A stretch of 63,602 nt of DNA, filler included, from Bigelowiella natans CCMP2755 (taxonomy: Eukaryota; Protista; Cercozoa), in the NCBI GenBank assembly GCA_000320545.1. It is 6 parts of 6 records of this genome, joined end to end, with 100 filler letters (N's around TTAATTAATTAA, not from the genome) between each part and the next. Parts side by side here need not be neighbours in the genome. Positions count along the whole stretch, not along the records: positions 40,770 to 46,751 come from ADNK01002644.1; 5 more parts are not named here. The stretch is one strand, 5' to 3'. Made by a program: the position numbers and the translations under genes. Positions 1 to 63,602 of this stretch are shown piece after piece (the stretch's first letter is position 1; the number at the start of each line of letters is the position of its first letter). The notes beneath the pieces were generated by a model. That model did no database searches and was not told the origin of the DNA. It saw only the letters and a list, made by a program, of their open reading frames with translations.

Positions 1-132
1 CCCCCCCTCCTCTCTCTCTTCTTTCTCTCTCCCGGTACTTTGAAAATTAGTGTATTTTGTCGCGTGTGTGTGTGTGTGTGGATGGGTGGTCTCCGTTTGA
101 TATGTGATAACACTTCCCTGTGCCCTCCATAG

Positions 133-264
133 AAACTGGACGGGGTGTGGGGGGAGACTGACCCTACGAAGAAGGTTCATCTAGCCAAAGATACCATCCG
201 CATCATGGCCCGGCGAGGGCTCATAGCGCAGGATATCGACCACGTTTGGGAAATCCGAATCTGA
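133..264 (+). CDS. Probable terminal exon of an unidentified gene (KLDGVWGETDPTKKVHLAKDTIRIMARRGLIAQDIDHVWEIRI*)
   Basis: Pyrimidine tract plus TAG acceptor ending at 132, followed by an open frame to TGA at 262-264. No family recognised. Confidence 0.35.
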   Translation, partial: KLDGVWGETDPTKKVHLAKDTIRIMARRGLIAQDIDHVWEIRI

Positions 265-942
265 GCCAGAAAGATGCAATTCGCCATTAATGTAGATGTA
301 GTAGCAGTAGGAGGAGGAGGAGTTGGAGCATGAGGAGTTTTTTGAGTCCACCGAATCGGAGAGAGAGCCGCGGTACTTGAAATACCGGGGTGATGGTGTG
401 ATGCGCTGTGCGCTGTTGTGCTGCCACACAACGCCGCAGCTCTTCGAAATTCGGGTGTACAATAACCCCGCCTATGTGAGGGCATTCAACTTAGCGCTTT
501 GACACGAATTTCAATTTTCTGAGATCACGTGCATGTGTGCTAATACTATACGCTACGCTTTGCTATGAGACTCACACACAATTACACGTGCGTTTCTTGC
601 CGCGGCATGGAAAGCTGTTATCGACAAACATGCAGTTAGCACATAGTTATCATTCATCATGCATGCGCCCGTGATGCATGCAGCATGGCAATCATCGACG
701 AGCGGCCGCATGCTAGCATGGATGGCGGGCACAGGAATGCAAATGAGCGGCACGGCGGGCGTTGCTACATGCAATAATAATGACCACCACGCAGTTAATG
801 ATGCTGCACAATAAACACTGCGTGTGATCGAATTGTGTGCGGCATCGCATGCATGCGATATGCACGCGGGGTATCCATGTTGTGATCGAGACGCCCATCG
901 ATCAGTTCTCATATTGCTACATCATTACAAAGTGCTCGTCGC

Positions 943-992
<50 letters not shown>

Positions 993-1284
993 CTAGACAT
1001 GTCTAGATATATATAGGCGTACGTGGTACGCCAGCATGCAATATGCTTTATTATAGCTTCCAACAATTGACAATATAAGTTCAGCACTAGCTAGAGCACA
1101 GCTAGACAGGTCAATCGCCATAAATGAAATAAAAACATCTTGTGTGGCGAAGAGGCGAGCTAGCGAGTCGTGTGAAACCATGCCCGGCTTGGAGCACACA
1201 TCAGCAACCAAGCTATCTAGCTATCGCTAGTAGGCGCGCATGTGTTGCCACGAGCAAACTAGGTAGGATGCGCCGGGCCATCAA

Positions 1285-2255
1285 CTATTCGGATATCATC
1301 TTGAAATGTAAGTTTCTTGCATACGCTACTACGAAGGGCACAATGAAGGCGGACAGCATCCCCAGCGTGCATCCCCACGAGGATTCTCCGCATACGACCA
1401 GAAACCATGCTGGGACTGAGAATATTTTGCATGATACAAGCAGCATCAATTTCACGATTTGCAGTTATTGCAGGCAGCACCAGAAGCAGCAGGCCTTTAA
1501 GACTGAGAGTGAATGCAAACTCCTTCTTGTGTGCGCGCGCGTGTATGTGTGCGACATCATTACGCCACCAAAGATGGCATAACTCCCCCTCCACGTTGTG
1601 TTGTAGTGTAGTGTAGCGATACGCACAAATAACAATGTATTCGATTGGCCAGTACCGTAAGCGGTGCCTTTGGCTCGAAAATAGCCACCAATGCCTCCGC
1701 TGAGGCCTCCAGCGAGATAACTAGCGTTCAGCACCCAAGCATCTCTCTCCATATACCTACGGTATGGAAGTCACGCTCTAACTAATCAAATACATATTGA
1801 TTCTGTATGTGTATAAAATATACATATCGTGTACTCGTGATAGTAGCCAGCCCCCCCCCCCCCCCCCTTCCCCCCCCCTCCGCTCCCCTTTCTTTCCCTT
1901 CCTTCTCAGCACGCCGTGTGCGTCATTGCGATCAGATGCATTACGGATACGCAGCCTCGACGTAATCGCCCCACCTAATAAAAACGACCGGTTAGACCTG
2001 CCAATGCTCTGCCGATTGGTGGTGGTGGGGGTGGTGATGGTAATGGAGTCGCAATGATCCCATCCAAACACAAATATCACATGAGAGCTATTACTTCAGA
2101 TTCACGAGCATCCCGCGCCTGGCGGCCTTGTTCTCTCCTTCCACGCTATAAAACACATCCAAATGATAGGTTATTATTTTTCTCAGTCTTTGGAGAGAGG
2201 AACATCAACCAAACGTATACGCGCACATCCACACACCCAAACTCTCTCTATCTCT

Positions 2256-2328
<73 letters not shown>

Positions 2329-2485
2329 CGGAAATAGAGCAATTCCGCTTGTGTGTGCGCGCGCGCGTATGTATGCTCCGATTGTATATACGGAGATGGG
2401 CGGTGATTGTCTTGAGCTAGAATCAAGTACCGAGGGCAAAGAACGCTTGCAGAACACACCCCAGCGGACACAAGAGCCTACAAAT

Positions 2486-2517
<32 letters not shown>

Positions 2518-4075
2518 TATCATCATCATCATTATCATCATCATGTGGCCAAACATACTACCGATTACGACAAACGCAACCACTATCGCTGCTGCTGCCG
2601 TACCCCCCTTCCCCCCCCCCCCCTCCCCCTTCACATAACCAATGAAGTCATGTCCAGCAAGCCAAGAAATGACCAGGATCCGCGCTGATGACCATATTTG
2701 AGCGGGGGATAATTGATCATATCAGCAGCAATGCGGTGACATATGCATGGTTTTTAATGGACTATGTTCGTGTCTCCATTTGCTTCTCTGTTGTTTCAAA
2801 AGCAGTAGCGCGAGGAGCCTGCTTGATAGCAGCAGCACGCAGCTGCTGCAACTGTCGTGGGTGGTATTGATTGTAGTGTGTGCGTGCGCGCGCGCGTGTG
2901 TGTGTGTGTTAGTTGAGCTGTATCATCGTGAGAGGCCACGACGACGCCATCTGATATGCGACACTTCCTCACCTCCATCTCGAGCAGAATCAACGGGAGC
3001 AATATGGTATGGTAGTACCTTAGGTAGGGGTGGTGCTATCACTCATCAATCGTATATCCACTTCCCAAACACTCTTACAGCGCTCATCAAAAGGTATTCC
3101 CCCCCGCTGCCGTCGCCCAACGGCACTCCTCCTCCTCCGCCTTCTTCTTCTTCTTCTTCTATTTCCACCATGCTAGCATGCCTACAAATCATATAGACCT
3201 ACCCTCTCATTGAAGCCCACACCATTGTCACACCCAGAACAGCTCCCAGGCCGGTTCTGCGCCGTCGTAATAGTAGCAGGCATCGTCGTCACAAACGAAA
3301 TAAATTCGTGAACAAATAAATGTCCAACTCAAAGACTAGCGATTGATTCTAACAAGAGAATGATAGAGATGGCGCTATGCAATAGTAGTAATAATAGTAG
3401 TAGGAGTAGTAATAATGATATTAATGATAATGACCCCCCCCACTCACCGAATCCAGTAGATTTCGCTCAGAAGCAGCAGATCCAAGGAGCCGACGTACGC
3501 CTCTGCTACTGGGCAGATCACGAGCTGTATTGTGCTAGTGAAGACACCAACGAACACGCCGCCCCCCCCCGATGAGAGTATCGTCCCGGCGGTTGCTGGA
3601 TAGCCCCGCATTGCGGTGCAGTAGAGCAGTTGGGAGCATATCCATGAAACCTACTCGCATCAACACGCGGCGTTGTGCCGAGACCGCGGAAAAAAGAACG
3701 TCACCGCATCTGTTTGTTGTAGTCGTCATCGTCTTCGTCGTTCTCTTCATCCTCATCCCCATCATCATCATCAATCATCCTCATCATCAATCATCATCAT
3801 CATCCTCATCATCATCATCATCATTATCGATAAGTCGCACCATAAGGCCTCCAATTACGCCGCAGATCGATTTGCCTGCATTCGAGAGCACAGCACAACG
3901 AAGCAAGAAATGAGAGACCCAGATCCCCAAACGCTATCCAGGTGGCAGAAAGACATCGGCGTGTACGCTGCGCTATCGCCTTCGTTCGGGGATACAAGCC
4001 CAGATATGCAGAGAGAGAGGGAGGGAGAGAGATGTGGGTATTACTTTAATATATATAATAAATAAATAAATCAGC

Positions 4076-4110
<35 letters not shown>

Positions 4111-4318
4111 TCGCATGCAATCGGTGTACAATGATTTCTTTGTTGGTGCCACCACCTATCTGTGGAGGCGATGTTGTGAGAAAGCTCCTTTTATTGAACA
4201 GAGGAGTTGGGGGGGGGGGGGGGTAAATTAAAAAAACAACAAATAAAAAAGGGGGGGGGGGGGGGGGAGGGGGGGAAAAACACCCCCGGGTTTCCAAAAA
4301 TGGGGGTATTAACAAAAA

Positions 4319-4355
<37 letters not shown>

Positions 4356-4783
4356 GTCTCTCTCACAAAAAAACACACCCTATCCTGCTATGAGAGAGGC
4401 CATGAGCTCCACTTCCCCAAAGCTGTGCCCGCGTGGGACGCTCTGATGACCCAGCAGCGACGAGGAGAGAAGAAAGCAAGTGTGAGCAGAGGAGGCGGGT
4501 GCCATCTCTATTTCCCTGCCTCGCTGGCTGCTGTGATTCTTATATCTTAATTACTATTTGTGGTCGTCGCGGTTGCTGTTGTTGATGATGTTAATGAGGA
4601 GGGGGAGGTAGGTGAGGGGGAGGAAAGAGGATGAAGGTGTAGAAGAGAACCTGTTTCGCAGACATGCCAAGGACTACTGCGGGAAGTCTACAACAATAAC
4701 AACAACAACAAGAATTATGCTATAAGCGAGATGAATTGCGTACGTGTAAATCATGCTAAGAGGGGAGGGGCGGGAGAGAAAGA

Positions 4784-4814
<31 letters not shown>

Positions 4815-6312
4815 GAATACGACTCTGATAGCTGCAATACGACATATATTAAAACGACACATTTTAAAGAACATTTATATATTCACTTACTCAATTTATT
4901 TATGTGTGTGTGCGTGTGTTTGCGTCTTCCTAGAGGAAACACGCACAAGAAATACCCCGCCAAAGCTGCATCAGCCATCCTCACCACATTCTCTCTTGCC
5001 ACGAGCAGTATCATCAGGATCGCTCTCGACGATCCCCCCCCCCCCACTCCCAAAGACTCAAAAGACAATTCTGTAAAAACGGGAGAAAGGCGGAGGAGGG
5101 AGGAGGAGGAGGCGGAGGAGGAGGGCTACTGAGATGTATTAGTATTAGTATTAGTAGTAGTTGTAGTAGATCTGCACCGAATAGGAGGTATTTACATATT
5201 CATGTACGGCAGACTGATGTGTGCCATCCCTGACCGAAAATGGCTCTCATCTGAATCATAGCTTATTATTACTCCTATTCCTCCTCCTCCTCCTCCTCCT
5301 CCTCCTCCTATTACTACTACTACTACTAACAACAACATCATCAACAACTAACAGCGCGCCGCACCACGACTGACGCCATTAAACTGTTCTTCGATCCATG
5401 ACAATTTTCTGCACATAAAGAAGTAACATAATGAACCATCATTTTGTAATTGTACTGATTTATTGTCCCCCCCCCCTCCCCCCCCCCTTTCCTAGTGGCC
5501 ATTATCCAGAGGCTCACCGAGCTAGTGAGACGAGGGCACTCGTAGCAAGAAAAGCTGGCAAACACCTGTTGGCGATTTAGTAGCAAAAGAGTCTCAGTTT
5601 CAGTCTCACTGCTCTCCATTACCACCGCCACCACCACTACTACTTCTACTGCTGCTCCTTTCTGATCTCCCACTAGCTTCACCGAAACGTGCTGCAGGCG
5701 TGCGCCAGGGCCATACCCATCAAGGAGAGAATGCAGTTTGAACGAAGAGGAGGGCGACGACGATGGGGAGGGGGGTGAGGAGTGGGTCATATTCCTACCA
5801 CCAGCCCATTTAAACCTATTAGCATTAACACCGAGAAGCAGAGAGAGAGAGAGAGGTGGGAAAGAGCAGCAAGGCTGCGGTTTGGCTCTGCCGACACTCT
5901 TTTAATAGGCTAGAAGGCTGGGAGAAGGTCAGGGAGCCGTAGGAGTCGTGAAGTACGAGGAAGGACGGGTGATAATGAAAGCTATGCCGCCCACTACTAT
6001 TTGTCGGTGTAGTGATATATAGGTAGAGTCATGACAACTGAGTATCTGCTCGTTTCATAGATTCCTCCTCCTCCTCTCCCCTCCCTTCTGCTAACGATGA
6101 CAACTCAAGCTGCGGTTACTACTACCACTACTACTATTACTGCTACTACTCACTACTCACTACTCCTCGGACCAGGTCATCATGCCGCCGATTAGAGAGC
6201 CTCCCGGCAGCTGTATTCGCAGCCCCCATATCCTTGCAAAGCCAACAGCATAACTGCAGCAGTAGCAGCAGCACACGCATACGATAGACACGTCAGGCCA
6301 ATTCGTTTGCGC

Positions 6313-6346
<34 letters not shown>

Positions 6347-7781
6347 GATTTGCGGGGGGGGGGGAGGAGCGCTGAAGCAAGGACCTGATAGCTTTGGATC
6401 TTGCCGTCGTAGCGACGGAACCGCCGAAGCTCTCGCCGAACACCACGCCCTTTTCCATGGCCTGGATGATTTCGCAGTTGTTGGCACGGGCATTGCGGCC
6501 AGGGGGGGGGGGGACAAAGGGAGAGATACGCGTGACGGTCAATCGGTGTCTCAAACGAAAATGATAATGGGAATGATAATGATGGTGGGGGGGAGGGGAG
6601 GGGGGAGGCGACAGCGACCAATGCTGGTGATTACGATGATGACGATGGTGATTACGATGATGATCATGGATGATATTTATCACAACATCCTCCTCTTCCG
6701 GCACTACTACCACCCACTACTGCTGCTATTCCACGCATGCCAATTGCTGGTCTATCTCTCAAGCTCAATGTAGCAGGCAACACCTTCCCAACACTACTTC
6801 CCCCTGTCCCCACGGCAGGGATCTTCAGCAATGCTGCCGCCTGAATACTACTCTGGTTGACGTCTTCTCCCATCGCCATCACAAGAGCCAGAATAACCGC
6901 CAGTCCAAACAGAACATGTGTGTATGTGTGTGTGTGTGTTTGGGGTGGGGGGGGGTGGGGGGGGATTCGCGTAGAAGCGATAATGAGTAAGTAGCACCAT
7001 GACGCAGCACGGTGTGGATGGTAGGGCAAGGAGACAACTCTCTTTTTACTCAGAAGTAATATATTTCTTCTCTCTTCCTCTTCTTCTTCGTTCATCCCTC
7101 CCCCCTCCCCCCCTCCCCCTTCTTCTTCTTCGTTCGCTGTACTGCTGCTGTTGCGCTCCTTTCACCCACCGTCTGGGTCGCTGGACACTAGGATCACTCC
7201 AGATATCTTCCGCTGAGACAACATCATATTCTCACATCGTTTCGGACTTCCTCGAGTGCGCGGCAGGGCACACGGTGAGCTTACTTTGGCGTTAGAAAAC
7301 GACAGAAAAACATGACGACAGGATATCTAGCTGATAGAGAATCTTCTTCCGAGCGCCTCCTCTCCTCCTTTATTTTCTTACTCCGTGCAAATACCTCTCG
7401 GATAGCTGCAGCAATTTTGCGATCTTCCGACCTCGCCATCACATTGACCTCCTGGTGTAAACACCATGAGTATTGATTCATAAAGCCAGAATTGGTGCTG
7501 CTTCTTCTTCTTGTTCTTCTTCTTCTTGTTGTTGTTTTTGTTGTTGCACCAACGCAGTGAGCGGGGGCGTGAGAGCCCCCATAGAAACCAACGCACCTTG
7601 AGGCTGCCTGCGAAGAGAGGAATGGGCCTACCTCCCTTTAGCGTCCATAGAATTGCCGGGGTAGCGTCTCTGTTGTCTGGTTAAGGAATGTGAGTCCGAT
7701 CGTCATCATTAATCTAGTATTACTATCATTATCATTGTTATTATTATTTTAATTATAAGTAGTAGTAGTAGTAGTAGTAGC

Positions 7782-7819
<38 letters not shown>

Positions 7820-7937
7820 GAAGTGTTGGTATATTGGTAGAACCTCTAGCCATGTCCAGTCCCCCCTCGCAGGACACAACGCATACCTCGGCAAGCTACG
7901 ACATTAGTGGTGAAAACAACGAGCCAACTTCGGTTTT

Positions 7938-8004
<67 letters not shown>

Positions 8005-8319
8005 GATGCAAAGTTGGAATCCGTCCGCACAAGGCCTGCTTGACAGTATTTGCCCGGAGAAACGTCACTGCAAGTGCTCGTATGACGAAATGACGGCAAC
8101 TTACCGATAGTCCGCTGACCCCTTCCAAAGTGGAAGCCACCTGGCGAACAAAGGCCTCTGTACTCCGCCCCAAGGTCGCAACGCCTCCCCCCGAGCTTCA
8201 GGTTATGTTCGGCAATGCAAAACACGATGAGGGACGTGGCAAATATGAGGAGCTCATGTCGAGTTTGGAGTGTAATCTTACCTTCCAACCAAGGCAATGC
8301 GCCGCTTGGTAGGCGTCAT
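1285..8319 (-). CDS. Multi-exon homolog of bacterial PTS sugar transporter (N-terminal Rossmann-like domain plus EIIC-like membrane domain)
   Basis: Exons join with GT-AG and consistent phase: MTPTKRRIALVGS|SGGGVATLG...|EVNVMARSEDRKIAAAIRE|RKISGVILVSSDPD|DVNQSSIQAAALLKIPAVGTGGSSVGK|AMEKGVVFGESFGGSVATTARSKAIS|YAVGFARIWG. Late exons read YMERDAWVLNASYLAGGLSGGIGGYFRAKGTAY and GMLSAFIVPFVVAYARNLHFKMISE*. The motif order matches my recollection of bacterial PTS sugar transporter proteins (GSSGG, GLILxSxDP, IPxVGTGGTS, RGTAY). Middle exons are not fully resolved. Confidence 0.65.
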
Positions 8320-8873
8320 GGCGTTTGTGGACGCGACTTAATTTTTAGTAACCACTTCTGCTGTGGTCTCTACCCCCTCCCAGGGTCCAGCAACAGGCAA
8401 ATGATTCGCACAGAGGCCTCCTCCGTGCCCGTTCGGAAGCAAGGACTCGCAGGAATTTCAAACAAATTAAGATTCACCTTGGTATTTAAATAAGCGATCA
8501 TCCCGAAACATAAAGTATTTTTATTCTACGACAACCTGAGAAACCCTTGACGACCAAAAATCGATCAGATTTTCTGTCGGCCGTCACGCTCCGTCCATTT
8601 CCGCACAGAATTCCGGGAAGCTTTGTATTTTTTGAGGAAAAAGCCCTGATACAGAGTCCCATGATGTTATGCGGTTGCGACAATCTTTTGACGGTATTTT
8701 CCCCCGAAATGAACGCCGTTCTTTCTCTGCCGCTTCTTCGTTCGACTCTGCTGATTCATCACCGACTCCATTGGACAATTCAAAAAGTACACGCGCTACA
8801 CTAGCAAGCTCGTCATCGTTTGTATATCTCCCAAATAATCGTTGGAGGGACTCTGCGAGAAAGGGAGAACAAG

Positions 8874-9797
8874 ATGGACGTCGGCTTTCTGCAACTACGA
8901 ATGCTCGTGTTGGCGTGTTGTTACTTTGGAGCTTCGTTCGCCTCCTCGCCATGGAGTCCTGAGACGTTCCCAAATCCAGTGATCGATCCTGTGCGGTGCG
9001 GATTGCAAGCTGCTAGCCGTGTATGTGATCCGGACGAAGTACTTTCTCTGAAGACCCGAAATGAGGTAGGGGGGGGAGAGCGGGGGAGCATTTCTCATCA
9101 GCATACCAAAGATTCACCCTCATTATATACTCACGTCACAATGATGCTTTATAATTCTTCATTTACAAATTCATTGCATCTTCATGAGTTACAAGTTCAT
9201 TACGTGCCTCAGCTGAGCGACCTCCTGGGCCTAATTGAGGAGGACACGGAAGAGGAGAACCAAGTGGCAGTCGCAATTGTTGCGAAGATGTCCGAGAGAA
9301 TGGAGGGCTGGGACAAGGTAATGAGGGAAGAAAGGAAGAAAGGGGGGAAGAACATGATTATGATGATGATGAATGCCGATGCATGCCATGTCCATACACG
9401 GAAATAACACCGAATTTGTTGTGCTGTTTTATTTCAGATGGAAAAGGCCAAAACGTTCGCGAGCACACTTGGAGATTCCTGGGGGGTTGGGATTCGTGGA
9501 GTCGATAACGGTGTTGTTCTATTTGTCAGTAAATTAGACCGCGTCGCGTACATCAAAACTGCCCGAGGAGCACAAGAAGCGCTTCCCGACAATGTCGTCA
9601 ATCGCATCATCAGCCGCATGACTGTGCAGTTCAAGAAGGATCAGGTGCGTACGAATCATAATCATCATCACCCTCATCATCATAAATATCCTCATAATCA
9701 TCATCGCCATCGCCATTGTCATCATCATCGTCCCCGCTACCCCAACACAGCAAGAACGAAAATCTAGTTACAGAAATAACAACGGCAACAATCAGGA

Positions 9798-9828
<31 letters not shown>

Positions 9829-11544
9829 AGCGATAATGGGGATGATGGAAGGACGATGCAAGATATGTTAGCGGTTATTTTGTCACCTGCTGCATACATG
9901 CAGCGAGAGCATACAGCAGACAAACTCTTAAATTTGGCCATGCGCTTTTACAGGGGAATCTAGACGCGGGAGTCCTGGGCGGCGTCGCCTTGATCTACGA
10001 TGCGTTGAAGAATCCCGCCGCATGGAAGAGGAGTTGGCTTGGCTCTGTATGGGACTTCCTCGGAGAAGCGGGGCCGATTTTGCTCTTCGTAGTCATGATG
10101 ATCTCCTTCTCTTTCTGGCCGTATGTGGCGTTGCTCTGCACCCTGCTCTGTTACGCCGTCGCCTTCCCCGTTGCCTGGGCGCGCGATAAGTGGGTCGAGT
10201 ACCGTCACCCGAGCAACAGGGGGGGGGGAGCAGCTGAAGCTAGGCCAGCTGAAGATGCCAACGCGTCGTCGTCGTCGTCGTCGTCGCCATCATCATCATC
10301 GCCTTCGCCGGAGGGCAAGGAGGCCGAGAGCGGGAGGGAAATGACAGAAGAGGAGCGGAAGAGCGCTGAAGAGACTCTCTCCCGAATCCGCAAAGAAATG
10401 GAGAGGAAGGACGACGAGGAGCCGACTATGTGCTGTATTTGCCTGGAGGAAATCAAAGGGTCATCATCGCACCGGGAAGAAAAGAAAGGTGCTAGGAGGA
10501 GGCGGGAGGCACTTCCTCTCCCATGATTCTAATCTCACCGCCATATTCTAGTCGTCAGGCTCCGAGCTTGCTCTGTTTTCTTCCCCCTTTTTAAAAACAT
10601 CTTCGCCCTTCAAAACTACCATCAACAACAAAAGCAGCGCCGCATCCTACCATCATCATCGTTGTCGTCGTCAATTATCATCATTATTGTTCTCGTCATA
10701 ACCACTCGCGCCCTAATCACTCCACCCCCCCCCCCCGCCCCCCCCCTTCCTCTATCCTCAGCGGCGGCGACAACAACGCTACCATGCAGTCATGAATTTC
10801 ACACGGAATGTCTTCGTGAGTGGGTGGATTCTAAGGGCGACTCGGCTCGATGCCCCCTCTGTCGCACAGACATCCCGTACGATTGGGATCGTCCGCGGGA
10901 CGGCGCCGCGGCTGGCCGACGAGCCGACTCCAAGATGACGAATGTGGAGAGGCTGGAGGCCATGCTCCGACGGTGGAAAATTAACCAAAAATAGTGATAA
11001 TAATAATAAGATTAAATGAGGGTGTAATGGCTTGCTGATGGCGATGGATGAATGATGTATCGATTGTGGTCAATCTCGTGCTATCGAATCTAGACGTCAC
11101 GGCATATCGAATGGCACATCTTCTTAATCCTCAACAGAATTTCCATACCCCCCCCCCCCGCTATTCCTTTCTCCAACCAGTTTTCAGGCTCGGTTTCCGC
11201 GTTGGGGGGGCGGTTCGCGGAGGTGGGCGCCGCGACCGCAAGCGCGCCGTCTAATGCGATACGGTAGCGCCCGGAATAAATGGTACATTCACGACAGCGA
11301 CTGGCTGTTTTTCCTGAGTCGTCGCTACGACAACAACTCCGTGGTGCAGCCTGGGTCAAGGTACGCCAGCTGGACGAGCCAGCTGCCAGACCTGGGCGCG
11401 GCGCTCACCCGAGCAAACCGGCGCATGGCTGAGATGAAGCGCAATGCTGCGAAGAACTCCAGGGGTGGCAGCAGCCGTTCGGGGAGCAGCTTTGGGGGTG
11501 GGGGTGGCTTTTCCAGCGGAGGCGGAGGCGGTGGATCCTGGTAA
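8874..11544 (+). CDS. TPM-domain (TLP18.3/Psb32/MOLO-1-like) membrane protein with cytosolic RING-H2 finger and Gly/Ser-rich tail
   Basis: Signal peptide. TPM motifs: FPNPVIDPVRCG...VCDPDEVLS, QVAVAIVAKM, WGVG...NGVVLFVSKLDR. TM segments near 10070-10180. RING split over two exons: CCICLEEI and LPCSHEFHTECLREW...CPLCR. Ends SFGGGGGFSSGGGGGGSW*. Confidence 0.85.
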
Positions 11545-12322
11545 GACTCGCAGTAATAGTCGGAGAAAGGCTCTGATGATGACCCGGATCCAGTAGCACA
11601 TTTAGGGTTGTAGCGTTGGCGCTATTGCTGGCAAATAGCAGTAATCGGCATGTGCGTGTTAGCCGTGCATGCAGGATGTAGTATCTAGCGTGCCTAGCCA
11701 GGCCATATTGAACTATGCTAAGGCTGGATGAGGGAGAGAAGGAGTAGAGACAGCTGCTGCTTGTGTATTGATATCGTAGGAACGAGAGCTATACACGTCG
11801 CCGCCGCAAAATAAAAAATGTGTGTTTTTGACATCCGTACGTGGCACTGCATTTATATGTGTATTATGTGTATCTTCTGAATAAAAATGCATGCAGATAA
11901 CAAGCAATTAAGCTTGAGATGAAATTTTTGTCGCTTTGTATTGATCATGCCAAATAAATATTGAACGCCATCAATGATCTCGCTGCTATAGCTATGCGTA
12001 TAATCATAGTGTGATAGCCTTCTTGCGCTACATGCGATGCACAGAAGTCGTGCGTGTAGCTAGCTGCCACGCTAGCACGTGATCGCATGTAGACATTTAT
12101 TATGTCATAAAGCGTTCATTGCACGCACACACATGCATGGAAATGTAAATTGCTGTATGTAGAGACCCCTTGTCCAACTTGGTGTGTCTCTGAGCGTGTG
12201 TAACAAAACATGCTACCATGCATCATCCATTATGTGGATTGTGACGAGCCTTCACCGAGACTTGCATCTAGGTTAGAAGCTAGGAAAGGGGTGGGGGGGG
12301 GGTGGGGTTGGAGGGCTGTCCT

Positions 12323-12336
12323 CTATCTCTTGTCGG

Positions 12337-12369
<33 letters not shown>

Positions 12370-12642
12370 TTTCGTCGTCGTCGTCATCGTCGTTATTATC
12401 ACTATCATCTGAAAAATCGCGCTTTCGTTTTTTTCTCTGGTTTCTTTCCTCATCATCCTTGTTATCATCGTCGCTGCCATCCTCCTCGTCGTCCCCGCGA
12501 CGCCGGCGGCGTCTCCTCCTCCTGCTGCTGCCACTCCTCCTATGGTCACGATCGCGGCTTCTGTCCCTCTCCCTGCTGCTACTATCCCTACAAAGACGGA
12601 AAAACCGTGGCGATGCCAACATCCGAGAAATTAGAGCGATCA

Positions 12643-12686
<44 letters not shown>

Positions 12687-14320
12687 CATACGACAACAGA
12701 TCACCGATTCGCGACTCCCCATTCCAAAATCCCACACAACACGCTCGCTCGCTCCCAAAAAGTAAAAGTCAATGAGTTCTTCGTCACTGGCGTGTGCTCT
12801 ATATGCGTGGATGAAGTGTTGCCGACACACCTGCTTCCTCCCCTCCTCCGTCGCCGTTCTCTGCTGCCTCCTCTTCTTCCGCTCCCACCTCGATCCCATC
12901 GTGAGCGGGCGGGAGAGCTCTTTGACAGCCGCACGATGTACTCTCTTGACGACGCCCCAAGCTTGAAGCTGTCGCCATCTCTGAGCCTAGTCGCTTCGTT
13001 CGGCTCGAGCCTCTCGTTGTCAAGGAATGTGCCGTGCTTGGAGTCCAGGTCCATCAGCTTTACGCGCCCGCGGCGGTCATGAAGGATCACCTATGCGTTA
13101 TGTGTTGATGTTCGTACGAATAATGAGTGGCACTCATGATGATGGAGAGATCGTATCTTCATATTTGGCTCTCTCGCCCCTCCCCCCCCCCCGCCATCAC
13201 CCCCTCCCGCCATGATTCATGCTGTGTTCTGGTTTACCGCATGCTGCCTCGAGATGCTCGGGTGCCGACAGTACACGCCCTGCGACGCGTTCTTTTCTCT
13301 CCCAAAGAGCATGCAAAACTTCCTCCCAATCGGCATTTTCTTCACCATTTTGCCGTCCTTTTGGACCTCGAGCTCAGCGTCCTTGTCGCGTGGCTCGGCC
13401 GCCCAGTCTGGGGGCACATAACCGGCCAGTCCGGGTATCTTCTTTCTCCTGCCCTCTCCGCCCCCCTCCCCGTCTTCTTCGTCTCCACCCCGCCTCCGTC
13501 CTCGATCCCTATCCTGCTAAGGGGCGAAATTCGTTACAACAAATACCCGAGGGAAAATAGCGACGTCGGGGCTGCGAGATGAGACGAGCGCCCCCCCCAT
13601 TCCCGCTTCATACTCTATTTTTGGTGGCTCATTACCTTTTGGGATGGCCTTGGACGACGCCTACGGGGGGGTGGAGGGGGGGGGTCGCGATCCTCTGTCG
13701 GCTGTAAGTTTGGGTTTAATCCGATCATACTCAAGGATGTCTTTCCGGTAGGTTCCACCTGATGTTTAAACGACGAGAAGATCAAAACCACATGCATGAT
13801 CGGTCTCTGCAGGAACGTCCCCCCCCACACACACAAAGGCATGCAGCTAACCAACTCGTCGATCGTTCCTACGAAGCTTCTGCCCGGGAAGGAAGGAAGG
13901 AAGGGGGGGGGGGGAAGCAGAAATGGAAAGGGGGCATGCTAGCAGCTCTGTCTGCAGGCGGTCGTCACCTTCTCAACTTTCACGGTCACCCTATCGCCAG
14001 GATATACCATCTGTAGCGAGGAGATGAAGGGAGGGAGAGAGAAAGAGAGAATAAATTCGGAGCACAAGATACAAAAAGCACTTCAGTAAAGGGTTCGAAA
14101 TAAGACAGTATGCATCCTGGCCTGTATGCTTGTTTTGCCGGCGCAACACACATTCTAACATTTCCTCCTCCAATAGGTCAGTAACCACCTTATTTGGATC
14201 GTCGAGATGATCGACCGTCATTTTGCTCACGTGCACCATGCCATCTTGCGAAAAACTGAATAATTATATTCGGTATGCATTGTCACGCTCTCATACAGAC
14301 ACGCACACACACAGACAGAC

Positions 14321-14368
<48 letters not shown>

Positions 14369-14819
14369 TAACAACTCTAATGGTAGGATCCGAGTACCCA
14401 AAGTCCACGAAAGCCCCAAACGATTTGACCGACATGACGATGCCGTCGTATATCCCCCCCACTTTTGGATCCCCCTCCAATTCGTCGACCATGGCCTGGC
14501 TGCTGCTCTTGCCCCCAGGGTTCTGCGTCAGAGCCAACAGAGAACCCGTTAGATGACACATTTGATCACAGCAATCAGTGTAAACATGAGCCAGGCTCGC
14601 TACCTTGGAAGCCTCTTCCTTCGCCTGCATCGCCATGTTGGACTTAACGACGCTCGAGACAACCGCTCCAGCGAAGCGAGGGTTGGGCTGCCTCCGTTTC
14701 ATGTATTCCATGTAGCTGAGCGCTCCTCCGGTCTTGGCATACTCTTCCGCACGCGTGGCCTCCTCTATCAGTTGGGAGGCGGCGAGCTTGGTCAGCTCCT
14801 CATCCTCTGGTGTGCTCAT
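12323..14819 (-). CDS. S1 RNA-binding domain plus FHA domain protein with RS/acidic tail
   Basis: S1: VGGIYDGIVMSVKSFGAFVDFG, DGMVHVSKM, GDRVTVKVEK|VEPTGKTSLSM. FHA: PPDWAAEP...FGR...HPSISRQHA|VILHD...LMDLDSKHGTFL...FKLGASSREY. The 3' end is approximate. Confidence 0.8.
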
Positions 14820-15156
14820 GTTCGCAGGAGGGGGAAAGGGGGAATAATGCGCAATCTGCGGAGACAGAGAGGCGGGCGGTTGTGCGGTCGTTTCGCGTCA
14901 TTTTCCCTGTAAAACAGCTTGTCTTTTGGATAAAACGACATGGATTTTTGCCTTAAACCAATTTCCGAGAGAAGAAGTCCACCCTCGATGGTTGCGAAGG
15001 ATGTTGGTTGGTTCCGGCCTTCTCCTCTGGATATTTTTGGCTTGGAAAAGTGTCTAGTATCCGCATCGTGATTGCTGGTTGAAAATCCTGAAGATATAGT
15101 TGTCGCTCTCGGTAAATGGAGCTCAAAATGGGAATTACCCCGTATTTTTGTATCCG

Positions 15157-15800
15157 ATGATCGGACACGTTCCCACCCGAACTTCACAACTGGAGCGCCC
15201 CCCCGGGCCATCGATTTGCTCATCGTCCGCGCTCTCAGCAGACATCATGGGAACGAAGGTCGGGATCTTCGTCATTGGCGCTGCTGTGTTCGCTTCTTTG
15301 CTCCTTCCTTTGGCAGCAACGTCGTCACGTGCTCCGACGGTAATAATCAACCGACACAACCAAACTGCATCAGGTGTGTAAGGAGATGTTCTTGTTTTTG
15401 ACTCGTTTAGCGGCGGCAACGCTTGCAGGCCAGCCTATCGTTTCAGAGAGGTGAATCCTCATCGTTCGCCCCTCGACGAAGTAGTAGACGCCGATTTGTT
15501 CTCTCAGCCAAAAGAAGCAGCAGATCACCATTTGCAGCAGCAGCAGCAGCAGGAGCAGCAGCCTCCCACCAGCACCTTGTGGGTCTACCTCTTTCCGTCG
15601 CAGTCTCCCCCTCTCCCCTTCTTACGAGTACCACAGTCGTACCTTCGAGGAAAGACCATCGCTGCCCTGCTGCTAAGCGTAGGGGTAGCGTTACTGCGGT
15701 TGGCAGTCGCACCGATGCCGAGGGGATTATGTCTGGCATTAAAAGTGAAACGAACGATTGGCTCTGGAGGTAATGGGGGTAGTGTGCGAATATACGTGTG

Positions 15801-15843
<43 letters not shown>

Positions 15844-16771
15844 TGTCTGTCAATGGCTTCATATCTTATCCCGCCTCTTCGCCTCTTCGCCTCTTCTTCT
15901 TGATATATTATTACATCTTTTCAGGGGTTCGTATAGGATCTCGTGGTCTCTGCTCCGTCAAAACAGCCGTGCGGAAGAAAATAAAAAAGGAGAGGGGAAA
16001 AACGTGCTGTTCATTCATGGCTTCGGGGTCAGCTCGAAACAGTTTCGAGACAACCTGCCAGCTTTGGCCTCCAAAGGATACAACGTGTTCGCCATTGACT
16101 TGATCGGATTTGGGGACTCCTCAAAGCCTCAAATCGAGTACTCCACGAATCTCTGGGCAGATCTGGTACATCTATGCATGCCTGTTGTGGTCGTAGCAGA
16201 AGGGATATGACAGATATTAGAATGAGGCCGCGAATGCGATATGGTGGCGAGTATTCGTTCCGCCCATGATGATGATGATATGATGATGATGTGGATGATG
16301 ATGATGATAATTAGGTGAATGATTTTATTGCGGAAGTGATCGATGGGAAAGTATACCTCGTGGGCAATTCTATCGGTTCCCTGATCTCACTGGTTGCTGC
16401 TGAAAGCTATGCTGCCCCCACCACGTCGTCGTCTCCTTCTTCTTCCGGCGATAGGCGTGAGAACAGGATATCTGGAGTGATTCTCCTCAATTGCGCAAGT
16501 GGCATGAACAGCAAGGTAGACTGTGACTGTGGTGCTAGCTGTTAGCGATTGTTGATTCCAGCACGCGTATGGTAATTATGAAGCGATGGCGATGGCGATG
16601 GCACTTGTGTTTTTTTGAAGGACCCGGCCCCATTTACCTGCACTATATTCTGCAGTGTTCTAGATAGAGCAAAGCTGTTGTGGTAGGAGGTGGGCATATT
16701 GATTCACTGAGCGTACATTAGATCGAGAGCAATGAAGACATGGCTATCAACCCAGTTCTCTTCAATGTAAG

Positions 16772-16802
<31 letters not shown>

Positions 16803-17997
16803 GGGGGGATAAGGATCCATCGCTTCACTGTAGTTCTTCTTCTTCAGGTAGCAAAGCTGGTGTTTACGATTCTGGATTTAGTTCTATTGTCTCCACTAGG
16901 ACGATGGCTTTTTGACAGCTTAAGTTAGTAGTAAGTAGTAACAATGGTGATGATGATAATAGTAAAAAACGTAATGATAAGGTAGAGGGTTCATTGTGTG
17001 CTCGTCTCTCCCTCTCCCTCTCCACCTCTTTTTCTTTCTCTCTCTTTTTCTCTCTCACACACACACACACACACGCACGCACACACAATAGGACACGTAG
17101 TAGCATATTAGTGTTTGCTTTCTTGGAATCAGGAGGAGCAGACAACATCGCCGGGATCTTGCAAAATGTCTACAAGAATACGGAGAGAGTGGACTCAAAT
17201 CTCGTACAACCGGTAGGTAAATCAGGGAAGTGAGAAAAGAGGGGGGGGGGGGGGGGGGGATAGAGCGATGTGCATTAGGTGGACACTGTAAGTATATATG
17301 GCAGCGCATCTTTCAGCCAGCACAATCTGTACACTCGTCGCGCAACATAAACGCTCTCGCCATCGACTGAATTGTCAATCCGGATGGTTAGATCTCGCAG
17401 GCAGCAGAGGACGCGGGGGCATTTGAGGCATTTGTTACCATCCTCACAGGGTAAGTAGCGGCCGTGGTTGTGTGTAGTGGAGGTACGTTAATACTGTGAC
17501 ATAATGGGCGACAGGTCTCCGGGAGTCCGGCCTGAGAAAGTGCTTCCCTCAGTCGACATCCCGGTGCTGATTTTGTGGGGAGAAGAGGACAATATCACAC
17601 CAATCGATGGACCGGTATGTGAGTATGCAGTAGAAATTAGGAGGTGAACATAGGAAGAGAGGGAAGAGGAAGAGAATGGCCAAGAAGGATTGTAAGCTAC
17701 ATGCTAGAGTGAGTGTAGTGGTTGCCTAGTGAGCGCAAATGACCACATGTTTCTTTTATCAAGGTTGGGAGTGCATTTCAAGTCATTGCCCAGGAGAGAA
17801 GTGACGTTCAATTTGTTCGCCTTCCAGAGGTACTTGCACAGATTTCATTGGCGTAGTTGAACCATTGTCCATGTTGGATGTTGACTTGATGCTGATCTCA
17901 TCAGCTCGGCCACCTGCCTCATGACGACGATCCGGACACGATCAACACAAAAATGATCTCGTGGCTTGAAGAGATTCACGCAAATGCACTGAGATGA
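15157..17997 (+). CDS. Alpha/beta hydrolase (pheophytinase-like family) with putative bipartite plastid-targeting leader
   Basis: VLFIHGFG, AIDLIGFGDS, nucleophile LVGNSIG, ILWGEEDNITP (Asp), GHLPHDD (His). The N-terminal hydrophobic segment is followed by a Ser/Arg-rich transit-like region. Start codon is 15157 or 15247. Confidence 0.85.
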
Positions 17998-19376
17998 CAA
18001 AAAACTGCATCTACATCGCTGCATTGCCATGCTTTGTATCGATGCGATGTTCTTGCGCTAGAAGTTTGAAGAATCATTGTAACAATTCGTTCGCGTGAAT
18101 CAAATGTGACATGTCAAGCCCGCTAGCCCGCTAAAGTCTGACTATGTCTGTCACCACTGCTGCACCATTGCTCTGGTGATCACAACACGACCGTGCTAGC
18201 GTGACTGGTGCTCTCCTTTGTGACAGCTGGTGGAATCGGACGGATCGAAACTTTCCAAGGCAAGTGGTCCTTCTTCCTGCTAGACAGCAGATGGCAGCGT
18301 CGCATTGACGATGCATCAGCATGCAGCGATGGCGGAGACTGCCAAAGGTCACAGAAGACGCTTTCCAAAATTCCATCATCAAGAGCTGGAGCATGTATGC
18401 TGGCATGGGTGAAAAAGCAACTGCAAGTGCTGTGCGTTGGTGCGCACTGCTGCAGTGCACACGTGCTGAATCCATTCTAGCATTCCCGCATTGACAGCAC
18501 ACATGGATGGCTAGAAGCATCATTCTAGTTATTGCTTCCCACAAACTGGCATGATGCGCACACTTCCAGGCATGCGCACACACGCACATGTGCCTACAGA
18601 AGACTGCGCCATTCGATGAGTTGGATGACAATAATGGATGCAGTTCACATGACGTGCAACTAGTCCAGATGTGCATGTTGCAAAACGTCACATCATGCAT
18701 TCAGTGACACGATGTCAATCACAAAACCACTAATGAACCGTGGGGAAAGCGAAAGAACTGATGCATGAATTAGGTGCACAAGCTAAGAGACTAAGTATGT
18801 GCATGTGTGCGTGTCTCTTGGTGCATCTTGCCCCGCCGTTGGCATGCTTGCACTGCCGCACATTCTGCCATTGGCATTGTTAGCAAACCCACCACAGTGC
18901 ATGATGAAATCAGTCAACAGGCACATGCCAATGTTAAACAATTTGCACCGCTCGTGCCAACAGTGTTGTATTCGCTCACACTTGTCGGCACTCAAAGATC
19001 ATTGCACCACAGGTTGACCGAACTACAGGAGGGAGTCAGCTTCTTCTTGAAGGAGGGCAAGTCCAATCTCATCATCATACCTGTAACAAATGATGTTTCG
19101 ACAAAAGCCACAGTGTTCACTAGCTCATGGCACAAGTGTGTGTCCGTCGTGTGTGTGTGTGTGTGTGCGTGTGCGTGTGTGTGTGTGTGTGGAGAGACGT
19201 GCAATGAACCATGCTAGTTTGTCTGCAGTTTCAAAAACATTTTATAATTTTTCTTGCTCGAATGCGCAAACCGGCAGGATTCGGTTCACCTTGTGTTATT
19301 GTTGAGACTGTGCCCATTTCCTGTGTGATGAATGCAAAATGAAAAAATTCTTAGAATGCTGAGACACAATCAAATA

Positions 19377-22300
19377 TTACGAGAAGAGAATAACACCTGA
19401 GTATTCTCTTAGAATGTGCTCGAATGCCAGCTTTTGCAGACCCACTTTGCATTCTGCGACCACCTCATGAGCGATGTTGTTTCTTGAATTCAAATAGCTT
19501 CGGAGCTTCCTCGTAATTCTTCCATGCTTGGCAGCACGATATTGTTCTTCTGTTCCAAAGTAACCTCCACTATTTTTGTTGTTAGCACATTCTCTGACAT
19601 GTTCATGAGCGTCTTCACCACAATCAACCAAGTCCCAAGCGCAGAAACCACAACCACAATTGTCACACTTGACAGCAAAACAACCCGTGAAGCCCATGAA
19701 CCCAACCTGCATAAATGAATGTTTTATTTTTTCTGGAATATTCAACGCTGCCAAGTGAGATCAACGCGGGAGACAAAAGTGTTTCATTAAAAGTCTAGAA
19801 CCTTGCATCGTGGACATGAATCTAAAGCCTCGACACCCCAATAGTCCGGATGATCCACTGATTTTGTCTTGTCCCCTAGAAAGTAGGCAGTTGAGAATTC
19901 GTTAAACAAGCAAGGTCGGTTGGTATCTTTAAAGAGGCCAATTGGTATCTTTAAAATGGACATATCTAGACCTCCGAAGCTCAAGAGAATGTGCGTCTCA
20001 ATGTGAAGGCGAGCTTGGTACACCTCCCGCTTCTTTTTATCAAGCTTCTTGAATTTCTACAATACCAGATAATTCAAAATCATTCAGATTCGACTAAAAG
20101 ATAGAGGTAAGGTCTTTATTACCTCCAACTCCGTAGAAAGCTCATCTTTGTAGTTCTTCTCTAATTTCTTTGTCAATTTCATTTCAGCTAATTTTTTCTT
20201 TGTGTTAATATATGTCTGAAAGACTTCGGGGGTCGTATGAAGGGCCACCTCCAGATCTGAGTTTGATTGTGATTTAATCGTGTACCTTTTAATTTTTCAC
20301 TATCCAAATGCTGACACCAGCCAGAAACTCAAAGGAAATTACCTGTGAAAGGCTGACTGTTGCACCTTTTGTCCTTTCCATATGACAGAGGACACCTGTA
20401 TATGCATATACTTTTCACACTATGTGACGAACATTGGATTGCAAATTGCATTTTGGCGCACCCTACAAAGCCGTTACGCTCGACAAGTTTATAGGTCTCG
20501 CTGTCATTTGAGAATGCCCGGACAAAGTGATTGAAAGCTGATCAGAACGTAAAGATTTATTAGCATGACTGGAGCATTTCATTTTCTAACAATGAGAACC
20601 TTCATGGCAAGTGAAATGAGGGAGTCCATTTGCGTTCGAGCACATGATGCCCTCAGATAGGCTGTGCTGGGTGAAGGTAGATGAACATGTGCGTGTCGGC
20701 TCAACCCCTGCGTCACTGAAGACTCTATGCGTGAGTATCTGAGCAGCAGACGGCCTCCGTGCATCGTTGTGTCGACTGCGACTCCCCGATGAAGCTTTAA
20801 TAGGCTTTAGGAGAGCAACCAAGATTTGGGCCTGATCGGGCGTGATTAGTTTTTCCGAACGAGCTCTCTGAACATCCTTTACAGTCAAAAGCATTCTTGC
20901 CGAAAGAGCATAGCCCATTGTAATCGCAAATGAGTACATATCAGAGCTTGGCGACGGCGGCATCTTGCCATTTAACACTTGTGGGTCAATGTATCCATGA
21001 GTTCCGTACACCTTCGTAGTAGTATTGCCCAACGAGAACTCGTCATTTTTCTTCACTTTGCAAGTATCAAAGTCTGCAATCACCGCATACTCAGGATCAT
21101 CAACGGTTACTTTCTTCTTCTCATTGTTCTTACAGGAGCTAACAGGAGGTCCGATCAAGATGTTAGCAGGCTTGAGATCACGGTGCACAACACCAGCATG
21201 GTGTAGAAATTGTAGTCCTTCCAGTACCCCTTTTAACATCCTGATGCATTTTTGATGATATACTTCTTTAGGAGTCTTCCCATTTTGCGTATTCGGGCTG
21301 CTGCGTTTCGAGTCCAAGACAGCCTTGTGCTCTCTTTTGATCCAGCTTTGAAAGTCACTTTTGTAAAAAGGGATTTGTATGTACCACGAATCTTCATCCT
21401 TACAGATTCCAGTTAAAGGTACGATGTTGTGGTGATTCATTGACGCCATCACGTGACACGCGCGTCGCAACTGCTTGAGCTTTTCACCGCTGGCATGGAA
21501 CTGCTTGAGCACCACTTTAGTTTGTAAGGAGGTACCATTTTTTAGCCCCTTTTTCTCATTGATCTCTGTCTCACTGCGCCCCCACCTTTCCTGCTGAAGA
21601 ATCTTGATGATGTGGGTATTTGAATGTCCCTGTGCCTTGCACACTCGGATCACATCTATTTGACTTTTCTTATTGGCGAGACATTTTCTAATGATTGAGC
21701 GAAGTTCGCAGTTAGGCTTAGCAACCTTGGCCTCTTCGTTAGCAGCAGCATCAGCAGTAGCGCTCGCAACCGGCATCGTTGATGCAGTGGTGGCAACATA
21801 GAGATTTCTCTGAGAATGGCTGCCCTTAAGCGGCTGCAAGTTCTCATAGTGAAGTAACGATCTAATTTCTATTCCGTTGGCTGTCGTTCCGCTCAATGGG
21901 TTCATGTCGGGATACTTGAACAACAATTCTGGCAGATATTTTGACATTCTAAACAGCTGAGACCGCGCACGAAGCAGCTCTGGATTCTTTTGCATCTTTT
22001 TCATCTGTCCTTTAAGTTCCTTTACTTTGTCGTCTATGTCATCATCATTGAAATCCAAGTCCTCTAGAGACTTGTCCTGGCAAACCAAAGATTTGTTATT
22101 GTGTAAGTCCTTATATGCATCGGCAGAACGACAGCAAAAGAGAAAAGTAAACTCTGAAATTGAATATTCTTTCCTAACCTGGAGATCATCGATTTTGAAT
22201 CTTAACTCCTTCCTCTTTTTACGAAACAAACGAATCGAATCCTCATATCTTTTCGACCCCTCTTCCGCCTTTCTGAAATTTGCAATGTGCTGCTGAAGAC

Positions 22301-23480
22301 ATTGGATCTGATTCTTTGAATCACGCAAACTACGGAGGCCACTGATGCATGAGTTTTGGAACTCTTGTAATGCGAAAGAAATCTTAGTATGTATTTGGTT
22401 GGCTTCCCTTAGAATTGCTCCGAGGAAGGGATTCAGATCCCTTCTAAGCGATTCAATGGCGCGGAAAAATACTTTGCTAATTATCAATGCAGAGTAAAAT
22501 TAGGCGTGCTTCCAGATTACAAAGACTATGCTCCAATGTACCTTTTGTCAGCAACCTTCTCAGCTGCGGGTCGGCACTGAAGTGACGTAGAGGAGCCTTT
22601 ACCCTCTAAGCACCATGATATCTCCTGGAAATTAGGGTAGCTCAGGTCTAAAATTTTCCAGGAAGTTTTGCTTGCACGTACCTGATACAGATTTTGCTCT
22701 TGATTTCGGGCATTCCAGACGTCCACCCATGCCTTTTTAGAGGACTCAAAACTGCGTTCAACTGATTTTTGCAACTCCGTGACCGGAGACACGTTATCTA
22801 AATCAGGAGATAAGCTATTGCAAAATTTTCCTATGCCTTTAATGTATGCCATTACTGAGCTGTGTACGGTTGCAAGACTCCTTTCTATTTTGGCGTCTTT
22901 TTCCTTCAGTGCCTTTAGGTCAGCAATAGATTTGTCCAAGGCTACGAGGGATGCAGAAGCCTAGAAACAATGCAAGTTTGAAGGCATTTAAATGAAACAA
23001 CAAAAACAACCGCCAAAACCTTTTTATTGTTCTCTATATAAATGGTGGCTCGTTCCTTTATCAGTCTGGATATTTCTTTCTTGCAATTCTTCTTTGCTTC
23101 AGAATCCTTCGCAATTTTCAGATTTTTCAATTGTGAGGCAAGAGACTTGTTTGGAGCTGCCAGAACGTCGTAGACTTTCTCCACATCCATTGTCCGACGG
23201 GAACTTAGATTTCTAAAATTGTAGATATCAATGACGAAAATTTCTGGATAGTATTCACCCAACCTATTTTCTTGTATCAACTCGTTCACGGTATTGTTTA
23301 ATTGCGACAACTCGGAAAGTTTGGATACGACTCGGAACTTGAGAAGGAAAAAATGGTTCATCAGTTGGAGGTATGTTAAGATTTGGGTATACATATAGCT
23401 ACCTCTTGCTTCTCACAATGAAGATATGACATGAATTCTTCAGCAAAGGATGCAAGTTGAATGCCTGGACTAGATTCTAT
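19377..23480 (-). CDS. Coiled-coil plus Ser/Thr protein kinase plus RING/IBR (RBR-like) zinc-finger region; probably the 3' part of the ankyrin gene
   Basis: Kinase motifs VVLKQF, HHNIVPL, VVHRDLKPANIL, IADFD (DFG variant), YGTHGYIDPQ, SDMYSF. C-terminal Cys/His clusters include CPRCK and GFTGCFAVKCDNCGCGFCAWDLVDCGEDAHEHVREC. Short GT-AG introns are in phase. Confidence 0.8.
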
Positions 23481-23766
23481 CTAAACAATACAAACACCAA
23501 GTAACACGAAATAAACGAAGGAACTTAATCAGTCTTTTCGATTCGGAAACATATTATTAATGCAATGCTGTGTGATTTACGAGTGAATGTGGGAGTCTCG
23601 ATCAAAATTTATTATCCCCAAATTTATATGCATTTAAACAGCTACATTTGCGTATACGTGCAACTGCTCCGACGAGCAAAATAATCACTCTATAAAAAAT
23701 TCTTCAATACACTGTGTAGAGAGCATCTACCAAATTATGTTAAATTTAAACATCAAGTACGTGAAT

Positions 23767-23816
<50 letters not shown>

Positions 23817-23964
23817 TATAATAGTCGCATGCTGCTGGATGTAATGTAAAAATATAAACACAAATTGTTAATTATATCTCCCAAAAACATAGATGCGTAC
23901 CATTGAAGCATATGATATAAATCTCTATGTTGATTAAGATAAATGTATCACTCATACACAATAC

Positions 23965-24005
<41 letters not shown>

Positions 24006-24216
24006 TGTATTAATCTTACCATCGCACTGGCTTATTCAAAAGAAGCCACAAAAATTTGAAAAAATATATTCTAATAAAATATGAATTTTTGAAAATTCTG
24101 TTTCTAAAAAAAGCAGGATTTTTAGAAAAAACTTCTCTTCCCTTTTCAACCTCTGCTAATCTTAAATTATGGTTCTAACTAATTATGTTTTCTTAGGATT
24201 CGTCAAATACACATAA

Positions 24217-24247
<31 letters not shown>

Positions 24248-24659
24248 GTAAATATGTAATATACACAAAGTAGTATACATCGTTCCACTCCGAAGAGTAA
24301 TTCTCCTATCTTTATCATATACACGATGCGACCAGCTAATCTCATGCTAGGTATCTAAGAGATTTGGGACTCACATGCTACTGATAAAAGATTCAAAATA
24401 TAACAATACATATTGAATCTATATCTATCCGAACATTAGCATTGTAGGAATCATAGGTGCCGCATCATATTATCTTTATCTTTATCAAGACGAAAACATA
24501 ACTCAATAATCACACAAGACACAACGACAAATATAAACATATAAATATGTCAATAAATCAATAAATGAATGTGTGACTATAATATATATATATATATGTA
24601 TATATATATGATCGGTGCGACCGGTTGATTAAAATACACACACACACACACACACACAC

Positions 24660-24706
<47 letters not shown>

Positions 24707-24725
24707 AAAGCGATGCGAACCGTGC

Positions 24726-24770
<45 letters not shown>

Positions 24771-25132
24771 TATAATTTGTATTCGACACAAAATCTCTAC
24801 TCGCTTGCGTCATATTAGCTAGCTACTGCTGGCACTGGATGTTGGCGCTGCATCGTTTGATCATTAATGATAGGAGATTTACTACCCAGGGTAGATCGAT
24901 ATGTATACGTAAATATGTATTTGCATAAGTTATGCGGGTGTGAGTCTAAACAGAACAAATACGATGATTCAAATATAAATAACTTTGTGGAGCTCAGATA
25001 CATTAGGAGAAGGATATAGAGAAAGATAGTGCTGGTGTGTGTGTTTGTGTTTGTGTTTGTGCGGTTCTGAGAATAATAATGTGCTTATGAAACGGCTAGT
25101 TCTACGCCTTAAACCGTTCTATTCGGGCCTAC

Positions 25133-25184
25133 CTTCTTCTGTGCGCGTTTCAAGTCCTCTTGTCTAACGAATCACGATGCGATC

Positions 25185-25215
<31 letters not shown>

Positions 25216-25233
25216 TAATTATAAATAATATAT

Positions 25234-25266
<33 letters not shown>

Positions 25267-27864
25267 TATATCCAGACATGTATTTGTGATTGAGCGCATG
25301 TCACAAAAATAAAGTAACATAAACGAAAGATCTTTTCCGTCTTGTTGAACTTCTTGCCTGGCTTTTTCCTCAGCTTCCTTGCGTCTCCTCTCCACCTCCT
25401 CGGCCTCTTGCTTTGCCTTTTTCTCAGCTTCTCTGCGTCTCCTCTCCACCTCCTCAGCTTCTTGCCTGGCCTTCTTCTCAACCTCATCACGAATTTTCTG
25501 AATCTCTTCATCATTGCGGAGAAAATGAACGATATCGTTATGACCTTGCTCGTTAGCCCAGTACAATGCGGTATTGCCTAGTGCAAAAATTAAACAAACG
25601 ATTGCGAGGCAAAACAACAGCAGTGTCAATCGCAATCAACTAGCCATCAAATCAACCCTACAACATCAAAAATTGCAACCACAAAACACTCAAACAGACT
25701 ACTAGCAACCCAAAATAACATTGTGTACTACTTCTGCTACAACTACATCTACTACCTCTACTACTATTTCCATTACTCACTACTCACTACTCAAAACTAT
25801 TACTAAGACCAATATCACTACTGCTACCAACAACAATTACCATCACCCACCCAACACTGCAAATACTGCCTAAACGCTAGCAATACTGCAGCTGCTACCC
25901 ACCGTATTTATTCTTCGCCTCGATGTTTGCCTTCATACCAACCAGGTACTTGACGGTCTCCAAATGACCATTGAAAGATCCCAAAATCAACGGCGTACCA
26001 CCTGGTGGTATGCGACCGCATTTTAGACGCACAAACAACAATGACACATGTATACAATATCAGCAACCATCCTCAAACTAACTTCTAATTAAATTAACTT
26101 TTGTAAAACTAATATTACTGTCTCTACTAATATCAATGCTCAGTTTACCAGTCTCTGCTACTCACTACACAATGCTGATACAGCTTCTACCTCTTGTACT
26201 CACTACTCAGAAACTATTGCTAAGACCAATATCACTACTGCTACCAACAACAATTACCATCACCCACCCAACACTGCAAATACTGCCTGAACGCTAGCAA
26301 TCATGCAGCTGCTACCCACCGTTATCGTTCTTTGCCTCGATGTTTGCCTTCATACCAACCAGGTACTTGACGGTCTCCAAATGGCCATATCTACAACCCA
26401 AAATCAACGGTGTCCAACCTGATGGTATGCGACCGCATTTTAGACGCACAAACAACAATGACACATGTATACAATATCAGCAACCATCCTCAAACTAACT
26501 TCTAATTAAATTAACTTTTGTAAAACTAATATTACTGTCTCTACTAATATCAATGCTCAGTTTACCAGTCTCTGCTACTCACTACACAATGCTGATACAG
26601 CTTCTACCTCTTGTACTCACTACTCAAAACTATTACTAATACCAACATCACTACTGCTACCAACAATAATTACCATCACCCACCCAACACTGCAAATACT
26701 GCCCAAACGCTAGCAATACTGCAGCTGCTACCCACCGTTATCGGCCTTTGCCTCGATGTTTGCCTTCATACCAATCAGGTACTTGACGATCTCCAAATGG
26801 CCCTTCCAAGATCCCGAAATCAACGGTGTCCAACCTGGAGGTATGCGACCGCATTTTAGACGCACAAACAACAATGACACATGTATACAATATCAGCAAC
26901 CATCCTCAAACTAACTTCTAATTAAATTAACTTTTGTAAAACGGCCTTTGCCTCGATGTTTGCCTTCATACCAATCAGGTACTTGACGATCTCCAAATGG
27001 CCTTTGTTAGAACCCGAAATCAACGGTGTTTTACCTGGTGGTATGCGACCGCATTTTAGACGCACAAACAACAATGACACATGTATACAATATCAGCAAC
27101 CATCCTCAAACTAACTTCTAATTAAATTAACTTTTGTAAAACTAATATTACTGTCTCTACTAATATCAATGCTCAGTTTACCAGTCTCTGCTACTCACTA
27201 CACAATGCTGATACAGCTTCTACCTCTTGTACTCACCACTCAAAACTATTGCTAATACTAATATCACTACTGCTACCAACAACAATTACCATCACCCACC
27301 CAACACTGCAAATACTGCCCAAACGCTAGCAATACTGCAGCTGCTACCCACCGTTATCGGCCTTTGCCTCGATGTTTGCCTTCATACCAATCAGGTACTT
27401 GACGATCTCCAAATGGCCCTTCCAAGATCCCGAAATCAACGGTGTCCAACCTGGAGGTATACGACCGCATTTTAGACGCACAAACAACAATGACACATGT
27501 ATACAATATCAGCAACCATCCTCAAACTAACTTCTAATTAAATTAACTTTTGTAAAACTAATATTACTGTCTCTACTAATATCAATGCTCAGTTTACCAG
27601 TCTCTGCTACTCACTACACAATGCTGATACAGCTTCTACCTCTTGTACTCACCACTCAAAACTATTGCTAATACTAATATCACTACTGCTACCAACAACA
27701 ATTACCATTACCCACCCAACACTGCAAATACTGCCTAAACGCTAGCAATCATGCAGCTGCTACCCACCGTTATCGTTCTTCGCCTCGATGTTTGCCTTTT
27801 GCTCGATCAAACACTTCAGTCGTGCGAGATCGTTGTTCCTTGCTGCTTTGAAGATGTCAGACAT
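25133..27864 (-). CDS. Ankyrin-repeat exons (N-cap, five internal 33-aa repeats, C-cap) plus E/K/R coiled coil
   Basis: Exons: 27768-27864 (N-cap MSDIFKAARNNDL...), 27352-27450, about 26942-27034 (truncated), 26736-26834, 26320-26418, 25903-26001. Each full internal exon is 99 nt, GxTPLIxGxxxGHLExVKYLxGMKANIEAK, phase 1-1. C-cap from 25577 (GNTALYWANEQGHNDIVHFL). Small exon near 25133-25163 (QEDLKRAQKK). Confidence 0.9.
25780..27800. repeat. Tandem exon+intron repeat, about 416-bp period, about 5 units, one with a 216-bp deletion
   Basis: Near-identical blocks such as GACCGCATTTTAGACGCACAAACAACAATGACACATGTATACAATATC recur near 26013, 26431, 26847, 27047 and 27463. Confidence 0.95.
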
Positions 27865-28359
27865 TGTCTCACTGTTTCTGCAATCACTGTGACGATGGGG
27901 GTGGACAATCGCAATGTGGGGGGGGGACGACTGTCGCGTATTTGCGGGCAAGAAAGATTTCGAGAGCTTTGAGATTCATCTTTTCCGTGTCAAAATTCCC
28001 ATTTGTCGCCTTGGTGCGGGCAATTTTCGTGAAAGACTTGCAACAATTGGCCATTTGAGTGGATTTCACAACAGATGTGTCGTTCTGGCCGTTCCATGGA
28101 CATTTTTGCGCCAGATTCTTCGCATTTGCAATTTATTCCGAAGTCTCACGAACGAAACCGGCTTCTCGGGTTTTTTTTGGAGTTGCCAAGTTCGTAGCCT
28201 CGCCTGGTCAATCCCATCAATCATTGCATTTGTTGCTACGGTGTCGCAGGCAAAAGAAAGTAAGCTGTTTTGTCATTTTTGGGGTTGTCGTAGGCAATAA
28301 TTGTCGGCCAAATCACGCCTGACGTGCAGCTCGAGGAGAGAACCCACCTTCCACTCGCA

Positions 28360-28718
28360 ATGGACGATGCCCCCAACCCTCCTGACAGGAAACACAACGA
28401 GAAGCCGGAGGGGGCTACGGACCCACCCCTGGATCTCAGCAATGTCTATCCACATCTTCCAAAGGCGGAGCTTCAATCCCTTGTGACTGTAATGATTGTT
28501 GGCGACTATTTCCACCTATTGTCCTTTTCGATTGCAGAAAGGAGCGTCCTTGCACAACGCGGTTCAGATGACTTCCACTCTCTCCCTGCCCCTCAAACCC
28601 GCCTTTCCTAACCCTCCAGATCATGCAGAGGTTGTATCCCTATTTCAAGAAGATGCCCGTTCTCACTCCCAAGCACGACCTACGAAAAGTTGTCAGGATC
28701 GCTGTGGAAACGGTTTGT

Positions 28719-28758
<40 letters not shown>

Positions 28759-28919
28759 CGCGCGTTTGCACACATAATGTATATTTGTATACAAGGTTAT
28801 TATTTTATTTATCTACGTCCGTATAGATATGTAGCAGAGGGAGTGAGGGGAACAGAGTAGCCCGAGTAGGCGAGCGACAGTGTATACAACCTTGCGCCTT
28901 CGACTGACGGTGTGTGTGC

Positions 28920-28961
<42 letters not shown>

Positions 28962-29716
28962 TGTAGAAAAGGGAGAAGGACTTCTTCTGGAGCCTCGAGT
29001 TCCACCCTGCGTACTACGCGGAGTTGGTGTACAAGTAAGAAGATGATCGTGACACTGACTATCTTGAGGGCTGAGAGCAAACAATAGCGTTGGCACGTAG
29101 CGAGTAGAACCCAACGACATGTTGCGTGTGGTGGGCAGATGTATCTCGCCCAGGGTCTATTATTCGCCCTCTCTGATCTAACCATCTCCCTAATATGGAA
29201 TCAGCGGCTTCTTACCCATCGCGACGCAGCTGCCCTTCCCCCCTCCCTATCCGGATCTGAAGGCGCAGATCCTTCGTATCATCCCGGTGAGGGGACAGAC
29301 GCCATTCCAATAACTATCTGATGCTATACGCCTTTTCTTGTTGTTGTCGTCGTCCTCAGACTGCGTTCTTTCTCTTTCCTTTGTGTGCTCAGTCCCTGAA
29401 AAACTACGTGGAAAAGCGTGGGAGGCTGATCGTGCTGCTGCCTAAGCTGCACAAGAAGAGATGCCTGGCAGTTGACTGGAAGCAGCTCCATGTGGTAGCA
29501 GTCGTTCGTCGTCATGGGCTGTCTCTTCTTCCCTCTTCCGTCATTTTCCTCTCCTCACCTTCTTTCTCTTCTCTCTTTCGATAGTCCAAGAACGCCCGCA
29601 AGCGCGCGAAGAAATTCGAGATTAGCTTTGACTCTGCCATCGAGAAGGTGGGGGGGAGGGGGGAGGGGTGAATGGTGCCTGTTGCTGTGTGTTGTGATGC
29701 GGATGGATGGATATGG

Positions 29717-29751
<35 letters not shown>

Positions 29752-29766
29752 ATGATATTAATAAAT

Positions 29767-29805
<39 letters not shown>

Positions 29806-29986
29806 TGTGTGTGTGTGTGTTTAAAAGATATGTATACATATATAATATAAGAAATATAATAACACAATCGCCGGCAAACACAACAGGTAATCGCGGGGTG
29901 CATGAAGCAGCACGGAGAGGAATGGCTGTTCGGCCCTGTTCGCGCTACTTTCCGTTGGATTCATAGGTCGGACCTTACTAATATAA

Positions 29987-30074
<88 letters not shown>

Positions 30075-30354
30075 GTATATATATTACCATCACCCTCCTC
30101 GCACATAGCTGCAGCAAACGGATAGATAGTATAGTAGCGTGGATCTATGGGTAAGGCAGTATCAGCTGAGGCAATGTGATTTGTCATAGCCATCCTATCA
30201 AAAGGAAGTAACTAAAGTTGGCAAGGAAGAAGAAACAAGCAGCAGCAGCAGCAGCAGGAGGAGGAGGGATAAGGAAGGCCGCAATGCTACCGCAACAACG
30301 GCAATTCGTCTCCATTCGGTCGAGCTATGGGAAGGAGGTCGGTTAGATGTGTAA

Positions 30355-30394
<40 letters not shown>

Positions 30395-30411
30395 ATTTGA
30401 TGGGATGATGG

Positions 30412-30445
<34 letters not shown>

Positions 30446-31373
30446 AGTGATGGTGATACCTATATCAGATGAAGTTGTCGCTGGGGAGCTCGGTTGTAGC
30501 CTGGGCAGCATCTATATCTCTCTCACGGGCTTCTACTCCAAGAACTCGACCGGTACAGAGAAACGAAGTAATTTTAGCCAAAATACTGTTAGATATACCC
30601 GTACGTTATATTATTCCCGTGTGCTGCTCCTACCGCGAATCGAGCACTTTGTGGTTGTTGATTGCCTCGCTGACGGTGTGGCGAAATGATGGGGAAACAA
30701 AGGCACGATCCAGATGGTAGCAATGGCCGGGCTGCTCAAGAGGTACGACGAAGCCCGCACGCACGTTAGCGATGACAATGGTTGTGAGGATGAGGAGGAT
30801 GCTGATGATGCTGCTGATGATGATGATGATGCTGATGACTATGATGTGAAATAGAGCTGGATTCAAACTCTGGGACCTTGGGATGGGCCTTCCATACAAG
30901 AAGGAACTAGGCGCTAAGGAATACCCGCGCGAAGAATTTGTAAGTCATGACCTCCTTCCCTTCCTCCTCCCTTCCATCCTCAGAAGCAGGGAAAGAAGAA
31001 GAAGAAGAAGAAGAAGAATGGGAGGAAGGAGGGGGGAGAGCGCCCATTGCTGGCGAAACTATCATTTCCTGGTGATGTTCTCTACAGAACGCTCTCTCAC
31101 CCTTGGCCCGGATAAAGTCCCAGGCCCCCCTACCGGTACCCCCAAATCCCCTCCTTATCTCCTCCCCCTTGGCCCCCCCCCCCCCCCCCCCCCTCATCCT
31201 TGCCCTCCCCTTCCATTTTAATAGATATGGAAGTTCTGGCAGCTGCGCAACATGCCACCAGTTCCTGAACCCGAGAGCGCCGCCGAAGACGAGAAGACGG
31301 GGGGGGGGAGGGTAAGGCCCAAGGAGAAGAAGATTAGGAACGCCAAAAGGGAAAACGATGTCGGAGCTGAGAA
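28360..31373 (+). CDS. Leucyl/phenylalanyl-tRNA-protein transferase (Aat)-like protein, runs to contig end
   Basis: Exons: FFWSLEFHPAYYAELVY; LLPKLHKKRCLAVDWKQLH; CMKQHGEEWL; DEVVAGELGCSLGSIYISLTGF; GTIQMVAMAGLL; GFKLWDLGMGLPYKKELGAKEYPREEF. The order is typical of the Aat fold. Confidence 0.8.
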
Positions 31374-31473
31374 NNNNNNNNNNNNNNNNNNNNNNNNNNN
31401 NNNNNNNNNNNNNNNNNTTAATTAATTAANNNNNNNNNNNNNNNNNNNNNNNNNNNNNNNNNNNNNNNNNNNN
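31374..31473. other. Artificial contig linker
   Basis: N-run, TTAATTAATTAA (stops in all six frames), N-run; 100 nt. Identical linkers at 40670-40769, 46752-46851, 60957-61056 and 62423-62522. Confidence 0.98.
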
Positions 31474-31601
31474 GTACACAGCCAGATCGACACACATCGG
31501 TGCTTCACCGTGAGTCAGTTGGTGCTTCAATACTAGTCTATACACGTAGACGTGTTGTAGCACGGCCTGTATTGCAGGGCCATCAACTTCTCGCCTCTCA
31601 A

Positions 31602-31637
<36 letters not shown>

Positions 31638-31657
31638 GTAGTTCATGTGTATCATGT

Positions 31658-31702
<45 letters not shown>

Positions 31703-32456
31703 CACCAAAGAGGAGGCCCATTGAGTAGACACATGCCTCATGCGGTTTCCACCAAATTGAACTTCCTTTGCTCCGAGCCGAGGCAGCGACCTGTAAAGAG
31801 AAGGGGGGGTGGGGAGGGGAAGGGAGGGGAGTAAGAGAATACTTCTGCCGTACTCTATATGGCCATATCTCTCACAGAATCAACTGTCGTTCTCCTTCGT
31901 TGGAAAATGCATTCGTCATTGATTTTGTAAGCATTCTAGAGCGGCGCTTGCCATTATTATTCTCTTATTATTACTATTAATATTTATATTCTCGATCTGA
32001 TAATCCTATTGCTGTTCTGGTCGTTGTTGTTGTTGTTGTTGTTGTTGTTGTTGCGCTTGCCTGGAGTTCGGAGCCAACAGCCGCCAACACTGCATCCACG
32101 CCTGCGTTCGCTTTGACGTTACCAGACCATGTTGTAAGTAAGTAACCAAGTAATAGTAATAATAATAATAATAACAAAGCTAAAAGAGAGGCGATGCGAG
32201 ACGCTTTACGATGGTGCTTAGCATGTACATTGGCCAAATCATCCTTTCGGCGTAACCTCCCCCCCCCCCCCCCTTTGTTCCTCCTTTGCTTTTCTTTTGG
32301 TCTGCGTGGGGTGATGAAGTCATGGCTGTTGCCGTCTTACCAGTGAGCGCAATCACGTCGATCAAGCTCGTCGCTGCAGCTCTCGGCTAGTGATTATAGT
32401 ACAAACACACACACACACACGCACACACACACAAATATATCATACCTCTCAACTTG

Positions 32457-32506
<50 letters not shown>

Positions 32507-32638
32507 TGGTTGGATGTGTGTGTGTGCCTCTTTCGCAAGGGTATGTGTTTTATGTGCTTCGAGGGACCCAACAAAGGCCCCCACGTAGGGGTAGTAGTGG
32601 TGGTGGTGGTAGTTGTTGTTGTTGTTGCAGTAGCAGTT

Positions 32639-32671
<33 letters not shown>

Positions 32672-32866
32672 GTTTCTGCAGAGTTCAGTCTCCAAAGATA
32701 CCGTGAATATGTGCTCGATATTGTCGTCGTAGAGAACGAATTCCTCCGGATTCTCGGACCAGTTTTTCTCCTGATCATACGTGAGTGTGAGCGTGAGCGT
32801 GTGTGTGTGTGTGTGTGTGTGACAGAGCATCATGATTCACTAATTATCAAAATAGCGTGCGGTAGC

Positions 32867-32900
<34 letters not shown>

Positions 32901-33415
32901 TGAAATAGTAGTAGGTAGTAGTAACAGCAAGGTTAGGACGTGGTGGCACCTCTGCAACCGTAACTCTCAAATACGCGACCGCGCACTTGGCGAGAGCCGT
33001 AAGCGTGGACTTCGTCTCCTGAGGCCGGCACTTGGCTAATCCCGTTTTTCCTAATGAGTGTGTGTGAGAGCACATCAAAAAAAATAAATACACTGGGCCT
33101 TCCTTTTGTTCAAAGAATCGTCACTGCTCCTTTCGCATATTCGCTCCTAACCGAGCGTGTATATCTCGTCTCTCGTGTGCGGTGCATGAGGCGATTTAAG
33201 CTGTGGCATTTCACTCGCTCAAAAGTGTAAAGTAAATCTGGATAGTGTACAATAGTAGCAATTGCGCGTGTTCGACCCACCCTTGAAGTCCTGCCTCACA
33301 CTCTCCGTGACAAACTCCATCACGTAGCTAAGATACATCGGCAGCCCGACTCTGATAATAGCGTTAAGAGCAACATGGTAAAAACACGCGCTTCTCTCTG
33401 TGTGGGTGTGCACGC

Positions 33416-33459
<44 letters not shown>

Positions 33460-33532
33460 TCCATAGTTCTATATGCTTGGGTACCAGATGATATAAAGAT
33501 GTTGATGGAATAACAATGGCGACTTAAAACCA

Positions 33533-33568
<36 letters not shown>

Positions 33569-34026
33569 GTGATGGTGATGGCGGCGGCTATGGGGTACTG
33601 ATGATGACGATATAGCAGGAAACAATAAGGTCGTATGTAGCATGTATATCGTTTACCTGTCCCCATCCTCATCAAAGGCCGCATCGTCGGATGGTGACGA
33701 CGAGGCGACATCGCTCTCCACCGAACCCTTCTGGTACACTGCGGAGACCTCCGCCAGCCCCTGAGAAAGGATGCGAAAAGAGTGGTCATTAGAGAGCGTA
33801 CGCTTCTACCGCCAAATACACGCCAGCGCGCCCACACACACGCACACAGTGGACAGCTTGCGAAAATATCACACGAGCAATGCTTCTTTCAGCCACCAAG
33901 CAAACCTGCATCATCGTTTTCGTGAAGGCCGGTCGGAACGAAGAGAAGATGTCAGAGAAAAACTTCTGGAATCTGCGCAGTGCTCGCACCGCCTCCAGCT
34001 GCATCATGACCCTGTGGAAGGCATAT

Positions 34027-34062
<36 letters not shown>

Positions 34063-34620
34063 TATAGTCTCTATGTTTGCAACGACGTTCTCTCACAGCA
34101 ACGTCCCATGCATACCACCCTGAGGGCGATGCTGTGTTCTCCAGAGTGAGCTTTCCTCTCAGGACAGTCAGCAGAGCTTCGAGCCTGCAACCAGAGCAGA
34201 TTCAATAACCCAAAAAAACCATGGATCGCTTCAGTTGTCAAATGTAGATGTCCGGGAGATGCTGTTTTGCATCAGTAACATGCGCAATACTTCCTTTCGA
34301 GATCGAAACCCACGTCTCTTCACGGTTTTCGCCACAGCCAACACTACATAATGAAGGCATTTTTTTCTCGGTTATCACTCACCACGGCTTCAGTGTGGGG
34401 AGCAGCAGCGCACGGCTTAGATCTTTCTCAGGAGAAGAAGAGGAGGAGGAGGAAGGAGACTTCCTGCTGGTGCCCCGTAACTCCGCGAGCGACAACACGC
34501 AAACCCCGTAAACACGAATTGCATTCGCGCGCACCTATGAAGAGAGAGGAGGAGGCAGAGAAAGTGGGAGGGGGGAAGGGAGGGGAGGGATGTACTTGAG
34601 GCCAGCTACATATGTGTACA

Positions 34621-34678
<58 letters not shown>

Positions 34679-35177
34679 GGGGGGGGGGGGGAAAGGGGAG
34701 ATGGACGGACAAGAAACACCTTAAGTGGATATCTTGGTTCTTTCAAGATCGCAAGCAGGCCCGGGAAGAGCTGAGGTAGAAACTTGGCAATCTAGAGGAA
34801 GGAAGGAAGGAAGGAAGGAATGAAGGAGGGGGGGGGGGAGAAAAGGGAGAAGGGAAACAAAACAGAGGACCACTCCTTAACTAGTCCTCCTGATGGATCA
34901 TTGCATGGAAAAATAGAGTCTGCGGCATGACTAAAGAGCTGCTGCTACTCAATATATCACCCTCATCATCGTCATCGTCATCATCATCGTCGTCATTAGT
35001 TCCACACTACTTCTACTACCACTACCGCAACCACTACTGCTGGTGCTGGTGCTGGTGCTGCTTACTTGGTGCGAGGTGAGGTCTTCCAATAGCGCTGATA
35101 CCGTGCGTAATGCCCCCTATAAGCGTAATGCATATGAGTTACTAATCGTTAGCTTGACCGTTTCAACACCACGCACA

Positions 35178-35234
<57 letters not shown>

Positions 35235-35469
35235 AAAGACTCGTATTTATAGCGTCCGGTATCTGCGCAAGCGACGACCTGCACAAGGTTTGGGTTGTCC
35301 CGCGTATTGAGGCACTTGACAAGGGATGGGAGCAGCTGTGGCCATTTCTCGGGATAATCAACAGCCCCTGTGCAAGGCATGGCGGGCGTGATATCAACGA
35401 CGATTGAAGCAAACATCCGTTGTCAATTTCTAAATGTTTATTGAAATACTGAAAATTTTGGGTGGTGGA

Positions 35470-35500
<31 letters not shown>

Positions 35501-35916
35501 CGTGTGCTTTACTACGATTTATAACTGTTCGAGTGCTCTCGGAATGGCAACCATTTTCTAAGACGTGTATTGTTTTCCTTCTACTGCAAAGAGTTTGACT
35601 TTACTCCTAGGCAACTGCCACCCTACCTATTGCTGCAATGGACATGCTAGCAGCCGTTCGTAAGAGGTGGTTCTATACCCCGCCAACACCAGAGAAAGCA
35701 CGTTAGTTCTTGTGCGCGCATGCAAGTGTATTGTTTGTGTTGTGGGAGAGGGGGGGCGGGTGATGAACGCAAGTGCAGGAAAGAAGATTAGTGGCTTGCG
35801 TGTGTTAAACAGACGGGTTATACCGGATCGCTAAGCAAAGCTGGAAGGATATTACGCAGCCTATCATTCAGCATCAACCATAAAATAACAAAGTGTGCAA
35901 AACCCTCTTGAGTCGA

Positions 35917-35952
<36 letters not shown>

Positions 35953-36223
35953 CTTTGTATGTGTTTGTGAGAGGTTAGAGAGATCGGATGCGTGCGAAGT
36001 ATGTGCTGCAACTGAAGATGATGGAGCAATTTGTGATACTACGTCGATAGTTATGCAGCATCTATAATTACTGTATCTTTTCTTTCTCGCTTATGGCAGG
36101 ACCGCTGTGAACATAAAGATATACCATGCAATGTTTGAATTTATACAAATAATTTTATAGAGAGTGTGTGCGTGCGCACACGCACGTGTTTGTGTGTATG
36201 TATGTATGTATGTATGTATGTAC

Positions 36224-36261
<38 letters not shown>

Positions 36262-36616
36262 GTACGGTTTCTGTGAGCTGTTCTCCCAACGCTCCTGAAT
36301 GAAGTTTATCAAAAGAATCCCCGACATTTGGCTAATAATGAGCAGAATATTTATTATCATCACCATCGTCATCATCACCGTCATCATCATTATCATCATC
36401 ATCATCATCACCTACAACCGCATTCGGCGCATAAAATGGTTGCGACACTCCTGTATGGGGACTCTATGCGTTTATCCCCAAATATCGACGCCAATACCAC
36501 GGAGTATCCTGAAAGAAATGAGCCAACAGCAGAGATATTAAAGCATTCAATATGCGCTGCCGTTCTGTCTGTGTTTACGCGTATTTGTGTTGTTGTCTGT
36601 GGATGCTAGTGATATA

Positions 36617-36671
<55 letters not shown>

Positions 36672-36951
36672 TGCACGCGCATCCATGTCACCGGGTTGCC
36701 TAGCCATCTCCCTCATCTTGGCATCAGCCTTTCCTACCGCGTCGGGACCTTAAAGCAGTGAACGACGGGCAATGTGAAAGGGGGGCAATTCAGAAGGAGG
36801 AGGATATGTCTAAGGAGATCGGTTTGATGAAAAGGTGATTCCTCTCCGATGCCCAGCTTTCCCCCTCTCCATGGTTTTTGCCCTCACCTTTTTGGCCCGA
36901 AAGAGCCTGGAAGCAGGCGAGGAACACACGCTTTGCCTGGTCGGACGCCAT
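31474..36951 (-). CDS. Importin-beta family karyopherin (importin-9-like), 5' part
   Basis: MASDQAKRVFLACFQALSG..., GYSVVLASIF, ERWENS, DYPEKWPQLLPSLVKCL, FLPQLFP, DQEKNWSENPEEFVLYDD. Many GT-AG introns; truncated by contig edge. Confidence 0.7.
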
Positions 36952-37490
36952 CGGCTGCTGCTGCGTAATCTGGAAGAATGAATGAAAAGTTGGAAAAAAA
37001 AAATAGATTAAATACCAATAAGTAGTTTTACATTCGAATCATGTCGACATAACAAGTGTTTGCAGTGTCACTGGAGGCACGCATTTGGTCAAAATTATAT
37101 CGTTGATATTTCGTGTATTTGCAGTGCAAAGAAAAGTACGTGGCAGTAAATTTTTGGTGAGAGCACCTGCAAACTCAACCTTCCGGCCAGATTGTTACCG
37201 GAACCTGCAAGAAGAAAGAGCGTCCAGGCGTAAATGAAGGGCAATTTACTACAAAGACATTCTGATTACGTGTCGCATTTTTGTCATCAATGGCATCCCC
37301 CATCCTCGGAGTTATTAGGGCTGAAATTCTCCGTAGTACCTCAAGAGCGCTCATCGTACGACAAACGAGGCGAAGTGTCATTCTATTTCCGCAAAAACTG
37401 TAATTATTTCATTGTCGCAGTATGTAAAATAACTGTACTTATGACTTTGTGTTCGAGTGGTATAGGCTACGACAGTCTGAACTGGCCAGC

Positions 37491-38279
37491 ATGGTGCCCT
37501 TTTGACCGGGTTGGGGTAGCATCTCTCTCATTGAGGGAGGGGGTGGGGGAGGGAGCTCAAAATTCCTGCGACGTTGGAATTGAATTTAATCTAAGGAATT
37601 ATAAGTTATTAACTCTCTACAACTTACTTTCCCCCCAACAGCGGCTGGAGAAGTGCTACTTCTGCTCGGGCACGATCTACCCAGGCCACGGGATCACATT
37701 CGTACGTAACGACAGCAAAGTCTTCAAATTCTGTCGCTCAAAATGCCACAAAAACTTCAAGCAGAAGCGAAATCCTCGAAAGGTAGCGCGTATGTGTGCT
37801 GTATGTATGTATGTATGCATGTATGTATGTCTGTGTGTGTGTGTGTTTGTATGTGCATACAGCAAGGTCACGCTTCAGATCATCCGATATCCGACGAGCA
37901 AATGCTCGTTCCCTGACCCCTTATATTACCTCAGGTTCGCTGGACGAAAGCATATAGAAAGGCCAACGGCAAAGAGCTGGCCAAGGACAGCGTCTACGAG
38001 TTCGAAAAACGCCGAAATGTCCCCGTGAAATACGACCGTGAGCTTATGGTCAAGACTCTGAAGGCAATGACGAAGGTAGAAGACATCCGAACAGCCAGGG
38101 AGCGTCGATTCAAGGAGAAGCGCCTCAAAATCGCGCGCATCATACAGTCCAAGCAGGCACGTGCCGAGATCAAGCGCGACATCAAGCTTATCGTCGCGCC
38201 ACTTGCGCTCAGGAAGAAGGAGGAGGTCAAGGAGAAGATCACGCAGACAAGCAAGAACAGCAAGATGGAGATGGACTAG
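37491..38279 (+). CDS. RLP24: Ribosome biogenesis protein RLP24/RSL24D1
   Basis: ATG|intron|[47 protein letters not shown]|[38 protein letters not shown]...MEMD*. Confidence 0.95.
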
Positions 38280-39086
38280 AGAAAGTTGGGGGCCAACAAC
38301 AGCAAATTTTAGCCTTGATCCTCCAGATCCTCCACTATTATTTCCTTATCGCATACGCAATGTCACTATCCGCATCGTATATTTTACCCAGATCATCGTC
38401 ATCACAATCACTATCATCGTCATCACCATCACCATCACCATCACCATCACCATCACCATCACCATCACCATCACCATCACCATCACCATCACCATCACCA
38501 TCATCATTGTTAACTGTGAAAATTTGCAATCCCACAATGGGGCCACAAATAGAACAGATTATTGAATGAAGCAACCTTGTCATCATCAAATGTAAATGGA
38601 GTTATATAATTATTATCGTTAGCTCTGACGTTTATCTGATACACGTATGAACCTATTCCCGGCAATGTACATGCATCTATGGGTTCATGCAAATGCAATG
38701 AGCAAAATTAAGCATGCAGTTTATCACAAGTGCATATAAATTTCCTAGATGCTGTAGTGGAAATAGTAGGCGTCATTATTATTGTGAAATGCATGCATTT
38801 GTGTTGTTACACGACGTTTACGTACATGCATGCGTATAAAAGGCGTCAGCGTCCCAGCTTAGCGTTTCAAGCCCATGTCATGTGCCTTATAATGCACTGT
38901 GTGATGCAATATGCACAAGTTATATTATACGAGTCATGTAACATGTATGCCAGTTTGGACAGCGCTATATGCATAAGCTGTGCGCACACCCAGACTACGA
39001 CTGGCACGCATGGCGGTACAGGGTATCTAGATGAACAAAGACATGCGTACACGATCATGATCAGCTAATAGAGACAAGTAGTCACC

Positions 39087-39129
<43 letters not shown>

Positions 39130-39132
<3 letters not shown>

Positions 39133-39507
39133 GGCAATCTTGGAAAATTCATGCTGTCACGTGGACAATGCACAGAGGAAGATGCCACGTGCGATGCATG
39201 TGGCATCCTGAAGGACATGGATCATCTCCTGCAATGTCCAACACATGGTCGAGAACAAATCAGATTGCGCAATCAAATGCGCGCGATCGTGAATCGCAAC
39301 GACGACACGAACCGGCTGACAAAGGCTGAAAAGGACTCCAGAACTGCTGCGCGCAGTGCGCGGCAACATCGGTCGCATGAGGACGCTTTCAAATGCATGA
39401 AACACATTGTGGCAGAAACCAACAGATGCAACATTAGCGCTGTAGCCGCTGCATTGCACAGCTACATCAGGATGACCATGAAAAAATTTAATTCTTCATT
39501 ACATCCG

Positions 39508-39511
<4 letters not shown>
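39130..39511 (+). mobile_element. 5'-truncated non-LTR retrotransposon (LINE) 3' fragment inside a (TA)n tract
   Basis: Encodes CDACG...MDHLLQCPTH...R, a CCHC knuckle typical of the LINE ORF2 C-terminus. Flanked on both sides by (TA)n (about 39090-39128 and 39512-39538). Confidence 0.6.
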
Positions 39512-39543
<32 letters not shown>

Positions 39544-39896
39544 ATAATATGTCTATAGCTGTAGATAAATCATATATGACGCGTGTCTATAATCATTTAC
39601 GTACATGTATATATGTATGCTACATGTGTACAACTGAAGGTCACCAACGCCACAAACTACTCTAGGGACTAGCCGAACTCCAATAGCATAGTATTGCAGT
39701 CATTCGTTTCGCATCATTCGATTGCACCACTTGTTGCGCAGATGCTCAGGCTCTTCGCTTGTTTTGATGTATGCCTTGCTTTTTGCTGCACTATCGAGAC
39801 GAGTTCCTGCATCGCGAACGTATGAGATGAAGAACAATAGCAAAATAATCATTGCAAAATTTTAAAATTCAACGCACCCACGCACACACTCATAGC

Positions 39897-39950
<54 letters not shown>

Positions 39951-40050
39951 TATATAAACATTTATAAATAATAAATATACATTAGACAGAGATACGCTAT
40001 CTGCCCAATAAATTTCGAAGTCAATTCTACGTCGTTGGCACTGATAGTTA

Positions 40051-40669
40051 CTACCAGTTCTTGCCGCCTTCTCTTCGCCGCTTGTGTCGCCCCCCCCCTC
40101 GACCACGGCCACCTCGAAATCCTCCACCACCACCGCGTCGTTTGCGGCTACTTGATCTCTGCAATGGGGTTGCTATGCTCATCTTGTAATGACCAAACAC
40201 ATACTAGAGAGCATGAAATATACATTCGAATTGTCCGAGGTGTCGCGTCAAACCAGAATGCTTCAAGCCCCCTCCCCCCCCCTCCCCCCCAACCCATTTC
40301 AAAAGGCACCTGTATCGCACTTCGCCGGAGATTCTCAAATGACTAATATTTTTGGTGGACAATGCGCAGGAAAGAAAGTAAGTCGTGGGACACAACACAC
40401 GGTGATTTGATAATGAAAATGAGAACGAATGAACGAATGTTTGGAATGCTGAAAGGTTGGAAAGACAGCGGCCTACTGTTAAATGATCTTCAGTCGTCGC
40501 AATTATGGGCAGCTCTTCGCCGTCCACTGAGAGATGCTTTTGCTCTTTCGCTGCACGAGCACCAGACCCTAAGGGGGGGGGGGGGGAGGGGACGAAATCA
40601 ATAATACACATGTCCATATATTCAACTTCCCCCCCCCCCAAGAGAATTGTAGGGAAAAAACTGACAGGC
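40051..40669 (-). CDS. 3' exons of an RGG/basic-tailed, probably RNA-binding protein
   Basis: In-phase joins give AKEQKHLSVDGEELPIIATTEDHLT|SFENLRRSAIQ|RSSSRKRRGGGGGFRGGRGRGGGRHKRRREGGKNW*. Confidence 0.45.
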
Positions 40670-40769
40670 NNNNNNNNNNNNNNNNNNNNNNNNNNNNNNN
40701 NNNNNNNNNNNNNTTAATTAATTAANNNNNNNNNNNNNNNNNNNNNNNNNNNNNNNNNNNNNNNNNNNN

Positions 40770-41556
40770 GGTCCTCCAAAGAGCTAGAGGCTGGCCAACA
40801 GGTGGAAGTCATCGAGTCTACAAAGCTTTCTCAGCACATTGGCTTTTTCGAGTTTATCGGCCTCCCACGCGGCGAGTACATCGTTCGTTGCATCAGCACT
40901 GCTCTCGGCAAGAAGAAGGCCACTTTTGAAGTCTATGCTCCTGAGGTAGATGATATGGGGGTGTTGAAGCGAATGGGGGAGGGGGGGGGGGAGGATGAAA
41001 GGCGTTGGTAGACTCTAAAGTGGAAGTAAGGTTTTTGTGCTGCTACCGTCTGTATACCAAGTCAACGATGACCGATGTGTTGGGTTAATGAAGGTACATC
41101 TCGATCTGTCGGAGTCACACGAGCACATAGAAATGAGCTTCCACGCGGAGTATAAGATGGAGGACGATATGGCTAGTGCCGCAGGGTCCGTGATATCGCT
41201 GCTAGCGGGGCTGATGATCTTCGGCTCTATCGTCTTTCACAGCGAAGTGAAGAGGGGGTATAAGAAATTCGTCGCTATGTTCTCCAGCAAAGGTACGGAT
41301 TACTGGGGACTGGTGTGTCGGGTTAAAGAATGTGTGCGAGAACAATATATAAGGGAAAAGGAGAGGGGGGGGGGGGGGGGAGATCTCCCATGATGGAAAG
41401 ACCGAATATCAAGAAGCCAAATGCCAAAATATCATCGGCATCAGGATTTACTCAGTTTGGTTTTTGATTTTTTGTTTGTTTGTATGAGCATAACAATATC
41501 TAATCCAAACGAAAAAAGGAAGTTGGCGAGTTCGTTACGTGTGCTTTTACAATTGA

Positions 41557-41596
<40 letters not shown>

Positions 41597-41734
41597 CATA
41601 TAAATTTGACAGAAAAGCTGGTGGGTGAAAAGGCTAGAGGCGGCAGTAGCGGCCAAAGTAGAGGGGCCAACTTCGAGACGAAGAGAAGAAGCAATTTAAA
41701 ATCGAGGAAAAAGAACAAGCATAGACGTTCGTAA
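40770..41734 (+). CDS. C-terminal exons of a NOMO (nodal modulator)-like type I membrane protein
   Basis: GFFEFIGLPRGEYIV...|VHLDLSESHEHIEMSF...TM segment (VISLLAGLMIFGSIVF)...|basic tail ending KKNKHRRS*. Confidence 0.55.
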
Positions 41735-42160
41735 ACGGCCGAAGACGGCGGCATAATCAGAGTAGCTATGTGGCAAATTAATGAAATAAGCTTGAGAGAT
41801 CTCCTTGCGAGCGACGATGCAGTAGTGCGACGGCCGTTGTGTATTAATGGCGGGATCGGACATCTTGCGAAAAAAGTAAGCAAGGGAGGTGGTGGCCTTG
41901 CTAGCCTGCTTGCTTTGCGAACAACGACAGAATGGCCATCTAGAGATTGCAAAACAAACACTACTATCCAATGCCTAGATTATTGCCCAGGATTTTGGTC
42001 ATGGCTAGATGGTGCGCCCTGTTGTCACACGCGCAACGCATGTGATTCGATCATATGTACAATGCATGCCCTTTTGGTTGTCTGGTGTGTGAACATGAGA
42101 TCAGCTACAGGCAAATGAGGCATGGTCAATTGTTGCCAGCAGACTACTACACCATGCCCC

Positions 42161-42480
42161 ACATTTGATTTCCCATCTGCCGTCAGTAGGGGAATGACAC
42201 AAAATTTTCATTTCAAAAATTCACCTGCTGACGACCTACTGCTGAACTGAATTGCTAGAATGACATGGCAAAATTGCACGAGCATGACATGTCAAGTGTT
42301 CGACATTTGATTTCCCATCAGCAATCAGTAGCAAAATGTGCGAAAATGCGCAACATGAAAGCTTCACCCACTGACGACCTGCTGCTGAACTGAATTGCCA
42401 TGATGACATGATGAAAATCCCCGGCACATCCCATGTGTTTTGTGAAAACAATCTTTGTTGAAAATGACATGGCAAAATCC
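42161..42480. repeat. Degenerate direct repeat, about 143-bp period (two copies plus a partial)
   Basis: ACATTTGATTTCCCATC near 42161 and 42303; CTGACGACCTRCTGCTGAACTGAATTGC at 42228 and 42371; AATGACATGGCAAAAT near 42259 and 42463. Confidence 0.85.
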
Positions 42481-42532
42481 ACAGCAGAGCATCGTTGAAA
42501 CACTGCAAATTTGTTCTCACCTGAAATGATGA

Positions 42533-43264
42533 ATGAGAACATTCAAATCAAAAAAAGGAAAACCATTGGATGAATGGCTGACTGAAAAACAATTCAGATC
42601 TTTGAAGAACAAAAGATTTTTGCATGCAATGTCGTCTAACATGGACACATGCAAAAGGAAATCTACTGAAGAACTTGTGGTTAAATTTGGGCAAGGCAAG
42701 GGAACTCAACCAGCATCAAGATTAAAAGATTACATGTCATATTGTGGATGCACTGATAGCAAAAGGCCCTGGATGGGTTGCAAATTACATCATTCATTCA
42801 TCACTGAAAAGAGTAAAAAAGTAGCAGCTACAAACTCCATGGTTCACAAACATGAACTAAAATCAAAACAGCATGCTAAAAAAAACAACTTGTTAGTAGA
42901 CAGAGGCGATGAAAGGACATTGATAAGACCAAGTAAATTAATGAGAATGTTAGATTGTAAACAATTTGAAAAACTTACAGACATTGAGTCAAAACGTACA
43001 TGCAATTTACGAAATAAAAAGCAGAAATACATCGTTGAAATATTAGACCATGCAAACAAAGCAAAGAAAAATAACCATCAAGAACCTACTACCTTCAAAG
43101 TGAAATACAGTGATGGTAGTGTTGAAGGAACAATTAGAAATGTGTTACCTAATGATGTTAAATCAAAGAATTTTGACAAGTTGTTTAGAGAATATTATGA
43201 AAAATCAAATGATAAAGACAATATTAAATTAGAAGATGAACATAAAAAACATCTTGGTATTTAA
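42533..43264 (+). pseudogene. Viral-type ORF: putative GIY-YIG/T5orf172-like nuclease plus chromodomain-like C-terminus, hypermutated in its 5' two-thirds
   Basis: FL(H)A(M)...VVKFG...SRLKDY...ELK...RGDE layout; C-terminal KYIVEILDH...FKVKYSDG...LFREY. Excess His/Cys/Met where Tyr/Ile would be expected. Confidence 0.5.
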
Positions 43265-43367
43265 TCATCTACTAAAATATCATACATAGCCCATTTTATA
43301 TCTTTATTAAAATCAAATGGTTTTTTCACAATTTGTAATTTGATAAATAAATCACTATTTTCTGTTA

Positions 43368-43475
43368 TCAGTCTAACATTAGATTCATTCTCATAGAAGC
43401 CATATGTTTTTTACTATGATGCTTGCTATGAGCTGCTAATAAATCTTTCTGTCTTTTGGTTAATTTTTTTAACAT
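43368..43475 (-). CDS. Small basic His-rich viral-type ORF (MLKKLTKRQKDLLAAHSKHHSKKHMASMRMNLMLD*), probably truncated
   Basis: Read directly from the minus strand (below the ORF-track cutoff). The KLTKRQK...HSKHHSKKHM motif is one I recall from small marine-virus ORFs. Confidence 0.45.
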   Translation of the reverse strand: MLKKLTKRQKDLLAAHSKHHSKKHMASMRMNLMLD

Positions 43476-43494
43476 TACATTACTACAGATTTTT

Positions 43495-44226
43495 TTATTC
43501 CAATAAAGGAATATCGTATTTATCAACTATTTTTTTATCAATATCACGACTGGGACCTCCAAATAAAACAGAATACAGACGGGCTCTGCTCCAAGACTCG
43601 GCACTTTGATTTGGACGACTTCCTCCAGAATAGTAAGCTCCTTTGCCTTTGTTCATAATTTCTCTTAAAGATTTTAAAGGAACATCTAAAACTTTAGTCA
43701 TATTAGATAAGGATGTATCACCTTTGAAATACTTGTCAGCTTTAACAGTCCATTTGGATTTCTTGCTTTTAAAACTTCTTAACTTTGGTCTGTCTCTACC
43801 ATAAAAAATACTCTCTATTTGTTTTTTCCTATCTTCTTTACTAAGAGATTTTGGAACATACTTCTCATTGATGCTTATCTTATATTTTTTAATTTTATCT
43901 TGAACCTTTTTGCTATTAATCCAATCAAAACCAGCATCTCCCCCCCATCCGGCCCAACTTACGGCACCTCTTCTCCTGTTTCTTTGTCCTTGATCCATTG
44001 GTTTCCCTTGTGCTTTCCATTTGTCATAACCTATTTTTGATACGTATTGATGTCTACTAAACCAAGCATTCATCACCACAATATCTTCAATGTCTATAGC
44101 ATCGTCATATGCTAATTGCTTTGCTCTGTTTATTCCTGTCTCTGTCATTCCTTTCCAACCTATTTTTTTCAATTTCAATGCTAATCTTGCTTTCTTTCTT
44201 ACTTTTATTGGTATTTTTAATTTCAT
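43495..44226 (-). CDS. Viral hypothetical protein with two domains: phage-like GINRAKQLA...WGGDAG domain plus DUF5824-like GAYYSGGSRPNQSAESW domain
   Basis: Intact 243-aa ORF. Both motifs are recalled from phage and algal-virus/PLV hypothetical proteins. Confidence 0.65.
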   Translation of the reverse strand: MKLKIPIKVRKKARLALKLKKIGWKGMTETGINRAKQLAYDDAIDIEDIVVMNAWFSRHQYVSKIGYDKWKAQGKPMDQGQRNRRRGAVSWAGWGGDAGFDWINSKKVQDKIKKYKISINEKYVPKSLSKEDRKKQIESIFYGRDRPKLRSFKSKKSKWTVKADKYFKGDTSLSNMTKVLDVPLKSLREIMNKGKGAYYSGGSRPNQSAESWSRARLYSVLFGGPSRDIDKKIVDKYDIPLLE

Positions 44227-44539
44227 TATTTAATTTGAGAAGATTTTTTATATGCTTTTTAGTGTGTATATGATGTTTATAATATTTTTTAATCACATGT
44301 CTATCACAGAAGGGACAGTATATTTTATCGTGTTTTGTTTTATCTTCATAATAATCTCTGGCATAACAATTAATATAATCTCTATTATCTATTCTATATT
44401 GTTTTATGTCTCTACCTGGAATATTTTTATTAACACATTTTATTTTTATTTTTTCTTCAGCTATTAGTTCTGCTTCTTTCTTTCTTTTCTGATAAACAGA
44501 TATTTTTTTAGCATCCTTTTCTAATATAACTTTAAACAT
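44105..44539 (-). CDS. Lys-rich viral-type protein with C2H2 zinc finger
   Basis: IYCPFCDRHVIKKYYKHHIHTKKHIKN; the ORF overlaps the start of the next viral ORF. Confidence 0.55.
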   Translation of the reverse strand: MFKVILEKDAKKISVYQKRKKEAELIAEEKIKIKCVNKNIPGRDIKQYRIDNRDYINCYARDYYEDKTKHDKIYCPFCDRHVIKKYYKHHIHTKKHIKNLLKLNNEIKNTNKSKKESKISIEIEKNRLERNDRDRNKQSKAISI

Positions 44540-44560
44540 ATAATTATCTCTTTTTAAAAT

Positions 44561-45680
44561 TTGATACGAAGAGCAAAAATTACCAAAACCTTTTTCACAT
44601 GCTATGTTATATGCTTTGATGAGGTTTATATGTATTCACTACATCAACTATCAAAAATTAAGTTATTTATGGATAAGCATGTTGATAAAAAATTTATTGC
44701 TACTGGTGATTTAGCTCAATTGGATCCCATTGAAAACGAATATCTGTTTAACAACATCAAAGACCTTGATGTTAGAACAACTGAAGCTATGAATGATATG
44801 TTCCCTAATCAAATCACTCTTAAAATCTGTAAGAGAGTAAAAACAGACGAGGAAAGAAATACTCTTGCACGATTAAAACAAGAAATATTTGATGTAAAAA
44901 CTAAACCATTTGATGTGCTAAAAAAATATTTTAAAGTTCTTGAAAGTATGGATAAAGTAAAGACTCTTAACAATATTACCTTCTACAACTTTAGATCCCG
45001 TTCAGTAGGTAAGTATATCCACGGTCTACAAAAGAAACCGAGAAAAAAAGTTTATGTAGATGGTATTTGCTACTATGCTGGTATGGAGATTGTGTGTAAA
45101 AAGTATAGTAAGAAACCAAAACTATATGTGAACTACACTTATGAAATTATCAAAGTAAGTAAAAAAGAATTTGTAATACAGGATGTATGTGATTTGGAAG
45201 AAATAAAAGTACCTTTAGAATTAATTAGTAAGCATTTTAGATTATCATATGCCTCTACCTGTCATAGTTTCCAAGGATTATCAGTAGATGGCCCTATCAC
45301 CGTATTCGATACTAACACCTGTAGAATTAATCGCAAGTGGCTCTGGACTGCTATAACTCGTTTAACTGACCTATCACAGATACAAATATATAAGCACAGC
45401 GATAAAGAATGCTACAGATTAAAAGAAAGTATGATTTCTCAAAAACTACGAATGAAAGTATCTTCATATAAATCTCAGGACAAAAGAGGTGGTAGAACTT
45501 GGAAAGATAAAGAATATATTGATGAGGAATGGATAAAAAGAACTGTTAATAATCATCCACAATGTCCTGTGTGTAGATGTGGATTTACTGCTGATAATGT
45601 TTCTGTGGATAGAATTGATAATGCTCTACCCCATCTGTGGAATATTGTAGATTAACTTGTGTGGAGTGTAATCTTAGTAG
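44561..45680 (+). pseudogene. N-terminally truncated SF1 (RecD/Pif1-like) helicase with C-terminal HNH-like zinc domain, frameshifted
   Basis: Walker B ICFDEVYM, ATGDLAQLDPI, YASTCHSFQG, WTAITR; no Walker A. Then CPVC...VDRIDNALPH, with the completing CRLTCVECN in another frame just after about 45645. Confidence 0.75.
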
Positions 45681-46039
45681 AAATAACCAACAAACATATC
45701 CAGCATTTGGTGAATACACTCCTCAGGATGTTGAATTCGAAGATGGCTTTGAGGATCAATGGGTGAAACCTGGGTGCGAAAACACCATCACTGGGCTGGA
45801 GCTTTGAGGCATCGTGTGCCCGAAAAATTGATGCTATCTTTGCCATGTCGGCCACACGTGTCAGTTCTTCACCGGAGACTCTCCACGCTGCTGAGCATTC
45901 TTCCGAGTAATTAATCTTCGGACACTAACGGACACTAACGGGCAATACCGGAAATACTCCCGGTAATGCTCTTTCCGGGGATTCGCCGCAACGAGAGTCT
46001 CACGTGAAGATCTTCACACCAGACTCGAAATCAGACTCG

Positions 46040-46751
46040 ATGAAGCGTAGTGGATCTTTTGACGGGAAAAGGAAGGTAGATGAAAGAATCCCTAGCAGGA
46101 GAAGTTCGAAAGCACAGGTACTTGTCCTACGAGGCTTGCGTTCGGGAGCTTAAGGTTTGATGTGTTCTCAGCGTTCTGAGGCATGGGGAATTCAGATCCA
46201 ACTTGCAAAGCAGGAAATCTTGAAATTGAGGGATGAAAGAAAAGCTTTGAGCATCGCTTGGGCAACGGAGAAGAATAAGGAGAAAGAAGAGGCGCTCAAG
46301 GGTGCTATTGACAAATTGGACGAGGAAATTCAGGCGAAGGAGGCAGAACTGAAGGAAACGATAAAGAAATTCGAGGAGGCAACCCAAGGTTATGAATTCT
46401 GTTAACATCTGAGGAAACAATCGGTGTGCTGAAATATTTATGCGTATGTGTTCAGCCATGGAAATTGAGGAAAGCGGGGGGATAATTTTGACAGAAAACC
46501 CTGCCGGAGGAGAGTATGCCAAAGCCCTTGTTGAAGCAGAAAAGAGAGATGTTGGCGATGTGAAAATCTCCAAATTCCTGCCCATGGTGCTACTGACAGT
46601 GAGCACGGTATTCATCCCTGGTTTCACCGTAATTGCGAAGGAAGAAGCAAAGCGCATGGAGGACAAGGAGATTGAAGGCATTCTTATATTTGGTAGAAGG
46701 TGTTTTCTTCAAGTTTTGAAGGAGTTTCGTCGACTCCGCGAGGAATACATC
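46040..46751 (+). CDS. Spliced coiled-coil protein, possibly Crinkler/RHS-like N-terminal part; truncated by contig end
   Basis: Three in-phase exons (MKRSG...KAQ|RSEAWG...EEATQ|AMEIEE...). Ends LIFGRRCFLQVLKEF, which resembles the LFVRxCY segment upstream of CRN/RHS P-loops. Confidence 0.4.
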
Positions 46752-47637
46752 NNNNNNNNNNNNNNNNNNNNNNNNNNNNNNNNNNNNNNNNNNNNTTAAT
46801 TAATTAANNNNNNNNNNNNNNNNNNNNNNNNNNNNNNNNNNNNNNNNNNNNTGGCTTCCAATATGATGGACGCGTTGGAGCTGCTGCGGATGATTTCTCC
46901 TCGTGTTCTCGCTTTTCAAAGCATTGAGGAGAGCGCAACTTGCATGACGATGGGGTTTTAGAATATCCGAAATCTGGCACGCCCTCCTGCAACGGAAGCT
47001 GCTCTCAGTACGCTGATTGCGTATTTGGCCAAAGGGACTTTTAGGGACGATGCCTTCTATTCCTCACCACGGCAAACACAAGATAAGAGATAATCGCGCC
47101 CGCCCTTCGATCGTATACTGCTGGGCTGTCAACGGGAAGTAGCTAGGAAGGATGATGAAGATGATAAGAAGGAGGAAAGGGCCCGGGAGGGGAGGGGCGT
47201 GGTATGTTCCTGATGTGTTCTGATCCGGTGCTCGCCCTTCTGCCTACGTGTTGGAAAAACACCGATCGTTTTTAGCTAGTGCGACATAATTTTATTCTTT
47301 GTCGCAGGGTAAAATAAGAATGCGTTTCACCAGATCATCCTTGGGATTTCCTGATTTCCTGCGAATTTGTCACTGATTTTGCCCAGATTCGGCTCTGATT
47401 CACCTCGGTATTGCTGTGCTGCCCCTGTCCTCAAAACCCTGCTTCTTTCTCTGTTCTTTTCATGTGTGTGTTTCCCTGGCTGAGCTTGCTCTCTTTTTGC
47501 TCCACAAAAACAGTTTGATGCACAGGTAGAAGACGGATCTCAGGCCTCAGAGAATTCGAATCCCCTCCTCCCTCCCCTTCCCCACTGAAAGAAAGCGACA
47601 GCAACGCGTCGTAGGCTCATCATCTCCTCCTCCCCCC

Positions 47638-49602
47638 ATGCGTGAAGTTGTGACAATACACCTTGGCCAGGCTGGATCACAGGTGCGTGGAAACCTATGC
47701 TATATGACTGGGCGCGTCCGTTCTTGCAGCACAATTACAGCAATTATATCCGTTCCCTGAAGATGATGAATAGCCCCTCCTTTCGTCGTATAGAGAGAGA
47801 CCCATATCTCCGCAACACCAGGTCGGGACGTCGTGCTGGGAGCTGTTTTGCTACGAGCATGGAATTCAGCCAAACGGAACATTAGCGGAGGAGTATAAAG
47901 GAGGTATTTGCCTTTGTCAATGCTCAGCATTCTATTGTAGACACGCAACTTTCTCCGTCCACGGAGCCAATCCCCGCCCCCCCCCTTTCCCAAAGACAAA
48001 TCTTTTCAGACGTTCTTCGGCGAGACGGAATCGAAGAAGTACATTCCACGTTCGGTCTTCTTGGATATGGAACCAAGCACCATCGACGAGATTCGGTCGG
48101 GGGTGTACCGGAGGCTCTTCCACCCCGACATGATGATTAGCGGCTCCGAGGACGCCGCGAACAACTTCGCGCGGGGCCACTACACCGTGGGGAAGGGCAT
48201 GATCGAGGTTTGCCTCGATCGAATCCGGAAGCTTGCAGATACGTGCTCGGGCCTGCAAGGGTTCATGCTATTCAATTCCGTCGGTGGCGGGACGGGGTCC
48301 CGCTTTGGAGCTCTATTGCTCGAGCGGCTGAGCGCGGATTATGGGAAGAAGTCTAAACTCAGCTTCAGCATCTACCCCTCGCCGCAGGTCCGTCTCGTCG
48401 GGTGAAGTGGGGGGAGAGTGCGCCTCTCCTCTTTCCTTTTCTTCTTCTTCTTCTTCTTCGCATGAGAGACTGACGAAGAAGGAGAAGAAGACGAAGATGG
48501 AGGGAGGGAGGGAGGGAGGGAGGGAGGGAGGGAGAGAAAGCAAGAGAGATCACGCACGTATGTGACTCACGCGAGTATATACCCGTGTCTTCCATCACAA
48601 AACGAACAAGCAAGTTAATTTTGAGATTATGGTCCTTTTCATCGCTCCTTGAGCTTCTCTTCGTCCTTCCCCGTCCTGCCTCTTTCGCCGCTACTCCTGC
48701 TGCTGCTGCTGCTGCTGTTTCTGACTAGGTCTCCACATCTGTCGTAGAGCCTTACAACACCGTCCTCAGCACGCACGCCTTTCTCGAACACACGGACGTT
48801 GCGGTGATAATGGACAACGAGGCCATTTACGACCTGTGCATGGAGCGGTTGGACGTGAGGCGTCCATTCTATACCAACCTCAACCAAGTTGTGGCGCAGG
48901 TCATCTCCTCGCTGACAGCATCACTAAGGTAAAACGGAAAAGGGCAGGGGGGGAGCGATGAGTGGTATGGAGCTTGCTTTTCCAGAATAATGAACAGTCG
49001 TCATTAGAAGCGGGGTAATACAGCTTCCTCACTGCATATAGAAGTATGCATGAAAAGCAGTGATGACACCTCTCCCCCTCCCCCTCCCCCTCCCCCTCCT
49101 CCTCCTTATCAGATTTGACGGCCTACTCAATGTGGATATGACTGAATTCCAGACGAATCTGGTGCCGTATCCTCGGCTGCATTTCATGCTGTCTTCCTAT
49201 GCGCCGCTAATCTCTAACTCCAAAGCAACACACGAGCAGCTCAAGATAAAGGATATCACCATCTCGGCCTTTCAGCCGACGAATATGATGGTGCGCTCCT
49301 TCGCATGTGACATTATATGAATTTTGAAAAGAAAAGGAAAACGACACGCGTACAGCCAACACTAATACGATAACAGGTGAAGTGTGACCCCCGCGAGGGG
49401 AAGTACATGGCGTGCTGCCTCATGTATCGAGGCGATGTGGTTCCGAAAGAAACAGGTGCAGGCATTGCCATCGTCAGGCAGAAGAAAATGGTAAGATTTC
49501 CATTATGTGTGTATTAAACGATAGCAGAGACAATTGCATCTTGGAAGCGATGCTCTTCGTTCAGCGAAGTTGCAGTTTGCACGTGTGTGTATGTGTATAT
49601 GC

Positions 49603-49662
<60 letters not shown>

Positions 49663-50501
49663 GGAGGGAGAGAGAGAGCGTGCGAAAGGAGGAGCTTTGC
49701 AGTCGCCGGTTCGAGTTCTTTCAATTAAAGAGGGTGTATCTAAGCCCTTCTAATCATTCCGAATATTAGCTTTGATTCACCTGAAAAGTGCCTTGCTTTG
49801 ATAATTTTCATTAATAACATCATCATCATTAATAACATCATCATCATCATCATCATTATCATCATCTTCTTCTTCTTCCTCTTCACCATCATTATCATCG
49901 TCGTCATCATCATCATAACCGTCACCACCACCGTCATCACCATCACCATCATCGTCACAGGTACAATTCGTGGATTGGTCGCCCTGCGCCTTCAAATGCG
50001 GCATCAATTCCGAGCCCCCCGTGAGGCCACCAGGGACGTGCTTTGCATCAAACTTGAAGAGGGCTTTATGCATGATCTCCAACTCGACTGCTGTTGGGAG
50101 CGTATTCACCCGTCTTGACCGCAAGTAAGTACTCACTACTCCTCCTCCTTTTGTTTTTAATTGTCGACGGATACGTTGATGATGCAATGTTTCAGCTGTA
50201 GGATTGCCCCCCCCCCCCCTCTATTCCTCCTCCTCCTCCTCCTCCTCCTCCTCCTCCTTCTTTTAGTTATCATCACGAATGTATAAATCCAAACACCCAT
50301 CCTGATTGTACTGCAACAAGAAATAATCCGCTCACATCATCAAGGTTCGACCTGATGTACGCGAAGAGAGCGTTTGTGCATTGGTTCGTCGGGGAGGGGC
50401 TAGAAGAGGGGGAGATGACCGAGTCCCGCGAAGACCTTGCCGCTTTGGAAAAGGACTACAGCGAAGCGGGGGCGGAGACCATCCACCCGGAAGGAGAGTA
50501 A
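47638..50501 (+). CDS. Divergent alpha-tubulin (8 exons)
   Basis: [15 protein letters not shown]|[17 protein letters not shown]...[13 protein letters not shown]...VVEPYN...[12 protein letters not shown]...[15 protein letters not shown]...[13 protein letters not shown]...[11 protein letters not shown]. Confidence 0.95.
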
Positions 50502-52410
50502 GAGAATGGATTTATTACAAGGTTTGGAGAGGAGGTGATGCCGCTACTCGTCGTAGTATTACGTGTCGGTGATGTGCATTCCCGCAAATTTACTACTTAT
50601 TCAGGGCAAATATTCGTTGGTCATATTTGCCCCTGGAGGCGGCGCTCGGCGTGTTCTGTGGACTTGGTGTGCGCCCAGACTATGAGAGGAGCTGCAGTCC
50701 TTATGTGGCGTGGTGGCGAGAAGAACATCTTTCAATAGGTTTGAGCGAGAGGGGGGGGGGGGGGATTGATAGGTTAGTTACAAGCTAGCATGGCATAATG
50801 GGGATGATGGTGATGCTGATGATTTGATGGTGATGATGATGATGGACGGTGAAGGCGACGATATTATGATATATAACAAAGACGATGATGTAAACATTTG
50901 ACATACTCTGTACCATCTCTGTCTGCAGCGTTTTCGTTTTTGCTTTGTGTTTATTACGATTTTACGGTCGAATATAGCATCGGACTTAGTAAGTTTATTA
51001 TGCATAATATGCATCGATCGAATCAATCGAAATGCGCGTGGCACGATTCATGCATTATGCAGTGGCAGGCCGCGCGATGAAGTTCATGCGACGTGCGGCG
51101 CGATTGCACAATTCTAGACTGGCTAATCTGGCACCAAAATGACAATGATCGATTTGTCGTTAAGCTATACAAACCTGCGATGCAGAGCAGTCTAGCAGTC
51201 TTTCAATCGCAACGCCATCTAGCCATGTCTTGCTAGCTTGGCCTTGCAGTACATTGTTGTAATAAATCTATCTTTTACGTACTATCAAATAAAGTTTAAT
51301 AGGATAACAAGATCTGTCTCTAGCCCTTTAATTGAATGCAACGTATGTACATTAACTCGACCCTTCGAAGGCGCTAATACAATATTTGAAACAGAGGAGG
51401 ATGAGTACCAGTTTATTGGTAAATTTTATAGAGGAATGTTCAGCGAAGTTGATGTAGCCTTTACGGAAAAGGAAGAAAACAAAAAAATCTGTGCTTTAGC
51501 TGCAGCTTATGGAGCATTTGACTACTGAACAGGCCTACCAAGTTTTCTATTTAGATCTAGATTGTATCTATTGTTTTTTTGTGAATAACAAATTCCTTAA
51601 AACTTTATTTTTGAGATGCATTTAATGTAGTAGCAGAGTTTAGCCCTACATGACTTTGCTAGCAAAATAAACAATGGCGCAGCGCAGCTTCTTGCATGTC
51701 CTGCTTCCGCGCGCGCGCGGCGATGCAACACAGGCGCAGTGGCCCAAAAAAGGGCCTATACTTATTATAGATAATCTGTTTACTCAATATTAGCCGAACA
51801 CTGCTTTTTGCAACGTAAGAATTTTCCGGGTATATTTATTACAGATATGTATCCCAAAACAATTTCAACTATGGCTGGAAATTCTTCAAGCGATCCGTTA
51901 TATGGTTTCCCTATACACTGATGTTGGAAACGTTCTGACGCTTCGACGCGCTTTTTCCATTTCTTCCGAAAAAAGCTGCGACACCATCCAAATTAAAATG
52001 ATGCCTGTAAAAAAGATCCTTCATTGAGACCCCATTTTGGATTTTCTTAGACTTCGCTGTGAAAAATTTTTTTACGTCCAAGCTATAAAATTGACGAAAG
52101 AGGCCAATATTTAAAATGCCCACTAATTTAGGCGAGAGCGACCCCATCAGTTCAATAAGTTTTTTCCAAGGCATTGGAGCTTGAGCGCACCATCGACTTT
52201 CTATGATTTTTAGAACGATAGAACGTAAACATTTTTTTACATCGTTCTGGTCTTTAATTCGCTTCACCAGGATGTTTGTTCGTACCTTTGCTATCCTTGC
52301 TACTGTTATCCTTGCTACTGTTATCCTTGCTACTCCATCATAATTCTGTTGAGCTTCTCGTCGGCATATTCGTCCTTCAGTTTATCGGGGTGGAAATGTT
52401 ACAATGAACA

Positions 52411-54116
52411 ATGAACAATGAAGAAAGCGTTGATCAAAACTACATGCGCCAGAACCACATGGGAGACAGGCATTTGCACGCAGCAGAGCCTCAACAACAC
52501 TCGTTGCAAGGACTTGCAAGTACAAGACATTTGCAATGTACGATGGTTTTGGCGTTTCCGAGCGAAAAAAATCGGAAAATGCTTTCTTTCAAAAATGCCG
52601 GGCGAAATGATCGTGCGACATTCAAGTGCGACCAGAAAATATCTAGAAATTATCCAAAAGGCCAGGGAGGGCACAGAAACGAAATCAATGTAATGTGCCC
52701 CCAATGTGCTTCTCTCTCTCTCTCTCAAAGCGACAGTTTGTCTTCTGTTTCTTGTTTGGTTGCACCCTATTGAGTTCCCTCGGTACTGCTGGGATCGCTG
52801 ACTCAAGCCTTCAAAAATTTCGGTGGGGAGGGTACGACTGGCCCTTCAAGGAAATATCCGCATCAGCTTATGTATACAATATGGAAACTACACACACACA
52901 CGCACACACAACGACCAACCAACTAAGTTTTATGCCTCTCCCTGTCTTGCATTTTTTTAATCAAATTGTTGTTGTCAGCGCCTTTGGTTACTAATGCTGA
53001 TTGCTGTGTCGCATATGGTTGTAGGCGTTTCACTTCGATAACGAGCAGGTTATCTCATGGGCAAACGGCAACGAGACCACCAACACACTCTCTTTTGCAG
53101 ACTGCAAGCGCAGATGCAACTCCGGATTCTTTAGTAACGTTATCATCATTATTCGATCTCTATACAGTGAACACAAACACCTTTATACACTTCGAGCTCT
53201 ACTTCATCGACACTCATGCTGTGCGTGTGTACTGCGCGTGCGTGTGTGTTGGAAGGTATAAGCCCATTTACGGAACTGACTGACAAGCAAACTGGATGTG
53301 TATGCCACGTGTGCAGCGCAATGGTAAAATGTTGTCATAATTCTTTATGTTATTGTTTTTATGCCACAGATTTATGAACTCACCCTTGTTTTACATTTAA
53401 TACGTTTTAAGGACGGTGCCGCTCCAGTGTCAGTTTACATGTTGATAGCGGGGACTGTCTCCTTGGGTGTTAGCACGGCGCTCTTGGCCTGGAATATTTT
53501 CGTGGAGGACAGAGAAAGTATCCTGACCAAACGGCTTAATTGTTTAATGTTGGAACTATCTTATGCTTAAATAGTGTATTAGCTTATTGTACGCATGAAT
53601 TCTTTCCCCTTCGTTTCCACCATTGATTGCTCTAAGCTCTGTATGGCCGATTTTTTCTTTCATATGCACTAATTGTTAGGCAACTCGATACCCTCGGTTC
53701 TCTGCTGCGCCTGTTTTGGTATTGTGCTGGTGTTCACCAGCTGGGTTATATGGCTGAGCAATTTCAAGAAATACTACTTGTACGGTAATGAAACCGAATA
53801 TCCAGAACTTGACTGCTTAACTGATAGCGACGATCAAGCCAACATTGTTCCAAGGATGGGGCTAAAACTGCCAATGGTTGCGTCAATAATACCAGTCGGT
53901 ACGTATCATTCGAGGTGGTGGTGCATATTTTTTTGTACGTGAAACTCTCGTTTTTAAATAACTATCACGTGTGTGTTTGTTATTTGTTCATACATGGCGC
54001 CAGGGATATTTGTGCTCGGCATCTTGAGCATGCTATGTATGGCGTGTTGTCCCTGCGATGGTGACCGCGGCGGTGAAGGTGGCGGATATCGAATCATAGG
54101 ATATATTATCGAATGA
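52411..54116 (+). CDS. Multi-pass (about 4 TM) membrane protein of unknown family
   Basis: Hydrophobic exons FVFCFLFGCTLLSSLG, VYMLIAGTVSLGVSTALLAW, CFGIVLVFTSWVIW, MVASIIPV|GIFVLGILSMLCMACC. The 5' structure is uncertain. Confidence 0.45.
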
Positions 54117-55323
54117 GAACAAAGAACTACATTTCCAAAAGCTGTTACGCAAGACATTTGCAATGTACCAAATGCAATGCCTCGAACTAACTTCAGTGAG
54201 GGCTACAACTGGTAATGAAGTGATTTGAATGTTTTCAATGGGCATCTTAACGTAGCTATGCGAACCAGTACGTGGCCGTGGCTACAGCGCTTTGCTGTAG
54301 CCCCATTACACAGGCTGCTTCAGCTGCACGCACACACGAACATGTGCATGTAGTTTCTACACCTGTTCTTGACAACACAAAATGCTGCAATGTCATGCAT
54401 TTGTGCCATTTGTCTCATTGATTGCGTGTTTCATGCGCATTTTGAAGCATCTATGCATCCGGTCGTCGATGACATCGTGCGATGCGCGATGCATGTAGTA
54501 CGATGTGACGCACGTGCAGCAGTTCTTCCATGCTGTGTCTACCAGTCAGAAGACTGCTGCTAGATTGCAAAGCGCACAATTGAAAAATGGGCTGGGATGA
54601 AGATGGTCAAAATGGCAACAACACGTCAATTGAGACGTCGACGCATGCAAGCTGTGCACATCCAATTGACAGCGCGCGAGCATGCCAACATGCACACACT
54701 CACACACTAGCATCCACTTGTTCATGCAAGCGTGGCAATGATCCATGGCAATGAAGCACCTGGCAATGTTCTGGTGGCCACAGATGATCACAAACCAGCA
54801 CTAAATCGACCATTGATTCTTGTGATCATGACAGATGACGTGACATGATGCACACATTGTGCACACAGTGTTGCCATGTCCATAACAGACAACGTGGCGG
54901 TCGATCTAGACGGTGGCTATATCCACAAATTATTTGTCTCTGCTATCTGCTATTATGTGTTGCCAGTTGGCCATGCGCATGCGCAAGCATCTGCTTTGAT
55001 GTCGCAAGCGCTCCGTATGTCGCCGATCATGTAGTAATAATCATATGAATATAGCCATAAAGGCTACACCATAGCATATTTTGTAAGCGAACACACTCGC
55101 GAGTGCGTGTGCATAATAAAACTATGTATCGTCTAGATATGTTAATTCATAGGCACATACACGAATATGTAGCCATAAAGCCTCTATATATTTGTTAAAT
55201 AAAAAGGCAGACAGGTTACATGCGAACAAACTCGAGCTACCAAATAGAGACTTATTTAATGTGTATGTCCGTGTATGCGCGTAAACACTAGAAATGCATA
55301 GCAAATAAATATACATAATATTT

Positions 55324-55362
<39 letters not shown>

Positions 55363-55366
55363 ATTC

Positions 55367-55404
<38 letters not shown>

Positions 55405-55686
55405 GCTACGGCAAATCGATAGCCGTTGAGCTTGCACGCTGCAGAGAATCGATACGTTTAGACGCGATACAAATATGCAAGTACATTAAAGATTCTATTG
55501 GTAGGACATCGATCGACAATAAGAGCCGGCTGGCATGATGCCACAGACATCTTCTCATTCTCTGTTACGTGCACGCATCGTGTTGTCATCGGATATACAT
55601 CTACGGATACGTGTCAGGTGAGGCGGAGTAGGGCGCGTCTTCGACTCGACTAGTGCGCAGCTCCGAGACCAGCAGTATCACCATCA

Positions 55687-57708
55687 TCAACGACCCCCGC
55701 GAACGCCAGCCTCGCCTAAATCCTTGAACCCTTGACCATATATCGAGTAGAAGTCTTTGCGGTTATTACCTACACTACTACTACTACTATCGCTGCTGCT
55801 GCTGCTGCTGCTACTATTGACGTTCCCTCTGCTTTTGCGAGCTGCTTTTCCTGCTGAAGCGGGTGATGAAGCGGGGGGGGGGGAGACGGGGACATTGTGG
55901 GAGCCTCCACCGTTCAGAGTGTCGGGGATACAGGTGAAGTTCTTTGCAGTGCAAGGGCCACCGCTGATGGATAAAGAAGGCAGAGTGAGATGTGGGTTTC
56001 TTCTCACGTGACAAAACACGGTAGTATTAGGGTACCTCCCCCCCCCCCCCCCTCTCCCCTTTCCCCACGTACTGGATGAAACGACCAAAGCGCGCCCATT
56101 GGCTGCATGGAATGTACTTGCAGGAGTCCGCCTCGCCCCCCCCCCCCCCTTTCCGCCTGCGCGTCGTCGAAGTAGAAATAAAAATAGCCCAGGTTGTACG
56201 TGAGGGTATCCTCTTCGTCGTCGCTGTCGCTGGACGCTTGGAGCGAGATGCCGCCCCCACCCCCACCCCCGCCGTGAAGGCGCAGAAACTGGGGGGGGCA
56301 GCCCCGGACGAGTTCCAAAACCTGGATGGGGTTGTTTGTTGTTAGGAGGATGGGGAAAGCATGAAGACAAAATGCCCTCTTTCACCATGTTTCCCCTCCC
56401 CCGCGCTTGCCCCTCACGATACGAAGCGCGAAGAGGGGGGGCGGCGGGCGAGGGGGCTGGCCGTGCACATATTGAACGACAAATACATGCATGCGTGATG
56501 ACAACAACAACGACAACCTGCGGGAGGTAGAGGAGAAACTGCTGGAGGTTTATCCCATCGTCCCAGCGATTCACGGTGCCATTGGACCCGCACCCTGCGT
56601 GTGCGTGCGTGCGTGAGAGAGAGAGAGAGAGAAAAAGAGAGAGAGAGAGAACGAACATCATCACCATCACTATCACCATTCACCATCATCATCGTAGTCG
56701 TCATTAGTCTTCTAAACATACCGATGCTGACACCGCCTGGCAGCTCGATGGGGAATATCGTCACCCCCCCCCCCCCTCCCCCCTCGTAGTCCACGTTCCC
56801 CTGCGATCTCTCCAGACCCCCGCCCCCACCCCCGCCCGCGCTGATCAACGTCTTGACGCCACACTTGATCTGAAATCTGAAAGAGACGGGAGAGTTTTAT
56901 TTTTTATTTTTGTTTCTTTTGAACCCCCAAAAGAATAATGCTTGTGTGCACTGCTTTTATACTCTTGGGGCGCACGGCGATGAGCTAAGCAGCACGTGTT
57001 GGATGCACAGAGGCCTTCTCGGTGGATGGCTGTACAGTGCGCGCCAAGCCCTCCAAACGATATGTATATAGCGGCGAGACCGTTTGCGTGCTATCTGGTT
57101 CGCTCAATCAATATATTTTCTATCGATCAAAGCTTTGAACATCACGATGTAAAGCCAGCATGTAACATACCCCGCTCCCCCCCCGCCTCCGAAGGAGACG
57201 ACGGAGCCGTATGTGACAGCTGTGCCCCCTGCAGCGCTGAAAGCTCGTTCAAACTGGTACATCTGTTGGCAATCGGACGGAGGGAGAGGGGGTGGTGGGG
57301 GGGGGGAATAGATTAAAAAATCGCTGGCGTTCATACGTGAAGAACACTATTTTCACTCATTTGGAAGCTTGTTTTCCATAATAGCTTTTGGGAGTCAAGG
57401 GGGGGGAGGGGGGGAGAAGATGGGGATTGAGATCACAGGCGACACTAACCTGTGCCCCTCCAAGAAGGGGTGTCATTTTCAGAGCAAGATCGAGCTGTCC
57501 TGTTAATGTATGCGTGCTTATGCGTATGCATGCATGCATGCATGTGTGCGTGTTTGTGTTGCGAACGAACGCGTATTTATGCAAATATGGACCGGGATGC
57601 CGGGAAACAATGAGGTAAAATTTTGAATTCCAGACTCTCCAATACGCACGATTTATACTTCGCCACATATTTGGTAAAAACCATTTGCCTCCCCCCCCCC
57701 CAAGCGCG

Positions 57709-57753
<45 letters not shown>

Positions 57754-58655
57754 CCTGTGAGGAGGAAGAGCAAAAAATCTGCCAGTCCTTTAGAGTCAAT
57801 GTTGATTTCGCTCGTCACAGCCTTGAGACGAGGGTGAAATAGAGAAGGGGTGGAACAAGCATCCTATCAACAATCCTCACGTGGCTTGAATATATCAACG
57901 TCACGTGCTTTGGGGGGGGGGGGATGGGGGAGGGTGTGGGGATGTTTTGCACGCAGCTGCAACCGAACCACCTGCTTAATGTTATCACACAAAGACGGAG
58001 AGTATGGAGCGATGATGTCGCACCCTATTTGTGTCCGTCCTTCTCCCTTGACAGATATGATGGTGATGATGATCAGATGACGTGATGAATGGCGGCAACG
58101 ATCATAATGGATTCTGTGCATCGTGACAAGTGCCATGAACGAGACAACAGGCAGAGGAGTCTGCTAATACCACCTGTCCGAGGGAGATTGGCGTCTTTGT
58201 CGCATCCTGCCTGATAGCTTCAATCCAAGACCGAATCTATTATTTGTTTCGAGAGTGTAAAAAGGAGGGATAAACACACACCCTTTGTTTTCCTCGTATC
58301 GCCGTATTTATCTTATAATTTCCGATCATTACACTTTCAATGGCCAATATCTATCGGCTTGGACCCTCAGCTAGCCCACCCCTCTCTTCACCTTATTCCC
58401 AAACGTCACTCCGAAAACCCTCGACTTCCCGCTGCCGACCATATCTAAAACCTCGACATCTGGGGGGGCGGAGACAAGACATGTTAAGCGTTGGCAGCAT
58501 AATGACAAAGGCATTCCCTTGCTGACCAAGATAATACCTTGCAAGAGCGGCTGTCTATCCTTCATCTCCTCAGCTTGACCCCCCCCATCTCGACACGCGA
58601 GATTGAAAACCAGTGAACCGGCCAAGAGCATCGAAAGTACGATTCGAGCTCTCAT
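55687..58655 (-). CDS. Secreted glycine-rich protein
   Basis: Signal-like MRARIVLSMLLAGSLVFNLAC. Exons YGSVVSFGGGGGAG|FQIKCG...ISAGGGGGGG...EGGGGGGVTI and [11 protein letters not shown] alternate beta segments and poly-Gly, as in ALK/LTK-type Gly-rich domains. The model is incomplete. Confidence 0.45.
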
Positions 58656-59107
58656 CAGAGAGATACGAGGAGCCTATATTTGAGAAGACTGTGAATGGAA
58701 AATCGGGACCAACACACATGGCAAGCCCCAACTATGTGACCTGCTGCACCTTCTTGGCGTCGCCGCCCTCGCCGGGGAAGATCACGGAACCTTCCTCAGG
58801 CTTCCTTCGCCATTGCTGCATCCGAAATCCGAGGAAAATCTTAAAATTATACGAAAATGTCCTACATTTTGTCCCGGTTTTATCACTCTATTGCCGCTTT
58901 TTACAAAAAATTGGGACGGAGTTCCGACTCTCGTATCCGACCGCTGACTATCCGATAATTATCTTCCTTTGGTTTACAACACAGAAAACACTATTGCAAG
59001 CCATGGAAGATTTCTGTCAAATAAATTAGGTAATTTACTCGTAAGGATGCCAAGATGTGAATACAAGGGGCTGTTATCGAGAGAATATCGGACAGGTTTT
59101 TGTCTGA

Positions 59108-59899
59108 ATGTTCCGACAGAACAGAATGCTGCATGCTCTGATCCTGTGGTTGGCAACGTGTCCTGGCTGCCTAGCAGCGGTGGGGGCAAGGGGCACGATA
59201 AAAACGCTCTTGAAACAACCAGGCTTGTCAAGGAAGGGGGAATCATATGCCCGGAGACGCAGTTTGCGGCGAAATGCGAAGGAAACCATGCGATGGGCCC
59301 CGGAAGGCCGAGCACTCAGGAGGGTAGGAGCATCCGTCTTCTTTCACTGTCAAAACAACGTGAGGACGGACGGAAAGTGTAAGATGATTTTGTGTTACTT
59401 TGATGTGGTTTTTGTAGTTCCAGGTGCGACGGGGAAGGCCGTCGTTGGTGATTAGCCGGGCGGAGGCGCCTTCTGACATAGTAGACAGTGGCCGGGACGC
59501 GGGTCTTGATCAACAAACACAGCAAACACAACAACAACAACAACAACAACCACCACCACAACGACAACAACCCGCAAATTCAACGAGAGGCTAGAGACGC
59601 CATTAGCTTGGAAGCCTCTCGACCCATGTAAATGATACAACAACCTCAGTGTCCGATGCGAAGGAAGAGCTACTTCTGCGAGCAGGCGACATTCTGACTC
59701 AGCGGAAGCGTGGTACTACGCATGAAAACAAAACCGTTCGGAAACACCAATGAATACAGGGTCATAGGGAATTATATTGTTTCGGTCCTGCCTGCAGGTA
59801 ACCAGCCTCCTTCTCGCGAAGTTGCGAGCGATTTCCGAGCGCTCTCGCAAAGGCTCATCGAGGGTGGGTCAGGGAATAAACAGTGTTGTACCGAATGTT

Positions 59900-59983
<84 letters not shown>

Positions 59984-60212
59984 AGTAATGTTTTACTGGT
60001 GACGATATGGCACCTGCACATAGCAAAAGGAGCGAAAGCAGAGCTTGATTTGCTGCCAGGACTCTGGAGGTTGGAGTATACGACAGCACCAGGTTCAGCA
60101 GAATAACCCGCCAAGAGAAACAGAAGAGAAGATGCTGATGAAAACGAAGATGAAGAATAAATAGAGAAATAGGAGCAGGATGAATGAGAATGTTGTAACA
60201 TTGCATATGTAC

Positions 60213-60250
<38 letters not shown>

Positions 60251-60264
60251 TTATATGTGTGTAT

Positions 60265-60299
<35 letters not shown>

Positions 60300-60738
60300 G
60301 ATTATTCATATTTCATGTATCTCAAACATCGAGCAGACGTGCTATCACTCTTCGACTTGGAAAGACTTCCGCTCTCTCCCGTCCGCGTGGGAGACATTTA
60401 TCAGCGCTACTCCGCAACGACACCTGAGGGGGTGTCGGGGGAGAGATCTGGCAGCGTTGAGAACATCGTTAAATTATCGCTTCCGCCCTTCACCGTAGCA
60501 AACGACGGGTTGTGATGGCTTTTGTGTATGCATGAAAAAAGTTTAGGATGGTGGAGAAGAATGGCCACACACACACACACACACACACACAACACACGCG
60601 TACATGTTAAAAGCACACATTTCTACCACTTCCCCTTCCTTTCTTTCTCAGGCTGACATTCACCGTCGCTGCCCGGTATTATCAAGGGGAGGAGGACGTT
60701 GCCATCGCATTTGAGAAGGCAGGAATAGACTCAATACG
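59108..60738 (+). CDS. Plastid lipid-associated protein (PAP/fibrillin) with bipartite-like leader; truncated
   Basis: LLPGLWRLEYTTAP|DVLSLFDL...VGDIYQRY...VENIVKL...DG|LTFTVAARY...IAFEKA; the N-terminus is a signal peptide plus an Arg-rich region. Confidence 0.7.
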
Positions 60739-61225
60739 GTGTGGAAGATCTGACCACGATATATGAAGGACGGAAAAATCACAAAATGACTTGTATTTTG
60801 GTAGCGTTGACCGAGGATTTCAATCTCTTTCTCTTTCTCCTCCCCTCCCCCCCCCCGGGCATCGACGGTGAATGTCAGCATGAGAAAGAAAGGAAGGGGA
60901 AGTGGTAGAAATGTGTGCTTTTAACATGTACGCGTGTGTTCATAGGACCACTCAGTNNNNNNNNNNNNNNNNNNNNNNNNNNNNNNNNNNNNNNNNNNNN
61001 TTAATTAATTAANNNNNNNNNNNNNNNNNNNNNNNNNNNNNNNNNNNNNNNNNNNNAAGGGTGCTGCAGACGGGTGGACGCATCAGAAGGACGGGGGGGG
61101 AACTCACTAATGATAGGGGACGATAAACGCCCGTCATAGCAAAAACAACAAGGGCAGGGTCCACCTTAGCAGCCCTTTTATTTTAATTATTCATTATTAT
61201 TATTATCACCCCCCCCCCCCCCCCC

Positions 61226-61269
<44 letters not shown>

Positions 61270-61270
<1 letters not shown>

Positions 61271-62235
61271 GTGCGGTGGTGTGGCTGATTGGAGAGTATG
61301 GGGAGACGATCGACGACGCCCCCTACATCCTAGAGACGCTCATCGATAACTATAACGATGAACAGTCGAGCACCGTCAGAACGGTCCTAACCCTTCCCCA
61401 GTCACACAACAACAATAACTACAACAATAACAGCTACAACCAGAAGAAGAAGAAGAAGAAGAAGAAGAAGAAGAAGAAGAGAAGGAATATAATAAGTCAA
61501 TGAGAAAGAAAAGTTCATGCCAGCACTAGCAGCAGCATCAGTATGTAAGAGTCCTTGCTCCGGAGTTGTTTGGTTATCCGGAGTTGTTTGGTTGTTCTTG
61601 CTACTACCACTGCTCTGCTGCTGCTGCTGCTGCTACTACTCAAGCAATCTGAAACCAGCTCATCTCCAATGCATTCGTCTCTCGGCCAACTGGCTTCTCA
61701 CTACTACTTCTTCTTCTTCTTTTTACCAATCTACCAGGAATTACTAACGGCCACGATGAAGTTGTTCTTCAAAAGACCACCTGAGCTGCAGAAGATGCTA
61801 GGCCGACTGCTAGATCAAGCGATCAGCGACAGCAATCAAGTTGACGTTAGAGATCAGGTACTATTAGTAGTAGCAGAGGGGGGGAGACAGAGAGAAACAA
61901 CAGTGAAGCACCTGCACAGCAAATGCACATGGAGCAGCATATGCAGCATTACGTTCTTGAATAATCTCTCCGCAATATCTGGTCATCATCGTCATCATCA
62001 TCATCATGATCATGATCATCATAATCATAATCATCATCGCCACCTCCATCATCGTCGTCAATTCATCGTTCTTGCAGAATCACCAATCATGATGCCAAAG
62101 TGTGTGACTGACAACTTAAAACAACCGATGTATCAAATATGATGGTACTCCTGATCGGTGTTGCAGGCGCTTTTCTACTACCGATTACTGCGACATGACC
62201 CTCACGAGGCTGCTCGTATCGTCAACTGCGAGAAA
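61270..62235 (+). CDS. AP4B1: AP-4 complex beta subunit, internal exons
   Basis: VWLIGEYGETIDDAPYILE|ELLTATMKLFFKRPPELQKMLGRLL...DVRDQ|ALFYYRLL. Confidence 0.85.
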
Positions 62236-62633
62236 GTAAGTGGTAGAAGTTGGGGGGGAGGGTGGTGTTGAAAACAGCTCAGCCTTGCCCATGCCTCTGT
62301 GACATATCTTTTGCTATGAAATGCTTTTGTAAAGAAACGACAACAGCATCATCCCCCTCATCTTCATCAACACCGTCTGCATGACCATCAACGGTCATCA
62401 GCAATCATCAACAATCAACAACNNNNNNNNNNNNNNNNNNNNNNNNNNNNNNNNNNNNNNNNNNNNTTAATTAATTAANNNNNNNNNNNNNNNNNNNNNN
62501 NNNNNNNNNNNNNNNNNNNNNNCCAGCTTAGGTGCCGTCGCACTCCCGCGCGGCGCGGCTAAGATGCGTTCGAATCTGGTTGAGATGCTCCACAGAGCTA
62601 TCACCACCTCCCCCCCCCCCCCCCCTGTATGTA

Positions 62634-62676
<43 letters not shown>

Positions 62677-62735
62677 ATGCTCTTGACGTTGCTGTTATTG
62701 ACCACCACCACCTTCTGCTCTTTGTTTCACATACA

Positions 62736-62795
<60 letters not shown>

Positions 62796-62820
62796 CTCAC
62801 CCACGCACCCACGCATATAG

Positions 62821-62934
62821 GTGGTGATAGCTCTGTGGAGCATCTCAACCAGATTCGAACGCATCTTAGCAGCGCCGCTCGGAAGTACGACGTCATTTTA
62901 ATAATGAACATAGTACTAGTGGTGTTAGTATTGC

Positions 62935-62971
<37 letters not shown>

Positions 62972-63075
62972 GTCACCACTAGCATAGTCGTATTCCTATC
63001 GTATTCTCTCTTCTCCTCCTCCTATTTATGTATTCGTTTCTTGACGCCAAGCGCCTCTTCGCTGCCCCAGGGAGA

Positions 63076-63115
<40 letters not shown>

Positions 63116-63264
63116 CACACATATCCATATACATGCAGCTACGCGACTCTGGGCATGTGTCAGCCGCACTTGGAGCGCACAAAGCTGTGCGACTTGTCGC
63201 CTCAGGAGTTGGACCCGAAATACCTCAATCAGACCGCACAAGTAAACGAATTATATGATAATAT

Positions 63265-63301
<37 letters not shown>

Positions 63302-63512
63302 CCAGTGAGGCATCTTCCTTAGCATCATCACGTACCATCGTTCACCTCCCCTCGCCCCCCGCCCCCCTTCTTCTTTTCACGCTCAGTTGCGGTCGATCGT
63401 GCTGCAAATGGTGCAGGGGGGCAGTGCCAAGAAAGAGGAGGCCGAGGAATCGACAGCAGCAGCCAGAGCACCTGCCCTCCCGCTAACAAAGGATGCAAAG
63501 TACACTTTCATC
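62821..63512 (+). CDS. Guanylate-binding protein (GBP)-like GTPase, internal exons
   Basis: VEHLNQIRTHL|...QPHLERTKLCDLSPQELDPKY...|LRSIV resembles the plant/algal GBP-like motif QPHLxRTKLCD. Confidence 0.65.
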
Positions 63513-63602
63513 GTAGGAGGAGCTCTAGCATCTTCTTTCCTCGATTTGCTACTGATTATGGTCATAATCTTTTAACAATTTCTTCCCCCCCCTCCCCCCC
63601 CC

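Follow-up and report, generated by a model that had tools for sequence, protein, structure and literature searches.

The left end of a multicopy element in Bigelowiella natans CCMP2755, likely a fragment of an integrated polinton-like virus, has lost TA dinucleotides in a single direction: TA is the ancestral state, and CA or TG, never CG, is the derived state, on both strands. The damage fades over roughly 1.2 kb from the high-copy terminal repeat of the element. TpA to TpG/CpA hypermutation of integrated viral DNA has been measured in B. natans, and an ADAT-type deaminase proposed for it, in the main text of a preprint (Mettrop et al., bioRxiv 10.64898/2026.01.13.699255). The process acting here is almost certainly the one that they described, and we therefore regard the damage in the element as a further locus of it. 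The view taken in an earlier note on this DNA, that no named pathway was known for such changes, is out of date, as the same process had been measured in B. natans in that 2026 preprint. The core claim is thus already known in outline, and what the main text of the preprint does not contain is the flanking-base rule and the ~1.2-kb gradient including the host flank.

The element and its surroundings

The window, i.e., the whole stretch of 63,602 nucleotides (filler included) analyzed here, is intron-rich and microsatellite-rich eukaryotic DNA of B. natans. It is interrupted at 31374, 40670, 46752, 60957, and 62423 by ~100-base gaps with a central 12-base stop-codon linker, across which contiguity is not proven. 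The features in and around the element are as follows.

40780–41699, plus strand: last exons of a host gene, the 3′ UTR of which heads toward the element (exon translations and RNA run X21)
41900–42136, no strand assigned: host flank outside the element with TA loss (spill-over; dinucleotide counts)
42137–42500, no strand assigned: left end of the element, a high-copy terminal repeat region with a 143-bp-period duplication, the core of the TA-free zone
42331–42636, no strand assigned: 306-bp stretch without TA (dinucleotide scan)
42533–43264, plus strand: 243-aa ORF with a GIY-YIG-like N-terminal domain and a chromodomain-like C-terminal domain, TA to CA/TG damage being graded from 5′ to 3′
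43495–44226, minus strand: DUF5824 gene with normal TA content (Pfam PF19141, E=8e-13)
44105–44539, minus strand: small ORF with a C2H2 zinc-finger-like motif recognized by eye (translation; no curated Pfam match)
44604–45700, plus strand: SF1 helicase gene truncated at the 5′ end, the N-terminus missing (UvrD_C_2, E=2.4e-5, which falls short of the curated cut-off); its C-terminal part looks HNH-like by eye only

In RNA run X21, the first mates lie on the plus strand over 41620–42307 with a peak at 41792–41963, and one contig of run X15 reproduces 41620–42225 with zero differences. Contigs branch into varied flanks before 42137, with eight loose ends in DNA run X3 and nine in X7. The summed contig depth in 42136–42479 is ~20 times that of 42996–44543 (2142/1773 at the left-end repeat versus 77–136 in run X3), a depth that does not equal copy number. 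The two units of the duplication (42161–42267 and 42303–42410) are 77% alike over 108 nt. At 42438, inside the terminal repeat, 41 minus-strand RNA reads with poly(A)-like tails end, and this position is a possible polyadenylation site, perhaps of other copies.

The element is multicopy and carries DUF5824, SF1 helicase, and GIY-YIG-like genes. Fifteen loci related to the DUF5824 gene were found among viral contigs, in which neither the alignment of the ORF starting at 42533 (hereafter ORF 42533) nor the helicase detected any relative. The helicase gene, largely normal in TA content, is broken in its HNH-like part by a frameshift near 45643, where the X7 contigs show a one-base difference; loose contig ends of X7 also lie before 44604, at the 5′ truncation. 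Among the elements of B. natans that were first called transpovirons and later reassigned to polinton-like viruses, PLV-Bnat is reported to carry a stand-alone GIY-YIG nuclease gene and a Tlr1-like SF1 helicase whose C-terminal part is an HNH domain (Krupovic et al. 2016, PMC5499653). Its gene set resembles that of these elements: the element shares with PLV-Bnat the host and a GIY-YIG-like gene, and its SF1 helicase, the tail of which looks HNH-like by eye, may be a further shared feature. It differs in being a fragment with a 5′-truncated helicase gene and no gene for a capsid protein or a packaging ATPase before the gap at 46753. No gene for a major capsid protein, a minor capsid protein, or a packaging ATPase (A32) was found among the translations and Pfam matches of the ORFs of 41500–47500, the element being internally deleted and running into this gap. 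We regard the element as likely an integrated polinton-like virus fragment, and only as likely because no capsid gene precedes the gap.

Two side observations concern the rest of the element. The region 45700–46750, on the right of the helicase gene, is multicopy DNA with scattered TG versus TA differences (45776, 45847, and 46124), and may be the opposite end of the element or another repeat; the gap at 46753 truncates it. The little-mutated core (43250–45700) contains no CTAG and one GTAC, and several related viral contigs (L002, L007, L008, and L011) also lack CTAG and/or GTAC, possibly reflecting restriction-site avoidance.

TA loss and its gradient

The earlier note had described a stretch free of TA at 42331–42636 and a graded loss around it, and both descriptions stand. 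A TA at 42329 is followed by the next at 42637, leaving 306 bp (39% GC) with none, where 17 TAs are expected at the microsatellite-masked rate of the window (Poisson P=4e-8) and 32 at the rate of the element core. This is the longest TA-free gap of the window, tied with 39127–39435. Outside the CTA/TAG context, no TA survives in 42200–42650, and the counts per 150 bp from 42200 to 43550 rise rightward as 0, 0, 0, 5, 4, 8, 9, 12, and 14. The same gradient appeared in the comparison with L001, an intact DNA homolog with 80% identity and the sole outgroup for the DNA polarity test: the non-CTA/TAG TAs changed to CA/TG were 20 of 25 in 42740–43010, 9 of 24 in 43011–43250, and 2 of 28 in 43251–43580. 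The loss extends ~250 bp into the host flank, where 41901–42200 retains three non-CTA/TAG TAs versus 11.9 expected, with a CA+TG observed/expected ratio of 1.72. Strand bias is not marked (84 TG and 76 CA in 41950–42680).

The 1-kb window 42001–43000, with a rho of 0.37 for TA and 1.73 for CA+TG, lies within the thresholds of Mettrop et al. Both thresholds were passed by 2 of the 63 windows, starting at 18001 and 42001, neither of which belongs to a cluster under their three-window rule. As claimed previously, the copies of the 143-bp repeat differ as CCTACT versus CCTGCT and as TGCTA versus TGCCA. They also differ reciprocally, TG versus CA, at 42226/42369, and most differences within the pair are not TA steps.

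Polarity of the change

A search with ORF 42533 retained 7 proteins among 194 candidates. P0001–P0003, intact homologs with 76–85% identity, come from metagenomes and one transcriptome; P0004 matches residues 81–243 of ORF 42533 at 100% identity; P0005–P0007 are three gene models labelled jgi/Bigna1. At 24 positions, the window copy differs where the intact homologs agree, and 18 of these differences correspond to a single TA to CA/TG step. The residue changes produced by single TA steps are Y to H, Y to C, I to M, L to S, I to T, V to A, and K to E. The intact homologs do not share the His, Cys, and Met residues of the window copy; where the latter has His, Cys, Met, or Ser, they carry Tyr, Ile, or Leu.

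The DNA comparison with L001 gave the same picture. In 42740–43010, transitions were found at 22 of the 77 bases within TA versus 8 of the 124 other A/T bases (p=3e-5). By site, TA to CA/TG predominates, 22 of 38 TAs in this region being changed versus 2 of 24 for the reverse, CA/TG to TA. The products across the whole L001 alignment were 22 CA, 14 TG, and 0 CG.

Other genomic copies carry the same changes. P0005–P0007 contain no Tyr in 163, 163, and 147 aa, respectively, versus 11 in residues 81–243 of P0001. Relative to the window copy, the contigs of the DNA runs showed 379 A>G/T>C versus 139 G>A/C>T differences in X3 and 381 versus 143 in X7, two runs that may not be independent. Since the contig differences are mostly A>G/T>C, the other genomic copies are more heavily mutated than the window copy. 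Among the 40 listed of the 811 differences, 19 of the 22 G>A/C>T differences restore TA (background ~38%). A context comparison among other copies at 45080–45340 drew on 15 and 5 contigs with 15 differences, too few to be informative. Altogether, what had been proposed from the sequence holds in the homologs and the other genomic copies: TA turns into TG/CA, only TA steps are affected, the loss is regional and graded, and the target is viral.

The damaged ORF

The TA to CA/TG changes in ORF 42533 are non-synonymous and predicted to be damaging. The composition noted before for the first 160 residues (6 His, 6 Cys, 8 Met, and 2 Tyr) was confirmed, P0001 having 2, 1, 6, and 11, respectively. In a profile built from 91 distant homologs, the intact proteins scored 155–160 bits and the window copy 131 bits, and Tyr31, invariant across 86 homologs, is His in the window copy. 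Of the four peptides that the earlier note had restored by reverting TG/CA to TA, SYYGY occurs exactly in P0001 and P0002, while FLYVI, VH[KN]YELKLKQY, and P[AET]YNLR stand in the homologs where the other three had been predicted.

The GIY-YIG-like reading of the ORF, also proposed before, is supported by the Pfam matches of its relatives and by a fold search. Among 86 relatives, T5orf172 was matched in 11, MUG113 in 5, and Chromo in 5, the first two of which we take to be members of the GIY-YIG clan. ORF 42533 itself and its six closest homologs, P0001 included, gave nothing above noise in Pfam. A structure model with a pLDDT of 88 aligns to Slx1 (Z 4.7, rmsd 3.9, 92 aa), a moderate match, as well as to HIGLE, UvrC, R.Eco29kI, and I-TevI at Z 2.9–4.3 and, again moderately, to the CHD4 chromodomain at Z 5.3. 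Foldseek with the pLDDT 88 model gave no match at E<=0.001, the best being Slx1 with E=0.26, and a fold from three sequences of the family was unusable (pLDDT 32). As a lead only, a GIY-YIG-containing cluster ranked first (0.90) in an Atlas feature search. ORF 42533 is thereby a putative stand-alone GIY-YIG-like nuclease gene with moderate support.

These data bear on whether chance, codon bias, or deamination of 5-methylcytosine could have generated the pattern. TA is mildly scarce across the window (3293 observed versus 4279 expected) and CpG is low in the element, both of which would suit such causes. The earlier statement that CpG persists was only partly right in this respect, as the CpG observed/expected ratio is 0.21–0.50 throughout the element (0.50 in 42130–42530, 0.21 in 42533–43010, and 0.42 in the little-mutated core). 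Against these causes, the TA-free run has a P of ~4e-8, the changes are non-synonymous with one at an invariant Tyr, and TA in the related viral contigs has an observed/expected ratio of 0.74–0.97 (16 of 16 loci). As the ancestral state is TA and not CG, 5-methylcytosine deamination is excluded, and the polarized alignments refute this group of explanations as a whole, which we find scarcely credible.

Other TA-depleted patches

The same signature was found at three more places of the window.

17700–19700, no strand assigned: patch, depleted in TA and rich in CA/TG, that lies between two convergent host genes and extends into the last exon of each (dinucleotide counts)
39129–39480, plus strand: TA-free 3′ end of a non-LTR retrotransposon, adjoining a (TA)n run (homologous copies)
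54300–54900, no strand assigned: TA-depleted, CA/TG-rich patch after the 3′ end of a host gene (dinucleotide counts)

No homology to mobile elements was found for 17700–19700, and the longest ORF in this patch (18131–18700, 189 aa) had no homolog among 99 candidates; it is probably a frame opened by the loss of stop codons. In the retrotransposon (39.13–39.48k), losses of Tyr to His or Cys are common to copies with 93–97% identity (Bigna1 models). Since near-identical copies share these losses, the damage may have been inherited from a source copy, which may have spread despite its TA depletion. Pfam searches of 18 ORFs from the patches and from the right side of the element yielded nothing at the curated cut-off.

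The patches at 17.7–19.7k and 54.3–54.9k and that of the element (41.9–42.8k) each start just past the 3′ end of a host gene, a lead only with four patches in total. The process may then be no defense at all and rather a side effect of where transcripts end or of chromatin borders, with repeats merely located where it acts. The RNA reads of the gene upstream of the element stop near the start of the patch, the minus-strand RNA reads carrying poly(A)-like tails stop at 42438, and the loss weakens with distance from the host gene, all in keeping with this reading. On the other side, the four patches were chosen by their signature, the reads ending at 42438 may stem from other repeat copies, and P0005–P0007 are mutated along the whole ORF. 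Furthermore, the strongest target in the main text of the preprint is an NCLDV insertion of 186 kb that is present in a single copy and transcriptionally silent (10.64898/2026.01.13.699255). We consider a by-product of this kind decidedly unlikely.

Several other regions of the window were recorded in passing. The intergenic regions 401–1100, 38300–39100, and 51000–51350 are CA/TG-rich with alternating purine-pyrimidine words and normal TA, a signature unlike that of the patches. A large AT-rich gene or gene cluster on the minus strand (19377–27860) includes a protein-kinase ORF (20586–22004; Pfam E=4e-27) and, by eye, a cysteine-rich IBR-like last exon; at 25900–27800 lie 416-bp tandem exon-intron repeats that look ankyrin-repeat-like by eye. 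At 47640–48400 lies a divergent gene for tubulin (Pfam Tubulin, E=1e-26), which looks alpha-like by eye.

Flanking-base context

The surviving TAs were pooled from the four patches (3210 bp). The observed counts (expected in parentheses) were 17 (12.4) for CTAG, 17 (24.8) for CTAC/GTAG, 9 (27.8) for CTAA/TTAG, 3 (27.8) for CTAT/ATAG, 1 (15.7) for TTAA, and 1 (15.7) for ATAT. The patches were picked on the loss of non-CTA/TAG TAs, so the contrast between CTA/TAG and the rest is partly circular, while the ranking within CTA/TAG is not. In the comparison with L001, 2 of the 13 CTA/TAG sites in 42740–43010 had changed to CA/TG, 7 were kept, and 4 had changed otherwise (p=0.004 if these 4 are left out); for the alignment as a whole, CTA/TAG and other TAs contrasted at p=0.053. 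In P0005–P0007, visible changes were found at 11 of 41 CTA/TAG sites versus 34 of 68 other TAs, counts that are not independent and from which silent changes are invisible. On the product side, R-TG-Y was most enriched (1.74–2.55) and N-TG-G was among the least (0.88–1.54). Thus, TA is partially spared in the order CTAG > CTAC > CTAA, and RTAY is preferred. The earlier observation that the TAs surviving in 42100–42670 are all CTA or TAG holds for 9 of 9. As a rule it holds only in part, in that sites were changed at 42523, 42568, 42838, and 42901 as well as in the repeat pair, and CTAT/ATAG is unspared. Viral methylation as the cause of the CTAG sparing found no support: the available text of a preprint on ChlorV lists no CTAG or GTAC methylation motif.

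Resynthesis of the patches by an error-prone polymerase of the Pol eta type would place A to G errors at WA motifs, which Pol eta prefers, and a graded tract of A:T to G:C changes fits such patch repair. The dinucleotides do not follow: AA is not depleted in the patches (observed/expected 1.02 versus 1.05 elsewhere), AG is not gained (0.78 versus 0.98), and the A/T transitions outside TA stay at the background level of 8 of 124. All GC-biased changes in the viral regions described in the main text of the preprint likewise fall on TpA (10.64898/2026.01.13.699255). We regard the polymerase reading as very unlikely. Of the mechanisms that the earlier note had listed, adenine deamination and a modified thymine remain, and error-prone repair of the WA type is disfavored.

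Proposed mechanism and relation to known systems

The explanation that we favor, and hold to be probable, is a host TpA-specific hypermutation, probably by a DNA adenine deaminase recruited to silenced repeats, that acted on the left end of the element. In each TA step, one base would be damaged (A to inosine in DNA), and replication would fix the change of A:T to G:C. Each TA would be changed once because the first change destroys the motif on both strands, which fits the 0 CG products. The activity may be seeded at the silenced high-copy terminal repeat, guided by chromatin or RNA, and may extend over ~1 kb to the ORF and the flanking host DNA, thereby disabling genes of the element. For the parts of this explanation, we see the chances of adenine deamination being the chemistry as evenly balanced, and think it rather probable that targeting follows repeat or foreign DNA.

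Targeting is not a simple matter of either property. The part of the element at 43250–45700, equally foreign, keeps most of its TAs, and 44888–45403, with a depth similar to that of 42824–42995, shows no TA loss; neither foreignness nor copy number alone therefore predicts the damage. No foreign origin was found for two of the four patches, one of which extends into the last exons of host genes.

With respect to chemistry, the lesion may instead lie on thymine: T in TpA, oxidized to 5-hydroxymethyluracil or 5-formyluracil as a silencing mark, would mispair with G and yield T to C on either strand. 5-Hydroxymethyluracil is a major base in dinoflagellates and has a TA preference, and oxidized T mispairs. 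As TA is palindromic, T to C and A to G leave identical footprints and a lesion on A is indistinguishable from one on T by sequence; the context, furthermore, is unlike that of known adenosine deaminases. The main text of the preprint, by contrast, mentions no TET/JBP-type enzyme or modified base and puts forward an ADAT2-like protein, Bn78255, as a candidate on the basis of only its motif and predicted structure (10.64898/2026.01.13.699255). We judge the thymine lesion somewhat improbable and retain adenine deamination as the working chemistry.

Among adenosine deaminases, ADAR is reported to prefer UAG (PMC11334849), and fungal A-to-I mRNA editing, in which Tad2-Tad3 has a role (PMC11087585), to prefer UAG and UAA (PMC4817773). 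The process here resembles them in the A to G change and in the strong preference for U/T on the 5′ side of A. Their substrate is RNA, however, and their favored 3′ neighbor is G or A; the changes in the element are fixed in DNA, with TAG mutated least of all contexts; a 3′ G/A preference of the ADAR type is seen neither in the products nor in the CTAG survivors. The deaminase reading gains nothing from the context, since the disfavor of TAG is opposite to the preferences of ADAR and fungal mRNA editing. As a tentative possibility, the mutator may be unlike known deaminases: it would recognize a motif in duplex DNA, with RTAY as the best target and CTAG immune, start from high-copy terminal repeats or the ends of host transcripts, and spread ~1 kb, as a reverse of RIP with a context code of its own.

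RIP of filamentous fungi acts on C and changes CpA to TpA in a dinucleotide-specific manner on both strands of mobile DNA, disabling genes with possible spill-over into flanks. The process here shares with RIP the dinucleotide-specific transitions on both strands, the disabling of mobile DNA, and the possible spill-over, and runs in the opposite direction, as seen from the 22 forward and 2 reverse changes in 42740–43010. As for the duplication that triggers RIP, the damage here peaks at the repeat with the highest depth, yet equally deep stretches to the right are spared, summed depth being no copy number. RIP is also named in the discussion of Mettrop et al., in whose main text the principal target in B. 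natans is single-copy, unlike in RIP (10.64898/2026.01.13.699255).

The main text of this preprint reports that, in mutation-accumulation lines, 231 of 302 de novo changes lay in the NCLDV and virophage regions, on TpA, with a de novo rate of ~6e-7 per site per generation at those two loci in some lines; a rise of about 1000-fold in the local mutation rate marks the process. It also describes 124 TpA-depleted clusters, in which reverse-transcriptase and transposase domains are enriched (10.64898/2026.01.13.699255). The locus described here agrees with that process in the species, the change from TpA to TpG/CpA, the involvement of both strands, the viral and retroelement targets, and the candidate chemistry. 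It differs in being a polinton-like virus-like fragment, polarized against intact homologs, with a short gradient from one end. The main text of the preprint contains no flanking-base, strand, or gradient analysis, and the words "trinucleotide," "context," and "gradient" are absent from it; the supplements could hold context data. Apart from this preprint, our literature searches yielded no paper on the matter.

The value of the locus lies in the flanking-base rule (CTAG spared, RTAY favored, opposite to the UAG preference of ADAR), which provides a criterion that applies to any candidate enzyme. The short gradient from a defined end of the element lets targeting and spreading be mapped. Finally, the process explains why the viral and retroelement gene models of B. 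natans are poor in Tyr, rich in His and Cys, and hard to annotate.
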